In this document: positions 1 to 64,000 of the stretch, one piece after another
Layout of the letters: the number at the start of each line of letters is the position of its first letter
Numbering within the stretch: the stretch's first letter is position 1
Assembly: GCA_964443355.1 (NCBI GenBank)
Contig: CAYUDX010000002.1
Span: 1,227-65,226, forward strand
Source: an uncultured Spirochaetia bacterium
Lineage (GTDB): Bacteria > Oederibacteriota > PGYV01 > Palsa-1178
Length of the DNA stretch: 64,000 nucleotides
Reading direction: 5' to 3'
The notes under the pieces: model-generated
What the model was told of the DNA's origin: nothing
The model's input: only the letters and a program-made list of their open reading frames with translations
Databases searched by the model: none
Position numbers and translations under genes: made by a program

Positions 1-236
1 AAAAAGTCGTGGGAGAATTTAAGATTGAAATTATTATTAATAAGAATTTAAAAGAATTATGGGCTGAAACAAAAAAACATGCAGGTATTACTGAAGAATA
101 TTTTCTAAAATATTTTGAAGGTAAAAGCAAAGGATATGCTATTAAGGTGCAAGATGTAGTAGAGTATAAAAAACCATTTAAATTAAAAGAGAAATTTGGA
201 TTAAATCCACCCCAATCTTTTGCATATGTTTCTTAG
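1..236 (+). CDS. 3' fragment of a hypothetical protein (ASCH-like C-terminus?), 5'-partial at the window edge
   Basis: Open frame from the window start to the stop at 234-236. Very AT-rich codon usage (~27% GC), unlike the rest of the window. Confidence 0.4.
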   Translation, partial: KVVGEFKIEIIINKNLKELWAETKKHAGITEEYFLKYFEGKSKGYAIKVQDVVEYKKPFKLKEKFGLNPPQSFAYVS

Positions 237-302
237 AAAAGCATCATTTGACATAACCTAGTCACGAGTTGTGTTGACAAGTTGTACCCCCCCCGCCCCA
301 TA

Positions 303-330
303 TTGACTTTACCCCCCCCTATTGTTATAA
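303..330 (+). promoter_or_regulatory. Sigma70-like promoter: TTGACT-16 bp-TATAAT
   Basis: TTGACT at 303-308 and TATAAT at 325-330, ~40 bp upstream of the RBS/ATG at 370. Confidence 0.55.
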
Positions 331-369
331 TGACCAATCAGGGCGAATCCTTAATTTCAGGAGGACTTA

Positions 370-1001
370 TGGCAACAAAGGAAAAGAAGAAATTCTCGTT
401 TGTTCAGGCGCAGATATTCATATTTGTTATTATCGGTATCGCTATCGGCGTTGTGATAAGCGCTGTTTATTATGACCAGCTTTTTGACCAGTTCATGGCC
501 CAAAAGCTGCGGTATATCGAGGATGACTGGTCAAAGACCGAGTATTTCGCAAATCGGCTCACAGACCAGGTCATTGCACTCAAAAAGCTCCTCGTGGCGG
601 ACAAGGTCAAGAAGGTGGACTATGAGCCTTTTGACAAGGCATTGGACCTTCGGAGCCGGATAATCGGCGGCGATACCCTCCAGGACAAAGTGCCTCTTTT
701 AAAGGAGCTTCTGGAGAACATCAACGCCATTATCACTTATTACAACTCGCGCATGGACTTGCGGAACAAACGCTTCTCCTATATCGAATGGGGGATGATA
801 ACGGGCGATTACGCCAAGGAATTCGAGGAAACGGTGCCTGAATACAACACCGACGCGGATGACTTTAACGGGAAGATAAAAATATTCCCTTACAGCTGGG
901 TCGCCCAGAAGAAAAAATACAAGGAATTGCCTTTGACTACGGAAGGCAAGATAACGCCGGTGCAGACGGCTACCGAGGAATATACGAGGGAAACCAAGTA
1001 G
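370..1001 (+). CDS. Membrane-anchored hypothetical protein (single N-terminal TM helix)
   Basis: AGGAGG RBS at 358-363 and ATG at 370. The hydrophobic segment IFIFVIIGIAIGVVISAVYY follows a KEKKK stretch. The ORF-track start at 282 lacks an RBS. Confidence 0.6.
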
Positions 1002-1437
1002 ACTTCCCCGGAGGAAAGTCCGGACTCTTTTGGAGCATGGTGCCCGCCGAAAGGCGGGGCGCGCGGGGACAAGACCGCGTGACGGATAGCGCAGCAGAAA
1101 ATATACCGCCGTTCGGCAGGTTTAAGGTTTCCTTCAGAATTGAAGTAAAGGTTGAGGGGAACCCTGAGCCTGTCGAAGGGTAAGGGTGAAAAGGTGGGGT
1201 AAGAGCCCACCGCGTTTTTCCGTGAGGAAGACGGCACTGCAAGCCCCTCCAGGAGCAAGGCCAAATAGAGGGCATATGCCGGAAAGGGAATATCCGAAAG
1301 GATCTTTACCTGCCGGCGGGGACGCTCCAATTCTTTTGCCCGGGTAGGCCGCATAGAGTAATTGCCGCCACTCGCCTTTAGCGCAAGCGATAAGGTGGGA
1401 ACAGAATCCGGCTTACGCACCGGCGTTGTCCTGCCTT
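945..1437 (+). ncRNA. rnpB: RNase P RNA (bacterial type A), rnpB
   Basis: P4 GGAGGAAAGTCCGG at 1010-1023. AAGGGTGAAAAGGTGGGGTAAGAGCCCACC, GGAGCAAGGCCAAATAGAGGG, CCCGGGTAGGCCGC and ACAGAATCCGGCTTA (1401-1415) all match the universally conserved M1 RNA segments. A ~20-bp P1 helix pairs 945-965 with 1416-1435, followed by a U-tract. Confidence 0.9.
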
Positions 1438-1467
1438 TTGTTACATAAAAAAATAAAAGGAACCCGA

Positions 1468-2277
1468 ATGTACAACTTTACAGACCTGCACCTGCATACT
1501 GCCTTTTCATGGGATGCCCAGCAGACCATCGAAGAGCTCAAGACAAAAGCCTTCAATGAGGACGTGAATTTCCTGGGGCTCACCGAACACCTCGATTTCC
1601 ACAACAACCACAAGCAGAGCTACCTCCACCTCGATTATCCCGCGTACACAAAGGCGGTCGAGTCGGCAAAGCGCGATTTCCCCGGTTTTATAAAGGGCGT
1701 GGAGGCCGGCGAGCCGCACATGCACAGGGAGCTTTACGAGAAATGGATGAAGGGCAAGGAGTTTGATTTTATCGCGGCTTCGGTCCACTGGATAGACGGC
1801 GCGACGCCGGTATTTGAGGAGTATTTCAAGAAATACCCCTCGTTCGACGACGCGTATAAGAAATATTTCGAGGAGATTTACAACCTGGTGAACTACGGCA
1901 ATTTCGACGTGGCCGCGCATCTGACCCTCGTGCACAGGCAGGGGGCCAGGCTTTACAGGGAATATTCATATGAAAAATACAAAAAAGAGATCGACGACAT
2001 ACTGAAGGTAATGATAAAAAAGGATATTTCCCTCGAGATAAACTGCTCCGGTATCAGGTTCCCGGCAAAGGCCCTCATTCCCGACGAGAGGGTCATAAAG
2101 GCTTACATCGACCTCGGCGGTAACAGTTTCACAGTGGGTTCAGATTCCCATTCCATCACCAACACATTTTTCGGACTGGGCGAGGGATACGGCGCGCTGG
2201 AGCGGCTCGGAGTTGAGGAAATAACTGTCTATGAGAAAAGGAAGAAGATAAAAATACCGCTGATAAAAGAAACATAA
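1468..2277 (+). CDS. PHP-domain phosphoesterase (histidinol-phosphatase HisJ-like family)
   Basis: The TDLHLHTAFSWDA...GLTEHLDF motif is the PHP H-x-H / E-H signature. AAAGGAA RBS precedes the ATG at 1468. Confidence 0.7.
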   Translation: MYNFTDLHLHTAFSWDAQQTIEELKTKAFNEDVNFLGLTEHLDFHNNHKQSYLHLDYPAYTKAVESAKRDFPGFIKGVEAGEPHMHRELYEKWMKGKEFDFIAASVHWIDGATPVFEEYFKKYPSFDDAYKKYFEEIYNLVNYGNFDVAAHLTLVHRQGARLYREYSYEKYKKEIDDILKVMIKKDISLEINCSGIRFPAKALIPDERVIKAYIDLGGNSFTVGSDSHSITNTFFGLGEGYGALERLGVEEITVYEKRKKIKIPLIKET

Positions 2278-2293
2278 AAATTTTTGATCCATT

Positions 2294-2316
2294 CCCTCTC
2301 CCTTGATGGGAGAGGG
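2294..2316 (+). terminator. GC-rich hairpin (CCCTCTCCC-ttgat-GGGAGAGGG) downstream of the PHP gene, no clear U-tract
   Basis: Perfect 9-bp inverted repeat 17 nt after the stop codon. Confidence 0.35.
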
Positions 2317-2393
2317 TTAGGGAGAGGGTGAAGGGATGTTTGAAAGGCCACCGACAAAGGCATGGTAATTTATTAAATAAAACGGAGATTATT

Positions 2394-3407
2394 TTGAAAA
2401 TATACAAGAACGCCATAAACGCCCAAAAACCTTTTGTCACCAAGGACGGGTCCATCATCCGCTCCATAATGGACTCCACCAACGGCGACGTGAAGAACGT
2501 CTCCCTCGCCGAGGCATCGCTCGCGCCGGGATTGGAGACGCTGGAGCACACGCACAAAAAAAGCGAGGAGATATATTATTTCACGCAGGGAAGCGGCATA
2601 ATGCTCCTGGCCAAAAAAAAGATACCCGTGAAATCCGGCGACGCCGTGCTTATACCCACAGGGACGCCCCACAAGATATTCAACACCGGGAAAAAAACAA
2701 TTAAACTTCTTTGCGCCTGCGCGCCACCTTATTCCCACTACGACACCTTCACCCTGGAAAACAGGTACAAACTGCTGGTATTTGATTTTGACGGCACGCT
2801 TGTGGATTCGGCAACCGGCATTTGGAAGACCGCAAACGAGATGGCTGACAAGTTCGGGATGAAACATTTTAAACGCGAACACGTCATAAGCGTGGTGGGC
2901 ACCGGACTGGACAGTTTTGTGAAGGACCTTTTCCCCGTGCAGGTAAAAAAGATGGGGGTTAAGGAGCTCATAAGGATATACCGCAAGAGTTACGACGTGA
3001 ATTACAAGGCGGGGCTGAAAATATTCAGGAACGTGAAAAAGACCCTGGCCTTCCTTTACGCCAGGGGGCTGTCGCTTGTCATCGTGTCGAACAAGCTCAA
3101 AAAATACGTGGACGACATAATAAAGGAAGTGGGCATAAGCGATTATTTTGACATGACCCTGGGCTCCGAGGATGTCCTCAGGATGAAACCCGACCCTTAT
3201 TCTGTCTATTACCTGATGAAAAAATACAGGGTCAAAAAACGCGACGTGCTGTTTATCGGCGACAGCGAGTACGACGCGCAGACCGCGGCCAATGCCGGGG
3301 TTGACTGCGTTTACCTCACATACGGCTATGCGAACAGGAAGATCATTGATAAGTTAAAACCCGCATATTCCTTTGATGATTTCGGAAAAATAAGCGATAT
3401 TGTGTAA
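2394..3407 (+). CDS. Cupin-domain / HAD-family phosphatase fusion protein
   Basis: N-terminal cupin motif (LEHTHKKSEEIYYFTQGSG...PTGTPHK). C-terminal HAD motifs (FDFDGTLVDS, SNK, GDSEYD). Probable TTG start at 2394 after GGAG; start uncertain (the track gives GTG 2328). Confidence 0.65.
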   Translation: MKIYKNAINAQKPFVTKDGSIIRSIMDSTNGDVKNVSLAEASLAPGLETLEHTHKKSEEIYYFTQGSGIMLLAKKKIPVKSGDAVLIPTGTPHKIFNTGKKTIKLLCACAPPYSHYDTFTLENRYKLLVFDFDGTLVDSATGIWKTANEMADKFGMKHFKREHVISVVGTGLDSFVKDLFPVQVKKMGVKELIRIYRKSYDVNYKAGLKIFRNVKKTLAFLYARGLSLVIVSNKLKKYVDDIIKEVGISDYFDMTLGSEDVLRMKPDPYSVYYLMKKYRVKKRDVLFIGDSEYDAQTAANAGVDCVYLTYGYANRKIIDKLKPAYSFDDFGKISDIV

Positions 3408-3525
3408 TCCCCAGAACCCCCTTTAATTACTGGAAAAGTGGGATATCCTGTGAAAAAACAATTATGAGCATTAAAAACCCCTTATATATATGGCGTTTTA
3501 TTATTTGACCTGTTGTGGGGCAATT

Positions 3526-3534
3526 GTGGATAAA
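3526..3534 (-). promoter_or_regulatory. Perfect DnaA box (TTATCCACA) on the minus strand
   Basis: tgtggataa at 3526-3534. Confidence 0.5.
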
Positions 3535-3563
3535 CAGGCTATAAAACATAAGTTGTTTTTAAG

Positions 3564-3572
3564 TTATCCACA
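3564..3572 (+). promoter_or_regulatory. Perfect DnaA box (TTATCCACA) on the plus strand
   Basis: ttatccaca at 3564-3572, ~150 bp upstream of the guaB start. Confidence 0.5.
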
Positions 3573-3632
3573 TGACTCACAGTATTAACTTTTTATTAAA
3601 AAAATTTCAACCCAAACAAAAATTAACAGTAG

Positions 3633-5213
<1,581 letters not shown>

Positions 5214-5237
5214 TTAAAAAAACAAAAAGGAAAAACC

Positions 5238-6785
5238 ATGAAATACGATACGATATTAATACTTGATTTCGGCTCGCAGTACACCCAGCTTATCGCGCGC
5301 AGGATAAGGGAACTCGACATATATTCCGAGATAGTCCCGTTCAACGTAAGCCTGGACAGGATTAAGGAAATGGCGCCCAAGGGCATTATTTTGTCCGGCA
5401 GCCCGGCCTCCATTTACGACAAAAAAGCGCCGATGCCGGACATGCGCCTTTTCGATCTCGGCATCCCGGTGCTGGGAATCTGCTACGGCATGCAGATCGT
5501 CGCGGAAAAATTCGGCGGCAAAGTGGAAAAGGGCGACCACAGGGAATACGGATTCACGGAACTTAACATCGTGGAAAAGGACCCCCTGCTGAAGGACCTT
5601 TTTGAAAAAGAGATAGTCTGGATGAGCCACGGCGACAAGCTCGTGAAAAAGCCGGCCTCTTTCAAAACGATAGCCAGAACCGACAATTCCGATTTCGCGG
5701 TGATATCGAACCTTGAGAAAAAAGTATGGGCCATTCAGTTCCACCCGGAAGTGGTGCACACAAAGAACGGCAAAGTTATCCTTGATAATTTTTCCACGGA
5801 CATATGCGGGGCAAGGCAGAACTGGACCCCCGAGTCCTACATAAAAGTCGCGGTCGAGGAGATAAGGAACAGGGTCGGCTCCGAGCGCGTGCTTTGCGCC
5901 GTATCCGGCGGGGTGGATTCCACCGTTGCCTCGGTGCTCATCTCAAGGGCGATAGGCGACAGGCTTACGTGCGTTTTTGTCGACAACGGGTTGTTGCGGC
6001 TCAACGAGGAAAAGAAAGTCATGGAAATGTTCAAGAAACTCGGCATAAAAGTGACGCTCATACGCGCGGCCGACGAGTTCCTGAAAAAGCTCAAGGGAGT
6101 CACGGATCCGGAGAAAAAAAGGAAGATAATCGGGAATTATTTTATAGAACTCTTTGAAAAGCACACGAAAAAATTAAAGGCAAAGATGGGGCGCTTCGAA
6201 TTTTTGGCGCAGGGCACGCTTTACCCGGACCTTATAGAGAGCGTATCGGTCAAGGGGCCCTCGGCAATGATAAAGTCCCACCACAACGTCGGCGGGCTCC
6301 CCGAAAAGATGGAAATGAAGCTCATCGAGCCGCTGAAATTCCTTTTCAAGGACGAGGTGAGGGAAATAGGGAAAAAGCTCGGCATTGCCCAGGACGTCCT
6401 CTGGCGCCAGCCGTTCCCGGGGCCGGGGCTCGCGGTAAGGATACTCGGCGACATCACGAAACAGAGGACCACGATACTCAAAAAAGCCGATGACATTATA
6501 ATAGATGAGATAAAGAAAGCCGGATTATACCACAAGATATGGCAGTCCTTCGGCGTGCTGTTGCCGGTAAAGACTGTGGGCGTAATGGGCGATTTGCGCA
6601 CATACGAGAACGTCATAGCGCTTCGCGCAGTGGACTCAAAGGACGGGATGACGGCAGAGTGGGTGAAGCTGCCTTACGATCTTTTAAACACAATAAGCTC
6701 GCGCGTGATCAACGAAGTTAAGGGAGTAAACAGGGTGGTTTACGACATATCCAACAAACCGCCGGCAACAATAGAGTGGGAGTAG
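5238..6785 (+). CDS. guaA: GMP synthase (glutamine-hydrolysing)
   Basis: [20 protein letters not shown] GATase N-terminus, SGGVDS PP-loop and a ...ATIEWE C-terminus. Confidence 0.95.
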
Positions 6786-6901
6786 CGATTTCGCTGATGC
6801 GAAATCGCGGAGCAGTCGAACAGTTGAACAGTGGAACAGATTGAACGGGTGGACTCGGGCGACTGCGGTCAACCTGCTCAAAAAAAGAGGGAGATTAATA
6901 A

Positions 6902-8926
6902 ATGATTTCGTTCGGGCGCCACATTTGCAATGATTTCAACATCGCCATAGAGAAGGAATGGATCATCACCAATAAAATGGGGAGCTTCGCCTCCTCCACC
7001 ATACTCATGGCCAATACCAGGAAGCACCACGGGCTGCTTGTGGCGAAATACCCGGGCATAGACAACAGGATAGTGGTTTTTCCGAACTGCGACGAGGACG
7101 TGGAAATAGCAGGCCATATTTACAACATATCCACGCACAAATACCGCGAGACGGTCTACCCCAAGGGTTACTCGCACCTCGAGAGTTTTACCCTCAAGGA
7201 CGACGTCGTGACCATGCTCTTCCTCATAGACAACGTGCGCCTCAAGAAAGACATATTCCTCATGAAGGATTCCAACACGACGGTCATAACCTACACTGTG
7301 CTGACGCCGAATTCCTACGCAAAGCTCCACGTGAAGCCTTTCATAGCGTTCAGGGAGGCAGAGCATCTCATCAGGGAAATGGCCATATTCGACGCCAACA
7401 TCAACGTGTTGTCCAACGAAAAAATATCCATACAGCCTTACATGAACATACCCCCGGCGTATATTTACAACCCCGACAAGTGCGACTTCAAGCTCGAAGG
7501 CGTCTGGTACAGGGATTTCTTTTACATGCGCGAGGGGCAATCCGGATTCGATTCCATAGAGGATCTTTACAACATCGGGATATTCTCGCTCGACATCGAA
7601 TACAACAAGCCGAAATCCATAATATTCTCGACCGAGGACATGGAGCACGTAAATTCGGAGCAGTTAAGGCGCGAATACAAGAAGCAGATAAAAAAATCAA
7701 AGGACATATGCAGGGACGCGGGCGCGTGCGTGCGCGACGACGATTACAGGCAGAACGTGCAGGAGCTCATAACCGCTGCGGAATCCTTCGTCATAGAGGA
7801 CAATGAAAAAATGCCCATGGTCGTGGCGGGATACCCGTGGCCCCATTACATCTGGTTCAGGGACACATTTGCGTCGCTGCCCGGGCTTTTCCTTGTGCTG
7901 AAAAAATTCGACGAGGCCAGGCAGATACTGGCCGGGTCGATAAAGTTCGAGAAGAACGGACTTCTGCCGCTGAACATGACCATAAATAAAAAAGAGATAA
8001 AATACACATCCGTCGACACGACGCTGTGGTTCTTTTTCGCCCTTTACAAATACCTCGAATACACCAAGGATTACGCCCTGATAGACAGGAACGGCGAATT
8101 TTTCAAGCGCCTTACTTTCATAATCCAGAAGCACGTCGAAGGCACGGACTTCAACATCCACATGACCGACGACGGGCTGCTCTATGCCGGGTACCCCGGG
8201 CTCCAGCTTACGTGGATGGACACGAAGGTCGGCGGGACCACGCCCACGGCCAGGCAGGGAAAAGCCGTCGAGGTGAACGCCCTGTGGTACAACACCCTGA
8301 AGATCATGGAATATATATGCTCGCATAACGGCGAGTCAGGCATGGCCGCGGATTACGCAAAAATGGCCGGAAAAACCTACGAGAGTTTCAACGAGAAATT
8401 CTGGGACGAGGAAGCCGACTGCCTTTATGACTGCATAGAGGACGGCTTCAAGGACAACTCGGTAAGGCCCAACCAGATACTGGCAATAAGCCTGCCCTTC
8501 ATGCTGATAAACGACCCGGAAAAACGCGAGAAGATAATGAACACCATAATAAAGGAACTCTACACCTCCTTCGGGCTGCGCACGCTTTCCAACATGAATT
8601 CGAATTTCAAGTCGCGCTACGACGGCAGCCAGGGGGCCAGGGATTCCGCGGCGCACCAGGGGACCGTATGGGCCTGGACCACGGGACATTTTGTGACGGC
8701 TTACCTTAAGACCTACGGCCGCGGCAAGGATTCCATAGATTTCATCGAGACCGTTTACGAGCCGATATTCGAGCACCTGAAGACCGCCGGACTCGGCACC
8801 GTTTCGGAAATGTTCGACGGCAACTTCCCATATAACGCCCGCGGAAGGATATCCCACGCGTGGGCGGTCGCCGAGCTTCTTCGTTCGTACCTGGAGGATT
8901 ACTCAAGCGTCAACGAGAAGGAATAA
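6902..8926 (+). CDS. Glycogen debranching enzyme family protein (GDE_N + amylo-alpha-1,6-glucosidase domain)
   Basis: TRKHHGLL N-domain motif and the WFRDTFASLPGL catalytic-domain motif; 674 aa. Confidence 0.75.
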   Translation: MISFGRHICNDFNIAIEKEWIITNKMGSFASSTILMANTRKHHGLLVAKYPGIDNRIVVFPNCDEDVEIAGHIYNISTHKYRETVYPKGYSHLESFTLKDDVVTMLFLIDNVRLKKDIFLMKDSNTTVITYTVLTPNSYAKLHVKPFIAFREAEHLIREMAIFDANINVLSNEKISIQPYMNIPPAYIYNPDKCDFKLEGVWYRDFFYMREGQSGFDSIEDLYNIGIFSLDIEYNKPKSIIFSTEDMEHVNSEQLRREYKKQIKKSKDICRDAGACVRDDDYRQNVQELITAAESFVIEDNEKMPMVVAGYPWPHYIWFRDTFASLPGLFLVLKKFDEARQILAGSIKFEKNGLLPLNMTINKKEIKYTSVDTTLWFFFALYKYLEYTKDYALIDRNGEFFKRLTFIIQKHVEGTDFNIHMTDDGLLYAGYPGLQLTWMDTKVGGTTPTARQGKAVEVNALWYNTLKIMEYICSHNGESGMAADYAKMAGKTYESFNEKFWDEEADCLYDCIEDGFKDNSVRPNQILAISLPFMLINDPEKREKIMNTIIKELYTSFGLRTLSNMNSNFKSRYDGSQGARDSAAHQGTVWAWTTGHFVTAYLKTYGRGKDSIDFIETVYEPIFEHLKTAGLGTVSEMFDGNFPYNARGRISHAWAVAELLRSYLEDYSSVNEKE

Positions 8927-9475
8927 ATGCTCATAATAACCGCAAGCCCGAGAAAGAACTCCAACTCCACGGCCGCGGCGCTCTTTCTTGCCGGGCTTTC
9001 CGGCGCAAAATACGGGACAGTTGACGTCAACCGCCTTAAGATTCACCCCTGCAACGCATGCGGAAAATGCTCTATTGCCGGCGACTGTGTTTTTTATGAC
9101 GGCGGCGCACTCCTGATGGAAAAAGTAAAAAAAGCGCGCGCCGTCATTGTGGCTTCGCCCATATATTTTACGGGCGTTCCCGCGCCGCTCAAGGCCTTCA
9201 TAGACAGGAACCAGGCGGTGTGGAGCCTTTATCATGCCGGGAAAATAAAAAAGGCGGAAAAAAAGGACGGCATCATAGTCCTTACCGAGGGACATTCAAA
9301 GCCGAAATATTTCAAACCCGCCGAGAGCGAGATAAGGGCGTTCTTTGCGGTCAATGGCATAAAGACGGTGGCCGTGGTGAAATTAAAAAACATGGACGAG
9401 GCCGGGACGGCCCTTAAAAAAAGCGCGAACCGCGCAAAGCTGAAAAAAGCGGCCCTGCTCATGGGGGCGAAGTGA
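8927..9475 (+). CDS. Iron-sulfur flavoprotein (Isf)-like / NADPH-dependent FMN reductase family protein
   Basis: Flavodoxin-like fold motifs (IITASPRKNSNS, VIVASPIYF) plus a compact C-x2-C-x2-C-x5-C cluster (CNACGKCSIAGDC). Confidence 0.65.
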   Translation: MLIITASPRKNSNSTAAALFLAGLSGAKYGTVDVNRLKIHPCNACGKCSIAGDCVFYDGGALLMEKVKKARAVIVASPIYFTGVPAPLKAFIDRNQAVWSLYHAGKIKKAEKKDGIIVLTEGHSKPKYFKPAESEIRAFFAVNGIKTVAVVKLKNMDEAGTALKKSANRAKLKKAALLMGAK

Positions 9476-10353
9476 TGCTCGACAACGGGAACCTGAAGTC
9501 GTTCATAGGTTTTTTGCAGTATGAAAAGGGACTTTCGGAAAACACCGTGGAGGCCTACACATCCGACCTGAAATTATTCGACGCTTTCCTTGAAAAAACA
9601 AAACCCGCAAAAATAGACGAGGACACGCTTGTGGATTTCATATTTTATTTGAAGAGCTCGGCGCACATCAGCAGGTCTGTCGCGCGCGCACTTGTGGCGG
9701 TAAAGGGGTTTTACAGGTTCCTGACAATGACAGGGAAGATGAAAAATAGCCCTTTCGAGGAGATGGACTCATTCAAGGTAAAAGGGACCATTCCGGAAGT
9801 GCTCGCCGAGTCCGAGATAGAAAAGCTCCTGGCCGCGCCGGACATGACAAAAAAAGAGGGCATCAGGGACAAAGCCATCATGGAGCTCTTATATTCCGCG
9901 GGGCTGCGAGTCTCGGAGCTTGCCGGGCTTGAGCTAACAGACATCAACCTCGAGGAAAAAATGGTGCGCTGCTACGGCAAGGGGTCCAAGGAGCGCATGG
10001 TGCCGCTGGGCGATTACGCGGTGGATTCCCTAGCCGAATACATAGACATAAGGAAGGAATTTTTAAGGGATTTCTCGCAGCATCTGTTCCTTACCAGGCT
10101 GGGGAAAAAGTTCACGCGCGAGGGAGTCTGGAAGGTTGTAAAAGGATACGCAAAAAAAAGCGGCATAACCAAGGACGTTTACCCGCACATTTTCAGGCAT
10201 TCTTTCGCCACGCATTTGCTGGCCGGCGGCGCGGACCTGCGCAGCGTCCAGGAAATGCTGGGACACTCGGACATATCAACCACGCAGATATACACGCACG
10301 TTGACAGGACAAGGCTGAAAAAAATACACAAGCAGTTCCATCCGCGGGGATAG
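9472..10353 (+). CDS. Tyrosine site-specific recombinase, XerC/XerD family
   Basis: N-terminal SAM-like domain (FL.YE.GLSENTVEAY..DL) and a catalytic domain with RHSFATHLL...LGHSDISTTQIYTHV; 293 aa. Confidence 0.85.
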   Translation: MMLDNGNLKSFIGFLQYEKGLSENTVEAYTSDLKLFDAFLEKTKPAKIDEDTLVDFIFYLKSSAHISRSVARALVAVKGFYRFLTMTGKMKNSPFEEMDSFKVKGTIPEVLAESEIEKLLAAPDMTKKEGIRDKAIMELLYSAGLRVSELAGLELTDINLEEKMVRCYGKGSKERMVPLGDYAVDSLAEYIDIRKEFLRDFSQHLFLTRLGKKFTREGVWKVVKGYAKKSGITKDVYPHIFRHSFATHLLAGGADLRSVQEMLGHSDISTTQIYTHVDRTRLKKIHKQFHPRG

Positions 10354-10368
10354 GACGCGTTGTTCTGT

Positions 10369-11105
10369 CCTTGTAGGGGCGGACTCGCCCGGCACTTGTT
10401 TGGCATGGCACGGCTCAGGTTTTGGTTTTGCATGGCGGTCAGTGGTTTTTTTAGCCAATCGGGACGCTCTGGCCGTTGCCGGATGACACGGTAAAAGTGG
10501 TTATGAAGCTTTACGCAGCTATATTGACACATAAAAGTATTAATGTACGATTGGCAAAAAAAACCACTGCCGGCCATTTTTGGTTTGTCCCGGTATTATG
10601 TTTTGTCCATGTAGGGGCGGACCTGTGTGTCCGCCCGGCATTTGTTTGGCATGGTACGGCTCAGGTTTTGGTTTTGCATGGCGGTCAGTGGTTTTTTTAG
10701 CCAATCGGGACGCTCTGGCCGTTGCCGGATGACACGGTAAAAGTGGTTATGAAGCTTCACGCAGCTATATTGACACATAAAAGTATTAATGAACGATTGG
10801 CTAAAAAAACCACTGCCAGCCATTTTTAGTTTGTTCCGGTATTCCATGTAGGGGCGGACTCGCCCGGCATTTGTTTGGCATGGCATGGCTCAGGCTTGGC
10901 CTTGTATGGCAGGCAAGTGCTTTTTTTTCGCCCTGCCATCAAGCTCTATGCCGTGCAGGATGACATAGAAAAGGTGTAATTTAGCTTCACGCAGCTTAAC
11001 TGACATATAAAAGTATTGGGATGGCAGGCCGAAAAAAAACCACTGCCAGCCATTTTTAATTTGTTCCGGTAATTGTGGGCTTGTTCCCTGTAGGGACCGC
11101 CCCAA
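10369..11105. repeat. Tandem array (3 full + 1 partial copies) of a ~237-bp structured repeat
   Basis: Units start at 10369, 10607 and 10844 with CC(T/A)TGTAGGGGCGG. Each unit has a GC hairpin (stem lengthened in copy 2) and a ~30-bp long-range inverted repeat (GCATGGCGGTCAGTGGTTTTTTTAGCCAATCG ... CGATTGGCTAAAAAAACCACTGCCAGCCAT) enclosing ~85 nt. Copy 3 has diverged in both arms in a compensatory way. Confidence 0.85.
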
Positions 11106-11203
11106 GCCATGCACGCCGAAGCTTCAGCGAAGGTGTGTGGCGGCCCGTCCCGGGCCTTGCTTTCAAACCCGGGGTTTATGAAAAACAATGGAGGGTAATA
11201 TCA

Positions 11204-11725
11204 ATGGGAAAAAGGTTCATTGTGATAACTTTGCTGGTGACCGCGGCCCTGGTTGTCGCCGTGTTCTGCGCCGGGCTCGGAATCAGGTCATACAGGGAAA
11301 GATCCTCGATGCACAGTTTCGAGGCTGTCGTGGCAAAAGTCGTCGACGGCGACACTGTCTGGACGGATAATGGTGAAAAGATCAGGCTGCTCGGCATCGA
11401 CACGCCCGAGCTTCACCACCCCGATTATCCGGTGCAGGCTTTCGCACAGGAGGCAAAGGATTACGTGGCCGGCAGGATACTCGGGAAAAAATGCGTCTTT
11501 GAATACAGCGACCTTGACCATTACGACAAGTACGGGAGGACGCTGGCCTTTATTTACATCGACGGTGACCTTGTGAACGCCGAGATAGTGAAAAAGGGGC
11601 TCGGATACGCCAGCGTGAACAAATACCTTTCAAAGACCCGGGAATTCCTGGTAATAGAGAACATAGCCAAAAAGTTCAGGGTGGGTTTGTGGCAATATGA
11701 AGAGGGGGGGCAGAAGAAACAATGA
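11204..11725 (+). CDS. Thermonuclease (staphylococcal nuclease homolog), membrane-anchored/secreted
   Basis: DGDT...RLLGIDTPE SNase motifs with an N-terminal hydrophobic anchor. GGAGGG RBS precedes the ATG at 11204; the track ORF start at 11075 lies in the repeat array. Confidence 0.8.
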   Translation: MGKRFIVITLLVTAALVVAVFCAGLGIRSYRERSSMHSFEAVVAKVVDGDTVWTDNGEKIRLLGIDTPELHHPDYPVQAFAQEAKDYVAGRILGKKCVFEYSDLDHYDKYGRTLAFIYIDGDLVNAEIVKKGLGYASVNKYLSKTREFLVIENIAKKFRVGLWQYEEGGQKKQ

Positions 11726-12195
11726 AGGATGAAAACAAGAATTTTTTCCTAAAGACCGGGACCATCACAGCCGCGGCCTTGATAGTGGCCTTTTGCGTAA
11801 AGCTCTGGATAGTGGACGCTTTCCTTTCTCAGAGGAAACAGCCATCGTTTTCGCGCTCGGCCATAATCAACGGCGGCGTGAAAACAAACTGGGACAAGAC
11901 AAAGCACGTCATAGACTGGCGCGACGCATCGAAGCACGTGGGGGATTACGTCGAAATAACAGGGACAATAGTGGCATCGCACAAGAACGACAAGATATGT
12001 TACCTTAATTTTGACAGGGATTACGTGAACAACGTGGCGCTCATCATCTTCGCGAGCAACTACGAGCGTTTTCCGAAGGATATGGAAAAATATTACCTGG
12101 GCAAAAAGCTGAAGGTTGAGGGCAGGATAAAGGAATTCAAGGGAAGGCTCGAGATACCCCTCGACGACACCGCGCAGATAACAGCGGTAAAATAA
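11722..12195 (+). CDS. Membrane-anchored hypothetical protein with a probable OB-fold domain
   Basis: N-terminal TM helix, and a VGDYVEITGTIVASHKNDKICYLNF...KVEGRIKEFKGRLEI pattern typical of nuclease-associated OB folds. ATGA overlap with the nuclease gene. Confidence 0.5.
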   Translation: MKDENKNFFLKTGTITAAALIVAFCVKLWIVDAFLSQRKQPSFSRSAIINGGVKTNWDKTKHVIDWRDASKHVGDYVEITGTIVASHKNDKICYLNFDRDYVNNVALIIFASNYERFPKDMEKYYLGKKLKVEGRIKEFKGRLEIPLDDTAQITAVK

Positions 12196-12221
12196 GAAGA
12201 ACAGGGACAAGGCGGAAAAAT

Positions 12222-13631
12222 ATGCGGCAAAAAAAACATGCGGTAATAAAAAGAACCGGATTTTTCCTGATGTTCTTCCTTTTCTTTGCCGCCATGCAAG
12301 TCAACGCCTCAGGCGGCGCGCCGGCGTGGAACGTCCCGGAAGGCGCGGATAAAGGGACCGTGGTTCTGCTCGTATCCGACATCCATTTCGACCCTTTCGC
12401 GGACGGCGCGGCCAAGGAACTTGAAAAAACGGACATCGGTTCCTGGCGGGCCATACTTGAGGCCCTGGACAAGGGCAAATTTCCCGATTACGGCGATGAT
12501 ACAAATTTCAGCCTGCTTGAGTCTTCGCTGAAAGAAATAGGAAAGACCGCGGGCGGCGCGGATTGCGCGATAGTATGCGGGGACATGATATGCCACAGGT
12601 TCGAGGCAAAATACAGGCTCCACTGCTCCCTGACCGGGTCCGGCTCCGGGTTTGCATTAAAAACAATCGAGTTCCTTTCCCTTATGATTAAACAGTCCCT
12701 TCCAGGCGTTCCGGTTTATTATGTAGTCGGGAACAACGATTCCGACAACGGCGATTACAATATCAGGCCATCCGGAGAAATGCTTTCCGCCCTTTCATCC
12801 GCCTATGAAACAATAAGCTCGGACAGGAGAGCAAAAGCGGATTTTGCCCGGGGCGGATATTACGAGCTGCCGTTCCCCGGCATCGACAAAGGGGAGCTTA
12901 TCGTATTGAACGACGTTTACTGGCACAGGGGATACAAGCGTTCCCGCAGGATAAAGGAACAACCCGGCGACATTGAAATAAAATGGCTGAAACAGGAACT
13001 CGACGCAGCCTCGGCAAAGGGGAAAAAGGCTTTGATAGCAATGCACATACCGCCGGGCATAGATTCTTATCTGGCGGCTAAAGACAAGGCATGCAAGGGG
13101 CCGGACGGCTTCCTGCTGCCCGGATACAACGACGAATTCCTGGCGCTTATGGCTTCACACGGCGCGGTTGTGGAAAATATTTTTTCCGGCCACACCCATT
13201 TTGACGATTTCAGGGTATTCTCAAATGAAGCCGGGCCGTTTTTGACGGTGTCGATAATCCCTTCCATAAGCCCGGTCCACGGGAACAATCCCGCTTTCGA
13301 GATGGCCATGCTTAAAAAAAACGGGGAGATCGCGGATAAGGCCGTATACAGCCTGGCGGGATACGGGGTCAGCGGCGCCTCGCCGGCGTGGGGGCTTGAA
13401 TACATGTTTTGCGGCGCTTACGGCGTCGGGGATATGGGCCCGGCGAGCATGGCTTCACTTGCGGAATCTATCGGGGAAAAAGAGGCCGCCCGGGACAGCT
13501 ATTTTTCCTTTTATACGGCCGGCAACACCCTGCTTTCCATGCTGCTGGTAAAACAAAGCGCTGCTTACGGCTGCGCGCTGACCGGGGAAAATTTCAGCGA
13601 ATACGCGGAGTGCGGCTGCGGTGTTAAATGA
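12222..13631 (+). CDS. Secreted calcineurin-like metallophosphoesterase
   Basis: Signal peptide, then the motifs DIHFD, GDMICH, GNND, MHIPPG and GHTHFDDF. Confidence 0.7.
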   Translation: MRQKKHAVIKRTGFFLMFFLFFAAMQVNASGGAPAWNVPEGADKGTVVLLVSDIHFDPFADGAAKELEKTDIGSWRAILEALDKGKFPDYGDDTNFSLLESSLKEIGKTAGGADCAIVCGDMICHRFEAKYRLHCSLTGSGSGFALKTIEFLSLMIKQSLPGVPVYYVVGNNDSDNGDYNIRPSGEMLSALSSAYETISSDRRAKADFARGGYYELPFPGIDKGELIVLNDVYWHRGYKRSRRIKEQPGDIEIKWLKQELDAASAKGKKALIAMHIPPGIDSYLAAKDKACKGPDGFLLPGYNDEFLALMASHGAVVENIFSGHTHFDDFRVFSNEAGPFLTVSIIPSISPVHGNNPAFEMAMLKKNGEIADKAVYSLAGYGVSGASPAWGLEYMFCGAYGVGDMGPASMASLAESIGEKEAARDSYFSFYTAGNTLLSMLLVKQSAAYGCALTGENFSEYAECGCGVK

Positions 13632-13733
13632 TAATTATCAATTTCCAAACAGGTTATTAACTCCTTCCGGGTAGTATTATAACCGCACCGTTGATTATTC
13701 TAATTTTAAATTTTGCAAAAAAAGGAGAGAAAT

Positions 13734-14453
13734 ATGAAAAGAATTCCAAGGATATTTTTTGCCCTGTTTTTTTCCGTTTTATTATCAACATGCATGCTTT
13801 ACGCATCCGCAAAGGTATACGTGCCGGCCACGGACGTGGACCTAACTAAAATTTTACCGCCCCCGCCCGCGCAGGATTCCGTCAGGACAAAAAACGAAAT
13901 AGCCGAAATACTCGATTTTCAGGAAAGCCGGACCGACAAAATGGTCAAGTACGCGCAGGCCGACCAGGAAATAAGCGTATTCAGGTTTTCCGACATCATG
14001 GGCGACAAATTCACAAGGGAAAATCTTCCCTTTACGGAAGAATTTTTTCACAATGTTACGGCAAACGCTTCCATAATATCCGGGCCTGCCAAGGATTTCT
14101 GGAAAAGGCCGAGGCCGAGCGTTTATGACCCAAGGGTGAAGCCGTGCGTAAAGGTCCCGCCGAACGCCGCGTACCCGAGCGGACATTCCACGGCAGGCAA
14201 CCTTATGGCAATAATACTGGCGAATATGGTCCCGGAAAAAAGCGCGGAAATATACGGGCGCGGCTGGGATTTTGCGGTCAACAGGATAATAGGAGGGGTG
14301 CATTACCGCAGCGATTCGGAGGCCGGGCGCATGGCGGCCACGGTTATCGCGGCATTTATGTTTAAAAACCCGGATTTTTTGGCCGATTACGAGAGGGCAA
14401 AAGCCGAGATACGCAGGGCGCTCGGCTATGAAGACAAGTCAGCCGGGAATTAG
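13734..14453 (+). CDS. Class A nonspecific acid phosphatase (PAP2 family, PhoN-like)
   Basis: Signal peptide and the PAP2 motifs KRPRP, PSGHS and RIIGGVHYRSDSEAG. AAAGGAGAG RBS precedes the ATG at 13734. Confidence 0.8.
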   Translation: MKRIPRIFFALFFSVLLSTCMLYASAKVYVPATDVDLTKILPPPPAQDSVRTKNEIAEILDFQESRTDKMVKYAQADQEISVFRFSDIMGDKFTRENLPFTEEFFHNVTANASIISGPAKDFWKRPRPSVYDPRVKPCVKVPPNAAYPSGHSTAGNLMAIILANMVPEKSAEIYGRGWDFAVNRIIGGVHYRSDSEAGRMAATVIAAFMFKNPDFLADYERAKAEIRRALGYEDKSAGN

Positions 14454-14471
14454 ATACTATCCCTGAAGAAT

Positions 14472-14513
14472 AAAAAAAGGCCGGTCCCCGCGCGGGAAAC
14501 GGCCTTTTTTTTT
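14472..14513. terminator. Bidirectional rho-independent terminator
   Basis: GC-rich hairpin (GGCCG...CCCGCGCGGG...CGGCC) flanked by an A-run and a T9 run, between convergent genes. Confidence 0.75.
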
Positions 14514-14524
14514 AACGGGGAAAC

Positions 14525-14893
14525 CTAACCCGCAGCCAGTAATTTTTTTACATTGCTGGAAAAATTAATAAAACCATGGGGCTTGTTCAGGTAACCTTTG
14601 GCCCCGAGCCTCACGGCCTCGTCTATGACTTCCTGCGTCTTGACCGAACTGCACATCAATACATCGATGGTGGAGGTGATGGGATTGGACCTTAATTTTT
14701 TCAATGTTTCAAGCCCGTCCATCTCGGGCATTTCCACGTCAAGTATGATGAGGTCCGGCTGTATTTCCGCGGCGACCGAAAGACCTTCCCTGCCGTTGGA
14801 CGCGGAGTAAATCGAATAATCTTCCTTGGAAAGATAGATGCCCGCCAGTTTTTGCTGCAGGGGTGAATCATCAACGATAAGTATCTTTTTCAT
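14525..14893 (-). CDS. cheY: Chemotaxis response regulator CheY-like (single receiver domain)
   Basis: ILIVDDS ... DLIILDVEMPEMDG ... KPHG receiver motifs; 122 aa, immediately downstream of the MCP gene. Confidence 0.75.
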   Translation of the reverse strand: MKKILIVDDSPLQQKLAGIYLSKEDYSIYSASNGREGLSVAAEIQPDLIILDVEMPEMDGLETLKKLRSNPITSTIDVLMCSSVKTQEVIDEAVRLGAKGYLNKPHGFINFSSNVKKLLAAG

Positions 14894-14896
14894 CTG

Positions 14897-16876
14897 CTAC
14901 TCCTCCTTTTTTTTTGCAAATGATATTTTTGCCGGCAGGCCGGAAACTAACGAAAAAAGCCTGTCCAATGCGTCGAGAACCGGGCGCTTGCCGATGCGCT
15001 GCTGCGTATTTTCGCGGCCGCTGTGCCTTCCCACGACGCGCGTCAGGGTGGATACCATGTCGTTCAAATATTTGGACTGCTGCAAAAGGCTGCTGCTTTC
15101 GGCAAGGGTCTCGTTAGTGCTTTCGGTCATTTTGTTTATCACCCTTTCCATCTCTTCCACGCTGACGTATATCTGCTCTATTTCCTTTGACTGGTCGGCC
15201 GAAGCCCCGGCCACCTTGCTGATGAGGGCGGACAGCATGGAGAAAGAATTCCCTATCTCATCAAGGTCTTTTCTCACAGACGAGCTTATATCGACCCCCA
15301 CGGAGACGTTTTTTTGGACTTCACGTATGAGTTTTGTGGTGTTTTTTGCCGCCACCGAGGATTTTTCCGCGAGGCGCCGGATCTCCTCCGCCACGGCGGC
15401 AAAGCCGCGGCCGGCTTCGCCGGCCCTTGATGCCTCTATGGACGCGTTGACCGCCAGTATGTTAGTCTGGAAAGCTATGTCGTCTATGGTGCTTATTATG
15501 TCCGCGGTTTCGTCCGAGGATGTTTTTATGTTGTGTATCGAATTTATGGCTTTTTCCATGTTTTCAATGCCGCCGGTTGTTATCTTGTGCGTGTCGTCCG
15601 TCATGTTTTTCGCCTTGGTGGTGTTTTCGGCGTTGCGTGCGATCATCGCCGATACGAGTTCGAGCGAACCCGAGGTCTGCTCAAGAGAGGCCGCCTGCTC
15701 TGAAGTGCCCGCGTCAAGCATCTGGCTGTTCTTCTCCGATTTTTCCGCGGCTTTTGAAAGGCTGTCGGAGGCTTCCCTTATGGAGGATATTACGCGCTGT
15801 ATCGGCGTTCCTATGGATCCTGCGATAAAAAGGGCGAGGACTATTATAATTAAAATGCTGAAAACAAAGATCCAGCCGACCGAGGTTATCATGGAGTTAA
15901 GGGATGAAAATGCCGTCTTTTTGTCGAGGTCGGCTATTATGGCCCATTTAAGGAAAGGTATCGAGACCGGTGAATAGCTCGATAAAACATCGTTTCCCAT
16001 GTAGTTTTTTGTGTATTTGACCGAGGTCCTGTTGTAATCGATGGCTTCATGAGCCGCTTCCGTGTCGACCATGCTGTGCTTTGCGCCGGTCTCCAGAAAA
16101 GAGGCCTTTACCGAATGTTTTTCCGGGTCAATGAACGAATTGGAGCGCATGAGTTTGTCCGGCCCGATAAGGTATACCTCTCCTATATAAGCGTCTGTGT
16201 CGGTATGGCCGTTGCTCCGCGCGGATTCCCTGAAGATATCCGATTCCTGGGTTATGGAGTTTATGGAGTCCGCGGATATCGTGCATATCATTACGCCGCG
16301 CGTCGATCCGGATTCCGTTATGGGAGACGACAGAAAAACCACGGGTCCGTACAGCTTGTCCAATTGCTGGTAATCCTGGATGTTGAAATTTTTCAGGCCG
16401 TTCAAAAAGGCTTTTGAAACATTTGTGCCGGAATAATTGCGTGAGTTGAGGCTGACCCCCTCCTTTATGGTCCCGGATACGCTGAAAACCACCGAACCGG
16501 CGGAATTCACAAGAAGAACGTCGGAATAATCGTAAGTGTTCATAAAATCCGAAAACAGTCGGGTGTATTTTTTTTTGGCGGCCGCGGACACTCCGGCCTG
16601 ACCGAAGGCTGCTTCGATCTCGTCGTAAGCGCCTGTGAAAGCCGGGTCAAGGGCGGCGAACATCATTGATTGAACCTTGAAAGCGAAAAATTTTTCTATC
16701 TGGGACTGCTTGATCTTGCGTATGGAATCGATGTTTGAGAAGGAGAGCAGGTTGAGTATCCTTCCCATCTTGTCCATTCCGTCGAGTGTGATCACAAAAG
16801 CGGGAAAAATGCCGACGATGAGGAAGAACATAAGAAGTTTAGTCTTAAGGTTTAAGTGTGTCTTCTTTTCCATCAT
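14897..16876 (-). CDS. Methyl-accepting chemotaxis protein (periplasmic Cache-like sensor, HAMP, MA domain)
   Basis: Conserved MCP signalling hairpin ([40 protein letters not shown]) with two TM segments. Confidence 0.9.
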
Positions 16877-16906
16877 ATCCTCCGTTTGTTATGGTGCCGC
16901 GATATT

Positions 16907-17392
16907 TCAGATATCGAGCCAGTCCATCCATTTAAAGAAGGCCCCGAGCTCAAGTATGGCGGCCGTGCCCTGCGGGCATTCTACAGCGCCGTTTACGGGG
17001 CCGCCGGGTACCGGAAAAAGCTCCCTGTCCATGGGTTTTATTTCTTTTTTCGAAAAACTGAAACTGCCCAGGAACGAATCAGCCAGTATGCCTATGGCCG
17101 CTTTTCCGTTCTTTGACGTTTTTATCATGATGAAACAGCTCTTTGCCGAGATATGCTCCGCGGCGGCTTCCGAAAGCGTGCAAAGGGATATAACGGGGCA
17201 TATTTCGCCGCCGTAATTGATGAGCCCGCGTATATATTCCGGCGCGCCGTTGACAAGAACGGTATCCATGCACGGTATTATTTCGCAGACATACCCGTAA
17301 TCCAGGGCAAAAATAGCGCCGCACGATGAAAATATTACATGCATGTTCTCTTTGGATTCGTCCTGTAAAAGAGAGCCCGTTGCCTGTTCCAA
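16907..17392 (-). CDS. cheW: Chemotaxis coupling protein CheW
   Basis: Single CheW-like domain (IFALDYGYVCEI...VPGGP), 161 aa. Confidence 0.8.
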   Translation of the reverse strand: MEQATGSLLQDESKENMHVIFSSCGAIFALDYGYVCEIIPCMDTVLVNGAPEYIRGLINYGGEICPVISLCTLSEAAAEHISAKSCFIMIKTSKNGKAAIGILADSFLGSFSFSKKEIKPMDRELFPVPGGPVNGAVECPQGTAAILELGAFFKWMDWLDI

Positions 17393-17598
17393 TTAAAACC
17401 TCCAAAAGGCCCGGACCGTATAAACCCGCGCCTTGTTATCCTTGATGAATATACAAAAAAAGTATTAATTGCGGGTTAAGCCACGGTGAATTTTTAAATT
17501 TGTTACGGGTGTTTTTAACTTAATTAAATCAAACGGCAGTTTAACAGCCGGTTAACAAATTAATGGTCTAATACCGCAAGAACAGGAGGGCCTAAACT

Positions 17599-19197
17599 AT
17601 GGAAGAGATGCGCATAGAGCTCACGGAGGACCTTGTAAAGGAATTCGCCGAAGAAACCATTGTAAATATTGCAAAGGCACAGGCGGCCATTGTGGCCCTC
17701 GAGTCCGCGCCGGGCGACCATGAACTTATTAATACCGCATTCAGGTCTTTTCACACCCTGAAAGGGTCGGCGGATTATCTGGGTATGACCGCGATCAAGG
17801 AATTCGCCCATTATATAGAGGATATACTCGGGGCGGTCCGGTCAAAAAAAAGTATTTTGGACAGTTTTATGGTCACGGCATTGCTGGAGGCAAGCGACGC
17901 CCTGAAGAACGAGGCGGTGCTGATAAAAAAACAGGAAAAATTCGACCGGGAGCGGTTTAACTTTGAGGTATCAATAATATACAAGGATTTCATCATGAAA
18001 ACCATACCGGGCGCCGGAGAAAAGACGCGGGAAGACGCGGAGAAAAACACGGAAAATTCCGTGGTTGATTTTTCGGGCAGCGACGGACTTCAGGATGAGA
18101 TGGAGATAAGGATAGATTCGAACAGGCTGAATTACTTCATGGCCAACCTGGGCGAGATACTGGCGCTTGAGCCTTATCTAAGGGCGGACATGTCGGAAAT
18201 CGCGGGCCAATTTCCGGAAAAGTCCGCGGCCATAGAAAGGAACCTGTCGAAATTTTCAAGGTCGATAGACCGGCTGAAGAACAGCGCTTACGGGTTAAAA
18301 ATGCTCCCTTTAAAGAGCGCGTTCGTAAAAATGTCCAGGCTCATAAGGGACCTTTCCGTGAAATCAGGTAAAAAATTAAGGCTTGTCACCAGCGGAGGCA
18401 ATGTCGAGATGGACAGGGAAATAGTCGAATCCATCGCCGAACCGATGCTTCATCTGATAAGGAACGCGAGCGACCACGGCATCGAGCCGGCCCGGGAAAG
18501 GACGGCCGCGGGAAAACCAGAGGCCGGGCTGATCAATATCAGCGCATCGATGCAGGAAGGTAGCGTTATAATAAATATAAGCGACGACGGCAGGGGGATC
18601 GACGGGAAAAAAGTGCTGAAAAAGGCCGTGGACGCGGGACTTGTATCCGGCGAAGCGGAATTGACCGAGGATGAGGTTTTCAGGTTCATAATGTCGCCGG
18701 GATTTTCGACCGCGGATAAAATAAGCGAAATATCTGGAAGAGGAGTGGGCATGGATGTGGTCGCAAAAGCCGTAAAAAAAATGGGCGGCACCGTGAGGAT
18801 AAAATCCATTCAGGGCCAGGGAACCAGGGTGTCGATGAGGCTGCCGGTGGTGCTTGCGGTGATCGAGGCTGTTGTGGTGCAGATCAACAATGAAAAATAC
18901 GCATTGCCAGCCGAGAATGCGGGATATGTATTTTGCGGAAGCGGCGGGAATGAGGGAATAAAACTTGTGGATCTGTCGGACGGAAAATGCTCGTCCGGAA
19001 TATATCTTGAGGTAATTGCAGGAGGAAAAAAGGCGGCTCTGCGGGTGGACAGAATCCTGGCCCCGCAGCCCATAGCCATAAAAAAGATACACACGTTAAA
19101 ACTGAAAGACACGCTGTTTTCGGGCGCCACCGTCCTGCAGGACGGCCGTCCGGCACTTATAATATCGGCGGATAAGCTGGTAAAAGCAGAGGCATAA
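17599..19197 (+). CDS. cheA: Chemotaxis histidine kinase CheA
   Basis: Hpt (FHTLKGSADYLG), HATPase_c (HLIRNASDHGIE, GRGVGMDVV) and a C-terminal CheW-like domain. Confidence 0.9.
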   Translation: MEEMRIELTEDLVKEFAEETIVNIAKAQAAIVALESAPGDHELINTAFRSFHTLKGSADYLGMTAIKEFAHYIEDILGAVRSKKSILDSFMVTALLEASDALKNEAVLIKKQEKFDRERFNFEVSIIYKDFIMKTIPGAGEKTREDAEKNTENSVVDFSGSDGLQDEMEIRIDSNRLNYFMANLGEILALEPYLRADMSEIAGQFPEKSAAIERNLSKFSRSIDRLKNSAYGLKMLPLKSAFVKMSRLIRDLSVKSGKKLRLVTSGGNVEMDREIVESIAEPMLHLIRNASDHGIEPARERTAAGKPEAGLINISASMQEGSVIINISDDGRGIDGKKVLKKAVDAGLVSGEAELTEDEVFRFIMSPGFSTADKISEISGRGVGMDVVAKAVKKMGGTVRIKSIQGQGTRVSMRLPVVLAVIEAVVVQINNEKYALPAENAGYVFCGSGGNEGIKLVDLSDGKCSSGIYLEVIAGGKKAALRVDRILAPQPIAIKKIHTLKLKDTLFSGATVLQDGRPALIISADKLVKAEA

Positions 19198-19229
19198 GAC
19201 CGGAACTTTAGTTCAAAAGGAGGCAAAAA

Positions 19230-19421
19230 ATGAAAATGGCAGCCGTAAGGTATCCTGTAAAAAGCAGGGAGCAAATAAAGGAAGAGATAATCAAAAAATC
19301 AATGGACGAAATGGAGCTGAAGTTGTCGGGTCCCGGGATGAAAAGGTTCATGACCCTGGACAAAACGGAACAAAAACGGTTCGTGGCAATGGTCATAGGA
19401 TCTCCGGCGCGCGGGAAATGA
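19230..19421 (+). CDS. Small hypothetical protein (63 aa) downstream of cheA
   Basis: Strong AAAGGAGG RBS with 7-nt spacing to the ATG. Confidence 0.4.
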   Translation: MKMAAVRYPVKSREQIKEEIIKKSMDEMELKLSGPGMKRFMTLDKTEQKRFVAMVIGSPARGK

Positions 19422-19429
19422 GCCTTTAT

Positions 19430-21799
19430 CTAAACGCGCACCATGGTGAGTTCCTTTAAAACGCGGTTCCAGTCGTAATTTTCCGATACGTTGCGCGCCG
19501 CCCTCTTTTTCATCTCCAGGAATTCGATGTTGCCGGATTCGCTCATGTCGACCAGGCGCGATATTTTTTCGCGCCAGTCCCCGGGGTCGTTTGAGCGGGC
19601 GACAAGGCCGGTTACCTTATCCAGTATAATATCCTGCGGGCCTCCGGTATCGGAAACAACGCAGGGAAGGCCGCAGGATTGCGCCTCGAGCACCGACATG
19701 CCGAAGGTATCGGTGACGCTGGGAAAAACGAAAATATCGGAGCCCGAAAGCACCACCGGCAGCATCTGCTGCTGTACCTTGCCGGGGAAAAATATTCTGG
19801 GAAAACAGGCGCACCTGCGCTTGAGCTCCTTCAGATGGGGCCCGTCGCCCAAAATTATAAGGTTCAATGAAGGGTGTTTTTCAAGCAGTTCCAGATATAC
19901 ATTCGCAAGAAAATCAAGGTTTTTGTCCTTTGATATCCTGCCAGTGTAGATGAGCGACGTGCCGTCGCCTATGCCGAGAAATTCGCGCAGGAAAAGACGG
20001 CCCCCGGGCCTGTTCGAGAAAAGCCTTGAATCTATGCCTCTCCTGAAAATCGACATTTTTGAGGGTTCAAAACCGCGCGAGCGCAGTATGGAAATATATT
20101 TCTCTGAGGGGACCCGGACCTCGTCCATGGAAGAATAGAACCACCTTGTGTAGGCCTCGACAATGGAGGCTGCGGATTCGTCGTTTATGATCTCCAGGGA
20201 CTGCGACGTAAAATCGGTGTGATATATGCCGGAGCACTTTATTCCCATAAGTTTTGCGGCAAGGTATCCGGTCATGCCGACAGGGCCGGGCGTTGATATT
20301 ATTATTTCGTCCGGCTCGAAGGCGTATATTTCCTTGAGCGCCGCAAGGATCGAAGGCACCTTGATGGAATACTTTTCATAATAGGGCAGCTCGAACGAAT
20401 GAATGTAAGGCACGTTTATTATGTTGAAAGGCAGCCCCTTCGCCTCCTCGCCCGAAAGGCAGGTGACAAGCTTTATATTCTTTTTATTTATATAGGATTG
20501 CCAGCCGAGGGTTTTCAGAGTGACGGAAACACCGTTGAGGTCGTTAAGGGTGTCCGTGAACCACAGTATCCTTTTTCCTTCAGGAGCGTTCAACTCGCTG
20601 AACCTCGATGCAAAAGACATGACAACGCCGCGGTTCTCATGGATGTGCCTTATTGTCGTGAAAAACGGCGCGGCCAGGAATATCCCGGTGATGGACGAGG
20701 AGACGTTCTTGATAAGGGAGACGATATCGCCCCGGTTAAGGTCCTTTTGCAGTGATACAAGCAGATTTTTTAAGAATTCGTCGGTTATCATCGTTATCTT
20801 GTCGTAAACAATGTCAAGTTTTTCCTCCACGGGAACACCGGCGCATTCCTTAAGGTCGTCGACCAGCCCGGCCAGCAGTCCCTGCATGCCCTTTTGCGCA
20901 CCGCTGAAATATTTCGCCTTTCCGACCTTGAGCTCGTTTTTCAGCGACAGCTTTTTTTTCTCAAAAACATATTCCGTAAGCTGGCTCAAAAGGCTTCCCG
21001 AGAGCCCCGAACCTTTGCGCTTGGAAAAGTCGTAGGCTATCTTGTATATGGCGAACGCAAGCCCCTTGAAATCATTGTGCCTGCCCGCGGCAAGGGACCG
21101 CTTGTCTTTTATTGACGCCAAAAATTCCGCGGGAGACTCTCCCGGGGTTTCGGTAAAAGTTTTGCCGATGAATATGCCCGCGTGGTCGTCGGTGCCGCCG
21201 GTAAAACCCTTTACCCACGGGTCGGCGCTCATGGGTTCTATCCTGTGGCGGTCGTAGATCATGTCTATAAATCCCGGGGTGAGCCCGCCAAGGATCCTGT
21301 TCCATGTCCTGTTGCTGGCGCTGTCCCTGCTGCCGTTTATCGTCTCGAAGACGTCGAAGAGCAGGATGAATTTTTCAAGGTGCGACTCCGTCAGCTTGCC
21401 GTTGACGGAATATGTGGCGTGAGCGACCGAATAGGCAAGCCTTTTTTCCCTGATATAATCGCGCAGGTCGTATATGTCCCCGCGTATCCTGTTTATATGG
21501 CCGAATTCTTCCGGAGTAAAACCGTATATCAGTATGTGCGCCTTGCAGCCGTCTTCCGGGAAGTACGTGGTCACTTCCACCCCGGAAAATGTTTTTTCGG
21601 GATATTTCTGATTCAGGAAAAACGAACCTTCGGCCGTATTATGGTCTGTAATGGTGACGAAGTCCATTTTCTTTTCAAGAGCTTCCTTATAGATGAATTC
21701 CGGCTCCGTGTAGGACTCCGCGGCCCCCAGCCTTTGCAGGAACCATTCCGACGGGTGCATCGAGTGTTTTGAATGAACGTGCATATCGGCCCTTGTCAT
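19430..21799 (-). CDS. PHP-domain phosphoesterase / GT4 (group 1) glycosyltransferase fusion protein
   Basis: N-terminal PHP motifs (ADMHVHSKHSMH, ITDHNT, GGTDDHAG). C-terminal GT-B/GT4 motifs (GRISKDKNLDFL ... FVFPSVTDTFGMSVLEAQSCGLPCVVSDTGG); 789 aa. Confidence 0.75.
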   Translation of the reverse strand: MTRADMHVHSKHSMHPSEWFLQRLGAAESYTEPEFIYKEALEKKMDFVTITDHNTAEGSFFLNQKYPEKTFSGVEVTTYFPEDGCKAHILIYGFTPEEFGHINRIRGDIYDLRDYIREKRLAYSVAHATYSVNGKLTESHLEKFILLFDVFETINGSRDSASNRTWNRILGGLTPGFIDMIYDRHRIEPMSADPWVKGFTGGTDDHAGIFIGKTFTETPGESPAEFLASIKDKRSLAAGRHNDFKGLAFAIYKIAYDFSKRKGSGLSGSLLSQLTEYVFEKKKLSLKNELKVGKAKYFSGAQKGMQGLLAGLVDDLKECAGVPVEEKLDIVYDKITMITDEFLKNLLVSLQKDLNRGDIVSLIKNVSSSITGIFLAAPFFTTIRHIHENRGVVMSFASRFSELNAPEGKRILWFTDTLNDLNGVSVTLKTLGWQSYINKKNIKLVTCLSGEEAKGLPFNIINVPYIHSFELPYYEKYSIKVPSILAALKEIYAFEPDEIIISTPGPVGMTGYLAAKLMGIKCSGIYHTDFTSQSLEIINDESAASIVEAYTRWFYSSMDEVRVPSEKYISILRSRGFEPSKMSIFRRGIDSRLFSNRPGGRLFLREFLGIGDGTSLIYTGRISKDKNLDFLANVYLELLEKHPSLNLIILGDGPHLKELKRRCACFPRIFFPGKVQQQMLPVVLSGSDIFVFPSVTDTFGMSVLEAQSCGLPCVVSDTGGPQDIILDKVTGLVARSNDPGDWREKISRLVDMSESGNIEFLEMKKRAARNVSENYDWNRVLKELTMVRV

Positions 21800-21949
21800 G
21801 GTCAGTCTCCTTATGATTTGGTCGCTATTTCTTTCTTAATACAAGTATGCCGGGGCGGCGCCCGAATAAGCTTAAGCACAAATTAATTTTGTGTTAAACC
21901 CAGGGCGGCGGTATTAACGTAAAATTAAAAGCAAATTCACCCCGCTTTA

Positions 21950-23140
21950 ATGGGGCCGGCCTATATTCATGTCATGATAAAAAAGAGCAGCGGCGAAAAT
22001 GCCGGGAAGCTTCCCGGAGAGTTAAGGATAAATGAAGGTCTGGAACAATGGGAAAAAGAGGCGTTCCTCAGGGTCGTTTCCCCGGTGCTTTCCGGGGAAC
22101 AGGAAAAGACCATACTTACGCCCGGGCGTATTTCCGGCCTCCAGCAGGAAGTCCTGGCGGTCCACTGGCACCCGGAGCACATCCCCATGGAGCTCATAGA
22201 AAAAAGGATAAAGGCCTCGTTTCCGGACGCGCAAAACAGCCTTATAATCCCAACGCAGCACAACACCCTTATGGAGTTGAACGGTTTTGCGGGGGTTGAA
22301 ATAGACTGCTTTTCCCAGGAATTTGACAGGAAAGTGCAGCTTCTGCTGCACTTTACCGCCGACAAAGCCGCAAAAGCCGGGAAAATAAAGACCCTGGCCG
22401 GGCATACCTTCAGGTACAGGTCAAAACAGCTTTTTGACATCCTTCACGCGCTTTCAAGCGGAGATGTGAATGAACACAGGAAAAAGGCGGTCCTTGCCAC
22501 CGGCGCAGGGGAAGATACAGTGGAGTTTGTAAGGATATACGCCCTGAAACTCATGAAACTTATCGAGGCCTCGTCAGGCGCCGTAAACGAGATATTTTTG
22601 AAGAACAAGCTCATCAGGGATTATTTTGACGAACTCAAAGGCGTATACGACACGCACATCATAGATATGGCCCAGATATTCATAAAGTCGGTTAAAGAAT
22701 CGGTAAAAGCCTCTTTTTCCACCGGATATTTTTACAGGACGCAGGATGTCATATCCGAGGCAAGGGCGTGCGGAGCGGGAATCGTCGTGCCGCATCCGGA
22801 ACAGTTCTGGCCGATACTGCTTGCGGATTACGATGTTGACGGGTATGAGGTCTGGAACCCCCAGTCAAGGCAGTTCACGGAGTTCCTCATCGGGGCCGTC
22901 AAAAAGAAAAATTCGTACAGGAAATCCTCAAGCAGGCCGGTTCTCACATTTATGGGGGACGACACGCATATGGGAGAAAAGATAAGAAAAGCCGCGGTGA
23001 TGGACCTTGACAAGGCGGGCAGGGAGATCGGGATGCAGCCGGCATGGGACGACCTTGACATAAGGGAGGCGCTGAAAGCGGCGAAAGCGTCCAGGGACCA
23101 GGTTATAAACGAATACAGGCAGAGGCTCTTGCAGGCCTGA
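21950..23140 (+). CDS. Hypothetical protein with weak PHP-like metal-binding motifs
   Basis: VHWHPEH, GAGIVVPHPEQFW and MGDDTHMG resemble PHP His/Asp motifs. No clear RBS; start uncertain. Confidence 0.4.
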   Translation: MGPAYIHVMIKKSSGENAGKLPGELRINEGLEQWEKEAFLRVVSPVLSGEQEKTILTPGRISGLQQEVLAVHWHPEHIPMELIEKRIKASFPDAQNSLIIPTQHNTLMELNGFAGVEIDCFSQEFDRKVQLLLHFTADKAAKAGKIKTLAGHTFRYRSKQLFDILHALSSGDVNEHRKKAVLATGAGEDTVEFVRIYALKLMKLIEASSGAVNEIFLKNKLIRDYFDELKGVYDTHIIDMAQIFIKSVKESVKASFSTGYFYRTQDVISEARACGAGIVVPHPEQFWPILLADYDVDGYEVWNPQSRQFTEFLIGAVKKKNSYRKSSSRPVLTFMGDDTHMGEKIRKAAVMDLDKAGREIGMQPAWDDLDIREALKAAKASRDQVINEYRQRLLQA

Positions 23141-23158
23141 AAAATTTTAGGAGGTTTT

Positions 23159-23446
23159 ATGGCGTCCGCAAACGACGACTTTAAGTATGAATCGCTCCAG
23201 GACAGGCAGTCGATAGCAAAATACCTTGACGCCCTGAAGGAAGGGTTTTCAAGCGGCAAGATAGCCCTGGGAAGCAGGGAAAAGCAGATAGTTTTTGAAC
23301 CGGCCGGGCTTTTAAGGCTCGAGGTAAAGGCAAGAAGAAAAGGCGACAGGGTAAAGATCAGCCTTAAGTGCGGCTGGCGGGAAGAGAGCCAGGCGAGGGA
23401 ATCACGGGCCGAAACGCTCGTGATCGAATCCAAAAAGCAGGGGTAA
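23159..23446 (+). CDS. Small amphi-Trp-like protein, paralog 1 (95 aa)
   Basis: Aligns with the ORFs at 27122 and 27441: A.EYL..L, GK(I/V).(L/I), ..LEVKA(R/K)(R/K)K, (K/E)(I/L)S(L/W)..W. AGGAGG RBS. Confidence 0.65.
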   Translation: MASANDDFKYESLQDRQSIAKYLDALKEGFSSGKIALGSREKQIVFEPAGLLRLEVKARRKGDRVKISLKCGWREESQARESRAETLVIESKKQG

Positions 23447-23449
23447 AAA

Positions 23450-25093
23450 TTGGAATTTGTAAAAGCCGTCGAGGAAAATTTCAGATTGATGGTGCTTGAG
23501 GTCACAAAACAGCTTGAGGATACGCTCAAGCTCCTCGGCGCGTATTCAAAACAGCTGGCGGAAAAAGTGCGCAACAGGGACGATTACATAGACAGTATGA
23601 AGAACATAGTGGAAAACAAGAATTTTTCATCCGTGGCGGGCAGGGAAAAAGTCGACAAAAAAACCCTCCATAACATGTGGGCGGTAAACACAATAGTGCA
23701 CAACCTGGAACATGTCGCCGACCTTGCGGTGAACATAGCCGACCAGGCCGGATATTTTTCGGAGGCCGATTACATAAAGAAGTACGACTATCCGGAATAT
23801 TTTAAAAAAATACTGGACGCCGTGTCCCTTGTGCCGAAAGCCCTATTTTCGGGGTCCATAAACCAGGCTTTGAAAATATGCAGCGTTGAATACGAGGTCG
23901 ACGCCATGTACGCGCAGGACCTCAAACACATAATAGAAGAGATGCGGTTTTCAAGGGAGGCGGGGAACATGGTGACTTCCATATTCATCCTGCAGTGCGC
24001 CGAACGCATGGGCGACTCCATTTTAAACATGGGCGAGGCCATAATATCCCTTGTAATGGGGGAAAGGATGAAGATACGCCAGTTCCAGGCGCTCGAGAAC
24101 ACGCTCTCAACGGCCGAGGAGAAGCAGAGGATAAGCGAATTCTCGCTTGAATCGGTCGGCGACACCAGGTCGGGAAGCACCATACGCAAGGTGTTCGAGC
24201 CCGGAGGCGACCAATCGTCGTCAAAATGGGTGGTATTCAAGGAAGGCCTTACGTCAAAGCTGGCAAAGGAAAAGGAAAACATGGAAGCCTGGGAAAAAAT
24301 CGAGCAGGGCCTTCCGCCGGGGATATTCGGCTACCAGGCGAACGGAAGGACCGCCTCCATAATACTTGAATACTTAAGCGGCAGGAACATGAAAGACGTT
24401 GTGATAAACGAAAAAAGCGCTAACGTAAAGGAAGCCATGGGGCTGGTAAAATCCACCCTTGAAAGGGTCTGGACCAGGACCCTTAAAAGACAGCAGACAA
24501 AGGCCATGTATATGGAACAGCTCGCCTCGAGGATAGGCGACGTTTACAGGGTCCATCCGGATTTTTTGCACAGTGAAAGCAGGATAGGAGGCCTTGAGGT
24601 CCCGTCATTCGAAGAGATGCTGAAAACGGCCGTACAGATCGAAAAAAAGCTCGAGGCGCCGTTCTCCACGTTCATTCACGGGGATTTCAACATCGACAAT
24701 ATAATATACAACGCGGCGGAAAAAAGGATAAATTTTATCGACCTTCACAGGTCGTCCAACAACGATTACGTCCAGGACGTTTCGGTTTTCATTGTATCGA
24801 ATTTCAGGATGCCTTTTTTTGAGCCCACAGTGAGGAAAAAATTGAACTGGGTAATAAACGATTTCTACGATTTTGCCGCGGAATTCGCGCGCAAAAACGG
24901 CGACGCCACGTTCGACGCGAGGCTGGCCTTCGGCCTGATAAGGTCGTTTTTGACCTCCACAAGGTTTGAATTCAACGGGGAGTTCGCGAAAATCATGTAC
25001 CTGAGGTCGGTATATCTTACGGAAAAAATAATAGCGCACGGCGCGGGGCCCTGGGATGAATTTTACGTCCAGAAGGATATTTTCACATATTGA
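23450..25093 (+). CDS. PhoU-like domain / aminoglycoside-phosphotransferase-like kinase fusion protein
   Basis: N-terminal half contains two PhoU-like helical repeats (...HNLEHVADLAVNIADQ... / ...QCAERMGDSILNMGEAI...). C-terminal half has APH/choline-kinase-fold motifs (IHGDFNIDNIIY, INFIDLHRSS). 4-nt gap after the upstream small gene. Confidence 0.6.
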   Translation: MEFVKAVEENFRLMVLEVTKQLEDTLKLLGAYSKQLAEKVRNRDDYIDSMKNIVENKNFSSVAGREKVDKKTLHNMWAVNTIVHNLEHVADLAVNIADQAGYFSEADYIKKYDYPEYFKKILDAVSLVPKALFSGSINQALKICSVEYEVDAMYAQDLKHIIEEMRFSREAGNMVTSIFILQCAERMGDSILNMGEAIISLVMGERMKIRQFQALENTLSTAEEKQRISEFSLESVGDTRSGSTIRKVFEPGGDQSSSKWVVFKEGLTSKLAKEKENMEAWEKIEQGLPPGIFGYQANGRTASIILEYLSGRNMKDVVINEKSANVKEAMGLVKSTLERVWTRTLKRQQTKAMYMEQLASRIGDVYRVHPDFLHSESRIGGLEVPSFEEMLKTAVQIEKKLEAPFSTFIHGDFNIDNIIYNAAEKRINFIDLHRSSNNDYVQDVSVFIVSNFRMPFFEPTVRKKLNWVINDFYDFAAEFARKNGDATFDARLAFGLIRSFLTSTRFEFNGEFAKIMYLRSVYLTEKIIAHGAGPWDEFYVQKDIFTY

Positions 25094-25110
25094 TCGAAAA
25101 GGAGAAGGTC

Positions 25111-26004
25111 ATGGCGAATAAAAAGATAGGCGTTGTCGGCATAGAGGGCGCCTGGTCCACGGAAATACTTGCGGATACGATAAAAAACCGCACGGGTTTT
25201 GTGAGGATAATAGACATAGAAAAACTTTCCGTCGACCTGGACACCGGAGCCGCTGTTTTTAACGGCGAGGATATCTCGGGATATGACGCGCTTATCATAA
25301 AAAAGATAGGCAGGGATTACAGCCCGGCAATGCTGGACAGGCTTGAAATGCTCAGGTTCCTCAATGAAAGGGGGATGAAAATATTTTCAAGGCCCGACAG
25401 GATAATAAACGTGCTCAACAGGCTCACCTGCACCGTGACCCTGAAGAACGGCTCCATTCCCGTCCCTGAGACCGCCGTCACCGAAGACACCGACGAAGCC
25501 TGTGACATAGTAAAAAAATATAAAAAGGCGGTTTTTAAGCCCCTTTTCACATCCAAGGCGCGCGGAATGACCGTTATATCGGATACGGTCAACATGCACG
25601 ACGAGATAGAAAAGTACAAGAAATCCAACAGCCTGATGTACATCCAGAGGATACTGGACATAGGCGAAAGGGACCTCGGCCTCGTGTTCGTCGGCGGAGA
25701 ATACCTGGCGACTTACGCGCGCGTAAAAAACAACGACGCATGGAACACGACCACAAACAGCGGCGGAAGCTACATGATACACAACCCGTCCAAAGAGATC
25801 ATCAGGCTCGCGCAGAAAGCGCAGGACCTTTTTAAGCTGGATTTTACCTGCGTGGATATTGCGGAGACCCCGGCCGGGCCGGTCGTTTTCGAGGTATCCG
25901 CCTTCGGCGGGTTCAAGGGGGTATATGAATCAAGCGGGATCGAGGCCGCGGAAGTATATCTAAACTATGTATTAAAGGAGCTCAAAAATGGAAAAAAAAG
26001 CTGA
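25111..26004 (+). CDS. ATP-grasp ligase, RimK/glutathione-synthetase-like
   Basis: RimK-like N-terminus (KIGVVGIEGAWSTEILADTIK) and ATP-grasp core (VFKPLFTSKARGM ... GGEYLATYARV ... VDIAETPAGPVVFEVS). AAGGAG RBS precedes ATG 25111; the track start at 25090 overlaps the upstream stop. Confidence 0.7.
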   Translation: MANKKIGVVGIEGAWSTEILADTIKNRTGFVRIIDIEKLSVDLDTGAAVFNGEDISGYDALIIKKIGRDYSPAMLDRLEMLRFLNERGMKIFSRPDRIINVLNRLTCTVTLKNGSIPVPETAVTEDTDEACDIVKKYKKAVFKPLFTSKARGMTVISDTVNMHDEIEKYKKSNSLMYIQRILDIGERDLGLVFVGGEYLATYARVKNNDAWNTTTNSGGSYMIHNPSKEIIRLAQKAQDLFKLDFTCVDIAETPAGPVVFEVSAFGGFKGVYESSGIEAAEVYLNYVLKELKNGKKS

Positions 26005-27103
26005 CACTGTTAGCTGGATAGCGGCGGACCTTGCCGCTTCGCATGAACCAGACAAGACCCTTTTTCTCCAGCTGGGCGACTGCGTGATCAGGGTGCAGTC
26101 GAATTCCGCGGAGCTTATCATGAAGCTTTCGGCATACTATAAAGGTTTCATAGGCGGCAGGACCGCGGATATATGCGTGATGGCCTTCGAGATAGACGAG
26201 CCGGATTTCGGCCGTGAATTCATCAAGAAAGAGCCGGAGCCGGGCAAAACGCGCATCAAAGAGGAATATTCCGACCTTAAGGACGGAAGGATAGTCCGCA
26301 AACTTCTTACGGGCATGCATTTTGTCTTCGGAAAGGGAATTAATCTGGCCGCCGGAAAATGCGTCGAAAATTACAACCAGGTTGTGAATTTTATCAACAA
26401 CCGTTACATAGAAAGAATGCTCAAGGAAGGATGCCTGCTCCTTCATTCGGCGGGCGTGGTGCTTAAAGGAAGGGGGCTGGCCGTGGCGGGGTTTGCCGGC
26501 AAGGGAAAATCCACGCTTGCGCTTACGCTTGTCGGAAGGGGGATGAAATTCCTGAGCAACGACAGGCTCATGGTAAAAAGATCGCAGCAGGGTGTGGCGA
26601 TGTACGGCATACCCAAACTTCCCAGGATAAACCCGGGGACGGTCCTTGCGAGCCCGCTGCTGAAAAAAGTGATACCAGAGAATGAAAGGGTTGAATTCGA
26701 GAAAATCCCGGCGGAAAAGCTGTGGGAGCTGGAACACAAATACGACGTTGACATCGACGAAATTTTCGGGCCGGACAGGTTCGTGCTCACGGCCGACCTT
26801 AAGGCGCTTGTGATAATAAACTGGGACAGGGACGGCGCTGCCCCTTTCGCGTTGAAAGAAGTGAACCTCGGGGATAGGATGGACCTTGTGCGCGCGTACA
26901 TGAAAACACCGGGATTGTTCTTTGAAATGTCGGAAAACACTGCCCCGCCGGATCTTTCTGAGATGGCGTATGTAAACGCCCTCAGGAACGTAAGGATATA
27001 TGAAATAACCGGTTCGGTAAATTTTGAAGAGGCCGCGGACCAGTGCATAAGCCTGCTTGAGCAGGACAAATCCGGCAGCTTCAGTCTGAGCGCCGGAAAA
27101 TAA
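25988..27103 (+). CDS. HPr kinase/phosphorylase C-domain-like (HprK-related) kinase
   Basis: LLLHSAGVVLKGRGLAVAGFAGKGKSTLALTLVGRGMKFLSNDRLMV shows the HprK-C P-loop plus the SxD motif. 371 aa with a novel N-terminal domain; 17-nt overlap with the ATP-grasp gene. Confidence 0.65.
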   Translation: MEKKADTVSWIAADLAASHEPDKTLFLQLGDCVIRVQSNSAELIMKLSAYYKGFIGGRTADICVMAFEIDEPDFGREFIKKEPEPGKTRIKEEYSDLKDGRIVRKLLTGMHFVFGKGINLAAGKCVENYNQVVNFINNRYIERMLKEGCLLLHSAGVVLKGRGLAVAGFAGKGKSTLALTLVGRGMKFLSNDRLMVKRSQQGVAMYGIPKLPRINPGTVLASPLLKKVIPENERVEFEKIPAEKLWELEHKYDVDIDEIFGPDRFVLTADLKALVIINWDRDGAAPFALKEVNLGDRMDLVRAYMKTPGLFFEMSENTAPPDLSEMAYVNALRNVRIYEITGSVNFEEAADQCISLLEQDKSGSFSLSAGK

Positions 27104-27121
27104 AAAAGGAGGATGGACAAA

Positions 27122-27409
27122 ATGGGAAAACATGAGATCAAACTCAAAGGGAACCTTGATGCGGGAAAAGCGGCGGAGTACCTGTCGGATCTTGCCGGCA
27201 GCATGAGGAACGGCTCGATTTACATCCAGAAAGGCGGCGAGTTCGTGAATTTGAGGCCTTTTGGCAGCCTTGAATTCGAGATCGAGGCGAAGAGGAAGAA
27301 GCACAAGGAAAAAATAACCATCGAACTGTCCTGGAGCAGGAACGAGAAGGACGAAATAGAGGATGACGACCTGAAGATCGCCTCACCCGACCAGGAAAAA
27401 AAAGCGTAA
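27122..27409 (+). CDS. Small amphi-Trp-like protein, paralog 2 (95 aa), acidic C-terminal tail
   Basis: Paralogous to 23159 and 27441. AGGAGG RBS; the ATG at 27113 abuts the RBS, so the ATG at 27122 is preferred. Confidence 0.65.
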   Translation: MGKHEIKLKGNLDAGKAAEYLSDLAGSMRNGSIYIQKGGEFVNLRPFGSLEFEIEAKRKKHKEKITIELSWSRNEKDEIEDDDLKIASPDQEKKA

Positions 27410-27440
27410 AAATACGCGATAAAAAACGGAGGTTTCTGTC

Positions 27441-27743
27441 ATGGGTAAAAAAGAAGTTGAGCTGAATTCGGAAGCGACGCTGGAAAAGGCAGTTGAGTAC
27501 CTGGAAAGCATCATAGCCGGGCTGAAAAAAGGCAAAGTTTTCATACAGCAGGGCGACGAAGTGGTCGAACTGACCCCGAACAAGACGGTGTCCATTGAAG
27601 TCGAGGCAAAACAGAAAAAGCACGGGGAAAAGGTGTCGTTCAAGCTGAGCTGGAAAAAGGAATGCGCGGAGGAAGCGGAAAAAGAAGAAGAGGAAACATT
27701 CAGGATAACGTCCGCACAACCGGATGTAAAAGCGGAAAAATGA
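27441..27743 (+). CDS. Small amphi-Trp-like protein, paralog 3 (100 aa), acidic C-terminal tail
   Basis: Paralogous to 23159 and 27122. CGGAGG RBS with 8-nt spacing. Confidence 0.65.
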   Translation: MGKKEVELNSEATLEKAVEYLESIIAGLKKGKVFIQQGDEVVELTPNKTVSIEVEAKQKKHGEKVSFKLSWKKECAEEAEKEEEETFRITSAQPDVKAEK

Positions 27744-27825
27744 ATATGGCAGCCGCCCTTCGGACTTTTACCCGGAGGGCCGCAATTATATGCAGAAAAA
27801 TAAGACCGAAATCCGCACCGGCATA

Positions 27826-27877
27826 TTAACCCAATCTTAATAATTTTTTGGTAATAATTTAATAAATTCTGTATAAT
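27826..27877 (+). promoter_or_regulatory. Pho-box-like array: 11-bp periodic hexamer direct repeats (TTAACC/TTAATA/TTGGTA/TTAATA/TGTATA) running into a TATAAT -10
   Basis: Hexamers at 27826, 27837, 27848, 27859 and 27870; TATAAT at 27872-27877, just upstream of the response-regulator gene. Confidence 0.5.
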
Positions 27878-27906
27878 ATGTGTATCAAAAAAGGCGGTTA
27901 TTAAAA

Positions 27907-28584
27907 ATGGAAAAATTGATCGCAATAGTCGACGATGAGGACGACATACGCGAACTCGTGTCGATAAATCTGAAAAAGGCCGGTTTTAAGACCAAGGAAT
28001 ATTCCGACGCGGACTCGCTCATAAAATCACTTTCAAAATCCCTGCCCGACCTCATCATTCTCGACATAATGATGCCCGGCACCGACGGCATCGAGACCGT
28101 CAAGATATTAAAAAGGGACGACAGGTATTCCATGATCCCGGTCATACTGCTTACGGCAAAGAGCGACGAGCCTGAAAAAGTGGTCGGCCTCGAGATCGGC
28201 GCGGACGATTACGTCACAAAGCCATTTTCGCCCAGGGAGCTTGCGGCCAGGGTAAAGGCCGTATTAAGGCGCAGGGAAAATATCCGGGAGACGTCGGAAA
28301 TCGTCGAGATAGGACCGGTCACGATAGACATGGACAAGCACGAGGTCGCCGTCAGGGGAAAAAAAGTCGAGCTCACAGCGACTGAATTCAACATTCTGCA
28401 CATACTCGCCCTTAAAAAGGAGCGCGTGCTTTCGCGCGAACAGATACTGGACAACCTGTGGGGAAGCGAAAAAACCGTGGTCGACCGCACGATAGACGTT
28501 CACATAAAACATTTGCGCACAAAACTCGGGCCTGCCGGGAAAATGATAAGGAACATCCGCGGCGTGGGGTATAAAATCGAATAA
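27907..28584 (+). CDS. OmpR-family response regulator, PhoB/PhoP-like
   Basis: Receiver domain (IAIVDDEDDIRELV ... LIILDIMMPGTDG) plus a winged-helix output domain; upstream of a PhoR-like kinase and the pst operon. Confidence 0.8.
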   Translation: MEKLIAIVDDEDDIRELVSINLKKAGFKTKEYSDADSLIKSLSKSLPDLIILDIMMPGTDGIETVKILKRDDRYSMIPVILLTAKSDEPEKVVGLEIGADDYVTKPFSPRELAARVKAVLRRRENIRETSEIVEIGPVTIDMDKHEVAVRGKKVELTATEFNILHILALKKERVLSREQILDNLWGSEKTVVDRTIDVHIKHLRTKLGPAGKMIRNIRGVGYKIE

Positions 28585-30314
28585 TGAAAAACAAACTTTT
28601 CATCAGGATATTTTTGAGCTACATAATAATCGCGGCGGCAACCGCGGTCCTGGCGGGATTTTTTTCCATCAACTCCATCACATCCCATACGATCGAGACC
28701 CAAAAATCGGTACTGAAAAAGATCATCATTGTCATAACCCCGTCCGTCATCCCTTACCTTAACAACCCTGGAAGCGAGGGGCTCGAGGATTTTGTCAGGA
28801 AAATGAGCGCCGGTACGGATATAAGGTTCAGTTTTATCAACAAGGAAGGGCGCGTGCTGGCGGATTCCGAACACGACCCGGAGACCATGGACAACCACAG
28901 CTACAGGCCCGAGGTAAGGGCCGCCCTTGACGGCAAGGACGGGTATGCCATGCGCTACTCCAATACAATAAAGGAAAACATGCTTTATTACGCATCCCCT
29001 TATTTTGGCGAAAAGAACACCGTCACAGCCGTCATAAGGGCCTCGATGCCGGTTTCGGACATAAGCGCGCTGTCCGACGCCATGATAATGGAGATAATAA
29101 AGGCCCTGTTCCTGGTCCTGCTTGTTGCGCTCGCGGCGGCTTATTTATATTCGCAGAATCTGTACAGGCCCATAAAGGAGCTGGCCATAGCCTCTGGCAA
29201 GGTGGCGGCAAAGGATTTTGACGTAAGGGTGGCTGTCAGGCAACGCGATGAAATGCACGAACTGGCCGAGAATTTTAATTTCATGACGTCGCAGATAAAG
29301 CAGCTTTTTTCCGACCTGACCGAAAAACAGAAACAGCTGGATTCCATAATAGATTCCGTGTCCGAAGGGCTGCTTGTGGTGGACGAAAAGGGAAGGATAG
29401 TGCTCATAAACAAAAGTTTCCGCGCGATCGCCGGCGCGGAGATAAAGGAAGGCGGATTTTACTGGGAATGCTTCATGCCGGTAAAATTCAACGAAATGGT
29501 GGAAAGAGGCTTGAAGAACAGGAGCTATTTCGTGGAACAGCTCGACATCAAGGGCAGGACATACCTTTGCAGCGCGAATTTTCTCGACGAAAAAAAGCAG
29601 GCGGCTTTCGTCCTTTATGACATATCCGAGTTCAAGGACCTGGAACGCATCAAGAAGGATTTTGTGGCAAACGTGTCCCACGAACTGCGCACGCCTCTGA
29701 CTGCCATAAAGGGTTTTGCCGAGACACTGGAGCAGGATTCAAAGGACGCGGAATCGCGCCATTACCTCGACATAATAAAAAAGAACGCCGACAGGCTCAT
29801 CAATATAGTCACGGACCTGCTGACATTGTCCCAGCTGGAAGAGATGGAAAAGCTGGGTGACACCGAAAAAGTCAACATGGCAGAGGTCGTCGCCAACGCC
29901 GCAAAGATATTTGAACAGGCGATCAAGGCAAAGGGGATAGAAATACGAGTGAACATGGACAAAAATCTGCCGGCGATAAAAGGGGATTTTTTCAGGCTCG
30001 AGCAGGTATTCATAAACCTGATAGACAATGCCGTAAAATACACGGAAAAAGGGAACATCGAAATATCGGCAAAATCGGACGGTAAACAAATAATAATGAA
30101 GGTGGCGGATACCGGCGCGGGAATAGCGCAGGACCACCTGCCCAGGATATTCGAAAGGTTCTACGTGGTGGACAAGTCGCGCTCCAGAAAACTCGGCGGC
30201 ACCGGGCTCGGGTTATCCATAGTAAAGCACATAATAGGGCTCCACAACGGCCGCATCACGGTCGTCAGCGAGCAGGGAAAAGGCACGACATTCGAGATAA
30301 CGCTCCCGCTTTGA
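28584..30314 (+). CDS. Sensor histidine kinase, PhoR-like (TM-HAMP-PAS-HisKA-HATPase)
   Basis: HisKA H-box SHELRTPL; N, G1 and G2 boxes (NLIDNAVKYT, DTGAGI, GGTGLGLSIV); two TM segments. Confidence 0.8.
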   Translation: MKNKLFIRIFLSYIIIAAATAVLAGFFSINSITSHTIETQKSVLKKIIIVITPSVIPYLNNPGSEGLEDFVRKMSAGTDIRFSFINKEGRVLADSEHDPETMDNHSYRPEVRAALDGKDGYAMRYSNTIKENMLYYASPYFGEKNTVTAVIRASMPVSDISALSDAMIMEIIKALFLVLLVALAAAYLYSQNLYRPIKELAIASGKVAAKDFDVRVAVRQRDEMHELAENFNFMTSQIKQLFSDLTEKQKQLDSIIDSVSEGLLVVDEKGRIVLINKSFRAIAGAEIKEGGFYWECFMPVKFNEMVERGLKNRSYFVEQLDIKGRTYLCSANFLDEKKQAAFVLYDISEFKDLERIKKDFVANVSHELRTPLTAIKGFAETLEQDSKDAESRHYLDIIKKNADRLINIVTDLLTLSQLEEMEKLGDTEKVNMAEVVANAAKIFEQAIKAKGIEIRVNMDKNLPAIKGDFFRLEQVFINLIDNAVKYTEKGNIEISAKSDGKQIIMKVADTGAGIAQDHLPRIFERFYVVDKSRSRKLGGTGLGLSIVKHIIGLHNGRITVVSEQGKGTTFEITLPL

Positions 30315-30347
30315 TCCCGTTTTTACCCATTTCCGATTAATCAGAAA

Positions 30348-30390
30348 TTAACAATCCAATCATACCGCCTTAACACCCTTTTCTTATAAT
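30348..30390 (+). promoter_or_regulatory. Pho-box-like array: TTAACA-N5-ATCATA-N5-TTAACA-N5-TTCTTA overlapping a TATAAT -10
   Basis: Hexamers at 30348, 30359, 30370 and 30381; TATAAT at 30385-30390, upstream of the porin gene. Confidence 0.5.
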
Positions 30391-30494
30391 TTCATCGTAA
30401 AAATAAAAAGCCAGTGAGCTTTATGTCAAATAAAAAAACACGGGAATTTTTGAAGGATGAAGACAGGGATCTTAAAAAACCAAGGAGGAAGGAA

Positions 30495-31613
30495 ATGAAA
30501 AAAGCACTAAGTTTTGTTTTAGCAGCAGTTTTTGCCCTCACGTTCTTTGCCTTTGCTTTTGCGGACGTCACGACGACATTTTACGGAATGCAGTGGCTCC
30601 GGTATGATTACCAGGTGTACGGGGGATCTTACGGCCCGGCGACATACGCAGGCGGAGGAGACAGCGACAACACGTTTTCCATACCGAGGACGTATCTGAG
30701 ATGGAAAATGGTGGGGGACGGATTTGAAGGGAACATAACCCTTGACATCAACAACGTGGACGGCGGACAGAATTCGGGAAAAAACTGGTCAAAAGACCTG
30801 CCGGGAGCCCTCACAACAGGCTCAATAGACTGGGCAATATGGGTAAAGAAGGCTTCTGTTGATTTCACAAACATACCGTTCCTTTCAAATATCGACGCCG
30901 CGATAAGGGTAGGACAGCAGGACGTGTATTTCGGAACGATCGATACATGGTCATATCCTACGATAGAGAAAGCCATCGAAGACAAGAACGGAGTCATCAG
31001 CAGCGCAGACCAGGGAATATCGCTCGTCGGAAAGCTCGGCGGATGGGGCGGATATGAAGCGGCTGTTTACAACGGGACCGGATACAAGACAACAGCGATC
31101 GATTCAAACCAGGACATCACCGACAAAGCGTATGATATGAGCGTGCTTTTGACCCCTATCGCGGGAATTTATGCAAGGGCATCCTATTATCACAGGCTCA
31201 CCAATCCCCTCGGCACAAAGACTTACGGTTATAACACATCGGCTTTGGTCGTTGGCGGAGCATCCGGACCGATAGAAGGTTTCGTGGAATATTTGACGGC
31301 CAATGACGCAAGCAAATACACCGCGGGCTCGGTATCAGGAGTCCTCGTCGGATGGGAAGGCTATATGGGCATAAAGCTTACAGACATGGTACAGCTTGTC
31401 GCCAGGATAGACACATACGACCCGGATACAAGGACGCACAATAATGAAGTCAACACATACATAGCAGGCGTGAACATAGCCATGACGAACGCGACAACTT
31501 TACAGCTTGATTACCAGCTTGACGCCAACAAGTTCCCGTACCTCGGCGGCGCCAAAGACAACAACAATTCCAACAACAACCAGTTCCTTGCGCAGCTCGT
31601 CTGGAAATGGTAA
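30495..31613 (+). CDS. Outer-membrane beta-barrel porin (possibly phosphate-selective, OprO/P-like by context)
   Basis: Signal peptide, alternating amphipathic strands and a C-terminal aromatic (LVWKW). AGGAGG RBS precedes ATG 30495. Located between phoBR-like genes and pstS. Confidence 0.55.
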   Translation: MKKALSFVLAAVFALTFFAFAFADVTTTFYGMQWLRYDYQVYGGSYGPATYAGGGDSDNTFSIPRTYLRWKMVGDGFEGNITLDINNVDGGQNSGKNWSKDLPGALTTGSIDWAIWVKKASVDFTNIPFLSNIDAAIRVGQQDVYFGTIDTWSYPTIEKAIEDKNGVISSADQGISLVGKLGGWGGYEAAVYNGTGYKTTAIDSNQDITDKAYDMSVLLTPIAGIYARASYYHRLTNPLGTKTYGYNTSALVVGGASGPIEGFVEYLTANDASKYTAGSVSGVLVGWEGYMGIKLTDMVQLVARIDTYDPDTRTHNNEVNTYIAGVNIAMTNATTLQLDYQLDANKFPYLGGAKDNNNSNNNQFLAQLVWKW

Positions 31614-31680
31614 CATTGTAGAAACAGAAAAACAGGATCCGAGTAGTTAAATAAAAACTGATAAAAATCAGGAGGGTAAG

Positions 31681-32523
31681 ATGAAAAATTTAACAAAGGC
31701 GGCGGCAGTTCTCGCGCTTGCCGCGGTACTTACGGTTCCCGCTTTCGGATGGAATTTTCCGTGGGCGTCGAAATCCGCGAACAAGCTTGCGCTTCAGGGC
31801 TCCACAACGGTCCTTCCGATAGCGCAGAAAGAAGCGGAAGAGTTCATGAAGGCGAATAAAGATGCGGACATATCGGTTTCAGGCGGAGGATCGGGCGTCG
31901 GAATATCGGCCCTGATAGACAGCTCGTGCGATATCGGCGATTCCTCAAGGTCGATAAAGGCGAAAGAAATAGTCATGGCAAAGCAGAAAGGCGTAAATCC
32001 CGTGGGAACGATCATCGCCAATGACGGCATTGCGGTCGTCGTTAACAACGGGAACAAAGTAGAGGCGCTTTCGCTCGACCAGCTGAAGGCCATTTATTCC
32101 GGCCAGATAACAAAGTGGAGCCAGGTAGGCGGATCCGACGACACCATAGTGATAATTTCGCGCGACAGCGCATCCGGCACATTCGAGGTTTTCAACGAGC
32201 TGGTCCTGAAAGGCGCGAAACTGCGCGAGGATTCACTCATGCAGGCTTCCAACAAGGAAGTGGCGGAGACGGTCGCAAAAACACCGGGCGCGATAGGCTA
32301 CGTAGGGCTGGGATACCTCTCGAGCGACCTTAAGGCCCTTAAGATCGCGGGAGTCATGCCTTCCGATGCGACCGTATTGAACGGCACATACAAGCTCTCA
32401 AGGCCCCTTTATATGTACACGAACGGCGACCCTTCCGGGCTCGCAAAAACCTTCATCGACTTTATTTTAAGCGACGAAGGACAGAAAATAGTCAAAGATG
32501 TCGGGTTTGTGGTGGTAAAGTAA
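31681..32523 (+). CDS. pstS: Phosphate ABC transporter substrate-binding protein
   Basis: Signal peptide, then the PstS-family core (LQGSTTVLPIAQKEAEEF ... SGGGSGVGI). Confidence 0.85.
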   Translation: MKNLTKAAAVLALAAVLTVPAFGWNFPWASKSANKLALQGSTTVLPIAQKEAEEFMKANKDADISVSGGGSGVGISALIDSSCDIGDSSRSIKAKEIVMAKQKGVNPVGTIIANDGIAVVVNNGNKVEALSLDQLKAIYSGQITKWSQVGGSDDTIVIISRDSASGTFEVFNELVLKGAKLREDSLMQASNKEVAETVAKTPGAIGYVGLGYLSSDLKALKIAGVMPSDATVLNGTYKLSRPLYMYTNGDPSGLAKTFIDFILSDEGQKIVKDVGFVVVK

Positions 32524-32672
32524 ATCCAGAGACCTGCAATAAAAGTTCCTGAAAAGGCCCGCCTTTTGGCGGGCCTTTTCTTTTTAACACAATCTTAACA
32601 ATCGGGCAACTTTCCATTAACATGCGGGCCATATAATATGTTGGAAAATAGAAGAAAATAACGGAGAAAAAA

Positions 32673-33551
32673 ATGGCAAAACAAACCGGAATGAGGAAAA
32701 ATTTTATCGAACGCATATTGCCCGCAGTCGCGTCAATATCGCTGCTTTTTCTCCTGGGCATCGCGGTCACACTGGTATTTGCCTCTTTGCCGGTGTTCCA
32801 GACAGTATCGGTCAAGGACTTCATTTTCGGGACCGACTGGAGGCCGACTGCCGAGCCGCCGTCGCTGGGGATATGGTCGCTGATAGTCGCATCCTTTTTT
32901 GTCACAGTGGGCGCAATACTTTTTGCGGTACCGCTGGGGCTGGGCAGCGCGGTGTATATAGCCGAGCTGGCGAACCCCACCATGAAGGAAATATTAAAAC
33001 CAATAATGGAAATACTCGCCGGCATCCCGTCGGTTGTTTTCGGTTTTTTCGGAATAGTATTCGTGGCGCCCATAGTCCAAAAAGTGTTCCACCTGAATAC
33101 GGGGCTCTGCGGTTTTACCGCGGCCCTTATACTCGGCATAATGGCCATACCGACGATCTCCAGCATCTCGGAGGACGCGATATCCGCGATATCAAAGGAA
33201 CTGCGTAACGCATCGTACGCCCTTGGCGCAAACAAATGGGAGACCATAATAAAGGCCGTCATCCCCGCCGCAAAATCCGGCATATTCACCGCTATCATAC
33301 TCGGTGTGTCCCGCGCCATGGGAGAGACAATGACGGTATTAATGGTCGCCGGAGGCGCCGTAAAAGTGCCGACCTCGCTGTTTGACCCGATGAGGCCGAT
33401 GACCGCGACCATCGCCGGGGAAATGGGAGAAGCGGTCGGAGGCAGCGCCCATTACCACGCCCTTTTCGCAATGGGGCTCGTCCTGTTCATCATAAATATA
33501 TGTTTCAATTTAACCGCCGAGTATTTCCAGAAGGGGAAAAGGAATGTTTAA
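32673..33551 (+). CDS. pstC: Phosphate ABC transporter permease PstC
   Basis: Six-TM permease with the EAA-like loop (ASYALGANKWETI). Confidence 0.85.
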   Translation: MAKQTGMRKNFIERILPAVASISLLFLLGIAVTLVFASLPVFQTVSVKDFIFGTDWRPTAEPPSLGIWSLIVASFFVTVGAILFAVPLGLGSAVYIAELANPTMKEILKPIMEILAGIPSVVFGFFGIVFVAPIVQKVFHLNTGLCGFTAALILGIMAIPTISSISEDAISAISKELRNASYALGANKWETIIKAVIPAAKSGIFTAIILGVSRAMGETMTVLMVAGGAVKVPTSLFDPMRPMTATIAGEMGEAVGGSAHYHALFAMGLVLFIINICFNLTAEYFQKGKRNV

Positions 33552-34428
33552 AAACATGGCTTCGGCAATCAGATCAAAGGAATCAAGGTCCATAAACCAG
33601 GAGCTTGGGTTTACCCTCCTGAAATTATGCATTCTTATGGTCGTTTTGTCGCTGGGCGTGCTGGTTGTATTCATTATAGTAAAAGGGGCCGGAGTCATTA
33701 ATATACAATTTTTAACCCAGTCGCCGCGTGACGGAATGGTAAAAGGGGGTATTTTTCCCGCAATATTGGGGACTTTTCTTCTTTCATTGGGCGCCATAAT
33801 TTTTGCACTGCCGACGGGCGCACTTACGGCTGTGTGGCTCACCGAATACGCCACAAGCCAGAGATTTGTGCGTATAATAAGGATAGGGATAAACAGCCTT
33901 GCCGGAGTGCCTTCCATTGTTTTCGGGCTTTTTGGCCTGGCGTTCTTTGTTAAATTCATGGGTTTCGGCGTATCGCTGCTGTCCGGGTCGTTCGTTCTCG
34001 GCATCCTTATACTGCCGACAATCATCGGGGCCTCCGAAGAGGCGCTTTTGACCGTGCCGAAATCTTTCAAGGAAGCCTCGCTCAGCCTTGGCGCCACAAG
34101 ATGGGAGACAATGTCAAAAATAATCCTGCCCAACGCCATTCCGGGGATCCTGACCGGGATAATTTTGAGCGTCGGCCGCGCGGCCGGGGAGACGGCGCCG
34201 ATACTTATGACGGCCGCGACATTTTACACGGCGCGCCTGCCGAATTCGCTTTTTTCAAAGGTCATGGCGCTGCCCTACCATATTTACGCGCTTATGACCG
34301 AGGGTTCCGCGAAGGGCCAGACAGAGATAGCCTACGGGACCGCGCTTGTGCTTTTGATGCTGGTGCTTGCAATAAACAGCGTTGCCATATATATCAGGAT
34401 AAAGGCAAGAAGGAAGAGGAAATGGTAA
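33544..34428 (+). CDS. pstA: Phosphate ABC transporter permease PstA
   Basis: Second permease with SLSLGATRWETMSKIILP. Start overlaps the pstC stop. Confidence 0.85.
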   Translation: MFKNMASAIRSKESRSINQELGFTLLKLCILMVVLSLGVLVVFIIVKGAGVINIQFLTQSPRDGMVKGGIFPAILGTFLLSLGAIIFALPTGALTAVWLTEYATSQRFVRIIRIGINSLAGVPSIVFGLFGLAFFVKFMGFGVSLLSGSFVLGILILPTIIGASEEALLTVPKSFKEASLSLGATRWETMSKIILPNAIPGILTGIILSVGRAAGETAPILMTAATFYTARLPNSLFSKVMALPYHIYALMTEGSAKGQTEIAYGTALVLLMLVLAINSVAIYIRIKARRKRKW

Positions 34429-34461
34429 TGGAAACGGCGAAAACGACGACGGGAGAAAACC

Positions 34462-35226
34462 ATGAGTGAAAACATCAGGATACAGGTAAGTAATTTCAAC
34501 GCCTATTACGGCGACAAGCACGCATTAAAGAACCTTAATATCGACATACCGGGGAACATGATAGTCGCCATGATCGGGCCTTCGGGCTGCGGGAAATCTA
34601 CTTTTTTAAGGTCGATAAACAGGATGAACGACCTCATAGACGGCTTCCATGTGGACGGGGCCATGAAAATAGACGGGCATGACGTATATGACAAAGATAT
34701 CGACGTCACAAAGCTCCGCAGGAACACGGGCATGGTATTCCAGAAACCGAACCCTTTCCCGAAATCGATATTTGACAACATAGCATACGGCCTTAAGATC
34801 AACAAGATGTGCGGCAACCAGAAGGACCTCGAGGAAAAGGTGGAAAAAAGCCTCATCGAAGCCGGATTGTGGGAAGAGGTGAAAGACGACCTTGACAAGA
34901 GCGCCTTCGAGCTTTCCGGAGGCCAGCAGCAGAGGCTCTGCATAGCTAGGGCCCTTGTGATAAAGCCTGAGATCATACTCATGGACGAGCCCACGGCATC
35001 GCTTGACCCGATATCCACCTCAAAGATCGAGGAGCTCATACAGGTGCTTAAAAGCGAATATACCATAGTCATCGTGACACATAACATGCAGCAGGCGGCG
35101 CGCGTCGCGGACAGGACGGCGTTTTTCATGCTCGGAGAAATAATAGAATACGATGTGACCTCGAAAATGTTCACAAAGCCGGAAAAAAAGATGACCGAAG
35201 ATTACATTACGGGAAGGTTCGGATAG
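34462..35226 (+). CDS. pstB: Phosphate ABC transporter ATP-binding protein
   Basis: Walker [10 protein letters not shown], signature LSGGQQQRL, Walker [12 protein letters not shown]. Confidence 0.9.
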
Positions 35227-35266
35227 TTTTTTTTCGCTCAAAACAAATACGCGATCGGGAGGTTTT

Positions 35267-35926
35267 ATGGAGAGGCATTTTGACGAAGAATTGAACAACC
35301 TGAAGAGGAATATACTGAAGATGGCGTCCCTTGTGGACGAGGCCATAGACAAGGCCATCAGGGCCCTTGTGGAAAGAAAAGAAGAGCTTGCCATGGAAGT
35401 TGAGAACCAGGACAACGCCATTGACATGCTCGAGATCGAGATAGACATGCTATGTCTCGACCTTCTCGCGCGCAGGCAGCCCATCGCCATCGACCTGAGG
35501 TTCATTGCCTCGGTAATGAAGATAAACAGCGACCTGGAACGCATAGGCGATCTTGCGGCCAACATAGGCCACAAGACGCAGATCCTCGTCAAATATCCGC
35601 AGCTGAAGCCTTTGATAGACATACCTAAAATGGGCGAGCTGATAAGGGGGATGCTGAAAGATTCCATAACCGCGCTTGTCGACAAGAATTCCGAGCTTGC
35701 CAGGAACATAACGGCCAGGGACGTCATGGTGGACGACCTTTACGTCCAGGTTTTCAGGGAAGTGCTCACGCACATGATGGAGGACAACGACAACATAAAG
35801 ACAGGGATAGAGCTGATATTGATAGCGAAACATCTCGAGAGGATGGCCGACCACATCACAAACATAGCCGAGGATATAGTTTACATGGTCGAGGGAAAGA
35901 CGATAAAACATAAATTTGAGGCGTAA
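35267..35926 (+). CDS. phoU: Phosphate signalling complex protein PhoU
   Basis: Two PhoU repeats (..[12 protein letters not shown].. / ..[18 protein letters not shown]); 219 aa. Confidence 0.9.
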
Positions 35927-35952
35927 AATGTTCCGGTGGAAAGGAAATCGGC

Positions 35953-36381
35953 ATGGATAAGACAAAAGTGCTCTTTGTTTGCATCCACAATTCGGCGCGC
36001 TCGCAGATGGCGGAGGCTTTTCTCAACAGGCTCGGGGAAAAGGATTTTATGGCCGAGAGCGCGGGCATAGAGCCGGGAAAGCTCAACCCCTACGTCGTCG
36101 AGGTGATGGCTGAGATAGGGTATGATATTTCAAAGAACGCGACAAAGAGCGTATTTGATTTTGCCAAAGAGGGCAGGAAATACGATTATGTCATAACCGT
36201 GTGCGACAAGGATGCGGCAGAGCGGTGCCCGGTTTTTTACGGACCGCATGAGCATCTCCACTGGTCCTTCCCGGACCCTTCCACGATGGAAGGCACCGAC
36301 GACATGAAAAGGTCGAAGGCAAGGGCCGTAAGGGACGAGATAAAGAGAAAAATAATACAATTCGTGGCGCACGAGTTGTAA
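35953..36381 (+). CDS. arsC: Arsenate reductase, thioredoxin-coupled LMW-PTP type (ArsC), paralog 1
   Basis: [15 protein letters not shown]-loop (C-x5-R-S) and [13 protein letters not shown] with the Cys82/Cys89 pair. Confidence 0.7.
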
Positions 36382-36400
36382 TAAAAAATTTAAGATCAGA

Positions 36401-36435
36401 TTTGACATATTCCATGCGGTGGTTATAACGGCGCC
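36401..36435 (+). promoter_or_regulatory. Sigma70-like promoter TTGACA-16-TATAAC for the second arsC-like gene
   Basis: gatTTGACAtattccatgcggtggtTATAACgg. Confidence 0.45.
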
Positions 36436-36472
36436 GGGAGTTTCATGAATTGAAAATCAGCCGGAGGTTTTT

Positions 36473-36898
36473 ATGGATAAAATAAAAGTTTTGTTCGTCT
36501 GCACGCATAACTCCGGCCGTTCACAGATTGCCGAGGCATTCTTGAACAATCTCGCCGGTGACAGGTTCTTCGCGGAGAGCGCGGGCATCGAAGCGGGGGT
36601 GCTGAATCCCGTCGTGGTCGAGTCCATGAAAGAGGCGGGCATCGACATCTCCAAGAACAAGACCAAATCCGTCTTTGACTTTTATAAACAGGGCAGGCTG
36701 TACTCATATGTCATTACAGTTTGCGAAAAAGAGGCCGCGGACCGCTGCCCCGTATTCATCGGCGTCACCAGGCGCATACAGTGGTTCTTTAAGGACCCGG
36801 CAAAGTTCGAGGGCACGCACGACGAAAAATTAAAGCAGGTCGACCAGGTAAGGGACGAGATAAAAGAGGCTGTAATAAAATTCACCGCCGAAACATGA
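36473..36898 (+). CDS. arsC: Arsenate reductase / LMW-PTP family, paralog 2
   Basis: [14 protein letters not shown] and [13 protein letters not shown]; ~50% identical to paralog 1. Confidence 0.65.
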
Positions 36899-37230
36899 TC
36901 ACGCCTCCCGCCCGTACGCGTCTTTTTGCGCTTTTCTTCTGAAAGATCAAACACACTTCCGCCGCCGCTTTTAACGGCATAAACCCTTTTTATCCAAAAA
37001 AACAACGTCCGGCGCATCCCGCAATAATGAATAATGCATGAGGTCGGAGCATGCCCGAAAACCGCCAAAATTTTAAACGCCCGTCTTTTAAGCCATATGA
37101 TCGGGCCGAACAGCCCGCGGCCTTCCGTTAAAAAACCAGCGCATTGAACATCCTAAAGCTTGCAATAAATTAATTTGAAATTAAGTGTATATGAATGCGC
37201 GGATTGTATAGTTTCCGTGCAAGAAAAGAT

Positions 37231-37248
37231 TGTACGGATGTCCGTACA
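37231..37248. promoter_or_regulatory. Perfect palindrome TGTACGGA-tg-TCCGTACA (candidate GntR/PhnF operator)
   Basis: Lies 35 bp upstream of the GntR gene start at 37283. Confidence 0.45.
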
Positions 37249-37282
37249 AGTCGCGACTAATAATGCTTGGAAAGGACTCTCC

Positions 37283-38008
37283 ATGATAACAAAAGAAAAG
37301 CCGTTGTTTGAGCAGGTGTCGGGCTCGATCCTCACGCAGCTGGAGAAACGGGAATACGGCATAGGTTCCAGGCTGCCGAGCGAGGAAGAGTACCGGAACA
37401 AATACAGGGTAAGCAGGCATACGGTCAGGGAGGCCCTGAGAAAACTTGAAGGCGAAGGCTATATTTACAGGATACAGGGAAAAGGGGCTTTTCTCGCGAA
37501 AAAAAAGGTTTCCTATAATGTTTCCAAAAAGACCCAGTTTTCGCAGTCCGTGCTTGATACAAGCCTTGCCACCAGCTCAAAGCTCATGGGGATATCGGTA
37601 ATATACGCCGACGAGAAGGGTGAACTCATGGAAAAGCTCGAGGTGGGAAAAAAGCAGAAAGTATGGGCCCTTGAGATCCTGAGGTTCATAAACAACGCCC
37701 CTTTTATTTATTCAACCTCCTACCTGCCGGAGAACAGGTTCAGGGGACTGGACAGGCACTTGAACGGAAGGTCGTTCTCCCTGTACAAATTATTGCAGGA
37801 GAATTACGCGGTGAACGGAATAACCAGGACTTCCTCCGTCTTTGAGGTGGGGATACCGGGAAGAGAGGAAATATCGGTCCTGCAGATATCAAAAACGATC
37901 CCGTTGATGATAGTGAAAAGCCGGGCAAAGGATGCTGATGAAACAATGGTTGAATACTGCGTTTCAAGGTTCAGAGGCGACATGGCCAGCCTTAAAGTCG
38001 CATTCTAG
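37283..38008 (+). CDS. phnF: GntR/HutC-family transcriptional regulator (PhnF-like; HTH + UTRA domain)
   Basis: GntR HTH (LPSEEEYRNKYRVSRHTVREALRKLEGEGYI) with a UTRA-like C-terminal domain; heads the phn cluster. Confidence 0.65.
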   Translation: MITKEKPLFEQVSGSILTQLEKREYGIGSRLPSEEEYRNKYRVSRHTVREALRKLEGEGYIYRIQGKGAFLAKKKVSYNVSKKTQFSQSVLDTSLATSSKLMGISVIYADEKGELMEKLEVGKKQKVWALEILRFINNAPFIYSTSYLPENRFRGLDRHLNGRSFSLYKLLQENYAVNGITRTSSVFEVGIPGREEISVLQISKTIPLMIVKSRAKDADETMVEYCVSRFRGDMASLKVAF

Positions 38009-38068
38009 GAGGTGATAAGGCAAGTGCAGGGTCCGGGAATTAAAAAAAATATAAACGGAGGAAACAAG

Positions 38069-38971
38069 ATGAAATTGCTGTTGAAGCTCATGCTCGTTGT
38101 TCTGGCGTTAGGTTTCTCGGTATCAGCCTGTTTCGCGGAAGATGAACTTGTGATGGGGATCATACCGGCGGAAAACCCTGATATGATGGTGAAGCAGTAC
38201 ACCCCGATGGTGGATTGGCTTTCAAAACAGATGGGAAAGAAGATCAAGATAATCACTGCGACGGATTACACCGGAGTTGTCGAGGCAATGAGGGCGAAAA
38301 AAGTCGACATCGCCTGGTTCGGGCCGTTTTCGTATGTGATGGCCAATGAAAGGGCCGGCGCCGAGGCTGTGGCCGTAGGCATTGACAAGAACGGCGTTTC
38401 CACATACCGTTCGTACCTTGTCACAACCCCTGAAACGGCAAAGCTGCTCGGCATAACCAAGATAGAAAAAGGCGAAGAGGGCATGAAGGCCATATTTGAA
38501 AAGCTCCAGCCTTTCAAGAAAAAACTCAGCTTTACGTTCACGGACCCGGCATCAACGTCGGGCTACGCGATCCCGAGGTATTACATGAACCTGGTTGGAT
38601 TCGACCCCAAGGATAATTTTAAATCGGTCGGCTTTGTGGGCACGCATGACGCGGCGGAGCTTGTGGTAAAGAACCAGATCATACAGATGGCTTCGGACAA
38701 CAATATCAATTACGCGAAGATGGAGAAAATGAAACTGATATCCCCGGAAACGAACGTTATAATCTGGGAATCCCCCGAACTGCCCGGCTCACCCCTGGCA
38801 TTAAGGTCGGACCTTCCGCAGAGCGTTAAGGATGATTTCAAAAAGTACATCCAGGAAGTTCCGAAAGATATCGTGACCGGCTACGGCGAGGTGACAGGGT
38901 ACCAGATAGTGACTGACGCCGATTTTAAGGTCATCAAAGACGTAAAAAAAGTAATAGACGCGCTGAAATAA
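38069..38971 (+). CDS. phnD: Phosphonate ABC transporter substrate-binding protein
   Basis: Signal peptide and PhnD family motifs (MGIIPAENPDMM ... IAWFGPFSYV). GGAGG RBS. Confidence 0.8.
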   Translation: MKLLLKLMLVVLALGFSVSACFAEDELVMGIIPAENPDMMVKQYTPMVDWLSKQMGKKIKIITATDYTGVVEAMRAKKVDIAWFGPFSYVMANERAGAEAVAVGIDKNGVSTYRSYLVTTPETAKLLGITKIEKGEEGMKAIFEKLQPFKKKLSFTFTDPASTSGYAIPRYYMNLVGFDPKDNFKSVGFVGTHDAAELVVKNQIIQMASDNNINYAKMEKMKLISPETNVIIWESPELPGSPLALRSDLPQSVKDDFKKYIQEVPKDIVTGYGEVTGYQIVTDADFKVIKDVKKVIDALK

Positions 38972-38979
38972 GGGACAAC

Positions 38980-39735
38980 ATGGTAAAGATAAAATCCTAT
39001 TCAAAAAAGTTCGGGGACCGCGCGGTGCTCTCCGACATAAACATCAGCATCAGGGAGGGTGAGAACACCGTGCTTATCGGCGCCAGCGGCTCGGGCAAGA
39101 CCACGCTGATAAGGAGCATAAACGGCATGGTCGTTCCGGATTCGGGAGAGGTTTATGTCGGCGATGAAAAGATCCAGTTCAAGGATAAGAGAGCGCTCAG
39201 GGAAAAAAGGAAGCATATCGGGATGATATACCAGCATTTTAACCTGGTGGAAAGGACGACCGCTCTCCACAATGTGCTGACAGGCGCCCTTGGCAGGCTT
39301 GACATCGGCATGGACCTGTTCAGGTCCACCCTTGGTTTTTTTGAAAAAAAGGACAAAGAAAAAGCGCGCGAGATGCTGAGTTTTGTCAAGATCGAGTCCA
39401 TGCACGACAGGAGGGTGGACAGGCTCAGCGGCGGAGAAAAGCAAAGGGTTGCGATAGCAAGGGCCATGATGCAGGAACCAAGGGTAATGCTGGCGGACGA
39501 ACCCACGGCGAACCTTGACCCTGAAACATCAAAGAGCATAATAAAACTGCTGCTTAAGGTAAACAAGGAAAAAAAAGTGACGCTTGTGGCGGTGCTCCAT
39601 GACGTGGATACGGCAAGGAAATATTTCGACAGGGTGATCGCGCTGCGGAACGGACGGGTTTATTTTGACGGCAAAACAAGCGACCTGAAAGACAACTGCA
39701 TCAGTGAAATTTACGAAGCGGAAAAGGCAAATTAA
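38980..39735 (+). CDS. phnC: Phosphonate ABC transporter ATP-binding protein
   Basis: Walker A GASGSGKTT, LSGGEKQRV, LADEPTANLD. Confidence 0.8.
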   Translation: MVKIKSYSKKFGDRAVLSDINISIREGENTVLIGASGSGKTTLIRSINGMVVPDSGEVYVGDEKIQFKDKRALREKRKHIGMIYQHFNLVERTTALHNVLTGALGRLDIGMDLFRSTLGFFEKKDKEKAREMLSFVKIESMHDRRVDRLSGGEKQRVAIARAMMQEPRVMLADEPTANLDPETSKSIIKLLLKVNKEKKVTLVAVLHDVDTARKYFDRVIALRNGRVYFDGKTSDLKDNCISEIYEAEKAN

Positions 39736-39739
39736 TCAG

Positions 39740-41296
39740 ATGAACAGCGACAATATCAGGACTATGGGGCCCACGGCTGCGAAGTACGCAGCCTGGGCCC
39801 TGTTTTTACTGGCCTTAACAGGGTCTTTTGTAAGGACGGAATGCAATCCCGCGCATCTTATCGGGGGCATTCCGTGGATATTGTCCCTTGTCAGGGAAAT
39901 GTTCCCCCCTGATTTTTCAAGATGGAGGGAATACCTGCGCCTAACCATGGAAACAGTCGCCATGGGATTGTGGGGGACGCTTTTTGCCCTTATATTATCA
40001 TTTCCAATGTCTTTTTTGGGCGCGGTGAATACTTCGCCAAATAAAGCATTGCAGGCAATCGTAAAGTCATTTTTTACTTTTTTGAGGGCTATCCCGGAGC
40101 TTGTTTACGCCCTGATCTTCGTATTTTCCCTCGGGTTCGGGGTGCTGCCGGGCATACTGACGCTCACATTGGCCTCCACCGGGATGCTTGGGAAATTTTT
40201 TGTGGAAGCCATAGAAAGCGTTGACCCGAAAACGATCGAGGCGGTCCAGGCAACGGGCGGGCATCACGCGGCTGTTTTGAGGCACGCCGTTTTTCCGCAG
40301 GTTTTCCCGCTTTTTATCGGATACGTCCTTTACACCTTTGACCACAACATAAGGACGGCCATGGCCATAGGCATAATCGGCGCGGGCGGCCTCGGCCTGG
40401 AACTGTTCCGCACAATGCAAACCTTCAAGTACCCGCAGGTATTTGCCATCCTGATCATAATGTTCGTAATTGTGACGCTGGTTGACAGGGTCTCGCTGTA
40501 CATGAGGAACAAGGTGATCTCGGGAGACATACTTGAAAAAGGCAACAAGGTCATTTTCACGGCGGCTTCATGGATAGTCGCCGCGGCTTGCGTGTGCCTT
40601 TTGATATACGTGCCCCTTGACCTTGGCCAGATGATAAAAGGCATGCCGTTCCTATTCGATTTTGTGGCAAAAACATTTCCCCCGGACTTTTCGGACATGC
40701 CGAAGTACCTGGGGCTCGTCGTGGATACGCTTGCCATAGGTGTGAGCGGAACGGCGCTAGCCATAATAATTTCAATACCTTTGGGGATACTGGCGTCAAA
40801 AAACTTCGCGCGTTATCCGGTCGTATTCAACATAGCGAAAGAAATAATAAATTTTTGCAGGGCGATAGGGGATGTGGTTTTTGCCCTGATATTTGTCGTC
40901 GCGGTCGGCCTTGGGCCCTTTGCAGGAGTGCTGGCGCTGGGAGTGCATTCGGCCGGTTTGCTGGCAAAATTTTACGCCGAGGCCATAGAAAATATCGATA
41001 CAAAACCGAAAGAAGCCGTTGAAGCGACGGGAGCAAAGACGATCCAGGTCATCAGGCATGCCGTCTTCCCCCAGATCATGCCGCTTTTTAACAGTTACAA
41101 CCTTTACATTCTTGACAGGAATATCAGGACGTCGACCGTCCTGGGACTTGTCGGGGCCGGAGGCATAGGTTTTGAACTGACAATGGGCATAAGGCTGTTC
41201 CAGTACAACAAGGTATTGGCGCTGCTGATAATAGTCATGACCACAATATTCATTGTGGACAAGATATCGGAATATGTAAGAAAAAAAATAGTATAA
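39740..41296 (+). CDS. phnE: Phosphonate ABC transporter permease, fused tandem PhnE-PhnE
   Basis: ~519 aa with two homologous permease halves, each carrying an EAA loop (AVQATGGHHAAVLRHAVFPQ / AVEATGAKTIQVIRHAVFPQ). Confidence 0.75.
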   Translation: MNSDNIRTMGPTAAKYAAWALFLLALTGSFVRTECNPAHLIGGIPWILSLVREMFPPDFSRWREYLRLTMETVAMGLWGTLFALILSFPMSFLGAVNTSPNKALQAIVKSFFTFLRAIPELVYALIFVFSLGFGVLPGILTLTLASTGMLGKFFVEAIESVDPKTIEAVQATGGHHAAVLRHAVFPQVFPLFIGYVLYTFDHNIRTAMAIGIIGAGGLGLELFRTMQTFKYPQVFAILIIMFVIVTLVDRVSLYMRNKVISGDILEKGNKVIFTAASWIVAAACVCLLIYVPLDLGQMIKGMPFLFDFVAKTFPPDFSDMPKYLGLVVDTLAIGVSGTALAIIISIPLGILASKNFARYPVVFNIAKEIINFCRAIGDVVFALIFVVAVGLGPFAGVLALGVHSAGLLAKFYAEAIENIDTKPKEAVEATGAKTIQVIRHAVFPQIMPLFNSYNLYILDRNIRTSTVLGLVGAGGIGFELTMGIRLFQYNKVLALLIIVMTTIFIVDKISEYVRKKIV

Positions 41297-41307
41297 AAGA
41301 GGCCGAC

Positions 41308-41748
41308 ATGGATGAAAAAAAGTTGAATGAACGGATGCGGGAAATTGCCGCCGCCCTTGATGACGGCGCGTTCCTGGCGCTGCATGACGCAGTGATGAAG
41401 ACGGGGGCTGAATTTGTAAAGGGGCCTGAAACAGGGCTATTAATGATGGAACTGAAAGACACGTTTGACACCGGTTTTTATCTGGGCGAGATATTGATTA
41501 CGGAGGCAACGGCTGAATTGGACGGCCGGCAGGGGTATGCGATGGTTATCGGCGACAGCCCCGTGAAAGCCGGGTTATTTGCCGTAGTGGAAGCCATTGA
41601 AAAAGACCCGGATAAATATGCCGCCGTAATTGATGAAACAGAACAAGAGCTTGAAAAACTTGAAAATGCGGCGGGCGGATCCGTCAGAACGGAAAACGCC
41701 TTTATTTCCAGCACAAGGGTGAATTTTGAAAGCATGAGGAAGGGATAA
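41308..41748 (+). CDS. phnG: C-P lyase complex subunit PhnG
   Basis: 146 aa; the C-terminus STRVNFESMRKG parallels the E. coli PhnG tail (ASRVDFFTMVRG). Confidence 0.75.
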   Translation: MDEKKLNERMREIAAALDDGAFLALHDAVMKTGAEFVKGPETGLLMMELKDTFDTGFYLGEILITEATAELDGRQGYAMVIGDSPVKAGLFAVVEAIEKDPDKYAAVIDETEQELEKLENAAGGSVRTENAFISSTRVNFESMRKG

Positions 41749-41751
41749 ACA

Positions 41752-42315
41752 ATGGGAACCCAAATTGAAATTGACAGGAAACAGGAAATTTTCCGGGAAC
41801 TGATGGGAGCAATGGCAAGGCCGGGCAGATTAACCGGGATCACGCCGTCAAAAGTCGGGATCCTTACGGACGTCCTGGATGTTTTACTGGACCATGAGGT
41901 CGTTTTTTGCGTCCTCGGGGAAAATAAAGATCTTTTGGAAAAAAGGATAACCGCCGCGACAGGTTCGATGCCGGCCGGCATAGGCAGCGCTGATTTTGTG
42001 ATTACGGCCGCATGCGATACCGGCGACGAACTGTATAAGGCGAAAAGAGGATCTCTGGAATATCCGGACAATGGGGCGACGGTCATATATTATTCCGCCG
42101 CACCGCAAGGAAATAAAAACAATCAGGATTTTATTTTCAAAGGGCCGGGCATAGCTCCCGGATCCGGCCCCGTATCTCCGGGTATACCGGAAAATGAATT
42201 AAAAAAACTCTCGGAAATAAACTCGGACTATCCTCTCGGCCTGGATGTTGTAATAATATCCGGGAACAGCCTGCTCTGCATCCCCAGGTCATCCAAAATA
42301 ACGGGGGTGAAATAA
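41752..42315 (+). CDS. phnH: C-P lyase complex subunit PhnH
   Basis: 187 aa; N-terminal pattern F..LM.AM.RPG and position in the cluster. Confidence 0.7.
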   Translation: MGTQIEIDRKQEIFRELMGAMARPGRLTGITPSKVGILTDVLDVLLDHEVVFCVLGENKDLLEKRITAATGSMPAGIGSADFVITAACDTGDELYKAKRGSLEYPDNGATVIYYSAAPQGNKNNQDFIFKGPGIAPGSGPVSPGIPENELKKLSEINSDYPLGLDVVIISGNSLLCIPRSSKITGVK

Positions 42316-43400
42316 TGGGATATATAGCGGTAAAAGGAGGCAAAGACGCCATTGAAAACGCGGAAAAATACCTGGAGTTCCAGAGGTTAAAAGGGGCTTC
42401 CGACGACCTGTCCATCGGACAGATAAAAGACCAGCTGTACTTCGCTGTGGACAGGATCATGAGCGAAGGTTCTTTATACGCGCCGGAGCTGGCCGCGCTC
42501 GCCTTTAAACAGGCCGCGGGGGACACACTTGAGGCGTCGTTCATATTGAGGGCATACAGGACGACCAAGCCCCGGGTGGGCTATTCACTGCCCTGCAACA
42601 CGCAAAAAATGAAAGTTATACGGAGAATATCGGCCGCGTTCAAGGATATACCGGGAGGGCAGATACTGGGCCCGACGTCCGATTATACCCTGAAGCTGCT
42701 GGATTTCGGGCTTGAAGAGGCGGACAATGAAAAAAGAAAGGCGGAACTGGAAAAATTATTGGGCGATATCGTCAATTACAAAGATTATGAAGACATAGGC
42801 GAATTGCCCAGGGTCATTGATATGCTGAGGAAGGAAGGCCTGGTCATAGAGAACAAACGGGCAAAGGAAGGTGAAATATTTGATATTACGAGGGAATCAA
42901 ATGTTTTTCCGGCATCAAGGAGCGCTTCATTGCAGACGATGGCCAGGGGCGAAACAGGCGGCCTGCTGCTTTTGGCTTATTCGAACGTCCGGGGTTACGG
43001 GGACATTCACCCCGCGCTCGGGGAACTGAGGGTGGGGTACGTGCCGGTCATGATAACCCATCCCTTGACCGGGGAGCCTTATGAAATTGGGAAGGTGAAA
43101 ATTACCGAGGCCGAGATAATCGCGCGTTTCAATGTCGAGGGGGAAAAGCCGAAATTCTCCCTCGGGTACGGGGTCTGTTTCGGCCATAACGAAGTAAAAG
43201 CCATATCAATGGCCATACTGGACAGGGCCATGGCGGCAAGCGGGGCAAAACACGCGTCAAACGACCAGGAATTTGTCCTGTCGCATGTCGACGGCATCGA
43301 ATCCATGGGTTTTACCATTCACTGGAAGCTGCCTCATTACGTCACCTTCCTGTCGGACCTTGACCGTTTGAGAAAGGCGCAGGAGGTATCCAAAAAATGA
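42315..43400 (+). CDS. phnI: C-P lyase complex subunit PhnI
   Basis: MGYIAVKGGKDAIENAEKYLE parallels the E. coli N-terminus MYVAVKGGEKAI; 361 aa. Confidence 0.85.
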   Translation: MGYIAVKGGKDAIENAEKYLEFQRLKGASDDLSIGQIKDQLYFAVDRIMSEGSLYAPELAALAFKQAAGDTLEASFILRAYRTTKPRVGYSLPCNTQKMKVIRRISAAFKDIPGGQILGPTSDYTLKLLDFGLEEADNEKRKAELEKLLGDIVNYKDYEDIGELPRVIDMLRKEGLVIENKRAKEGEIFDITRESNVFPASRSASLQTMARGETGGLLLLAYSNVRGYGDIHPALGELRVGYVPVMITHPLTGEPYEIGKVKITEAEIIARFNVEGEKPKFSLGYGVCFGHNEVKAISMAILDRAMAASGAKHASNDQEFVLSHVDGIESMGFTIHWKLPHYVTFLSDLDRLRKAQEVSKK

Positions 43401-44269
43401 ACAACGCGTCTGAAAAAATCGAAGGAAATAACAAGTACAATTTTGCGTTCCTGGATGAGAACGCCAAGAAAGAGATACGCAGGAGGATACTAAAGGCCAT
43501 TGCCATTCCCGGATACCAGGTGCCGTTCGGATCGCGTGAGCTTCCGATAGCGCGCGGATGGGGAACGGGCGGGCTGCAGATAACCCTCTCCATAATAGGC
43601 AGGAACGATATTTTAAAGGTCATCGACCAGGGATGCGACGACAGCGTGAACGCCGTCAACATCAGGAGGTTCATTAAAAGCGTCACGGGGGTTGAAATGA
43701 CGACCGACACGGAAAAGGCGACGCTTGTGCAGACAAGGCACAGGATACCGGAGAAGCCGCTGACAAAAGACCAGATAATTATTTTTCAGGTGCCTTTTCC
43801 CGAGCCTTTGAGGACAGTGGAGCCCTCCGAGGCGGAAACGAGGAGGATGCACGCCGAAGCCGATTACAGCAGGATGTGGCTTTATCTTTATGAGGACATC
43901 GTGAAATGCGGGGAAATAAGCATAGGCGCCAGGTACCCCGTTTTTGTGAACAACCGGTATATCATGGACCCGAGCCCGATACCCAGGTGGGATATTGAAA
44001 AACTGAATAATTCGGAATGCCTCAACCTTTTTTGCGCGGGCAGGGAAAAAAGGATCTACGCCATACCCCCTTATACGGCCGTTAAGCCTCTCGAGTTCGA
44101 GGATTTCAGGTTCAGGACCGAGGATTTTAAGGGGAAAAAATGCGAAAAATGCGGCAGCGCGGATTCTTACCTGGATGAAACGATCGACGATTCCGACGGC
44201 ACCAGGCATTATTATTGCTCGGACGCGGATTACTGTGAAAAAAACTCGGACAACGCGGTGAAAAAATGA
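43397..44269 (+). CDS. phnJ: C-P lyase catalytic subunit PhnJ (radical SAM, [4Fe-4S] C-terminal Cys cluster)
   Basis: AIPGYQVPFGSRELPIARGWGTGG plus the C-terminal C-x2-C-x21-C-x5-C cluster. Confidence 0.9.
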   Translation: MNNASEKIEGNNKYNFAFLDENAKKEIRRRILKAIAIPGYQVPFGSRELPIARGWGTGGLQITLSIIGRNDILKVIDQGCDDSVNAVNIRRFIKSVTGVEMTTDTEKATLVQTRHRIPEKPLTKDQIIIFQVPFPEPLRTVEPSEAETRRMHAEADYSRMWLYLYEDIVKCGEISIGARYPVFVNNRYIMDPSPIPRWDIEKLNNSECLNLFCAGREKRIYAIPPYTAVKPLEFEDFRFRTEDFKGKKCEKCGSADSYLDETIDDSDGTRHYYCSDADYCEKNSDNAVKK

Positions 44270-45144
44270 TCAAAAAACCCGTCCTGAAAGCCAGGCATAT
44301 CACAAAAATATTCGGGAAAGGCTGCCCGACGTGCCTGGATGACGACTCGAGTTTTGAGGGCAACATTTGCCCGGACTGCAATTCCGTGGTCGGGTGCAAA
44401 AATATTTCCTTTGACCTGTATCCCAATGAAGTGCTTGGAATAGTGGGAGAGAGCGGCTCGGGAAAATCAACGCTGGTCAGGATGCTTTACCTCGATATCG
44501 AACCCACCAAAGGGGAGATGTTCCTTGAGTTTGACGGGGACGGCGCGGAGCCGGAAGGATATTCAGGACTGCCGCCGCAGGCCGTCGGATGCGATATTTT
44601 TGGCGCCAGATCATTCGTTAAAAGGCATATAAAGAACTTTTTTTTCGGCATGGTGTACCAGTCCGCGCAGCTGGGGCTGAAGCTTGACGTTACGGCCGGC
44701 GGGAATATTGTGGAACGCATGCTTATGGCCAACGGTAGGGACATCAAAAAAATGAGGGCCAGGGCCTCGTACCTCCTGGGTAAAACGGAGATCCCGGTCG
44801 AGAGGATGGACGAACCGCCGAAAAATTTCAGCGGCGGCATGCAGCAGAGGGTGCAGATAGCAAAGGCCATTTCCAACGAACCGGCGATACTGCTGCTCGA
44901 TGAGGTTACCACGGGGCTTGACGTGTCGGTCCAGGCAAAGGTCCTTGACTTGATCCGCAAGCTGCAGAACGAGATCAAGGTGTCCATGCTTGTGGTATCG
45001 CACGACCTCGGGGTCATAAGGCTTTTGACGAACAGGACCATAGTTATGAAGGACGGAAGGATTATAGAGTCGGGACTTACGGACCAGATACTGGAAGATC
45101 CGCAGGAAGAATACACGCAGATACTTGTTAATTCCGCGTTATAA
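44266..45144 (+). CDS. phnK: C-P lyase-associated ATPase PhnK (with an N-terminal Cys4 insertion)
   Basis: VLGIVGESGSGKSTL ... FSGGMQQRVQIAKA ... C-terminal EDPQEEYTQILVNSAL. Extra insertion CPTCLDDDSSFEGNICPDCNSVVGC. Confidence 0.85.
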   Translation: MIKKPVLKARHITKIFGKGCPTCLDDDSSFEGNICPDCNSVVGCKNISFDLYPNEVLGIVGESGSGKSTLVRMLYLDIEPTKGEMFLEFDGDGAEPEGYSGLPPQAVGCDIFGARSFVKRHIKNFFFGMVYQSAQLGLKLDVTAGGNIVERMLMANGRDIKKMRARASYLLGKTEIPVERMDEPPKNFSGGMQQRVQIAKAISNEPAILLLDEVTTGLDVSVQAKVLDLIRKLQNEIKVSMLVVSHDLGVIRLLTNRTIVMKDGRIIESGLTDQILEDPQEEYTQILVNSAL

Positions 45145-45158
45145 GGACGGGAGAAAAA

Positions 45159-45842
45159 ATGATAAAGATAAGCGGATTGTCAAAGACGTTCAGGATGCAC
45201 ATTTTGAAAGGTAAAATAATAGAAGGGTTTAAGGACGTCTCTTTTTCCGTAAAGCCGGGACAGGCGCTGGGCATTAAGGGGAAAAGCGGCAAGGGCAAGA
45301 GCTCGGTCTTGAAGTGCGTGTACAGGACATATATACCCGGCAGCGGAAGCATTATGTACGCGTCGGGAAGTTACGGCGACATGGACCTCGCGTGCGCCAG
45401 CGAGCATGAGGTTATTTCAGTAAGGAAATCGGAGATAAGCTTCATAACGCAGTTCCTGCACATAATCCCGAGGGTATCGGCCCTCGATGTGGTGGCGGAG
45501 CCGCTTGTCGCCTCCGGGGCCGGTGCGGCCGAAGCCAGGGAAAAAGCGGCCGCTCTTTTGTCCGAACTGGGAATACCGGAAGGGCTATTTGACGCGTTCC
45601 CGTCCACTTTCAGCGGCGGAGAGAAACAAAGGATAAACATAGCCCGCTCCATAATAAAAGCTCCGAGGCTGCTTTTGATGGACGAACCCACCGCGTCGCT
45701 TGACAAAAAATCCACGGTGACGGTGGTTGAACTGCTCAAAGGCCTCAAGAAAAAAGGTACGACAATGATCGGGGCCTTCCACGACATGTGGGTGATGGAC
45801 CAAATATCGGACTCGATATATGAAATGGACGGTGGGCAATGA
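45159..45842 (+). CDS. phnL: C-P lyase-associated ATPase PhnL
   Basis: ABC ATPase without a permease partner (GKSGKGKSS ... FSGGEKQRINIARS ... [11 protein letters not shown]); 227 aa. Confidence 0.8.
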   Translation: MIKISGLSKTFRMHILKGKIIEGFKDVSFSVKPGQALGIKGKSGKGKSSVLKCVYRTYIPGSGSIMYASGSYGDMDLACASEHEVISVRKSEISFITQFLHIIPRVSALDVVAEPLVASGAGAAEAREKAAALLSELGIPEGLFDAFPSTFSGGEKQRINIARSIIKAPRLLLMDEPTASLDKKSTVTVVELLKGLKKKGTTMIGAFHDMWVMDQISDSIYEMDGGQ

Positions 45843-46999
45843 AAAAATCAATGCTTATAAAGAACGCGCGCGTGGTGACCCCGCACGGGATCATTGAGAA
45901 CGGCGGCGTGCTCGTTGAGAACGGCAGGATAACGGCGGTAGGGCCGCATATGGCTGAAAACGGAGGGGATGTTTTTGACGCTTCAAACCGGTGCCTTCTC
46001 CCGGGTTTCGTCGACCTGCACTGCGACTGCATAGAAAAAGAGATCGAGCAAAGGCCTGAAAGTTATTTCCCGCCGAATATCTCGATACTTGAAACGGACA
46101 AAAAAGCCGTGTCTTCGGGTATAACCACCACTTTTTATTCCCTGTCGTTTTCCGGGTCTGAAATAGGCCTGAGGTCGAACGCAAAGGCAAAGGAGATAGT
46201 GCATGAAATAATGCGCTTAAAAAGCCGCCTTATCGCGGATTCGAGGATACACGCGCGTTTTGAGATAACGGCAACCGAAGCCGTGCCCCTGCTTACCGAG
46301 CTCATTACCGAGGGGGCAATTGACCTGTTTTCAATCATGGACCACACCCCGGGACAGGGCCAGTTCAAGGATGAAAGGGCCTATAAGAATTATTACGGCA
46401 AGACATATAAAAAGGACGACAGCTCCATGGAGCAGACCATAAAGGAAAAAAGGGAGCGGAAAAAGACGGAGGCGCCGGGGAATATTGAAAAGATGATAGC
46501 ATTGTGCAGGATGAAGAACATCACAATAGCCTCTCACGACGACGATTCCGAGGAAAAAATAATGTTCCTGAAGGAAAAAAACATACCCATATGCGAGTTC
46601 CCGGTGAACATTGATACGGCAAAAAAAGCGCGCGCTGAAGGCTTGAACGTGGTCCTGGGCGCGCCGAATATAATAAAGGGCGGGTCCCACTCGAATAATT
46701 TAAGCGCCTTGGACGCCATAAGGGACGGCTACTCGAGCATCATATGCTCGGATTATATGGCCACTTCAATGCTGTACGCGGTCTTCAAACTGGTTTCCAT
46801 GAAAATACTCGGCCTCCACAGCGCCGTGAACATGATCAGCTTAAACCCGGCAAACGCGGTGAACCTCGGGGAGAGCAAGGGTTCGCTTGAGGCCGGAAAA
46901 GACGCGGACATTATACTGGTGGACGACAGTTTCGAGGTGCCTGTCATAGAGAAAGTCTTCATAAAAGGAGCCGAGGTTTATCACAGGTGCAGGCCGTGA
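45839..46999 (+). CDS. phnM: Amidohydrolase-family PhnM (ribose 1-methylphosphonate 5-triphosphate diphosphatase)
   Basis: Amidohydrolase motifs (LLPGFVDLHCDCIE ... SHDDD ... ICSDY); 386 aa, directly after phnL. Confidence 0.8.
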   Translation: MKKSMLIKNARVVTPHGIIENGGVLVENGRITAVGPHMAENGGDVFDASNRCLLPGFVDLHCDCIEKEIEQRPESYFPPNISILETDKKAVSSGITTTFYSLSFSGSEIGLRSNAKAKEIVHEIMRLKSRLIADSRIHARFEITATEAVPLLTELITEGAIDLFSIMDHTPGQGQFKDERAYKNYYGKTYKKDDSSMEQTIKEKRERKKTEAPGNIEKMIALCRMKNITIASHDDDSEEKIMFLKEKNIPICEFPVNIDTAKKARAEGLNVVLGAPNIIKGGSHSNNLSALDAIRDGYSSIICSDYMATSMLYAVFKLVSMKILGLHSAVNMISLNPANAVNLGESKGSLEAGKDADIILVDDSFEVPVIEKVFIKGAEVYHRCRP

Positions 47000-47715
47000 A
47001 GATCGGGCTGATATCCGACATACACGGCAATTACGCCGCTTTGAAAACGGTGATAAGGGAATTAAAGGCCGCAGGCGCGGATGCAGTTTTGAACGCGGGA
47101 GATAATGTGGGCTATTCTTCCGGCCATGAAGAGTGCATCAAACTGCTTGTTGATGAGAGCGTATCCGGCTGCATGGGCAATTATGACGAGGCCGTGGCTT
47201 TTGACAGGCCGGTATGCGGCTGCGGCGAAAGCGATGATAAAGCGCTCATAAAAATGCGCGCGGCATCCCTTAAATGGGCCCGTGAGAACGCCTCGCCGGA
47301 GGCGAATAAGTTCCTGTCGCTTCTGCCACGGAAACTGGAATTGAACCCTGGCAACATAAGTATACTGGCTGTGCACGGAGGCCTTGACGTTATTAACGAT
47401 ATGATCGGGGAAAATGATGACGCAAAAATGGGGGAGATGGCCTCCAAAACAAACGCCGACGTAATTGTTATGGGGCACACCCACATCCCTTTTTCCAGGA
47501 AGGCCGGCGGCAAATTGTTCGTAAATCCCGGCTCCGTCGGCAGGCCCGTAGACGGCGATCCGAGGGCGTCATACGCCATACTGACCGTAAGCAACGGCTT
47601 AAACATAGAACTGCGCAGGACGGTGTATGACGTTGAATCCAACATCAGCGACCTGGTATCGGCGGGCCTTCCGGCTGAAATAGGGGCCGCTTTAAGGTGC
47701 GGGAGGGAGATATAA
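46987..47715 (+). CDS. Metallophosphoesterase (YfcE/MJ0936-like phosphodiesterase) at the 3' end of the phn cluster
   Basis: LISDIHGN, AGDNVGY, GNYD, VMGHTHIPF. Overlaps the phnM stop. Confidence 0.7.
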   Translation: MQAVKIGLISDIHGNYAALKTVIRELKAAGADAVLNAGDNVGYSSGHEECIKLLVDESVSGCMGNYDEAVAFDRPVCGCGESDDKALIKMRAASLKWARENASPEANKFLSLLPRKLELNPGNISILAVHGGLDVINDMIGENDDAKMGEMASKTNADVIVMGHTHIPFSRKAGGKLFVNPGSVGRPVDGDPRASYAILTVSNGLNIELRRTVYDVESNISDLVSAGLPAEIGAALRCGREI

Positions 47716-48665
47716 TGAAAAGGATAGGGTACAGGATCGACGACCAGAAAATAGACGGCAGCCTGAATAATCTTACGGGAGAGCTTGATTCCCTGAAAGG
47801 ACTTGGTTTGCGGTGCGTTGAACTGCCCGTGCACGGGCTGGATGTGATAAAGAACTGTGAAATTGACGGTAAAGCCTTAAAAGGAGTCGCGGATATCCTT
47901 GGCCGGTACGATTTTGAGTACAGCGTGCACTGCGCCGATTCAATGGACCTTATGGATGAGGGGAATTTCCATGATAATCTGAAGGTTTTTTCCTCCTCCC
48001 TGGAATTCTGTTCGCATATAAAATCCGGCGTATTTGTTTATCATCCCGGAAGGTTCATACCCGAGGGGGAGTTCCACTTTAAAGACAGGATAGCGCCCGA
48101 TGAGGCGCGCAGGCAGGAACTTTTGGCCATGGAGGCGTCATGCATCAAAGATCTGGCCGACAAATATCCGGGAGTCAGGATATGCATGGAAAATGCCAGG
48201 CCCTATAAGGACATGGCGCGTTACTGCTATGCGGAGGAAATGGACCGGCTTGTCAAACAGGTCGAAACAATCAGGCGGGTCAATGTCGGTATAACCCTTG
48301 ACACCGGACACCTGAACCTGTCGGCAGGGTATTATAATTTTGACATAATGAAGGCGGTGGACACGGCGAAAAAATATATTTTCCACGTCCATCTGCACGA
48401 TAATTTCGGCAAGGTGTGTTATTATCACGAGAAAAAGCAGACGCATCTTATCCCGCTGGGAAAAGGCGACTGCCATATGCCCATAGGGAGTGGAAACGCT
48501 CCAATAAAGGCCGTTATTAACTGCCTTGGCGCGGAGTATGAGGGTATATATGTATTAGAATACAGGGGCAGGTATAAGGAGTTCTTAAAGGGATCTGTTG
48601 AAAAACTCATGCATTTCTTGTCCGATACGGAACAAAAGGAGACTGGAAATGGCAAAAACATATAA
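47715..48665 (+). CDS. Sugar-phosphate isomerase/epimerase (xylose-isomerase-like TIM barrel family)
   Basis: TIM-barrel AP-endonuclease-2 family pattern (VELPVHGLD ... CMENARP ... ITLDTGHLNLS ... HVHLHDN). TAATG overlap with the upstream gene. Confidence 0.6.
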   Translation: MKRIGYRIDDQKIDGSLNNLTGELDSLKGLGLRCVELPVHGLDVIKNCEIDGKALKGVADILGRYDFEYSVHCADSMDLMDEGNFHDNLKVFSSSLEFCSHIKSGVFVYHPGRFIPEGEFHFKDRIAPDEARRQELLAMEASCIKDLADKYPGVRICMENARPYKDMARYCYAEEMDRLVKQVETIRRVNVGITLDTGHLNLSAGYYNFDIMKAVDTAKKYIFHVHLHDNFGKVCYYHEKKQTHLIPLGKGDCHMPIGSGNAPIKAVINCLGAEYEGIYVLEYRGRYKEFLKGSVEKLMHFLSDTEQKETGNGKNI

Positions 48666-49716
48666 CATCGCGGTAATGGGCGGGGATGGTACCGGACCGG
48701 AAGTCCTGGCTGAAGGAATGAAAGTCCTGAAGGCGGCCGCGGAGAAACATACGGTGCGACTTCATTTCGTGGATTACGACCTCGGCGGCGAAAGATACAT
48801 GAAGACGGGGGATCTTGTGCCGGATTCATGCATGGAAGAATTTAAAAAGGCTGATGCGATATATTTCGGAGCCATCGGGCATCCCGACGTAAAACCCGGG
48901 ATACTTGAAATGGGGATACTTTTTAAGCTGCGTTTTGTCCTGGACCAGTATATTAATTTAAGGCCCGTAAAGCTTTACCCAAATGTGGAAACACCGCTGA
49001 AGGATAAAGGGCCCGAGGACATTGATTTTGTCGTGATCAGGGAAAATTCCGGCGGCATATATACGGGAATGGGCGGCGCGGTAAAAAAAGGCACTGCGAA
49101 CGAGATCGCGACGCAGGTTATGGCATATTCGCGCTTCGAGGTGGACAGGTGCGTTAAGTACGCGTATGAACTTACAAGAAAGCGCGACAGGAAGAACATG
49201 CTGACCCTTGTGCATAAGAGCAACGTGCTTACGCACACCGGCGATCTGTGGGTAAGGGCGCACAGGGAAATGGGGGACAGGGATTTCAAGGATATTAAAC
49301 AGGATTACGCACACGTGGATGCGGCCGCAATGTGGTTCTTGAAAAACCCGGAATTTTTTGACGTTATAGTGACTGAAAACCTGTTCGGCGATATCATAAC
49401 CGACATCGGGGCCATGATACAGGGCGGTAAGGGGATAGCCGCGGGCGGCAACATCAATCCCGAAGGCGTATCGATGTTCGAGCCTATCGGAGGCTCCGCC
49501 CCGAAATACACCGGTAAGAACGTGATAAATCCGCTTGCGGCAATAAACGCGGCGGCGATGATGCTCGACACGCTGGGAGAGGCCAAAGCGGCCATGGCGA
49601 TCGACAATGCGGTGACCGACGCGTTGAAGTCCGGAAAGATAAAATCAATGTCCGCCGGCAAGATGGGAATGGGAACAAGGGAGCTCGGTGATTATGTGGC
49701 ATCACTTGTAAAATAA
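48649..49716 (+). CDS. Isocitrate/3-isopropylmalate dehydrogenase-family oxidoreductase (LeuB/tartrate-DH-like)
   Basis: YNIAVMGGDGTGPEV N-terminus and the GSAPKYTGKNVINPLA motif. AAAGGAG RBS; 17-nt overlap with the upstream gene. Confidence 0.7.
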   Translation: MAKTYNIAVMGGDGTGPEVLAEGMKVLKAAAEKHTVRLHFVDYDLGGERYMKTGDLVPDSCMEEFKKADAIYFGAIGHPDVKPGILEMGILFKLRFVLDQYINLRPVKLYPNVETPLKDKGPEDIDFVVIRENSGGIYTGMGGAVKKGTANEIATQVMAYSRFEVDRCVKYAYELTRKRDRKNMLTLVHKSNVLTHTGDLWVRAHREMGDRDFKDIKQDYAHVDAAAMWFLKNPEFFDVIVTENLFGDIITDIGAMIQGGKGIAAGGNINPEGVSMFEPIGGSAPKYTGKNVINPLAAINAAAMMLDTLGEAKAAMAIDNAVTDALKSGKIKSMSAGKMGMGTRELGDYVASLVK

Positions 49717-49747
49717 ACAGGAATAAGCAAAACCTGTATGCGCCGCT

Positions 49748-49777
49748 TGACAAATCCGCCAAATCCCATATAATCAT
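49748..49777 (+). promoter_or_regulatory. Strong sigma70-like promoter TTGACA-17-TATAAT
   Basis: cTTGACAaatccgccaaatcccaTATAATcat. Confidence 0.6.
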
Positions 49778-49802
49778 TATAAACCCTTTGCAAGGTGAAA
49801 AA

Positions 49803-49970
49803 ATGGATTTCTGGCTCCGGTTAAGGAACGCTTTTTTAAAGCTGCTCATAAAATTTGACAACGGTTTTCTTTGCGATACCTGCAGGTACAACCATCCAAG
49901 CGACTGCCTTCGGCCTGAAAGACCGAACGCGAAGGAATGCAAAGAGTACAGGCATAAATAAATTAAAAAT
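49803..49970 (+). CDS. Unannotated small Cys-rich protein (55 aa; C-x2-C ... C ... C, putative zinc ribbon)
   Basis: Below the ORF-track size cut-off. AAGGTGA RBS, the ATG 26 bp after the -10, and translation MDFWLRLRNAFLKLLIKFDNGFLCDTCRYNHPSDCLRPERPNAKECKEYRHK. Confidence 0.45.
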
Positions 49971-49996
49971 TAACAATTAAGAATTAACAATTAAGG
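49970..49996 (+). repeat. Four 7-bp periodic direct repeats TTAACA-a-TTAAGA-a-TTAACA-a-TTAAGG
   Basis: AT-rich leader between the small Cys-rich ORF and the FmdB-like gene. Confidence 0.5.
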
Positions 49997-50077
49997 TATT
50001 CCATCACGCTATTATAATTAAGGCTGGGATTAAGATAAAAATAGCAATTAACAACACAACGGCAAAAGGAGACATAA

Positions 50078-50368
50078 ATGCCCACATATAATTATGAATG
50101 CGCCCACTGCGGCCTATTCGAAGCCGAACATTCCATAAAACTGGACGCTTATAAGATCTGCCCGAAATGCGGGGGCAAGGACATTAAACGCCTCATAGGG
50201 AACAATACCGCTTTTATCCTCAAGGGCGGCGGATTTTATGAGACGGATTATAAACGCGGCTCCGGCAGCGACTACGCCTCCAAGAAAGCCGCGGACAGCG
50301 CTGCGCCCGCACCTGCTGCGCCCTGCGCCGGCTGCGACAAGGCAAAATCAGGGGAATGCAAACCATAG
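50078..50368 (+). CDS. FmdB-family zinc-ribbon protein
   Basis: MPTYNYECAHCGLFE ... ICPKCGG classic FmdB N-terminus, with a second CxxC near the C-terminus. Confidence 0.7.
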   Translation: MPTYNYECAHCGLFEAEHSIKLDAYKICPKCGGKDIKRLIGNNTAFILKGGGFYETDYKRGSGSDYASKKAADSAAPAPAAPCAGCDKAKSGECKP

Positions 50369-50613
50369 CCCCCCATTTTGAATGCGTTTGACTTAAGCAA
50401 AATCATGTGTTATTATTGAAAAGGAACAATAGCCCGCCGAAAACATTCTTTTTACGGGTTATCCGGCCAAAAAGCATTGCCTGTCATTTGATAATTTGCC
50501 CGCACTTGTGGATCCTCTAAAAAAAATTCCGGCTATTGCTTATGCGCGTCTAAAAATAAGGCTGAAAATATAACGACATTACAAATTTTTTAATCCATTT
50601 AAAGGAGGGCGGT

Positions 50614-51039
50614 ATGAAACGAACGGCAGGATTATGGATCGACCACCGGAAGGCTTTCATCGTGACTTTGACCGACAACGGGGCGGAAACGCTCCAGATA
50701 TTGTCGGGGGTGGACAAACAACGCGGGCGAATGGACGGGGTACGCCTGAATGAAAAGTTCGAGTCGCATAAAGTGGCGGCAGACGACAGGCAGCAGCGGG
50801 ATTATGCGGGGCACATGGACGCTTTTTACAGGAACGTTATGGATAAAATAAAAGGTTCGGGTTCGATACTTCTGATGGGCCCGGGCGAGGCAAAAGGCGA
50901 ATTCAAAAAGTTCATGGACAGGCACGGGAGCGAAAACACCGTGGTGATGGTCGAGGCCGACGACAAAATGACCGACCCGCAGATAGTGGCCAAAACGCGC
51001 GAATATTTTCTGGAGAAAGACACAAAACTAGGGGACTGA
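50614..51039 (+). CDS. Hypothetical protein (possibly host-attachment/eRF1-like family)
   Basis: AAAGGAGGG RBS. N-terminus WIDHRKAFIV resembles the Host_attach-family start; weak. Confidence 0.45.
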   Translation: MKRTAGLWIDHRKAFIVTLTDNGAETLQILSGVDKQRGRMDGVRLNEKFESHKVAADDRQQRDYAGHMDAFYRNVMDKIKGSGSILLMGPGEAKGEFKKFMDRHGSENTVVMVEADDKMTDPQIVAKTREYFLEKDTKLGD

Positions 51040-51051
51040 CAGGGGAAAAAA

Positions 51052-53412
51052 ATGCTTTCCAGGATCAACTCGTTTCCGGAACAATTAAGGCGCATATTCA
51101 ACCCTGATGAGTGGATGATCAGGCTTTTAAGGCTTTCGGTCATAAAGGAACGTTCCACGCTTCCCGGAGCCGTAATAATACAGATCGACGGCCTGAGCCA
51201 TACGGAGTTCAACCGCGCCCTGCACAGGGGTGAGATGCCCAGGCTGGCCCGGCTTTTGAAAAAAGAGGGTTATACGCAGAGGGTCCATTACAGCGGCCTG
51301 CCCTCATGCACACCGGCGGTACAGGGGAACCTTTTTTACGGGGTGAAAAGCTGCGTGCCGGCGTTCAGTTTCAGGGACAAAAAGACGGGGAAAGTCTTCA
51401 ACATGTTCATCCCCCGGGACTCGGCCGAAATAGAAAAACGCCTGAAAAGAAAAGGGGAGCCCCTGCTGAAGAACGGCAGCTCATACGGGAATATTTTTAC
51501 CGGAGGCGCCCAGGAAGCGCATTTCTGCGTTTCGGCCATCGGCTGGGGGACGCTGCTTAGCGCGGCGAACCCGTTCGCCATAATAATATTCATCGCTATG
51601 CACCTTCTGGTCATCATACGCGCGGCCCTGCTGACGGTCCTCGAGTTCATCCTGGCGCTCTTTGATTCCATACGCGGGTTTATAGAAGGCAAGGACCTCT
51701 TTGCCGAGATCAAATACATCCCGTTTCGGGTCATTGCCTGCGTTATCATAAGGGAAGTTGTCGGCATAGGCGCAAAAATAGACATTACCCGAGGTCTTCC
51801 CGTAATACACATAAACCTTGCCGGTTATGACGAGCAATCACACCACCGCGGGCCGGGGTCCGGGTTCGCCCACTGGTCCCTCAGGGCCATTGACAGCGTG
51901 ATAGGCGGTATATGGAAGGCCACCAAAAGATCGATCCGCCGCGAGTATGACCTTTTTATTTATTCCGACCACGGGCAGGAAGAGACGAGCGATTATGAAA
52001 AACTGCACGGCAGGCACGTCCAGGCGGCCGTGAACGGGATAATGAAGGAAGTAATAAAGCATGACAATCTTCGCATGGAATCACTGTCGGGCAACCACAG
52101 CTGGCGTGCAGGTCTGATGCGCTATAGACCGCCCGTTGAAACCGCCCCCGAACAGGAAAAGAAAGACAAGGCGAACGAAGCCGTCATAACGGCCCTGGGG
52201 CCGGTGGGGTTCATATATCCCGCAAAAAAACTTTCCATGGCGCAAAAACAAAACGTAGCAAGGGCCCTTGTTAAAAAAGCCTGCATTCCAATAGTCGTCG
52301 TATCCAATTCGGCCAATACAGCATCCGCCTGGAACAGCGAAGGGAAATTCCTGCTTCCGCGCGACGCATCTAAGGTGCTCGGAGGCGACCACCCGTTCCT
52401 GAAACAGGCGGCGGAGGACCTTGTGGGATTAAGCCGCCACAAGGACGCCGGGGAAATAATGATCCTGGGTTATAAACCCGTGGGAAAGTCCGTCACATTT
52501 TACGCGGAGCGCGGCAGCCACGCGGGACCGGGAGCCCATGAAACAGCGGGTTTTGCGTTGATACCCCCGGGGGTAAAGACCGATGAGAATAAGATATTCA
52601 GGACCGGGGACCTGCGCGATGCTGTCTTAAGCGTACTGAAAAGGGAGGACAAGGCGGGCCCGGGCGTTGAAAAAAATCCGGACGGCCGTGCCAGCCTTAA
52701 AATAATGAGCTATAACATACACGCGTGCAAGGGAAGGGACGGCAAAGTTCGGCCCGACAGGATCGCGGAAGTGATTGCGTCGCACGCCCCGGATATCGTG
52801 GCGCTTCAGGAAGTGGATTCCCGGGAAAACATGCACCAGGCGAAGATAATAGCCGGACTGCTCTCCATGAACTTTTATTACCATTCGAGCGTCCTGCTCA
52901 AGACCGGCATGCACGGCAACGCGATATTAAGCCGTTACGGCATGAAACTGAAAAAAGAGGGGGCCCTGCCGAGCCTTCTAAATACTCGCTTGCTTGAAAA
53001 ACGAGGCGCTCTCTGGGTGGAGATCAACGCCAACGGGAAAAAGATACAGGTCATAAACACCCACCTGAGCCTTTTCCCGAGGGAGAGGATGATCCAGGTA
53101 AAGGAACTGCTGGGGCCGGGATGGCTGGGAAATCCCGGATGCAAAGGCGCCGTCATAATATGCGGCGATTTTAATTCGACGCTCAATTCGCGGGTGTGCA
53201 GGGCCCTGGGCAAAAAATTCCACAGCATACACTTCCACGCAAAGGGGTTCAGCCACCTGAAGACCTTCCCGAGCTTTTTCCCGCTGGGGCTCGTCGACCA
53301 TATCTTCCTCGGCGGCGGGATAAAAGCAGTAAAGATCGAGACGCCGAAAACGCGCATGGAACGCAGGGCATCGGACCATCTCCCCCTTATATCGGAGGTA
53401 AAGATCCCGTGA
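51052..53412 (+). CDS. Large fusion protein: alkaline-phosphatase-like (type I phosphodiesterase/nucleotide pyrophosphatase) core + TM segment + endonuclease/exonuclease/phosphatase (EEP) domain
   Basis: AlkP-core motifs (VIIQIDGLSH ... SDHGQE). C-terminal EEP motifs (IMSYNIHAC, ALQEV, NTHLS, CGDFNS, SDHLPL). Confidence 0.65.
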   Translation: MLSRINSFPEQLRRIFNPDEWMIRLLRLSVIKERSTLPGAVIIQIDGLSHTEFNRALHRGEMPRLARLLKKEGYTQRVHYSGLPSCTPAVQGNLFYGVKSCVPAFSFRDKKTGKVFNMFIPRDSAEIEKRLKRKGEPLLKNGSSYGNIFTGGAQEAHFCVSAIGWGTLLSAANPFAIIIFIAMHLLVIIRAALLTVLEFILALFDSIRGFIEGKDLFAEIKYIPFRVIACVIIREVVGIGAKIDITRGLPVIHINLAGYDEQSHHRGPGSGFAHWSLRAIDSVIGGIWKATKRSIRREYDLFIYSDHGQEETSDYEKLHGRHVQAAVNGIMKEVIKHDNLRMESLSGNHSWRAGLMRYRPPVETAPEQEKKDKANEAVITALGPVGFIYPAKKLSMAQKQNVARALVKKACIPIVVVSNSANTASAWNSEGKFLLPRDASKVLGGDHPFLKQAAEDLVGLSRHKDAGEIMILGYKPVGKSVTFYAERGSHAGPGAHETAGFALIPPGVKTDENKIFRTGDLRDAVLSVLKREDKAGPGVEKNPDGRASLKIMSYNIHACKGRDGKVRPDRIAEVIASHAPDIVALQEVDSRENMHQAKIIAGLLSMNFYYHSSVLLKTGMHGNAILSRYGMKLKKEGALPSLLNTRLLEKRGALWVEINANGKKIQVINTHLSLFPRERMIQVKELLGPGWLGNPGCKGAVIICGDFNSTLNSRVCRALGKKFHSIHFHAKGFSHLKTFPSFFPLGLVDHIFLGGGIKAVKIETPKTRMERRASDHLPLISEVKIP

Positions 53413-53456
53413 ACGCCGTAATGCGGGGTTTATAATAAAATCAAAGGCGGTGGATT

Positions 53457-54140
53457 ATGTTCAGGAAGTATTGCGCTGTCCCGTTTGCTTTTTTGATTAT
53501 GCTTCTGTATTTACCGGTTTACTCCGATTTCTCCGTTGATACGGACGCCCCGACCGCGATAGACAAGTCTTTTATCCAGAGCGAGATGGACGACATCGAC
53601 GCGCAGGTGCAGGACCTCGACTACGATATCGACGGCCTTAACCTGTCAAAAGAGGCGCTGAACGCGCAGATATCCATCATGCAGAACCAGCGTTTGCTGG
53701 ACGATCTTACCGCAAGAAGGAACGACCTTAACTCAAAGACTCCGGCCCTCGGCACAAAAAAGAAAAGGACAAAGGACCGGGACGCGCTTGTAAATAAACT
53801 GGCATTATTGAACAAGGAGATAGCCATAAGGAACGAGATGATAGCCCTTTACAAGCTGCAACTCGCGGACGACGAAAACTCACAGGAAGTCAGGACCGGG
53901 AATCTCGTATATATCCAGGCGCAGATAAAATTAAGGGAAGACGAGATAACCGCCCTTTCAGGGACAGATGCGGACGGCAGGACCATGAATGCGGCCGCGG
54001 CCGCAACGCCGGACGCCGCCGCACAGGCCCTGCTTGACAAGATAAAAAATATCGACGCCAGGATATCGGTTGACCGGCAAAAAATTGACGACCTCAAAAA
54101 ACAGGAGGCCCCGCTGGAAATACAGCTTAAAGGGATGTAG
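53457..54140 (+). CDS. Secreted coiled-coil hypothetical protein
   Basis: Signal peptide, then heptad-rich low-complexity sequence. Confidence 0.45.
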   Translation: MFRKYCAVPFAFLIMLLYLPVYSDFSVDTDAPTAIDKSFIQSEMDDIDAQVQDLDYDIDGLNLSKEALNAQISIMQNQRLLDDLTARRNDLNSKTPALGTKKKRTKDRDALVNKLALLNKEIAIRNEMIALYKLQLADDENSQEVRTGNLVYIQAQIKLREDEITALSGTDADGRTMNAAAAATPDAAAQALLDKIKNIDARISVDRQKIDDLKKQEAPLEIQLKGM

Positions 54141-54301
54141 ATCGGAAACGGCAGATGATGAAGGAATAATCATGTTATTTTTAACATTTTATGTTATAAT
54201 ACGGAAAGCAAGTTTTACAATAAGAAACAATTATGAGTTTTTAAGGGGATCAAACTGCGACCGCTTGCTTGTTTTAAATAAACAAGATTGGGGTTATTAG
54301 G

Positions 54302-55255
54302 ATGGAACAAAACGAGATCAATCAATATCACGGTTTGATAGGCGACAGCAATCAAATTTCATCCATCAAAACATATTTAAACGAAATAAAATATTCAAAA
54401 CTTCCTGTTTTGATCGAAGGTGAAACAGGAGTTGGAAAATCCCTCATCGCCTCGATAATCCACAAGATAAGCGACCGCGCCGCAATGCCGAAAGACCTCC
54501 TTGAAAATGAATTATTTGGACATGAGGTGGGGGCCTTTACCGGAGCCACCAGGGTAAAGCGGGGGCTCTTCGAAGTCGCCGATAGAGGAACGCTTTTTCT
54601 GGACGAGATCGGGGAGATCGATCCGGGCAACCAGGTCAAGATACTGGATGTGATAGAAACCGGGAAATTCAGGCGCCTCGGCGGAAACGAGGAAATATTG
54701 GTCGACGTGCGTATCATTACCGCCACCAACAGGAACTTAAAAGACGAAGTTGAAGAGGGCAGGTTCAGGCAGGACCTCTTTTTCAGGCTCAACGTCCTGT
54801 ATGTGTTCATACCTCCGCTCAGGGAAAGAAAAAAGGACATTCCTTCGCTCATAGAACATTTTATTAAGGCAAAATCCGGGGACCCCGGAAAAGCAGGGAG
54901 TTATTTCAGCGTTGAAGAGATGGAAACCATAACGGGCGGACAATGGCTTGGAAATTCGAGGGAACTCCTTAATTTTGTGGAAAAGACGCTTGTTTTTAAT
55001 TCCAACAAGATAAAAAGGGACGAATTCCTGAAGGAGATAGAAACCGTAAACGAAAAAATAGGAACGGAAATTGAGCCATCTGCCGAGGCGTCGGAAAAGG
55101 TGGAAACATTCGAGGCTTTTATCGACAACGCGGAAAAGGTTTTTCTCACCCAGATGCTGAAGAAATACAAATACAACAAGACAAAAATAATCAACGAATT
55201 AAAGATCAGCAGGGCAAAATTTTACAGACTGCTCAATAAATACAAGCTCAATTAA
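54302..55255 (+). CDS. Sigma-54-dependent transcriptional activator lacking an N-terminal regulatory domain (AAA+ core + Fis-type HTH)
   Basis: Walker A GETGVGKS, GAFTGA loop (GHEVGAFTGA), Walker B LFLDEIGE, C-terminal HTH. The AAA+ domain begins within ~10 residues of the start. Confidence 0.85.
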   Translation: MEQNEINQYHGLIGDSNQISSIKTYLNEIKYSKLPVLIEGETGVGKSLIASIIHKISDRAAMPKDLLENELFGHEVGAFTGATRVKRGLFEVADRGTLFLDEIGEIDPGNQVKILDVIETGKFRRLGGNEEILVDVRIITATNRNLKDEVEEGRFRQDLFFRLNVLYVFIPPLRERKKDIPSLIEHFIKAKSGDPGKAGSYFSVEEMETITGGQWLGNSRELLNFVEKTLVFNSNKIKRDEFLKEIETVNEKIGTEIEPSAEASEKVETFEAFIDNAEKVFLTQMLKKYKYNKTKIINELKISRAKFYRLLNKYKLN

Positions 55256-55310
55256 AACAGGCCTGCCGGATTTAAACAGTTTTCCCCATCACACCCGGGA
55301 ACATGCCGTT

Positions 55311-55328
55311 TAAAATACATATTGTATC
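55311..55328. promoter_or_regulatory. Palindromic upstream activator sequence (AAATACA-tat-TGTAT), copy A
   Basis: ~130 bp upstream of sigma-54 promoter A; paralogous to the site at 58962-58985. Confidence 0.5.
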
Positions 55329-55445
55329 AAAAACGGACATCCTGAAAAATAAATTATCCACTGTCCAGCCATGATAAAAACATCACAAACCTAATTATGC
55401 CCTTTATAACACAGGATAATATTACCCGCGCTCCCGTGCTTTATC

Positions 55446-55462
55446 CTGGCATGGTAAATGCT
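55446..55462 (+). promoter_or_regulatory. Sigma-54 promoter A (cTGGCAtggtaaaTGCt; -24 GG / -12 GC, 10-bp spacing)
   Basis: Exact GG-N10-GC geometry; identical 16-mer at 59097-59113. Confidence 0.7.
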
Positions 55463-55556
55463 TTATATGCATGCATATAATTCCATTTGACGACGGCTCT
55501 ATTTGATGAAAGCGCCGGTTAATTCAGTGGATTCCCCCAAAAAAGGAGCTAAACAA

Positions 55557-55604
55557 TGGAAAAGGAATATTTATGTCAAAAGGTTTTCGAAACAGTAAAT
55601 TAAT
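55557..55604 (+). pseudogene. Frameshifted remnant of the small coiled-coil gene (paralog of 59207..59497)
   Basis: ATGGAAAAGGAATATTTATGTCAAAAGGTTTTCGAAACAG aligns to the 5' end of the 59207 gene with a 2-nt deletion; stop after 15 codons. Confidence 0.5.
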
Positions 55605-55707
55605 GAATTTTTCAGATTAAAAGCGGGAGGAATAAAAAAACATGACGGATAAAAACGATCTTTCGCATCTTTGATTTACAAATATATCATAAAGGGAGGA
55701 AATTTAG

Positions 55708-56553
55708 ATGAAAAAATTACTATCAGTATCGGTTGCGGCGATTTTTGCGGTCATTGTACTTATCGTGGCCGGTTGCGGAAGCTGGAACAAAACAACAGGC
55801 CCTTTGTCCAGGATCAATGTGAATCTTGGAACCGCGTCAACAATGGGGGGCATCGGCGGAGGCGCCGGAATGACCAATCAGGGGGTTAATACCGTGGTCA
55901 ACGGGGATATCGCGACCACAGGCGCTTCCACGCTGGTTACCGGGTTTCACGATACCGGAAATGTTTATACTGAAACAGGCTCCAATATAGGGCACGTAAC
56001 AGGGAAGATATATACCGCTCCGCCTCCTCCTTCAGGCGGCGACGGATCGGAAGGAACCGCGTCAACATTTGCCGTGGCCGCACAGGCCCTGGCTGACGCG
56101 CAGACCGCGTATGACAGCCTTATGCCTGCTTCCATGCCCGGAGGCATAGACCCCGGAGCCGGACAACTCGGCGGGTTGACACTCGCGCCCGGCATCTATA
56201 AAGCAGCCGGAGGCACGTTCCTGATCACGGGATCGGATCTTACCCTTGACGGAAAAGGGGACCCGAATGCCGCCTGGGTTTTCCAGATGGCCAGTTCGCT
56301 TACCGTCGGCGACACTTCGCCGCGCTCCGTATTGCTGATAAACGGCGCCCAGGCCAAAAACGTATACTGGCAGGTGGGCAGCGCCGCTACTATAAACGGA
56401 GCGGCCGGCGGGACAATGGTCGGCACGATCATCGCTTATTCAGGGGTGACGTTCTCGACCGCAGGGTTAACAACGATAACGACGCTTAACGGCAGGGCCC
56501 TTGGTTTGAACGCTTCCGTAACGCTGGTAAACACAGTCATTAATGTGCCATAA
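55708..56553 (+). CDS. Lipoprotein with ice-binding-like (DUF3494) beta-helix domain
   Basis: Lipobox VAGC. DUF3494 core motifs (LGGLTLAPGIYK ... LTLDGKGDPNAAWVFQ ... INGAQAKNVYWQVGSAATI ... LNGRALGLNASVTL). GGGAGG RBS. Confidence 0.75.
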   Translation: MKKLLSVSVAAIFAVIVLIVAGCGSWNKTTGPLSRINVNLGTASTMGGIGGGAGMTNQGVNTVVNGDIATTGASTLVTGFHDTGNVYTETGSNIGHVTGKIYTAPPPPSGGDGSEGTASTFAVAAQALADAQTAYDSLMPASMPGGIDPGAGQLGGLTLAPGIYKAAGGTFLITGSDLTLDGKGDPNAAWVFQMASSLTVGDTSPRSVLLINGAQAKNVYWQVGSAATINGAAGGTMVGTIIAYSGVTFSTAGLTTITTLNGRALGLNASVTLVNTVINVP

Positions 56554-56612
56554 ACGGCCGCTTAAAGGAATTTTCCAAATTCTAAAATACGTAAATAGAA
56601 AAGAGGTTTAAA

Positions 56613-57704
56613 ATGAAAAAAATGAATTTAACCGTTCTTTTTGCGAGGATGGCGGCAACGGCCGTATTGGTCCTTGCTTTGGTCCTTCCGGCGGCTGTTT
56701 TTGCTGAAATAAGGGAAGGAAGCTTTGAATTAACCGGTTTCGGGGGTTACAATTTTTTTGAAACAAGGCAGAACCTGCACGATCATCCCATCTATGGAGG
56801 CCGTCTGGGCTACAATGTGCTGGACAACCTCGGCGTTGAGTTCTCGGCTGAATTCATGAACACCGCCGTGTATAACAACGGCATAACAGGCTATACAAAA
56901 GGGCGTTTTACGGCTCCCGCGGGTAATGTGGATATTATGTTCTGGAACGCCGACCTTGTTTATCACTTCATGCCAGAGGGAAGGCTGAATCCTTTCCTGG
57001 CGGTCGGCGCCGGCGCCACCCAGTATACTCCGAGCATAGAAAATTATGAAATGACAACGCTGAATTTTGCCGCAGGCGTGAAATACTGGGTCCTTGACGA
57101 CCTTGGAGTAAGGCTGGATCTCAGGGACAATATGGTCTCCGAGTTCATTCACGATACCTACAATAATGTCAATGTCACCATCGGCATAGACTACCAGTTC
57201 CTTGGAAAAAAATCGGAGCAGCAGGAACCTACGACTACGCCTACACCCACGCCGACAAAAATAGTAAAAAAGGAGGTTGTTTTTGTTGCTGAAGAACCGA
57301 AACCGGAAGAAAAAGTCCTTGAGGTGGTTCCCAAAGCCGATGTGGTCGTTCTTGTATTTGAGGACATGCACTTCAATTTTGACAAATCAACGCTTACCGA
57401 CCAGACAAAAAATGTGATCAAGAAAAGTATTAAAGAGATGGATAAGAATCCCAACGTAAAGATACTTATTGCGGGGTATACATCCGCCGCGGGGACCAAA
57501 GAATACAATCAAAAGCTCAGCGAAAGAAGGGCCGCTGCAGTCAGGGATTACCTTGTAAGTGAAAAAGTCATATCGCCGGACAGGTTGTCCATAATAGGAT
57601 ACGGCGAAATGCGGCCGCAGGAATATGAAACAGTACCCAGTGATCATTATTCCAAGGCGGCCAAGGCGAATATGACTGTGCTTTTTACCGTGGTTGTGAA
57701 ATAA
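56613..57704 (+). CDS. OmpA-family outer membrane protein (beta-barrel + PT-rich linker + peptidoglycan-binding OmpA_C)
   Basis: Signal peptide, beta-barrel N-domain, PTTTPTPTPTK linker, and OmpA_C (NVKILIAGYTSAAGTKEYNQKLSERRAAAV). Confidence 0.85.
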   Translation: MKKMNLTVLFARMAATAVLVLALVLPAAVFAEIREGSFELTGFGGYNFFETRQNLHDHPIYGGRLGYNVLDNLGVEFSAEFMNTAVYNNGITGYTKGRFTAPAGNVDIMFWNADLVYHFMPEGRLNPFLAVGAGATQYTPSIENYEMTTLNFAAGVKYWVLDDLGVRLDLRDNMVSEFIHDTYNNVNVTIGIDYQFLGKKSEQQEPTTTPTPTPTKIVKKEVVFVAEEPKPEEKVLEVVPKADVVVLVFEDMHFNFDKSTLTDQTKNVIKKSIKEMDKNPNVKILIAGYTSAAGTKEYNQKLSERRAAAVRDYLVSEKVISPDRLSIIGYGEMRPQEYETVPSDHYSKAAKANMTVLFTVVVK

Positions 57705-57759
57705 CGTAAAGCCGGGCTTTCAGATTCCTGATATCTGTAAAACAAACAGGGGGATGTTT

Positions 57760-58206
57760 ATGGGAAAAAAAATATCGTTATTTTTAAAGACATCGACGTG
57801 CATTTTATTGGCATTTTTATTGATAGGCTGCGGGACGCTCCTGTATCCAAAACGCATCGGCCAGAGGAGCGGTAACATTGACGCCGGTGTCGCTGTTTTG
57901 GACGGGCTGTGCCTGCTGCTTTTTGTGGTCCCGGGAATTGTGGCTTTTGTCGTTGATTTCTCGAACGGCACAATTTACCTTCCTGGAGGAAACAGGAGCA
58001 TGCTTGACAGGGAAGACGCGAAAAAGATAAGCTTTGACGCCAGGAGATGCACAATAGCCGACATAGAAAAAATAGTAAAAAATGAGACCGGCTATGAAGT
58101 CGACAGGCCGGATACAAGGATTTACGCTTTCTCTTCCATGAAAGAATTGGATATGAATTTGGCCGCATTGACGCAAAATACAGCCATTGCCGTATGCAGT
58201 AAGTAA
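57760..58206 (+). CDS. Hypothetical lipoprotein
   Basis: Lipobox LIGC, then a TM-like segment. AGGGGG RBS; ATG 57760 preferred over 57754. Confidence 0.5.
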   Translation: MGKKISLFLKTSTCILLAFLLIGCGTLLYPKRIGQRSGNIDAGVAVLDGLCLLLFVVPGIVAFVVDFSNGTIYLPGGNRSMLDREDAKKISFDARRCTIADIEKIVKNETGYEVDRPDTRIYAFSSMKELDMNLAALTQNTAIAVCSK

Positions 58207-58287
58207 AAGCGGCCAAGTATAATGGTATTACCTTAGGGAAGGAAAAAATTTTAATGATATTGTAACGTGGAAAAGGAGGCTGTATTA

Positions 58288-58452
58288 ATGAACAAATGGG
58301 TGTGCACGGTTTGTGGATACATTTATGATCCGTCGAAAGGGGATCCTGATAAAGGAGTGGAACCGGGGACGCCTTTTGAAAAAATTCCAGTCGAATGGGT
58401 GTGTCACGAATACGGGGCCGCAAAAATGGCTTTTAAAGAACTGAAACAATAG
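58288..58452 (+). CDS. Rubredoxin-like protein lacking the fourth cysteine ligand
   Basis: [12 protein letters not shown] ... GDPD ... PGT.FE.IP ... WVCHEYGA: the canonical second knuckle CPxCG is replaced by CHEYG. AAGGAGG RBS with 8-nt spacing. Confidence 0.7.
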
Positions 58453-58505
58453 TTTTCAGTTTGATGCGAATAATTTAAAAGAAAAGCCGCAGAGGATGAT
58501 TTAAA

Positions 58506-58877
58506 ATGGGAAAAAAAGCATTGGTTATCGATGATAATATAAATAATCTATTGCTCGAAAAAGATCTTCTTGAAACAGCCGGTTTCGAAGTGTTTGAAGC
58601 GGAAGACGCTTCCACGGGAATAGCCATGGCAAAAAAGGAAAAACCAAATATCATCATTATGGATGTCCGGCTGCCGGATATGCGCGGTACAGAAGCCGCA
58701 AAAATGCTGCGAAAAGTCAAAGAAACGAACGATATTCCCATTGTTTTTGTAACTGCTTCGGTATTGCAGGAAGACGTGGAAGCGTTAAAAGTTATTCCTC
58801 ATACCGGATATATAGGCAAACCAATAAATACACGCACGTTTGTAACGGAAATAAGCCTATATTTACGGTCAAATTAA
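58506..58877 (+). CDS. Single-domain response regulator (receiver only)
   Basis: ALVIDDN ... IIIMDVRLPDMRG ... GKP receiver motifs; 123 aa. Confidence 0.75.
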   Translation: MGKKALVIDDNINNLLLEKDLLETAGFEVFEAEDASTGIAMAKKEKPNIIIMDVRLPDMRGTEAAKMLRKVKETNDIPIVFVTASVLQEDVEALKVIPHTGYIGKPINTRTFVTEISLYLRSN

Positions 58878-58961
58878 AGGCCTTGTCTTAAATAAAAAAG
58901 GTCGTAAACACAACAAAAACTCCGAGGGAAATCATTTCCCGGAGCGCGCCTGCCACCCTGT

Positions 58962-58985
58962 TTAAAATACATATTGTATTTAAAA
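58962..58985. promoter_or_regulatory. Palindromic upstream activator sequence (TTAAAATACA-tat-TGTATTTAAAA), copy B
   Basis: Better-preserved dyad than copy A; ~130 bp upstream of sigma-54 promoter B. Confidence 0.55.
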
Positions 58986-59096
58986 CGTACATTCTCAAAA
59001 ACAAACCATCCATGGCCGCTCCCTGATAAGACATCATAAGCCGTATTATGTCCTTTATAACATCGGTTAAAATCACCCCTGCGTCCATGCCCTTTC

Positions 59097-59113
59097 CTGG
59101 CATGGTAAATGCT
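59097..59113 (+). promoter_or_regulatory. Sigma-54 promoter B (cTGGCAtggtaaaTGCt)
   Basis: Identical to promoter A; ~95 bp upstream of the ATG at 59207. Confidence 0.7.
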
Positions 59114-59206
59114 CTATATACATATATATGAATCCATATAATGCCGGATGTATTTTGAAAAAGTGCCGGTCAATTTAAGTGGATTTCCAAAAAAAGGAGT
59201 TAAACG

Positions 59207-59497
59207 ATGGAAAAAAGGGATGTTTATGTCGAAAGGTTTTCGAAACAACTGAAGGATTGGAATTTGAAAATAGACAGGCTGGTCGCCGGCGCGGATAAGG
59301 CGGCCAACGGCGCCAAAATCGAATTTTCAAAACAAATCGAACTTTTAAAGCAAAAAAGAGAGGATGCCGCTGGAAAATTGCAGCATTTAAAAGATGCGGA
59401 CGCGGATGCGTGGGAAAGCATAGTGGAAGGCACACAAAAAGCCTGGGACGACCTCAAGCAGGCCATGCATACCGCGAGCGAAAAACTAAAGCAATAA
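59207..59497 (+). CDS. Small coiled-coil protein (96 aa), first gene of the sigma-54 operon B
   Basis: AAAGGAG RBS; helical, charged sequence; an intact paralog of the remnant at 55557. Confidence 0.55.
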   Translation: MEKRDVYVERFSKQLKDWNLKIDRLVAGADKAANGAKIEFSKQIELLKQKREDAAGKLQHLKDADADAWESIVEGTQKAWDDLKQAMHTASEKLKQ

Positions 59498-59498
59498 C

Positions 59499-60515
59499 AT
59501 GGCAGCCGAAAATTTTACCCTGCGGAAGGCCGAACCGTTCGGAACGGATGAAATAAAGGCGCGGATGGAAAACGGTGAAAAGCTTGCCCTTGTGCTGCCG
59601 GGCGGCGGATCAAGGGGGCGATGGCAGTTTGGCGCCATATACCGTCTCTATCAGATAGGCGTGCTGGACAGGGTCGATTTGATATGCGGCACTTCCGTGG
59701 GCGGTTTGAACACATTATTTACCGCCAAGTACAAATCCGATATGGAAAAGCCGCTTTTAATATGGAACAACATAAAAAAAAATTCAGATGTATACGACGG
59801 CATAATGAAGTTGAGGACTCCATTTGATTTTGTCAGGCTGCTCGCGCAGATATTCACCGACAACAAGGCCCGCAGCATATTGAATCCCAGGGGGCTTTAC
59901 TCGCTCATAGACAGGGAATTTGCCGGGATGACGCTTAAGGATCTCTCCTGCCCCGTATGCCTTGCGACCACCAACATGTCTACGGCGGATTTTGTCGAGA
60001 TAAGCACCATGACGGATCCGGATTTTTCAGCCGTTCAGCTGGCAAAGCTGACCAGCGCCATACCCATTATTTTTCCCGCGGTGGAATTTGCCAACGAAGG
60101 TTACACCGACCTCGGGGTGGACGGCGGAATGGGAAGGCATAACCCGGTAAAGCTCGCGATAAAGAACGGCGCCACAAAAATAATACTGATAGGGACGTCG
60201 CCCCATAAGATCCCGAGGGAAGCGCTGAGAAAAGACGTAGTGTCCCTGGGCGGGCGCCTTGAAAACGCCCTGATGCACATCTTTGAGGAGTCTTCCTGGG
60301 ATGAGGCGGACCTTTACAAAAAATTTTCCGACCTTGACGCGGCGCAGTATCCACCGATCGAATTCCTGGACCTTTACCCTAAGGACGGGACATATAACCT
60401 GGAATATGAGATAAACGCCCTTGATTTTTCGGGAACCATGACAATGCAGAACGGATACGACCATGCCGTAAAGAATTTTTCCCCGGAAGTCATCGGCGAT
60501 TTTTTGACGTCATGA
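59499..60515 (+). CDS. Patatin-like phospholipase
   Basis: Oxyanion LPGGGSRG, nucleophile elbow GTSVG, catalytic Asp in DLGVDGG. Confidence 0.8.
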   Translation: MAAENFTLRKAEPFGTDEIKARMENGEKLALVLPGGGSRGRWQFGAIYRLYQIGVLDRVDLICGTSVGGLNTLFTAKYKSDMEKPLLIWNNIKKNSDVYDGIMKLRTPFDFVRLLAQIFTDNKARSILNPRGLYSLIDREFAGMTLKDLSCPVCLATTNMSTADFVEISTMTDPDFSAVQLAKLTSAIPIIFPAVEFANEGYTDLGVDGGMGRHNPVKLAIKNGATKIILIGTSPHKIPREALRKDVVSLGGRLENALMHIFEESSWDEADLYKKFSDLDAAQYPPIEFLDLYPKDGTYNLEYEINALDFSGTMTMQNGYDHAVKNFSPEVIGDFLTS

Positions 60516-61441
60516 CGCCGTTTTGGAAGCTTGTTATGCGCACCGCCGTCATCCCGGCGCTGATCATTTGTTCCGCCGGTTGCGCCACATACGCTCCGGC
60601 AACAGAACAGCATTTGAGCCGGGAAATACAGACCATGGTCGCCGAAGCGCCGGTATTGCCCCGGGGACCGGTTTCACACAGGGACGCCGTCAGGTCGGTA
60701 AGTTATGAAAGAAAAGGGGATAAGGCAATGACTATGCTGATAAAGTCCAGGGGTTCGGCAAAAGAAATCGAACTGGCGGACAATATCATTGATGATTATA
60801 AGAACGCCCTCATATTGGACGGCAAAAGCGGGATACTTGTGCACAAATATTGCCAGGCCGTCGAGCTAAAGTACAATTTACTGATGCCGGAAGGGGAAAA
60901 AGAGGCCGAAAGGCAAAAAGCATATGCCGACACCCTTGCCATGCTGGAAACGCTGTATCCCGGAGAAAACAATGCGGTTTACGCGGATTATGACAAGGCG
61001 CTTTTCCTGGTGCTAAATACTGCGTATTCAAATATTTTTCAGGTGATAGGGGTAGTTAACAGGGTCCATGCGCTTTGCGAAAAGATATATAAGGAAGACG
61101 CGGGTTTTGAGGATCACGGAGCCCTGACGGCGCTCGGCAGGATAAACTTACTTGCCCCGAATATCCCGGTCTTTATTTCATGGCCCGATAAAAAGCTTTC
61201 CCGTAGTTATCTTGAGGAAGCCCTCAAATACAACCCGGATTCCCTGCTGGTGAAATTTTTCCTTGCCGACACAATGTACGCCCTCGGTGAAAAGGAAAAA
61301 GCCGCGGTATATTTCATGGAAGTCGCCGGAAGGACACCCAGGGAAGATATTAATTATTTTGAGGACAGGAAGGTGCGGAATATATGTATTACCAGGATGA
61401 AAGAACTCGGGATACAACTTCCGGATACGATTTGTATGTAA
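60512..61441 (+). CDS. Hypothetical lipoprotein (helical, TPR-like?)
   Basis: Lipobox SAGC. Overlaps the patatin stop (ATGA). Confidence 0.45.
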   Translation: MTPFWKLVMRTAVIPALIICSAGCATYAPATEQHLSREIQTMVAEAPVLPRGPVSHRDAVRSVSYERKGDKAMTMLIKSRGSAKEIELADNIIDDYKNALILDGKSGILVHKYCQAVELKYNLLMPEGEKEAERQKAYADTLAMLETLYPGENNAVYADYDKALFLVLNTAYSNIFQVIGVVNRVHALCEKIYKEDAGFEDHGALTALGRINLLAPNIPVFISWPDKKLSRSYLEEALKYNPDSLLVKFFLADTMYALGEKEKAAVYFMEVAGRTPREDINYFEDRKVRNICITRMKELGIQLPDTICM

Positions 61442-61646
61442 ACGGAATTGATATTGAAATGCGGCGCAATGAAAATTCGGCTGATTCAGGTTCATGCATT
61501 TCCGTTTTGCCGCCATTTCCTTATATTATTGGCGGATTTTTGTTCCGGAAAAATATTGACATATTGACGGCACGGCAATTGCTGCTATTGATGTGAAATG
61601 TTTTTATTTTATCCGATTTTACGGATAAAAATCAAAAGGAGGGTTC

Positions 61647-62258
61647 ATGAAAATTTTTTCAGCTATGCTCACGGTCATTTTTTTTGCAAGTGTTCCGGTT
61701 TTTGCCGACGATTCGTCAAAGACACCGGCTTCGGAGGCTACGGCTGACAGGGTGGCGATAGGAACGGTAATTCCCGAAGCCACCAGGACGGACGCGCAAA
61801 TACACAGGATAGACAAAAAGATCGGCAAGATCGACAGGGAAAAGGATTCTATAGATACGCATCAGGAGAAGCTTGAGAATTCAAAGGAAAAAGCCGAGAT
61901 TTCGAATATTAAAGGAGGTTTTGACGAGTTAAAACTGACCGTATCTGAAAAAATCACCTGGGCCCAGATAAAGAAATTAAGAGCGGACAAGCACAAACTA
62001 CAGGCCTCATTGCTCTCCGCAAAGAGCAATGATGAAAAAGCCTCCATCAGTGCCAAGATCGGCGAAAACAAGGCAAAGGACGCATGGCTTGCCGCAAAGA
62101 TAAAATCCGTCGATGCGAAAATGCTCGAGGATAAGGACGATATAAACAGGGAACAGGTCAAAATAAAGAAGATCGACATAAAGCAAAAGGGACTGGACTC
62201 GGACAATAAGGACCTTAATAACGCTAAGGAAGATCTTGAGGCAAAAAAGGCGAATTAA
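61647..62258 (+). CDS. Secreted Lys/Asp-rich coiled-coil protein
   Basis: Signal peptide. AAAGGAGGG RBS. Terminator hairpin at 62337-62397. Confidence 0.5.
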   Translation: MKIFSAMLTVIFFASVPVFADDSSKTPASEATADRVAIGTVIPEATRTDAQIHRIDKKIGKIDREKDSIDTHQEKLENSKEKAEISNIKGGFDELKLTVSEKITWAQIKKLRADKHKLQASLLSAKSNDEKASISAKIGENKAKDAWLAAKIKSVDAKMLEDKDDINREQVKIKKIDIKQKGLDSDNKDLNNAKEDLEAKKAN

Positions 62259-62336
62259 TTTCAAACGGGAGGAAAAAACAGGCTCCCTAAAGCGCGCCGA
62301 AGATACATTTAGTGCCGGAAACGATACAGATGGAAA

Positions 62337-62397
62337 ACGCACATCCCGGGAAGGGCGCGGACGATTTGCGGCAAACCGGGGTGTGCGTTTTATTTTA
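62337..62397 (+). terminator. Rho-independent terminator (long imperfect hairpin AACGCACATCCCGG ... CCGGGGTGTGCGTT + T-rich tail)
   Basis: Downstream of the 61647..62258 gene. Confidence 0.6.
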
Positions 62398-62543
62398 TCC
62401 TGTTTTTAAGGCGTGTTAACAAGCCGACACTTGCTTTTAAGGCTTTAAACCGGATCAAAAAAGTTGTGGCATGTTAATTGCTTTTAATATATCCAGCCGT
62501 GGAGGATTTATCCCCGCGGAAATAAGTTTAAAAGGCGGCATCA

Positions 62544-62960
62544 GTGTTAACAAAAACAAAGAAACACCTGATCCTGATCGCGGACGACGACAAGTATATC
62601 CGGGAATTGCTCCATAGGGAGCTTGATCTGTCGGAATATGAGGTAAATATCGTCAACAACGGGGACAAACTCATCAGCCTTCTACAGACAAAAAAAGCGA
62701 GCCTTGTGATAACGGACATATACATGGACGACACGGACGGTTTTGAGGTTATCACCATAGTGAAGAGGCTGAACCCATATATTCCGATCATAGTGATCAC
62801 CGGCGACAATGATATTGAACTGGAAAGAAAGGTGAGGAACAAGGATATTTTCGCATATTTTATTAAACCTATCGAGATAAAAATATTCCATGAAACGATC
62901 AAAGCTGCAATCGACGGTTTCAGCAAATCCGAAGCGTTGAGTTTTGACAGGAAGCACTAA
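62544..62960 (+). CDS. Single-domain response regulator (receiver only)
   Basis: LILIADDD ... LVITDIYMDDTDG ... FIKP receiver motifs. GTG start after AAGGCGG. Confidence 0.65.
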   Translation: MLTKTKKHLILIADDDKYIRELLHRELDLSEYEVNIVNNGDKLISLLQTKKASLVITDIYMDDTDGFEVITIVKRLNPYIPIIVITGDNDIELERKVRNKDIFAYFIKPIEIKIFHETIKAAIDGFSKSEALSFDRKH

Positions 62961-63012
62961 GGCATGAACCATCGTTTATGAGCGTGATACGGAACGGTAA
63001 AAAGGAGCAAAA

Positions 63013-63513
63013 ATGAAAAAGATTTTTTCACTGGCATTGGCACTGATTTTTGCAATAAGTTCAATAGCCGCCGCGGAAGTCTGGATAGCCGGGCACGCGG
63101 TCACCGGCGACGACTACGCCGGCGCAAGAGGCCTGGGCATAGGCATCGTGCTGGGTGAGATAAACGGCTTGAGCGTCAAAAATTGGGTCAGCCGGGACAA
63201 TGCGGTCCAATTTGACTTCAACTGGGACGTAAACTACGGAGGCCTTGGTTTTGGCGCCGCGTATCTTATACATAATTTCAACATAATAGAGGCGGACAAC
63301 AACCTGTGGCCCCTGTATTTCGGGATAAAAGGATGGGCCGCCATGTCGTCGGGGACGGCCAACGCAGGAATTCAAGTGCCGCTCGGTTTCGCATGGATAC
63401 CGAGGACCGCGCCTATCGATATTTTTGTCCAGTTCGAACCGGGTATCAGCGTCATCCCGGACATGCATTTTGCGCCGGGAGGAGGCTTAGGCATCAGGTT
63501 CTGGTTCGGTTAG
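63013..63513 (+). CDS. Small outer-membrane beta-barrel protein (8-strand, OmpW/OmpX-like size)
   Basis: Signal peptide, alternating aromatic/Gly strands, C-terminal RFWFG. Confidence 0.55.
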   Translation: MKKIFSLALALIFAISSIAAAEVWIAGHAVTGDDYAGARGLGIGIVLGEINGLSVKNWVSRDNAVQFDFNWDVNYGGLGFGAAYLIHNFNIIEADNNLWPLYFGIKGWAAMSSGTANAGIQVPLGFAWIPRTAPIDIFVQFEPGISVIPDMHFAPGGGLGIRFWFG

Positions 63514-63548
63514 AGTACTTGGAACGATGAAAAAAAATGGAGGAAAAA

Positions 63549-64000
63549 ATGAAAAAATCAACACTTTTGCTGGTTTGCGCTTTTCTGACACTGTCTTTAA
63601 GCATTATCTCCGCGGGTTGTAAAAAGAACAGCACGACATCGCCGGGGGCCATTCCAACGGCTATACCGACGGTGACCGGCGGCATAGGCCAGGCTGCCGT
63701 GGTTCTCGGGACTTCGGCAAGGTTCGCGATACTATCCGACCAGTCAATAACCGACGTTCCGACATCGGCAATTACCGGAGATGTGGGAATAAGCCCGGGA
63801 AACAGGTCTTCGTGCGCCTTATTGCCTGCTGAAGTCAACGGCACCGGAGCGAACGGAGCTTATGCAATTTACGCGGCAGATGACGCGGGAAGCGTTCCCG
63901 CAATGCTTGTACAGGCCAAAACAGACGCGTTAAACGCCTATGGCGACGCGATAAACGCCTCACGCGGCACCCCGACATCCATATCTGGAAATCTTAACGG
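63549..64000 (+). CDS. Second ice-binding-like (DUF3494) lipoprotein, 3'-partial at the window edge (missed by the ORF track)
   Basis: GGAGGA RBS and ATG 63549. Lipobox SAGC. N-terminal DUF3494 signature LGTSARFAILSDQSITDVPTSAITGDVGISPGN. Open to the end of the window. Confidence 0.7.
   Translation, partial: MKKSTLLLVCAFLTLSLSIISAGCKKNSTTSPGAIPTAIPTVTGGIGQAAVVLGTSARFAILSDQSITDVPTSAITGDVGISPGNRSSCALLPAEVNGTGANGAYAIYAADDAGSVPAMLVQAKTDALNAYGDAINASRGTPTSISGNLN

Follow-up and report, generated by a model that had tools for sequence, protein, structure and literature searches.

The spacer between xerD and the gene for a staphylococcal-nuclease homologue in the window (the whole 64-kb stretch of DNA analysed here) carries a tandem array that, in our judgement with a probability of about 0.6, arose by local amplification, within an operon, of a composite, non-coding and lineage-restricted mosaic repeat of the REPIN/BIME/MITE-like kind, the spread of which would depend on hairpin formation. 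Each unit joins two modules, a short GC hairpin headed by GTAG and a ~146-bp foldback element, hereafter E. E is a discrete, sharp-ended, non-coding element scattered through unrelated intergenic sites of Goldbacteria-like genomes; its arms remain complementary while their sequence shifts between copies, and its copy number at the xerD–nuclease spacer differs between relatives. The repeat is restricted to one uncultivated lineage of peat-bog bacteria.

Architecture of the array

The ~237-bp units, each headed by GTAG, have their starts at 10368, 10606 and 10843, and a remnant follows at 11085, which bears out the three tandem copies and remnant of the preliminary description; in Tandem Repeats Finder the array has a period of 246 with 1.9 copies and a match rate of 96%. 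Copies 1 and 2, described as nearly identical, are 95.2% identical, and copy 3, put at ~75%, is 72.5-73.6% identical to them. The features are as follows.

9475..10353, plus strand: xerD, a housekeeping tyrosine recombinase gene (Pfam Phage_integrase and Phage_int_SAM_1); neighbour, outside the element
10373..10390, plus strand: REP-like head 1, a GTAG tag ahead of a GC stem of 5 bp (GGGCG gact CGCCC); REP1 word set
10392..10431, plus strand: linker of unit 1, from sequence reading and unit alignment; the equivalent linkers of units 2 and 3 lie at 10637-10677 and 10866-10905
10432..10577, plus strand: E copy 1, subfamily A (inverted repeat; nhmmer match 10424-10588, E-value 5.8e-49), with left arm 10432-10461, an 86-nt core and right arm 10548-10577
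10611..10636, plus strand: REP-like head 2, a GTAG tag ahead of a GC stem of 8 bp (GGGCGGAC ctgtgt GTCCGCCC)
10678..10823, plus strand: E copy 2, subfamily A (inverted repeat; nhmmer E-value 6.4e-50), with arms 10678-10707 and 10794-10823
10848..10865, plus strand: REP-like head 3, a GTAG tag ahead of a GC stem of 5 bp
10906..11053, plus strand: E copy 3, subfamily B (inverted repeats; nhmmer E-value 1.7e-33)
11090..11156, plus strand: fourth GTAG head, degenerate and split by a nested insert (…CCGAAGCTTCAGCGAAGGTG…); direct and inverted repeats
11204..11725, plus strand: gene for a staphylococcal-nuclease homologue (Pfam SNase), the first gene past the array

In E, 30-bp arms enclose a core of ~86 nt, and each arm combines an inner stem and a run of T7 or A7 with an outer part that is GC-rich and variable. 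The arms begin with ATGGCAGGC and lack a GTAG tag. In copies 1 and 2 they are 30 nt each, 90-93% complementary and 86 nt apart, whereas copy 3 pairs differently (10916-10940 with 11020-11044, 92% complementary), so that the long-range inverted repeats of ~30 bp noted previously were recovered, including those of copy 3. The inner stem of copy 3 is CCTGCCATC / GATGGCAGG instead of AGCCAATCG / CGATTGGCT, and owing to this swap each of its arms is able to fold on itself. The same inner-stem type occurs at L034:11313-11481; self-folding arms are confined to subfamily B (window copy 3 and L034b), and those of subfamily A are not self-complementary. The stem of the head has 8 pairs in copy 2 and 5 in copies 1 and 3, exactly as initially read. 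The small palindrome reported to be conserved, AGCTTCACGCAGCT, is present in copies 2 and 3, but copy 1 reads AGCTTTACGCAGCT. The linker of unit 1 holds a partial direct copy of the left-arm start (GGCATGGCACGGCTCAGG), head 1 sits 20 nt past the xerD stop codon, and the nested insert of the fourth head also adjoins E in L025 and L027.

The flanking genes are of the types that had been proposed, an Xer-type recombinase and a secreted nuclease: a 100% protein match (P0001) and its relatives carry the source name XerD, and the nuclease homologue has an N-terminal hydrophobic segment (anchor), with the gene call in L039 mapping to the same start. Within the 64-kb window, the arm and head words occur in the array only, where chance would give 0.02-0.18 matches; the head word GTAGGGGCGGAC occurs three times against an expectation of 0.18, with stems of 5-8 pairs. 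As stated previously, no open reading frame is conserved across the copies, the cores of which differ by 1-nt indels. The interior of the array is a break point of several short-read assemblies. That the array itself might be an assembly artefact is contradicted by an independent ENA assembly, L039, which runs from xerD through to the nuclease gene and agrees with the window at 875/875 bases.

Copy number and dispersal in relatives

The orthologous spacer contains three E copies in the window and L039, at least two in L001 (XerD 95% identical), one in L002, L045 (XerD 88%) and L005 (84%), and none in L044 (XerD 73%), L007 (71%), L009 (72%) and L011 (63%). The gene order guaB-guaA-GDE-FMN_red-xerD-SNase is kept in relatives without the element, and in relatives the gap between xerD and the nuclease gene is 2 nt, which places the array inside an operon. 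The array has no specific tie to XerD, the recombinase being an ordinary chromosomal enzyme.

Copies elsewhere, for which a BLASTN-type search had been suggested, are readily found. A single pattern drawn from the core matched 9 loci in species-representative genomes, 8 of them on six contigs of bin CAZMGF01 and the ninth in an 'FCPU426' bog bin, as well as 17 loci in peat metagenomes; the same pattern gave zero matches in plasmid, phage and viral collections. With the diverged and partial copies added by nhmmer, the non-redundant set comprises 24 copies, which occupy about 14 unrelated intergenic sites of Goldbacteria-like genomes and peat metagenomes. The ends of E are sharp: mean pairwise identity is 0.31 in the flanks, while the outer arms reach 0.67-0.72 and the core 0.76. 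Tandem units are also present in L001 and L037. At the other loci, at least 13 in number, E adjoins unrelated genes and no recombinase; genes downstream of E encode SNase, an ABC ATPase, Pth, CspA, a hydrolase, PHP, PMT_2, an OmpA-like protein, RNase H, a PfkB kinase and an HTH-cupin protein.

Complementarity of the arms and properties of the core

Across the copies, 93.8% of arm cells are paired, compared to 87.7% in shuffles, and 15 pairs show two-sided changes, compared to 4.0 ± 1.5 in shuffles (0/500 shuffles reach 15) and 2-6 pairs in the slid-partner control. The covariation of the arms claimed previously is real and survives the addition of homologues, but copy 3 represents a symmetric subfamily swap rather than a series of point compensations. 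On the GTAG-bearing, gene-direction strand, stem mismatches comprise 19 A·C and 2 G·T, a count inflated by shared ancestry. This excess of A·C over G·T opposes the expectation from selection for folding of the GTAG-bearing strand.

The core is as conserved as the arms, and only 2-bp helices, with no conserved fold, are predicted for it on either strand. At the gathering threshold, Rfam 15 has a sole match in the window, RNase P at 953-1431; at a permissive threshold, the array yields only palindrome-driven matches to miRNA models, at ~27 bits versus cut-offs of ~97. The Rfam check therefore places the array in no known RNA family.

Several further candidates were considered and rejected. An inner hairpin around TGCCGGATGAC seemed compensated by eye, but its register is not constant from copy to copy and it is missing from the RNAalifold prediction. 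In the core, a plus-strand peptide (ATGAAGCTT…) meets a stop after 6 codons in most copies, and a minus-strand frame (ATGTGT…) is broken by 1-nt indels and has an unconserved start codon. Folding energy does not assign a strand, both strands folding about equally. A riboswitch or other cis-regulatory structured RNA is at odds with the lack of a multi-helix covarying core and of a common class among the downstream genes. The promoter scan passes one promoter-like site, a candidate sigma-70 promoter within the core, in copy 1 only; terminator-like sites number 3 against 1.7 expected, which is the background rate. The minus-strand TATAAT of the core has no -35 partner, and the sigma-54-like TGGCAG…GC of the left arm is incorrectly spaced on a consensus reading. 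The window is rich in phosphate-scavenging genes, which prompted consideration of a Pho box; the CTGACAT half-site is found in copy 3 only, and the other E loci are unrelated.

GTAG heads, orientation and ends

In 189.5 kb of E-bearing loci, all 28 GTAG hairpins have an E on their own strand at a distance of no more than 213 nt, and within any one locus they all share one strand, that is, they run head-to-tail. The head is located 13-20 nt past the xerD stop, and its stem covaries between loci (for example, GGCGGAC/GTCCGCC, GGCGGCC/GGCCGCC and GGCCGCC/GGCGGCC). The head module is accordingly a GTAG REP by its features, namely an imperfect GC-rich palindrome of 20-40 nt with 5'-GTAG, in an intergenic position near the 3' end of the upstream ORF. 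Pfam verified the downstream gene at 11 loci, and at each of them E points the way that gene does; the functions of these genes are unrelated. Comparison of the flanks revealed no target-site duplication, the longest shared word averaging 3.05 nt versus 2.68 nt for mismatched flanks, with no recurrent word. Six-frame translation of 354 kb of retrieved DNA, a small part of any one genome, contained no HUH / WQxRF / YxxxNP combination indicative of a RAYT/HUH enzyme, and Pfam analysis of 59 window ORFs detected no transposase and no integrase besides XerD.

Relationship to known repeat families

E resembles REPIN/BIME-type repeats more than a classical MITE, because it lacks target-site duplications, its arm variation is compensated and it is accompanied by co-oriented GTAG hairpins. 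Like the REPINs of Pseudomonas fluorescens SBW25, E is a non-coding intergenic foldback of ~100-150 nt with inverted arms around a spacer, it displays compensatory hairpin changes, it occurs both as dispersed copies and in tandem clusters that include flanks, and no target duplication is expected; the arms of subfamily B are, in addition, small palindromes (PMC3116915). Unlike in REPINs, the arms of E carry no GTAG and those of the main subfamily are not palindromic REPs, the GTAG hairpins form separate modules outside the foldback, and core and arms are equally conserved, the spacer being the less conserved part in REPINs (PMC3116915). E thus shares with REPINs the compensated hairpin and the flank-including tandem clusters, but is not built from two inverted GTAG REP palindromes that form a hairpin.

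The head, for its part, is a GC-rich imperfect palindrome of 20-30 nt with 5' GTAG, just past the upstream stop, and belongs to a mosaic with tandem copy number that varies in relatives, as do the GTAG REPs and BIMEs of Enterobacteria and Pseudomonads (PMC3333891, PMC3733652, PMC2817692). However, BIMEs alternate REP and inverted REP, whereas the heads described here all have one orientation, their partner module is a 146-bp foldback instead of a short linker, and in the sampled DNA they are never found away from E (PMC3333891, PMC3733652, PMC2817692). With the Correia elements of Neisseria and ERIC-type palindromic MITEs, E has in common an intergenic location, a size of ~100-150 bp, long inverted ends and a conserved core, as well as presumed co-transcription with the neighbouring genes, the possibility of a long RNA hairpin and promoter-like words near one end (PMC2649163, PMC10969869). 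It differs from them in the lack of TA or other duplication, the compensated arms, the strict orientation and the absence of sequence similarity, and promoter and IHF features are not demonstrable in E (PMC2649163, PMC10969869). Finally, the TIR families that flank RAYT-like 'TIRYT' genes and are proposed to be handled by Y1 transposases are also moderately abundant, longer inverted repeats, sometimes self-complementary, and form dimers or clusters; no TIRYT gene was seen here and E has no GGGGWSAS motif (PMC3733652). A link of E to TIRYT-type repeats may be regarded as a lead.

Alternative explanations

Selection acting on the transcript is a rather unlikely account of the array, albeit one to be taken seriously: E would serve in cis as an attenuator, terminator or mRNA-stability hairpin, possibly as an RNase III target and perhaps as an outward promoter, and the repeat family would spread since it supplies that function. 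The co-orientation of E with the downstream gene at 11/11 loci agrees with such a role, as do the position of the array inside an operon and the T-rich tract that follows the stem on the gene-direction strand only (79 T versus 33 A in the first 8 nt); the window copies terminate in …CCATTTTT, and the end of E is often within 45 nt of a start codon. A TTGACA-16-TACGAT match at 10524-10551 reads outward through the right arm, and Correia elements provide a precedent for promoter, IHF and RNase III effects (PMC2649163). Yet no more than about 10 of 25 copies have a clear U tract, the promoter-like words are TTTACA-16-AACGAT in most copies, below the threshold of the promoter scan, and the genes downstream in L016 and L019 have good promoters of their own past E. 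Furthermore, the sense-strand stem is nearly devoid of G·U pairs and rich in A·C mismatches, the core has no conserved fold, and the downstream genes have no common function. If E caused attenuation or RNase III processing, transcripts would be expected to end at …CCAUUUUU or to be cut inside the stem. Another reading, speculative and clearly improbable, would regard E with its head-to-tail GTAG hairpin as an undescribed non-autonomous element, the folded strand of which is recognised by a structure-specific recombinase of the HUH/Y1 or another kind, with the conserved ~86-nt loop as cargo, perhaps domesticated as a portable intercistronic insulator (an outward promoter combined with a terminator or an RNase III site). 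The A·C excess hints that the folded, selected strand may be opposite the GTAG tag and the flanking genes, unlike in REP/RAYT systems.

Among the origins suggested in the preliminary description, a MITE-like element with 30-bp TIRs came nearest, inasmuch as dispersed copies exist. A classical MITE, that is, a deletion derivative of an insertion sequence with a DDE transposase, mobilised in trans via its 30-bp TIRs, would be small, non-coding and dispersed, with long TIRs, sharp ends and presence or absence between relatives, all of which applies to E; however, this origin appears distinctly unlikely given the missing target-site duplication, the compensated variation of the arms, which is unlike a conserved protein-binding site, the strong orientation bias, the obligate pairing with co-oriented GTAG hairpins and the zero similarity in plasmid, phage and viral collections. 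We consider it very improbable that the units are independent sRNA genes with their own promoters, with transcription running either from the core site as far as the following GTAG hairpin or, in antisense, from the minus-strand TATAAT. Copy 1 does have a plus-strand -35/-10-like site, the GTAG hairpins of the window score terminator-like, the TATAAT is perfect in the core of many copies, and the A·C excess on the plus strand equals G·U on the minus strand. Against this stand the lack of an Rfam family and, on either strand, of conserved structure beyond the long stem, which together with the lack of a conserved upstream promoter leaves the array of structured sRNA genes envisaged before unsupported as well; the TATAAT has no -35 partner at 16-18 nt on a consensus reading, the sequences preceding the element are unrelated from locus to locus and thus contain no conserved promoter, and the tails of the GTAG hairpins are not U-rich at most other loci. 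An RNA initiated in the core would hold one arm only, leaving the complementarity of the arms unexplained. The last of the earlier suggestions, namely reiterated att sites linked to the adjacent recombinase, is rejected here; that the units are att-, dif- or attC-like sites of this Xer-type enzyme has next to no likelihood. The array adjoins xerD, the AT-rich core word CATAAATGTATTAT loosely recalls the dif centre, and attC sites are recognised as folded hairpins with variable sequence, but XerD is a syntenic housekeeping gene, also in relatives without the element, unrelated genes without a recombinase adjoin E at no fewer than 13 other loci, and one genome bin holds eight copies. The GC skew is monotonic across the window, without a switch, and thus the window is not a terminus; the ATAA…TTAT half-sites are 5 nt apart, not 6, with a polymorphic central base, and no cassette ORFs separate the units.

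Proposed origin of the array

Amplification of a mosaic repeat, the reading we prefer, would involve spread or duplication through a step that requires hairpin formation in single-stranded nucleic acid. The likeliest route would be a structure-specific enzyme acting on single-stranded DNA, of the HUH/Y1 kind (RAYT/TIRYT-like). RAYT/TIRYT-like HUH/Y1 enzymes are thought to move GTAG REPs and REPINs. Such a single-strand step, if it took place, would account for the missing target duplications and the strand bias, for arms that vary with compensation and for the strict orientation shared by heads and E; the enzyme is hypothetical, since the scans described above found no RAYT-like or other transposase. 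Tandem units may then have formed by unequal recombination or slippage between neighbouring units, with copies 1 and 2 presumably representing a recent duplication and copy 3 an older or separately acquired unit of subfamily B. [quoted passage not shown] Against amplification of a mosaic repeat, the arms carry no GTAG tag and those of subfamily A are not palindromes, the excess of A·C mismatches on the GTAG-bearing strand runs counter to selection for folding of that strand, and the orientation bias is equally expected under a selected function at the RNA level.

Being inside the xerD–nuclease operon of relatives, the array is probably transcribed. Each E would then yield an RNA duplex of ~30 bp followed by a U-rich tract, and such a duplex could attenuate read-through, stabilise the upstream mRNA or attract RNase III. 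We regard these effects on the transcript as a by-product, not as the reason for the existence of the array.

Conclusions

The array is a repeat family and not CRISPR-like, the latter as already noted in the preliminary description; nor is it recombinase-linked, and annotation of these genomes should mask the family or model it as a repeat. This has practical consequences, as the repeat breaks short-read assemblies of peat-bog genomes and yields spurious small gene calls. Our results leave the current understanding of such repeats in place and extend mosaic repeats of the REP/REPIN/BIME type to an uncultivated candidate phylum (Goldbacteria / FCPU426-like), in an unusual architecture that couples head-to-tail GTAG hairpins to a long foldback with co-evolving arms. 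The family could be used to test whether hairpin complementarity in such repeats is kept at the DNA or the RNA level, and the presence of 0, 1 or 3 copies within one conserved operon offers a natural comparison for effects on downstream expression.

A dispersed foldback element

Each unit of the window array contains one copy of E, a foldback element of ~146 bp (two 30-bp arms enclosing an 86-nt core) that is here demonstrated to be a discrete non-coding element dispersed within genomes. A core-pattern search of the species-representative genome collection returned 9 loci, of which 8 are spread over six contigs belonging to one bin and the ninth is in an 'FCPU426' bog bin, and peat metagenomes yielded 17; the search for dispersed MITE-like copies, a possibility raised in the preliminary description, was thus positive. 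The same pattern had no match among viral contigs, plasmids and phages. An nhmmer profile brought in diverged and partial copies, giving a total of 24 non-redundant full copies that run from ATGGCAGGC… to …GCCTGCCAT. Mean pairwise identity among non-orthologous copies rises from 0.31 in the flanks to 0.67-0.72 in the outer arms and reaches 0.76 in the core; hence, the ends are sharp and the core is under no distinctly stronger constraint than the arms. Since the core carries single-base indels between copies and candidate start codons vary, E is non-coding. Lone right-arm remnants occur near some full copies, and the solo or partial copies, which lie 60-100 nt from full ones at the following loci, look like decayed tandem partners.

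L017, ~1030-1050
L025, 5164-5224
L027, 6566-6630

The array and its orthologous spacer

Within window positions 10361-11160, a direct-repeat search located GTAG-headed units beginning at 10368, 10606 and 10843, followed at 11085 by a fourth, degenerate head, and Tandem Repeats Finder gave the first two units a period of 246 bp with 96% matches. Identity is 95% between units 1 and 2 and 73% between unit 3 and either of them. Each unit contains a 30-nt inverted repeat whose arms, 86 nt apart, are 90-93% complementary, the pair in unit 3 having a different sequence and equal complementarity. The stem of the head hairpin comprises 8 pairs in unit 2 and 5 pairs in the other two units. The layout initially described is thereby confirmed, with three units, a remnant and head stems of 5, 8 and 5 bp. 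Array words are found, in the 64-kb window, in the array alone, far above chance. The suspicion that the region is an assembly artefact did not hold: an independent assembly (L039) covers the entire xerD-nuclease spacer and matches it at 875 of 875 bases, which shows that the array is neither a collapsed nor a chimeric repeat. In five independent assemblies of the same or a near-identical genome (L001, L040, L041, L042 and L043), contigs break off inside the array or shortly ahead of it; short-read assemblies of this lineage are fragmented by the repeat.

Window 11090-11156: GTAG hairpin split by a palindromic insert nested in it (…CATGCACNCCGAAGCTTCAGCGAAGGTGTNTG…)
Window 10596-10886 (-) and 10179-10577 (-), L001 7225-7317, L040 3622-3783: ORFs of 30-130 codons through repeats

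The nested insert also adjoins E in L025 and L027; since it recurs at unrelated loci, it is itself a separate repeated module. The ORFs almost certainly arise spuriously from the repeat; some ORFs crossing repeats are called as genes in public assemblies.

The gene upstream encodes a XerD-type tyrosine recombinase; its best matches among proteins carry the name XerD and belong to Candidatus Goldiibacteriota-type bins. The gene downstream encodes a homologue of staphylococcal nuclease that bears a hydrophobic anchor at its N terminus. All relatives examined share the order guaB, guaA, glycogen-debranching enzyme, FMN reductase, xerD, nuclease, OB-fold protein, whereas the xerD-nuclease spacer is not conserved, demonstrating presence/absence and copy-number change of E at an orthologous site.

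Content of the xerD-nuclease spacer (identity of XerD in brackets)
Window: three units
L001 (95% identical): at least 2 units
L002, L045 (88%), L005 (84%): one unit each
L044 (73%): no unit; 86 nt with its own TTGCTT-17-TATAAT promoter
L007 (71%): no unit
L009 (72%): no E; (GAACAAC)41 microsatellite
L011 (63%): gap of 2 nt

Because spacer content varies while gene order holds, the repeat is a recent arrival within an otherwise single operon and XerD is no dedicated partner of it; the proposed link to the recombinase through att sites is accordingly not supported, the gene order around xerD being kept in relatives lacking E. Different kinds of repeats gather in this spacer by lineage, as L009 has a microsatellite instead of E. 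There, the 41-copy GAACAAC heptanucleotide (3997-4283) is preceded by 7 copies of GGGTGGT (3868-3918). In more distant relatives, 2 nt separate the stop codon of xerD from the start of the nuclease gene (L011 3894-3896, L012 1372-1374). This spacing suggests that xerD is co-transcribed with the nuclease and OB-fold genes, unusual partners for a chromosome-dimer resolvase.

The arms co-evolve

In the 24-copy alignment, 93.8% of cells in the long stem are paired, compared with 87.7% in shuffles, and 15 of the 27 stem pairs show two-sided changes (4.0 ± 1.5 in shuffles; 0 of 500 reach that number); a slid-partner control gave just 2-6 such pairs. The arms of E therefore demonstrably co-evolve, and the covariation noted within the window persists with added homologues, point compensations being abundant family-wide. 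For copy 3 itself, the complementarity is real but reflects a symmetric module swap rather than serial point compensations. Unit 3 represents a second subfamily, common to one L034 copy, in which the inner stem AGCCAATCG / CGATTGGCT is exchanged on both sides for CCTGCCRTC / GAYGGCAGG; as this word duplicates the outer stem, each arm can fold on itself. Neither strand of the 86-nt core yields a supported consensus structure, 2-bp helices alone being predicted, and the idea of an array of sRNA genes finds no support there. A small core hairpin that appeared compensated by eye was rejected, its register not being constant between copies.

GTAG hairpins in mosaic with E

REPs are defined as imperfect palindromes of 30-40 nt with a conserved GTAG 5' to the foot (PMC3333891, PMC3733652), a definition that the unit head (GTAG, then a GC-rich stem) fits. 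Across 189.5 kb of E-bearing loci, the unit head had 20 matches and a second head type (GTAGAGCCGCTG…) had 8; each of the 28 lies at most 213 nt from an E on the same strand, and none occurs elsewhere in this DNA.

Second GTAG-hairpin family (GTAGAGCCGCTGC…GCGGCT): L001 6917; L005 7160; L013 420; L019 297; L020 412; L023 4005; L027 6273 and 6541

Given that each of these GTAG hairpins lies near a co-oriented E, the repeated entity is a mosaic of head and E. Its tandem clusters demonstrably include flanks. The layout is head-E-head in L013 and L045 and tandem head-E units in L001, L037 and the window. This architecture is unlike that of known GTAG families, in which head-to-tail arrangement is reportedly absent or rare (PMC3733652), and of BIMEs, in which REP orientation alternates (PMC2817692): here, heads stand head-to-tail in one orientation.

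Orientation and possible transcript signals

E copies are intergenic without exception and co-oriented with the downstream gene at all 11 distinct loci having a Pfam-verified downstream ORF (chance if random, 2^-11, ~0.0005). The genes encode a nuclease, ABC ATPase, peptidyl-tRNA hydrolase, cold-shock protein, hydrolase, PHP phosphoesterase, PMT_2 glycosyltransferase, OmpA-like protein, RNase H, PfkB kinase and HTH-cupin regulator; being unrelated in function, they exclude a riboswitch-type role. On the gene-sense strand, the stem tends to be followed by a T-rich tract (79 T versus 33 A in the first 8 nt); all three window copies show it plainly (…CCATTTTT), but no more than ~10 of 25 copies do so in total. 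From E copy 1, a promoter-like TTGACA-16-TACGAT reads outward; most copies have the weaker TTTACA-16-AACGAT instead, and in L016 and L019 the downstream genes have good promoters of their own 3' of E.

Folding energy is similar on both strands. Outer-stem mismatches on the gene-sense strand comprise 19 A·C versus 2 G·T in the alignment of E copies (e.g., L034:2046-2220, L037:676-847 and L025:5230-5402), and the inner stem has C·A in five copies; A·C mismatches read as G·U wobbles on the opposite strand. Many A·C cases are one stem position occurring as G·C, A·C or A·T, and by our tally independent events number roughly 15 versus 5. This excess is no more than suggestive of opposite-strand folding, and it runs counter to the bias of E towards gene-sense orientation, to the T tract on the plus strand and to the strand on which the GTAG tag stands.

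Other features of the window

953-1431 (+): bacterial class A RNase P RNA, 195.7 bits

At 479 nt versus 367 nt for the model, this RNA has several large insertions in peripheral helices. Phosphate-scavenging functions are dense at 11204-14450, 23450-25090, 27880-35923, 38012-47712 and 51052-53409: a secreted nuclease, metallophosphoesterases, a PAP2 phosphatase, PhoU-domain proteins, a PhoB/PhoR-like pair, pst genes, a phosphonate transporter, the C-P lyase genes phnI and phnJ, and a phosphodiesterase/endonuclease. The nuclease operon 3' of the array may belong to a Pho regulon.

Interpretation

The demonstrated behaviour of E and its heads agrees with that described for REPINs and REP/BIME clusters. 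By analogy with these, spread of the family would rely on a hairpin forming in single-stranded DNA and might be mediated by a structure-specific Y1/HUH enzyme, a step that stays hypothetical because no such gene was seen in the 354 kb of DNA examined or among 59 window ORFs, which are housekeeping, chemotaxis and phosphate or phosphonate genes. Of the three explanations originally offered, a MITE-like element comes closest, E being small and dispersed; however, no target-site duplication is detectable around its copies, and the repeat fits better among REPIN/BIME-type repeats, as a variant. The main rival to such spread is an effect on the transcript, if proved to be under selection. Positioned inside an operon, the array is very likely transcribed, and three long hairpins with U tracts could plausibly attenuate or process the transcript as a consequence, reminiscent of Correia elements, which influence promoters and RNase III cleavage (PMC2649163).

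On present evidence, the E family represents no new kind of biology; it helps annotation and can be used to study how the arms of palindromic repeats remain matched.

Follow-up and report, generated by a model that had tools for sequence, protein, structure and literature searches.

Genetic organization of the PhoU-kinase locus

The window, i.e. the whole 64-kb stretch of DNA that was analysed, carries on its forward strand an operon of which the first gene is a 396-aa ORF (21950-23140) predicted to encode a divergent metal phosphoesterase of the PHP family. This gene is followed by genes for a class-1 amphi-Trp protein of 95 aa (23159-23446; TIGR04354 72 bits, PF20068), a 547-aa protein in which a PhoU domain and an APH-fold kinase are fused (23450-25093), a RimK/MptN-like GAK ATP-grasp ligase (25090-26004), a P-loop HprK-related kinase B (25988-27103), and two class-2 amphi-Trp proteins of 98 aa (27113-27409; TIGR04354 63.7 bits) and 100 aa (27441-27743; 62.1 bits). 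The cut-off of TIGR04354 is 31 bits, and the three genes in the window score at 62-72 bits. The ATP-grasp and HprK-like partners of the fusion protein had already been named in the original prediction, and both were recovered with the models TIGR04356 (437 bits, cut-off 300) and TIGR04355 (464 bits, cut-off 200), respectively. The kinase ORF has a TTG start codon located 3 nt past the stop codon of the preceding amphi-Trp gene, which is in the same reading frame, and the gene for the ATP-grasp ligase overlaps the kinase stop codon by 4 nt. A 547-aa entry that is 100% identical and has the same start is present in the public databases (P0001).

The canonical Pho regulon is located downstream on the same strand (27880-35926), as had also been noted originally. 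It comprises phoB (starting at 27880), phoR, a porin gene, pstS, pstC, pstA, pstB and a canonical phoU gene (35267-35926; TIGR02135, 216 bits). With its phn C-P lyase genes and its genes for phosphodiesterases and PAP2, the window as a whole is a phosphorus-scavenging island.

The fusion protein combines a complete PhoU bundle with an APH-fold kinase

The starting point of our analysis was the claim that two PhoU-like repeats make up the N-terminal half of the 547-aa protein and that its C-terminal half carries APH-fold catalytic motifs. Pfam searches placed both domains (PF01895 and PF01636) above their cut-offs, and in the AF2 model (pLDDT 88.6) the two halves matched PhoU folds and APH(3')/choline kinases, respectively. 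Sequence and predicted structure thus confirm a complete PhoU six-helix bundle of two repeats in the N-terminal half and a kinase of the APH/choline-kinase fold in the C-terminal half. The pTM of the model is 0.70, so that the placement of the PhoU half relative to the kinase half is only moderately confident. The description of this fusion as unusual holds in comparison with characterised proteins, but not in the databases, where the architecture is common.

The PhoU domain spans residues 1-207 (23450-24070). PF01895 matches it in two stretches with 72 bits against a cut-off of 23.5 (E=4e-20), and residues 5-207 align to positions 8-212 of the 212 positions of TIGR02135, although the fusion fails the equivalog test of the latter model (72 bits against a cut-off of 130). 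The six helices in the AF2 model comprise residues 2-30, 34-63, 70-100, 114-134, 137-165 and 171-203. Residues ~1-210 match the PhoU structures 4q25, 1t72, 2i0m and 1sum with target TM scores of 0.81-0.89 and rmsd values of 1.9-2.9 Å, and E-values at the sequence level are 3e-9 to 1t72 and 1.3e-8 to 4q25. The six-helix, two-repeat bundle is therefore common to the fusion and to the canonical PhoU proteins of E. coli, Thermotoga maritima (1SUM), Aquifex (1T72) and P. aeruginosa (4Q25). These are free proteins of ~220 aa, whereas the PhoU domain described here is covalently joined to a kinase and shares ~24% identity with the canonical PhoU protein of the window.

Helices 2/3 and 5/6 of the fusion retain the E/DxxxD pairs of canonical PhoU. 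In an alignment of 36 sequences with 41-86% identity, the pairs D44/D48, E87/D91, E147/D151 and E185/D189 were invariant or nearly so. The repeat-1 motif E87-H-V-A-D91 (23708-23722), with its partner R43-D-D-Y-I-D48 in helix 2, aligns with LERIGD in the window's canonical PhoU and in the solved PhoU proteins, and N85, E87, D91 and D48 are invariant. For the repeat-2 motif E185-R-M-G-D189...N193.G195-E196 (24002-24037) and its partner C144..E147...D151 in helix 5, the same is true for E185, R186, G188, D189, N193, G195, E196, C144, E147 and D151. In the T. maritima PhoU, the E/DxxxD motif pairs are the ligands of metal clusters. Solely from the conservation of these pairs, we infer that the PhoU domain may act as a phosphate- or metal-responsive gate of the kinase. 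The conserved acidic motifs do not prove phosphate gating, because their sensing role is unsettled even in canonical PhoU.

The kinase domain comprises residues ~231-547 (24140-25093). It scores 29.4 bits with PF01636 (cut-off 23.2), and Pfam also reports matches to EcKL and Choline_kinase in this half. Foldseek retrieved APH(3')-Ia, -IIa and -IIIa as well as choline/ethanolamine kinases, with E-values down to 5e-8 for APH(3')-Ia, and the sequence alignment with APH(3')-Ia spans HGDxxxxN, ID and D.YQD. The predicted ATP-anchoring pair (24239-24271) consists of the beta3 lysine K264 (VFKEG), which is located in the strand 259-267 of the AF2 model, and the alphaC-type glutamate E274, which is located in the helix 268-284; F263, K264, G266, K270 and E274 are invariant in the 36 sequences. 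The HGDxxxxN and IDL motifs were found where they had been predicted, and both are invariant in the same alignment. The former is the catalytic loop H410-G-D412-F-N414-I-D-N417 (IHGDFNIDNIIY; 24677-24700), which aligns with HGDFSLDN of APH(3')-Ia and in which H410, G411, D412, N414 and N417 do not vary. The latter contains the putative Mg-binding aspartate D431 (INFIDLHRSS; 24737-24745), aligns with IDV of APH(3')-Ia, and is followed by the invariant residues R434-S435. The bilobal fold, the beta3 lysine, HGDxxxxN, the Mg-binding aspartate and D-x-Y/R-Q-D are thus shared with APH(3') and choline/ethanolamine kinases (PF01636, PF01633), to which the PhoU-kinase adds 230 N-terminal residues that comprise the PhoU module and a linker.

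The substrate lobe contains six arginines that are invariant in the 36 sequences (R434, R453, R462, R491, R498 and R505), and this suggests an anionic substrate. The arginines also bear on the view that the protein is a resistance phosphotransferase acting on aminoglycosides or macrolides, which we regard as extremely improbable. APH(3') enzymes are indeed the top structural matches and the APH(3') resistance model NF033068 gives a weak match, but with 27 bits against a cut-off of 205, and the other NCBIfam APH models stay far under their cut-offs, so that the protein fails every resistance model. Moreover, aminoglycosides are cationic, whereas the arginine-rich lobe implies the opposite charge for the substrate, and the operon context is conserved and devoid of mobile-element or resistance genes. 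Altogether, the sub-cut-off scores, the arginine-rich lobe and the conserved operon effectively refute a resistance function. An equally remote view, namely that the fusion merely reflects an error of annotation or assembly, is ruled out because independent assemblies have yielded over 1,470 proteins with the same 545-aa architecture.

The PhoU-kinase is a core member of the GAK cassette

The GAK system (Haft; NCBIfam/TIGRFAMs models TIGR04354-TIGR04358) was named from genome context alone. In the window, the ATP-grasp ligase, the HprK-related kinase B and the amphi-Trp proteins all score above the trusted cut-offs of these models, and the gene order is conserved. Across 80 loci, which come from many phyla, this order is PHP-like phosphoesterase, amphi-Trp protein, PhoU-kinase, RimK/MptN-like ATP-grasp ligase and HprK-related kinase B, with or without a CofD-like protein, and further amphi-Trp proteins; XXXCH proteins are also optional members. 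The class-1 amphi-Trp gene lies immediately upstream of the kinase gene in 75 of the 80 loci and the ATP-grasp gene right behind it in 77, an adjacency that holds even at 29-30% identity. The PHP-like gene is found at its position in 71 loci and HprK-related kinase B in 62. The latter is missing from the Desulfonatronospira and Desulfonatronovibrio loci, and the PhoU-kinase is therefore the only kinase there. These observations show that the PhoU-kinase and the PHP-like protein are core GAK members that are missing from the published model set, and they rule out that the fusion arose as a one-off domain accretion, since it belongs to a large conserved family.

A CofD-like protein (TIGR04357) is encoded in 52 of the 80 loci and an XXXCH-domain protein in 32, as counted with targeted phmmer queries. 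Neither was found anywhere in the 64-kb window, which therefore contains a reduced variant of the GAK system. None of the seven cassette proteins matched a PADLOC defence model, so that an anti-phage role is without support. Our literature searches retrieved no paper on the PhoU-kinase family and nothing on the GAK system, amphi-Trp or TIGR04354-TIGR04358 as a system.

A cryptic phosphoesterase accompanies the kinase

The 396-aa product of the first operon gene gave no sequence match in Pfam, NCBIfam or the PDB, where the profile search returned noise. Likewise, hhalign compared it with the window's own PHP domain at a probability of 1.3%, though with the H-N and G-x-E motifs aligned. The AF2 model (pLDDT 90.1), however, was matched by Foldseek with a probability of 1.00 to RNase AM (9etk; 4.6e-5), the PHP phosphoesterase 3e0f/3o0f and the pAp phosphatase 2yb1, and the potential metal ligands H72xH74, H104, E117, D119, H134, H282, D337 and H340 are invariant. 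The assignment to the PHP family thus relies on the predicted fold and the invariant residues, because sequence comparisons gave nothing. Residues 1-24 have pLDDT values below 50 and homologues align from around residue 26, which indicates that the true start is probably at M9 or further downstream.

A phosphoesterase always adjoins the kinase, but its family varies between loci. In one locus (L081), a Metallophos domain with a weak ApaH-like match is fused to the kinase and a His_Phos_1 protein is present in addition, while in another (L083) a NUDIX protein is located beside the kinase. That phosphoesterase families can be swapped in this position argues for a cycle in which a kinase and a phosphoesterase act in opposition.

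Small-molecule pathway or protein modification

The nature of such a cycle can be viewed in different ways. The 'modification system' of the original prediction is one of two readings of the cassette, and a small-molecule pathway is equally possible. In the latter case, which we hold to be possible but put forward tentatively, the cassette would make a phosphorylated and possibly nucleotide-linked metabolite or signal. The PhoU-kinase and HprK-related kinase B would generate phospho-intermediates, the CofD-like protein would transfer a phospho-group from a nucleotide-activated donor, and the ATP-grasp ligase would add an alpha-glutamate cap, as in the tailoring of F420 and methanopterin. The phosphoesterase would degrade the product, and the amphi-Trp proteins would serve as binders or carriers. 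This is consistent with the APH/choline-kinase fold of the kinase, with the presence of a CofD-like protein in many of the loci, and with the closest relatives of the ATP-grasp ligase, which are MptN (4.8e-45), CofF and LysX (1.7e-26). The six invariant arginines would suit a poly-anionic ligand, and the swapped phosphoesterases resemble enzymes acting on nucleotides or small molecules (PHP of the pAp-phosphatase/RNase AM type, NUDIX, His_Phos_1 of the CobC/PGAM type, and Metallophos). However, the cassette in the window retains three amphi-Trp genes while lacking the CofD-like and XXXCH proteins, and the genes conserved in the cassette across the 80 loci include none for carbon-skeleton biosynthesis. 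Also, a small-molecule pathway leaves the universal presence of small, abundant proteins unexplained.

These small proteins are central to the idea of a protein or peptide modification system without phosphate sensing, which to us seems somewhat doubtful. The amphi-Trp proteins would then be phosphorylated by both kinases and glutamylated or cross-linked by the ATP-grasp ligase. The PhoU bundle would be a scaffold for dimerisation or substrate docking, and the proximity to Pho genes would reflect co-regulation rather than sensing. Indeed, the amphi-Trp genes are tightly coupled to those for the enzymes, as illustrated by the 3-nt gap at the present locus, and each class of amphi-Trp proteins has a conserved serine-containing motif, i.e. 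an N-terminal F..ES[LV]QD in class 1 and ...ELSW...L.I[ST]S..P in the consensus of class 2. The kinases related to HprK act on proteins or peptides, and RimK joins glutamate to the C-terminus of a protein. The ATP-grasp ligase shows weak matches to RiPP maturases (TIGR04187, 2e-8), and an amphi-Trp protein was reported among the 20 most abundant proteins of Dissulfuribacter thermophilus (PMC13490349). On the other hand, the near-invariance of the PhoU E/DxxxD motifs across phyla would be unexpected in a domain that serves simply as a scaffold. In Foldseek, the kinase is structurally closest to small-molecule kinases, whereas the protein kinase PAK1 reached a TM score of just 0.24. For the ATP-grasp ligase, the match to MptN, a small-molecule ligase, is much stronger (154 bits) than that to the ribosomal protein S6 ligase RimK (54 bits), and the C-termini of the amphi-Trp proteins are not conserved.

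The LysW/LysX/LysZ amino-group carrier protein pathway, which we mention here as a lead only, resembles the cassette in that a small protein, a RimK-family ATP-grasp enzyme and a kinase act in series. It differs in several respects: amphi-Trp proteins lack a conserved acidic C-terminal tail, the kinase belongs to another family, and the GAK cassette includes neither a reductase nor an aminotransferase.

Promoter repeats and synteny suggest a connection of the cassette to the Pho regulon

The operon shares its promoter region with a divergently transcribed gene on the reverse strand (19430-21799), which encodes a 789-aa fusion of a PHP domain to a GT4 glycosyltransferase (Pfam Glycos_transf_1/Glyco_transf_4, with a CehA/McbA metallohydrolase N-terminus). 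This gene is kept at the same position only in L001-L004 and is thus a clade-specific neighbour outside the conserved cassette. The shared region contains a Pho-box-like element on the forward strand (21872-21950) that is built of TTAAnn units with an 11-bp period, which are arranged in a first set (TTAAGC/TTAATT/TTAAAC) and a second set (TTAACG/TTAAAA/TTCACC/TTAATG). The exact pattern TTAA-N7-TTAA-N7-TTAA occurs once in the 64 kb, at the operon promoter, where 0 occurrences are expected, and sites with at least 3 of 4 TTAA units were found in the window only upstream of the operon, phoB, the porin gene and pstC. Shuffling of the intergenic regions gave a mean of 0.024 hits for such periodic sites. 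At the phoB promoter (27826-27877, forward strand), the units TTAACC/TTAATA/TTGGTA/TTAATA overlap a promoter-like site (TTGGTA-18-TATAAT), and further units are located at 30337 (porin) and 32584 (pstC). The TTAA units are invariant in the orthologous promoters of L001-L003, where the spacers vary. More broadly, 15 of 65 loci, including some from other phyla, have periodic repeats of the (T/C)TAAC or TGTCAC type ahead of the operon, against 2.8 expected.

OmpR-family regulators in general are typically associated with direct repeats of this 11-bp period, and the present repeats are assigned to PhoB because, in one genome, the promoters of phoB, the porin gene and pstC have them as well. From these repeats, the cassette appears to be transcribed together with phosphate-starvation genes from a Pho-box-type promoter. 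In addition, Pst/PhoU genes are located within 10 kb in 19 of the 80 loci, in differing arrangements, and a genomic association with pstSCAB and phoBR is common to canonical PhoU and the fusion. Nearby pst or phoU genes are nevertheless limited to about a quarter of the loci, and strict periodic repeats are also seen in a minority, which speaks against a general Pho link. The original prediction had suggested phosphate-responsive control of the cassette, and with the shared repeats and the synteny this link has become stronger than first perceived at the transcriptional and genomic level. The GAK descriptions that we found contain no link to the Pho regulon.

Canonical PhoU acts through contacts with PstB and PhoR (PMC13170248), and the PhoU module of the kinase might likewise be a docking domain rather than a sensor, binding PstB and/or PhoR so that the kinase output would track transporter activity. 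Such a role would fit the alignment of the PhoU half across the full PhoU model and the many loci in which the cassette has pst and phoR genes beside it. We nevertheless consider it unlikely, in view of the separate canonical phoU gene in the same genome, the majority of loci that are not beside pst, and the low identity of the PhoU half to the window's own PhoU.

A working model for the PhoU-kinase

Taking these findings together, our preferred reading is that of an active PhoU-kinase that is a core subunit of the GAK system, is expressed from a Pho-box-type promoter and takes part in a switchable phosphorylation step. We assign this model a probability of roughly 0.55 as a whole, including the gating, the identity of the substrate and the reversal of the reaction, which are the parts that we infer. 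In this model, the kinase lobe would receive information on phosphate or metal status in cis from the PhoU bundle, or would be docked by it on PstB/PhoR. The kinase would phosphorylate an anionic substrate, as hinted at by the invariant arginines, and this substrate would be made by, or passed on to, the translationally coupled ATP-grasp ligase. Candidates are the amphi-Trp protein itself, with an invariant serine in ES[LV]QD, a group attached to this protein, or a phospho-metabolite resembling a nucleotide. The kinase step would then be undone by the phosphoesterase encoded upstream.

How PhoU senses phosphate is a long-standing question. To our knowledge, the known forms of PhoU act only via transporters and PhoR, without a simple biochemical read-out, and the activity of the fused kinase may offer a direct one. 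Three PhoU clades have been recognised, each of which is paired with a phosphate importer, and the survey concerned excluded multi-domain architectures such as the PhoU-kinase (PMC13170248). The Na/Pi transporter NptA, with its C-terminal PhoU domain, and PitR (PhoU_div) likewise have a PhoU-type helical module joined to or paired with a phosphate-handling effector (PMC13170248), but in these cases the partner is an importer, whereas in the PhoU-kinase the module is joined to a soluble kinase that belongs to an enzyme cassette. The PhoU-kinase could therefore be viewed as a fourth class of PhoU-domain protein, in which phosphate or metal status would be converted into kinase activity independently of a transporter and in parallel to PhoR-PhoB, and would drive a reversible cycle of phosphorylation, and possibly glutamylation, on the abundant amphi-Trp proteins or on a nucleotide-like messenger. 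We consider this far-reaching combination rather improbable. If it is true, PhoU sensing would for the first time become accessible to an enzymatic assay, and the system would be a bacterial counterpart in logic to eukaryotic SPX/inositol-pyrophosphate signalling, in which kinase and phosphatase activities linked to a helical domain for phosphate status control the phosphate-starvation response. This is an analogy only, as there is no homology to the bacterial PhoU-kinase operon.

The present findings tie the orphan GAK system, as a likely Pho regulon member, to a physiological context for the first time, and they add two core components to it, the PhoU-kinase and the cryptic PHP-like phosphoesterase. 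They also suggest a conserved logic in which a kinase is paired with a phosphoesterase of exchangeable family.

Distribution of the PhoU-kinase family

More than 1,470 proteins have the architecture of ~545 aa, and the species genomes that encode it number at least 447 and come from many phyla. A function for this family would annotate thousands of genes. At 50% identity, these proteins form 257 clusters with E<1e-30, and the best 150 of the 257 representatives are nearly all ~545 aa long and match end to end. The fusion of PhoU and kinase therefore appears to be obligatory across the family. In the distant members P0265 and P0243 the length is retained, while a PhoU signal is no longer detectable with Pfam. 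Cultured carriers include Desulfonatronum lacustre, Desulfonatronovibrio magnus, Desulfocarbo indianensis, Desulfocurvibacter africanus, Enhygromyxa salina and Plesiocystis pacifica. Carriers belong to the Thermodesulfobacteriota, Myxococcota, Nitrospinota, Zixibacteria, Planctomycetota, Ignavibacteria, Spirochaetia and FCPU426/Goldiibacteriota, and they represent hundreds of lineages, most of which are anaerobic and uncultivated.

PhoU-kinase joins a PhoU-type domain to an intact kinase

The reading frame at 23450-25093 (+) is a real ORF. It starts with TTG, 3 nt after the stop codon of the preceding gene and 7-10 nt downstream of a G-rich stretch. A protein 100% identical to its 547-aa product, PhoU-kinase, is already present in public collections, and the closest named relatives come from MAGs of Candidatus Goldiibacteriota and candidate division FCPU426. 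In Pfam, PhoU matched in two stretches (PF01895, E=4e-20) and APH scored above its gathering threshold. Residues 5-207 span practically the entire NCBIfam PhoU model with a score of 72 bits against a cut-off of 130, and the N-terminal part is therefore a PhoU-type domain rather than a PhoU orthologue. At the sequence level, this domain matched Aquifex PhoU (3e-9), and the HGDFNIDN...IDL...DYVQD motifs of the C-terminal half could be paired with HGDFSLDN...IDV...DRYQD of APH(3')-Ia.

The two halves of an AlphaFold2 model built with 36 homologues as input (mean pLDDT 88.6) separated cleanly in a Foldseek search of the PDB. Residues ~1-210 resembled PhoU crystal structures from P. aeruginosa, Aquifex, S. 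pneumoniae and Thermotoga (target TM 0.81-0.89, rmsd 1.9-2.9 A), while the C-terminal half resembled choline/ethanolamine kinases and APH(3')-Ia/IIa/IIIa and was a far poorer match to protein kinases of the eukaryotic type. Thus, both the PhoU fold and the kinase fold proposed in the original prediction were recovered by profile and structure searches.

Residue conservation was assessed in 36 sequences with 41-86% identity to the query. Invariant positions included the PhoU acidic motifs (D48, N85, E87, D91, C144, E147, D151, E185, R186, G188, D189, N193, G195, E196) and the full kinase catalytic set (K264, E274, H410, G411, D412, N414, N417, D431), and PhoU-kinase accordingly combines an intact kinase with a complete PhoU module that keeps its acidic motifs. 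In the substrate-binding lobe, six arginines were invariant as well (R434, R453, R462, R491, R498, R505), from which we infer an anionic substrate, the opposite of what aminoglycoside or choline kinases use.

The fusion had been described as unusual, but it is by no means rare. More than 1,470 homologues were found in a 90%-clustered database, nearly all of 540-555 aa, and an exhaustive search returned 257 clusters at the level of 50% representatives (E<1e-30), with end-to-end matches for nearly all of the best 150. At least 447 species-level genomes encode the protein, in lineages that include Thermodesulfobacteriota, Myxococcota, Nitrospinota, Zixibacteria, Ignavibacteria, Planctomycetota, Spirochaetia, Coatesbacteria and Acidobacteriota. 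The idea of a singular oddity of one genome was therefore rejected, and the PhoU-APH fusion is obligatory. Databases name these proteins by domain alone (e.g. 'PhoU domain-containing protein' or 'phosphotransferase'), and NCBIfam has no dedicated model for the family. One family member stands alone beside a cytochrome oxidase operon. In the kinase members of the related loci L083 (1020-3971) and L085, with 29-30% identity, the Pfam PhoU signal is no longer detectable, while the length of ~545 aa is kept.

PhoU-kinase is a core component of the GAK cassette

The expected operon partners were indeed present, as the genes downstream of PhoU-kinase matched TIGR04356 ('GAK system ATP-grasp enzyme') and TIGR04355 ('HprK-related kinase B', HprK-B) above the trusted cut-offs. 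Three small genes of the window matched TIGR04354 ('amphi-Trp'). To describe gene order, ORFs of 80 related loci were queried with the window's proteins. The order proved near-invariant: a gene for a 396-aa protein comes first (21950-23140 in the window; 71 of the 80 loci), followed by amphi-Trp class 1 (23159-23446; 75 loci), PhoU-kinase, the ATP-grasp enzyme (77 loci), HprK-B (62 loci) and the class-2 amphi-Trp genes (27113-27409 and 27441-27743). A GAK CofD-like protein is encoded 3' of HprK-B in 52 of the 80 loci, and an XXXCH-domain protein at the front of the cassette in 32. Both are missing from the entire 64-kb window, and its cassette is therefore a reduced variant.

The ATP-grasp gene remains directly downstream even of family members with only 29-30% identity. 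Moreover, seven loci of Desulfonatronospira and Desulfonatronovibrio (L018, L021, L023, L026, L029, L033 and L049) lack HprK-B and carry the CofD-like gene directly after the ATP-grasp gene, so that PhoU-kinase is the sole kinase, the 'K' of GAK, in these loci. Taken with the gene order kept across the 80 loci, this makes PhoU-kinase a core GAK component, although it has no place among the published models of the system.

The PhoU-kinase gene is tightly coupled to both of its neighbours: the ATP-grasp gene overlaps it by 4 nt, and the amphi-Trp gene is separated from it by the 3-nt gap. The amphi-Trp and kinase genes (23159-25093, +) lie in one frame, with TAA and one codon (AAA) preceding the TTG start, a spacing that could allow translational coupling or occasional read-through.

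Phosphoesterase partners

The 396-aa protein is strongly conserved, with over 1,600 homologues that are all labelled 'hypothetical' and lack a sequence-family assignment; it gave no match to Pfam, NCBIfam or PDB sequences. Its AlphaFold2 model (pLDDT 90.1) resembled PHP-family phosphoesterases, namely RNase AM, a Bifidobacterium PHP phosphoesterase and the pAp phosphatase Cv1693, and the invariant residues H72xH74, H104, E117/D119, H134, H282 and D337/H340 form a PHP pattern. By predicted fold only, it would thus be a PHP-like phosphoesterase. The ATG at 21950 falls within a conserved TTAATG unit that may be a -10 element, and the first 24 residues are neither structured nor aligned. The true start is probably downstream, for example at M9.

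Where this protein is missing, other phosphoesterases replace it. In the GAK locus L081, neither the PHP-like gene nor a class-1 amphi-Trp gene is present; the locus encodes a 1,009-aa triple fusion (P0167, 4379-7408) in which a calcineurin-like metallophosphatase is N-terminal to the PhoU domain and APH-fold kinase; a histidine phosphatase gene lies 5' of this fusion. In L083, a NUDIX hydrolase is encoded 5' of the kinase gene. The recurring logic is a kinase paired with an exchangeable phosphoesterase. A STAS gene (RssC-like anti-sigma antagonist) is also located upstream of the kinase in L083.

Association with phosphate acquisition

The whole window represents a phosphorus-acquisition and scavenging island. 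Besides the PhoU-kinase operon, it contains the anticipated Pho regulon (phoBR, a porin gene and pstSCAB-phoU) and genes for a Metallophos protein (12222-13631), a PAP2 phosphatase (13713-14453), an LMW-PTP/ArsC-type protein (35953-36381), a phnF-like GntR regulator (37175-38008), phosphonate transport (binding protein and permease) and C-P lyase including PhnI and a PhnM-like amidohydrolase (38012 to about 47000), a 786-aa phosphodiesterase/EEP fusion (51052-53412) and a patatin-like lipase (59499-60515).

PhoB/PhoP boxes are typified by direct repeats with a period of 11 bp, the Bacillus PhoP unit being TTAACA. The 150-bp divergent promoter 5' of the operon carries TTAAnn units spaced by 11 bp. 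In its exact form, the pattern of three units is found a single time in 64 kb, against none expected. Sites with at least three of four units are confined to five + strand positions, of which two lie in the operon promoter and one each 5' of phoB, the porin gene and pstC (mean of 0.024 such sites in shuffled intergenic sequence). In four orthologous promoters, the TTAA units are invariant while the spacers drift, and at phoB the units overlap a promoter-like site (TTGGTA-18-TATAAT). No terminator-like site convincingly interrupts the operon on the + strand.

Similar periodic repeats precede the operon in 15 of 65 other loci (2.8 expected), as (T/C)TAAC in several phyla and TGTCAC in a Desulfovibrio. 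Independently of this, 19 of the 80 loci have pstS/C/A or a free-standing phoU no more than 10 kb away. These genes are upstream of the cassette in Desulfovibrionaceae, Desulfurivibrionaceae, Desulfococcus and Syntrophus; in the window's clade, they are downstream. The suggested phosphate connection holds at the level of regulation and synteny. As judged in silico, the cassette is very probably Pho-regulated in this genome, and often in others.

Weaker two-unit sites (TTAA-N7-TTAA) are located at 3585-3610 (5' of the IMP dehydrogenase gene, 3675), 17465-17557 (5' of a CheA-like gene, 17599) and 37170-37195 (5' of the phnF-like gene); the last fits an extended Pho regulon.

Possible function of PhoU-kinase

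We propose that the PhoU module would control or localise the kinase according to phosphate or metal status, that the kinase would phosphorylate an anionic substrate linked to the ATP-grasp product, and that the phosphoesterase would undo this step. The observed fusion is confirmed and its original interpretation borne out in part; it is plausible that the PhoU domain gates the kinase. Two models of the substrate are open. The amphi-Trp proteins could be the substrate, as their genes are ubiquitous and tightly linked and their sequences form two classes, each with a conserved Ser motif (ES[LV]QD in class 1, I[ST]S..P in class 2). Furthermore, the 20 most abundant proteins of Dissulfuribacter thermophilus include the amphi-Trp domain protein DITHS69_2464, together with GroEL and EF-Tu (PMC13490349), an abundance that would fit a stoichiometric function, as a structural protein, carrier or buffer, better than catalysis. 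Alternatively, the substrate could be a small molecule, in line with the APH/choline-kinase fold, with MptN as the nearest match of the ATP-grasp enzyme, with the frequent presence of a CofD-like transferase and with interchangeable esterases that are all of nucleotide or metabolite type. A LysW-like carrier scheme would reconcile both models, but this is only a lead.

The three known PhoU clades are each linked to a phosphate importer, and other multi-domain architectures were explicitly excluded from the respective survey (PMC13170248), whereas PhoU-kinase has its PhoU domain joined to a kinase in the GAK cassette. Literature searches yielded no publication about the PhoU-kinase fusion, amphi-Trp proteins or the GAK system, and seven cassette proteins matched none of the PADLOC defence-system models. 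On the basis of these comparisons, PhoU-kinase is a variant that combines known kinds (PhoU domain, APH-fold kinase, GAK cassette) and not a categorically new entity. A PhoU domain fused to a kinase could allow direct tests of what PhoU senses, which is an open question, and the orphan, widespread GAK operon gains a physiological context.

Other genes of the window

A tyrosine recombinase with Phage_integrase and SAM-like N-terminal domains (9472-10353, +), probably of the XerC/D type, showed no tie to the cassette. A short CheA-like histidine kinase (17599-19197, +), in which Pfam shows Hpt and HATPase_c only, adjoins an MCP gene (14897-16876, -) and is kept beside the cassette in L001 and L002. 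Reading divergently from the operon's Pho-box-like promoter, the gene at 19430-21799 (-) encodes a 789-aa protein in which a PHP/CehA-type metallohydrolase domain is fused to the N-terminus of a GT4 glycosyltransferase, with glycolipid and GlcNAc-phosphatidylglycerol synthases as best NCBIfam matches. Its conservation is restricted to the window's clade (L001-L004), and it is a candidate for a role in membrane or envelope remodelling upon phosphate starvation. Lastly, the 399-aa putative outer-membrane porin encoded between phoR and pstS (30414-31613, +) has no Pfam match; its gene, which has its own Pho-box-like repeats at 30337, keeps this position in L001-L003, and the protein may represent an undescribed family of phosphate-selective porins.

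Follow-up and report, generated by a model that had tools for sequence, protein, structure and literature searches.

In the pathway of C-P (carbon-phosphorus) lyase, PhnJ yields 5-phosphoribosyl 1,2-cyclic phosphate (PRcP). In E. coli, PhnP is a phosphoribosyl cyclic phosphodiesterase of the metallo-beta-lactamase (MBL) fold and PhnN is a ribose 1,5-bisphosphate kinase. Eggerthella lenta has a different enzyme, the PHP-family protein PhnPP (Elen0235). According to PMC11656708, which cites Ghodge et al. 2013, it cleaves the cyclic phosphate at both ester bonds by hydrolysis; the same account describes the typical metal centre of the PHP family as trinuclear.

The stretch of DNA analysed here (the window, 64,000 nucleotides in full length) contains a phn operon in the order phnF-D-C-E(fused)-G-H-I-J-K-L-M, followed by three overlapping tail genes, all called on the + strand. 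All eleven phn genes and the tail are thus present where the original prediction, made from the letters of the window, had placed them. The genes are as follows.

32673..35926, + strand: pstC, pstA, pstB and phoU (Pfam BPD_transp_1 twice, ABC_tran, PhoU)
35953-36898: two low-molecular-weight phosphatase/ArsC-like genes (Pfam LMWPc twice)
37175..38008, + strand: phnF-like GntR/UTRA regulator (TIGR02325, 133.7 bits, under the cut-off of 156.8)
38012..41296, + strand: phnD, phnC and fused phnE-phnE, phosphonate ABC transporter (TIGR03431, 254.7 bits; TIGR02315, 283.6 bits; TIGR01097, 539 bits)
41308..45842, + strand: phnG, phnH, phnI, phnJ, phnK and phnL, C-P lyase core and ATPases (TIGR03293, TIGR03292, TIGR02323, TIGR02324)
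45839..46999, + strand: phnM, ribose 1-methylphosphonate 5-triphosphate diphosphatase (NF011990, 415.9 bits, cut-off 233)
46996..47715, + strand: YfcE/SapH-like metallophosphoesterase, MPP (PF12850, 96.5 bits; TIGR00040 YfcE subfamily, 70.2 bits, cut-off 56)
47715-48665, + strand: endonuclease-IV-like AP_endonuc_2 TIM barrel (PF01261, 89.5 bits)
48649..49716, + strand: leuB', phn-linked 3-isopropylmalate dehydrogenase paralog (PF00180, 307.6 bits; NF002898 LeuB, 474.7 bits, cut-off 393)

PhnJ is confirmed by PF06007 (483 bits), phnI matches genes assigned PF05861 in related loci, and PhnE is a double-domain protein of 530 aa over which the TIGR01097 match is split into two stretches. Junctions across the operon range from a 32-nt overlap up to a 14-nt gap. 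As read from the sequence, the MPP starts at GTG 46996, forming a GTGA overlap with the phnM stop (46997-46999); the start at 46987 given earlier lies 9 nt too early. The TIM-barrel gene starts at ATG 47715 in a TAATG overlap with the MPP stop, with GGGAGGGAG just 5' of it, and the ATG start of the dehydrogenase, at 48649, falls 17 nt within the 3' end of the TIM-barrel gene, with GGAG just 5'. The phosphate-acquisition genes (pst/phoU and the two phosphatase/ArsC-like genes) lie directly upstream of phnF, and a 786-aa phosphodiesterase/EEP protein is encoded downstream of the phn locus.

Profile searches of the whole genome (98.6% complete) found neither PhnN (best match 36 bits, cut-off 156) nor PhnP (best match 102 bits, cut-off 272), in agreement with the original prediction, which had noted that the operon has neither gene. 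This PhnP match comes from another contig and belongs to a generic MBL hydrolase. Neither protein was found above cut-off in any of 40 other TIM-bearing phn genomes tested, while the E. coli control was positive in both searches. Ten of these 40 genomes encode a distant relative of PhnP, again a generic MBL hydrolase, and two more have weaker, partial MBL matches; a distant PhnP-like hydrolase of this kind could process PRcP. A stand-alone PHP protein at 1468-2277, the sole PHP protein in the window, had also been pointed out in the original prediction. It is a histidinol phosphatase of the HisJ family (TIGR01856, 104 bits, cut-off 90) and, by the evidence here, no PhnPP candidate.

The TIM barrel is a widely conserved, general partner of phnM. 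We examined 80 species-representative genomes from several phyla, including Thermodesulfobacteriota, Nitrospirota and the archaeal Methanocella. The TIM gene has phnM directly upstream (ending no more than 300 nt away) in 55 of them, usually with overlapping stop and start, and phnM lies elsewhere in the 10-kb flank in a further 13. In the remaining 12 loci phnM is missing from the flank available, which a contig edge cuts short in four of them. Caldanaerovirga acetigignens provides an example in which the TIM gene closes the phn operon without any other extra hydrolase. Among 61 relatives, PhnJ is present in five genomes and the TIM barrel in five, both together in four.

The MPP is a rarer companion, with a homolog in 4 of the 80 TIM loci (next to phnM in three of the four). 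In phn loci it is accompanied by the TIM barrel, except that the record of the Methanocella locus (L046) stops before any TIM gene could appear. Its homologs of about 50% identity lie between phnK and phnL in four loci of other phyla (L043, L046, L047 and L048), with the TIM barrel after phnM in L043, L047 and L048, whereas the order phnM-MPP-TIM is found in L044, L137, L138 and G007. The pairing of MPP and TIM barrel is kept while gene order varies. The MPP subfamily is Pho-associated and carries an invariant CGC motif in our alignment. A 38%-identical MPP is present in the pst operon of Desulforudis with no phn genes nearby, which suggests that the subfamily may serve phosphate scavenging more generally.

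Because phnN and phnP are absent and the first two tail genes are conserved with phn, non-orthologous replacement of the finishing steps is the best reading of the locus. We consider it rather likely that this C-P lyase operon represents a widespread 'anaerobe type' that has non-homologous enzymes in place of PhnP and PhnN and does not include leuB'. The MPP and TIM barrel, which recur in the phn operons of many anaerobes, probably finish the pathway. It is also conceivable, though it seems unlikely to us, that both are general phosphate-starvation phosphoesterases for organophosphate scavenging, found beside phn genes only through shared Pho regulation, and that a housekeeping enzyme encoded elsewhere processes PRcP. 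The position of the operon in a phosphate-acquisition island, between pstCAB-phoU and the 786-aa protein, is consistent with this explanation, as are the MPP relative in a pst operon, the 12 TIM loci without phnM nearby and the distant PhnP-like MBL hydrolase in the genome. However, co-location by regulation does not readily account for a TIM gene that abuts phnM in 55 of the 80 genomes, an archaeon as well as members of different bacterial phyla among them, and that tracks PhnJ in four of five cases among the 61 relatives. Nor does it account for an MPP embedded within the core gene set between phnK and phnL, or for the absence of PhnP and PhnN from all 40 genomes tested.

The original prediction had assigned the tail genes otherwise. 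In that scheme the MPP opens the cyclic phosphate, the TIM barrel acts as a sugar-phosphate isomerase/epimerase and the dehydrogenase oxidises the product, giving a new carbon route. The three tail genes do overlap in one orientation behind phnM, and the MPP superfamily includes cyclic phosphodiesterases. The scheme is nevertheless very unlikely in the light of the gene neighbourhoods, since 52 of the 55 phnM-TIM operons have no MPP homolog in the flank and the MPP therefore cannot be a general substitute for PhnP.

The active site of the TIM barrel also argues against the isomerase assignment. H72, H110, E159, D196, H199, H228, D252, H254 and E282 are invariant in 28 homologs down to 31% identity. 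They align with the endonuclease IV motifs HxxY, HPG, LDTxH, HxND and DRH. As a set of His, Asp and Glu residues they correspond to the endonuclease IV site, which has nine ligands and three metals, and not to the isomerase site with its four ligands (Glu-Asp-His-Glu). The assignment of E159 rests on motif and spacing, because the TIM barrel aligns weakly with the nfo product of the same genome in a profile-profile comparison (13% probability), in which the E145-equivalent falls out of register. A profile search with the TIM barrel returns PDB 3wqo first (3e-24) and then endonuclease IV chains. AF2 models the protein confidently as a TIM barrel (pLDDT 93.7). In Foldseek, ketose 3-epimerases and endonuclease IV rank alike after 3wqo, so that the fold does not separate hydrolase from epimerase. 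The presence of ketose and xylulose-5-phosphate epimerases among the top structural neighbours would suit the isomerase scheme, as would the public annotation of the family as 'sugar phosphate isomerase/epimerase'; however, the nine conserved ligands suggest that the TIM barrel is probably a hydrolase opening the cyclic ribose-phosphate product. A role in DNA repair was rejected, because a separate housekeeping nfo (277 bits) is present on contig C33 and the TIM protein scores below the nfo model. Our literature search returned no paper describing the TIM barrel or the MPP of phn operons.

In the pathway that we propose, PhnGHIJKLM, all of which are encoded, would deliver PRcP as the product of PhnJ. 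The TIM barrel, translationally coupled behind phnM, would hydrolyse PRcP at its three-metal site. Possibly it cuts the two ester bonds one after the other, like PhnPP, to give ribose 5-phosphate and inorganic phosphate, in which case PhnN would be unneeded. Such a hydrolytic route would yield free phosphate instead of PRPP. With the nine-ligand TIM barrel as the general partner and the MPP in only 4 of 80 loci, we propose that the MPP is an auxiliary enzyme of the pathway. More tentatively, it may be a phosphoesterase that removes, for example, the 1- or 2-phosphate of a ribose bisphosphate intermediate, or else a phosphoesterase with a broader role in the Pho regulon.

The surroundings of leuB', the last of the tail genes, are as follows.

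48608..49745, + strand: 1.14-kb insertion with leuB' and its RBS, relative to L136, the closest leuB'-free operon
49747-49774, + strand: predicted sigma-70-type promoter TTGACA-16-TATAAT (12 of 12 consensus matches)
49803-49961, + strand: 52-aa Cys-rich ORF, first gene after the predicted promoter
50078-50368, + strand: FmdB zinc-ribbon gene, after the Cys-rich ORF

Homology to L136 in blastn ends at 48607 and restarts at 49746, and 63 bp occupy the place in L136. Homology to the leu operon spans 48635-49717, and the last ~12 residues of the TIM barrel are encoded by inserted leuB DNA. The predicted promoter, immediately behind the dehydrogenase stop, sets the boundary between the phn unit and the next, of which the Cys-rich ORF and FmdB gene are also found downstream of the operon in L136, L137 and L138. 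The housekeeping leuB lies in an ilvDBNC-leuACDB-asd operon on contig C35, and leuB' is 90% identical to it in amino acids (83% in nucleotides). In the tree, the two copies linked to phn, from G000 and G007, group together with 100% support inside the genus-level clade of leuB. No leuB' was found in L136 (whose TIM barrel is 82% identical), L137, L044, G002 or any of the 80 distant TIM loci. The expectation that the whole tail would be conserved with phn in relatives is therefore borne out for the MPP and TIM barrel, far beyond the lineage, but not for the dehydrogenase, which is confined to a few close operons. Likewise, its identity as a leuB paralog not conserved with phn counts against the prediction, although phnN and phnP are indeed absent.

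A re-routing of ribose phosphate by the dehydrogenase is not plausible. The protein scores above the LeuB equivalog cut-off, its gene lies on an insertion missing from the closest relative, and the substrate that isopropylmalate-dehydrogenase chemistry requires is a 3-substituted malate and not a sugar phosphate. As judged from sequence comparison, leuB' is a lineage-specific inserted leuB copy outside the conserved pathway and is kept under purifying selection. The copy would derive from the genus-level leuB radiation. Its insertion with its own RBS between the TIM gene and the next promoter suggests that it is probably transcribed with the phn operon. Its dN/dS is 0.02-0.05 against leu-operon copies, and it has been retained for so long that synonymous sites are saturated against every one of them (dS at least 1). 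Between the two phn-linked copies dN/dS is roughly five times as high, at 0.115.

These two copies have seven substitutions in common, among them T88M and L92F beside the substrate-recognition loop and M261K in a post-catalytic loop. It is possible to read them as signs of a new phosphonate-linked function, such as oxidative decarboxylation of a phosphonate-bearing 3-substituted malate, which would make leuB' a true third tail member. Homologs of isocitrate and isopropylmalate dehydrogenases do act on phosphonomethylmalate in FR-900098 biosynthesis. Purifying selection at the phn 3' end in at least two lineages (G000 and G007/L138), faster amino-acid change on the phn-linked stem (0.045, against ~0 on its sister) and the location of shared substitutions on either side of the Glu-x-Gly-Ile-Leu substrate loop, together with M261K, point in the same direction. 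However, we regard such a function as quite improbable, given that leuB' occurs in few, closely related operons, is missing from L136 and all 80 distant TIM-bearing operons, and still scores as a LeuB equivalog. Several of the 'diagnostic' residues are also natural in other LeuB or tartrate dehydrogenase sequences. Most likely, leuB' still catalyses oxidative decarboxylation of the isopropylmalate-dehydrogenase type.

Compared with known LeuB proteins, leuB' passes the actinobacterial-type model NF002898 but lies behind a phosphonate operon and not behind leuD. The best solved relatives of the MPP are the YfcE/SapH (Spr1479)-type enzymes 3rqz, 3qfm and 1su1, from which the phn/pst-linked subfamily differs by GNYD in place of GNHD/GNCD, an invariant Cys-Gly-Cys insert and a conserved C-terminal AGLP.

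The TIM barrel has the superfamily PF01261 and the nine metal-ligand positions in common with endonuclease IV (Nfo). However, identity is only about 15%, and the context is phosphonate catabolism and not DNA repair. The closest solved structure, both by profile (E 3e-24) and by fold (TM 0.8), is PDB 3wqo, the Methanocaldococcus jannaschii protein MJ1311, whose deposited name is 'D-tagatose 3-epimerase-like protein'. The two proteins have the motifs HAP, HPG, EN, DxGH and HxHDN in common at ~21% identity, but MJ1311 is found outside a phn context and is without the insertion that carries the conserved QTHLIP...GKGD segment of the TIM barrel. A precedent within the superfamily is CbiR, an AP_endonuc_2 cobamide-remodelling phosphodiesterase that hydrolyses a small-molecule ribosyl phosphodiester (PMC7733943). 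Its NCBIfam model matches the TIM barrel weakly (33.5 bits, far under the cut-off of 105), and substrate and genomic context differ.

PhnP and PhnN hold the same place in the pathway as proposed for the tail enzymes, after PhnJ, where the phosphorus of PRcP is recovered for metabolism, and their genes likewise lie at the 3' end of phn operons. However, they have no sequence or fold relation to the MPP or the TIM barrel. Some related operons (L048) hold a PHP gene besides the TIM barrel. PhnPP has a PHP fold in contrast to the AP_endonuc_2 fold of the TIM barrel, but as a non-orthologous PhnP replacement from a family that PMC11656708 describes as three-metal, it offers the best functional analogy for the role proposed here for the TIM barrel.

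The window comes from a 2.88-Mb draft genome that is 98.6% complete. Its + strand carries, between positions 37175 and 46999, phnF-like, phnD, phnC, a fused double phnE, phnG, H, I, J, K, L and M, with neighbours that overlap by at most 32 nt or stand at most 14 nt apart. All seven genes of the C-P lyase core phnGHIJKLM (7/7) are present and contiguous, and the orthologous phn gene order is found in two related genomes, G002 (same genus) and G007. Gene models and reading of the junctions confirm the original prediction that three overlapping tail genes follow phnM, coding for a YfcE-type metallophosphoesterase (MPP, 46996–47715), an AP_endonuc_2-type TIM barrel (47715–48665) and a LeuB-type dehydrogenase (48649–49716, here called leuB'). 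The features that border the operon and its tail are:

32673–36898: pstC, pstA, pstB, phoU, then two tandem low-molecular-weight phosphatase/ArsC-like genes, directly upstream of phnF
46996, + strand: MPP start (GTG), GTGA overlap with the phnM stop, junction read from sequence
47715, + strand: TIM-barrel start (ATG), TAATG overlap, with GGGAGGGAG just upstream
48649, + strand: leuB' start (ATG), 17 nt within the TIM-barrel gene
49747–49774: promoter TTGACA-16-TATAAT, a perfect sigma-70 consensus, after the dehydrogenase stop

Because pst/phoU and phosphatase-like genes lie upstream of phnF, the whole stretch is read as a phosphate-acquisition island. On the 3' side of the 49747 promoter lie a 52-aa Cys-rich ORF (49803–49961) and an FmdB-type zinc-ribbon gene (50078–50368), a pair that also trails the phn operon in G007 and in the related operons L136, L137 and L138. 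Further along, positions 50614–53412 hold two genes. The first codes for a 141-aa protein without family match and recurs elsewhere on its contig as a DNA copy of 68% identity (G000:C2:79891-80320); the second codes for a 786-aa protein which joins a type I phosphodiesterase/nucleotide pyrophosphatase domain to an endonuclease/exonuclease/phosphatase domain.

PhnJ yields 5-phosphoribosyl 1,2-cyclic phosphate (PRcP), for which PhnP and PhnN are the canonical finishing enzymes. To our knowledge, the biochemistry of the last steps of the C-P lyase pathway has been worked out in just two cases, the E. coli enzymes PhnP and PhnN and a single PHP enzyme. As had been proposed, phnN and phnP are absent from the genome: the best match to the PhnN model (TIGR02322) reaches 36 bits against a cut-off of 156, and the best match to the PhnP model (TIGR03307) reaches 102–103 bits against an equivalog cut-off of 272. 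The latter is encoded on contig C21, away from the phn locus, and is a generic metallo-beta-lactamase hydrolase; a domain search found the metallo-beta-lactamase fold in neither the MPP nor the TIM barrel. Neither PhnP nor PhnN scored above its cut-off in any of 40 tested genomes that carry the TIM barrel, and the E. coli control passed both. The search with PF06299 (DUF1045/2H-phosphoesterase) gave no match in the genome, and control genomes gave none either. A stand-alone PHP protein (1468–2277), mentioned earlier in connection with replacement of PhnP, scores 104 bits with the HisJ-family histidinol-phosphatase model (cut-off 90) and shows no link to phn genes; nothing seen here marks it as a PhnPP.

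The TIM-barrel family is small, with 46 matches in a 90%-clustered protein collection; scanning species-representative genomes by pattern brought 491 confirmed relatives. Analysis of the best 80 of these 491 with 10-kb flanks reveals a close association with C-P lyase genes. The phnM gene ends no more than 300 nt upstream of the TIM-barrel gene, on the same strand, at 55 of the 80 loci and lies elsewhere within the flank at 13; it was unseen at the remaining 12, four of which end early at a contig edge. Hosts among these best 80 loci include Thermodesulfobacteriota, Nitrospirota, Desulfuromonadales, Syntrophales and the archaeal Methanocella. The operon of Caldanaerovirga acetigignens reads phnF-G-H-I-J-K-L-M-TIM and contains no further extra hydrolase. 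Conservation beside phn genes, which had been named as a check for the three-gene tail, holds for the TIM barrel (55/80 directly after phnM) and, more rarely, for the MPP (4/80), but not for leuB' (0/80). Among 61 relatives, PhnJ occurs in five, the TIM barrel in five and both in four, a count that is descriptive since the relatives are not independent. The exceptions are G052, with PhnJ and no TIM-family match, and G050, with a TIM-family match and no PhnJ match. Some phn operons of the TIM/MPP type carry more extras (L042 6469–8936; L046 12905–14149; L048 10150–10839), namely a second amidohydrolase, an enolase-superfamily gene and hexapeptide transferases; in L048 a PHP-family gene is also present, immediately after the TIM barrel.

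The TIM-barrel protein matches PF01261 (AP_endonuc_2/xylose-isomerase-like) with 89.5 bits against a gathering threshold of 31.1, and its AF2 model is an eight-strand barrel with a pLDDT of 93.7. The fold hosts two kinds of metal site. In endonuclease IV the ligands of the three metals are His, His, Glu, Asp, His, His, Asp, His and Glu, whereas in sugar isomerases and epimerases that share the fold they are limited to Glu-Asp-His-Glu. In 28 homologs, the most distant at 31% identity, the positions that never vary include H72, H110, E159, D196, H199, H226, H228, D229, D252, H254 and E282, and nine of these (all but H226 and D229) match the three-metal set; seven of the nine align to endonuclease IV motifs, whereas only motif and spacing place E159 and E282. 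When the PDB was searched by profile, MJ1311 (3wqo) came first at 3e-24 and endonuclease IV chains next, the aligned motifs being HAP, HPG, LDxGH and HxHDN. The genome has a separate housekeeping nfo gene (contig C33, 277 bits), and when the TIM profile is compared with it, H72, H110, D196/H199, H228 and D252/H254 fall on matching nfo motifs, although hhalign assigns this partial alignment a probability of only 13%. The protein itself gave no match to the endonuclease IV model TIGR00587 (cut-off 129.65 bits) at E <= 0.001 and reaches 33.5 bits against a cut-off of 105 for CbiR (NF041277).

The original prediction had taken this protein for a sugar-phosphate isomerase/epimerase, and Foldseek against the PDB does not tell the hydrolase and epimerase branches apart. 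However, in contrast to the ketose/sugar-phosphate isomerase branch with its single or double metal site of Glu-Asp-His-Glu, the TIM family keeps five extra His/Asp ligands typical of endonuclease IV. With these nine ligands the TIM barrel looks like a hydrolase rather than an isomerase. In the same superfamily, CbiR acts on cobamides, whose ribosyl phosphodiester it cleaves (PMC7733943). The PHP enzyme Elen0235/PhnPP is reported to break the two ester bonds of a cyclic phosphodiester, and its family has a typical trinuclear centre (PMC11656708). Both precedents make a small-molecule phosphoesterase role reasonable for the TIM barrel. By this analogy and from the conserved metal site, we infer that it probably hydrolyses PRcP. 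It is possible that the reaction goes all the way to ribose 5-phosphate and phosphate, which would make PhnN unnecessary.

The MPP matches TIGR00040 (YfcE) with 70.2 bits against a cut-off of 56.25 and PF12850 with 96.5 bits, and its nearest solved relatives are 3rqz, 3qfm and YfcE. In an alignment of its subfamily the motifs D-x-H, GD, GNYD, HGG and GHTH never vary, a Cys-Gly-Cys insert is likewise invariant, and the AGLP segment at the C-terminus is conserved. This phn/pst-linked subfamily thus has GNYD where usual family members have GNHD or GNCD. Homologs with 60–70% identity retain the order phnM-MPP-TIM. Others, about 50% identical, sit between phnK and phnL within phn operons of metagenomic contigs attributed to Nitrospirae and of other contigs, with the TIM barrel after phnM in each case; a Methanocella contig with the MPP between phnK and phnL stops before a possible TIM gene. 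The enzyme had been put forward as a stand-in for PhnP. However, it occurs at only four of the best 80 TIM loci, and the TIM barrel is present in every complete MPP-bearing operon sampled; therefore, the MPP supplements the TIM barrel and does not substitute for it. Our best guess is that it acts as a phosphomonoesterase or diesterase on a ribose bisphosphate intermediate. A general scavenging enzyme is a live alternative: in Desulforudis audaxviator a 38%-identical MPP lies between the pst permease genes and the gene for a phosphate-binding protein, which ties the wider MPP family to phosphate acquisition generally. In G002 a 65-aa ORF without family match (12060–12257 of locus L034) occupies the place of the MPP between phnM and the TIM gene; it was considered as an MPP remnant and rejected, as it gave no Pfam or tblastn signal.

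The third tail gene has a different history. With the LeuB model NF002898, leuB' scores 474.7 bits against an equivalog cut-off of 393. A complete ilvD-ilvB-ilvN-ilvC-leuA-leuC-leuD-leuB-asd operon is located on contig C35, so leuB' is not the sole leuB of the genome. The two copies are 90% identical in protein and 83% in DNA, and the DNA homology spans exactly 48635–49717, that is, the gene plus 14 nt containing the ribosome-binding site. No leuA, leuC or leuD surrounds the window copy, which trails the phn operon. In the closest related operon without leuB' (L136, TIM barrel 82% identical), homology to the window runs to 48607 and resumes from 49746, with 63 bp in place of the 1138 bp of the window. 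The gene is also absent from L137, from another related operon (L044), from G002 and from 80 of 80 distant TIM loci. G007 and L138 do carry it, with a TIM gene that ends 11 nt short of leuB'. The 17-nt overlap of the window thus arose secondarily, through loss of the TIM stop codon, and does not reflect an ancient coupling. The extended TIM frame, which runs 17 nt into leuB', adds about 12 residues of low confidence in the AF2 model. These comparisons identify the third tail gene as a lineage-specific leuB insertion. The caveat in the original prediction that the dehydrogenase might simply be leuB is partly borne out by the model score and the full ilv-leu operon on C35.

In the tree, the two phn-linked leuB' copies, from this genome and from G007, group together with 100% support inside the genus-level leuB clade, and the leuB of G002 is their sister. 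Their dN/dS is 0.02–0.05 against the leu-operon copies, with synonymous sites saturated, and 0.115 between the two; the low values together with the saturation indicate that leuB' is old and under selection. Synonymous divergence between the genome under study and G007 (L021, L035) is 0.44–0.9 across phnD to phnM, rises to about 1.7–1.9 in the MPP and the 5' half of the TIM gene and drops to 0.22 in leuB'. This mosaic suggests recombination within the operon or a separate exchange of its leuB' end. Both phn-linked copies have the substitutions L73F, T88M, L92F, T226A, T227A, M261K and K316M, and several of the shared residues are found also in LeuB or tartrate dehydrogenase sequences from elsewhere. 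On either side of the Glu-x-Gly-Ile-Leu loop lie T88M and L92F; in isopropylmalate dehydrogenase structures this loop forms the isopropyl-group pocket. No convincing promoter of its own was seen for leuB', and the 49747 promoter lies downstream of it, so that expression together with the phn operon is probable. Most likely the predicted enzyme retains an isopropylmalate-dehydrogenase-type activity. We found no link between this chemistry and ribose phosphate, and the proposed re-routing of the pathway product by the dehydrogenase is unlikely for a LeuB-type protein 90% identical to the C35 copy and encoded by an insertion missing from L136.

Our verdict is that the MPP and TIM-barrel genes appear to be part of a variant of the C-P lyase end-game that is both widespread and undescribed and whose key enzyme is the TIM barrel. 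In the openly accessible literature, no paper was found that connects phn operons with an AP_endonuc_2 TIM barrel or with a YfcE-type MPP. Microbes obtain phosphorus from phosphonates mainly through C-P lyase, which also releases methane from methylphosphonate. Many anaerobes, including sulfate reducers, Nitrospirota, syntrophs and the methanogen Methanocella, are without any known finishing enzyme. Should the missing hydrolase prove to be the TIM barrel, alone or together with the MPP, pathway reconstruction for sediments, peat and groundwater would have one gap fewer, a widespread mis-annotation as 'sugar phosphate isomerase' would be corrected, and the endonuclease IV fold would gain a small-molecule activity. 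A lesser curiosity is the leuB' insertion: here a phosphate-starvation operon has captured a housekeeping biosynthetic gene at its end, and selection has maintained it. A fuller reading, which we put forward tentatively and rate at somewhat short of an even chance, is that the captured leuB' has been recruited in the phosphate-starvation operon of this lineage and is diverging towards a new substrate, and that hundreds of anaerobic species, bacterial as well as archaeal, use the TIM barrel to finish the pathway by hydrolysis, assisted in a subset by the dedicated CGC-motif MPP. The TIM barrel would then be a fourth, hitherto undescribed PRcP-processing family, beside the three that are named in reviews and papers: PhnP, the 2H-family 'rcsF'/DUF1045 proteins and PhnPP.
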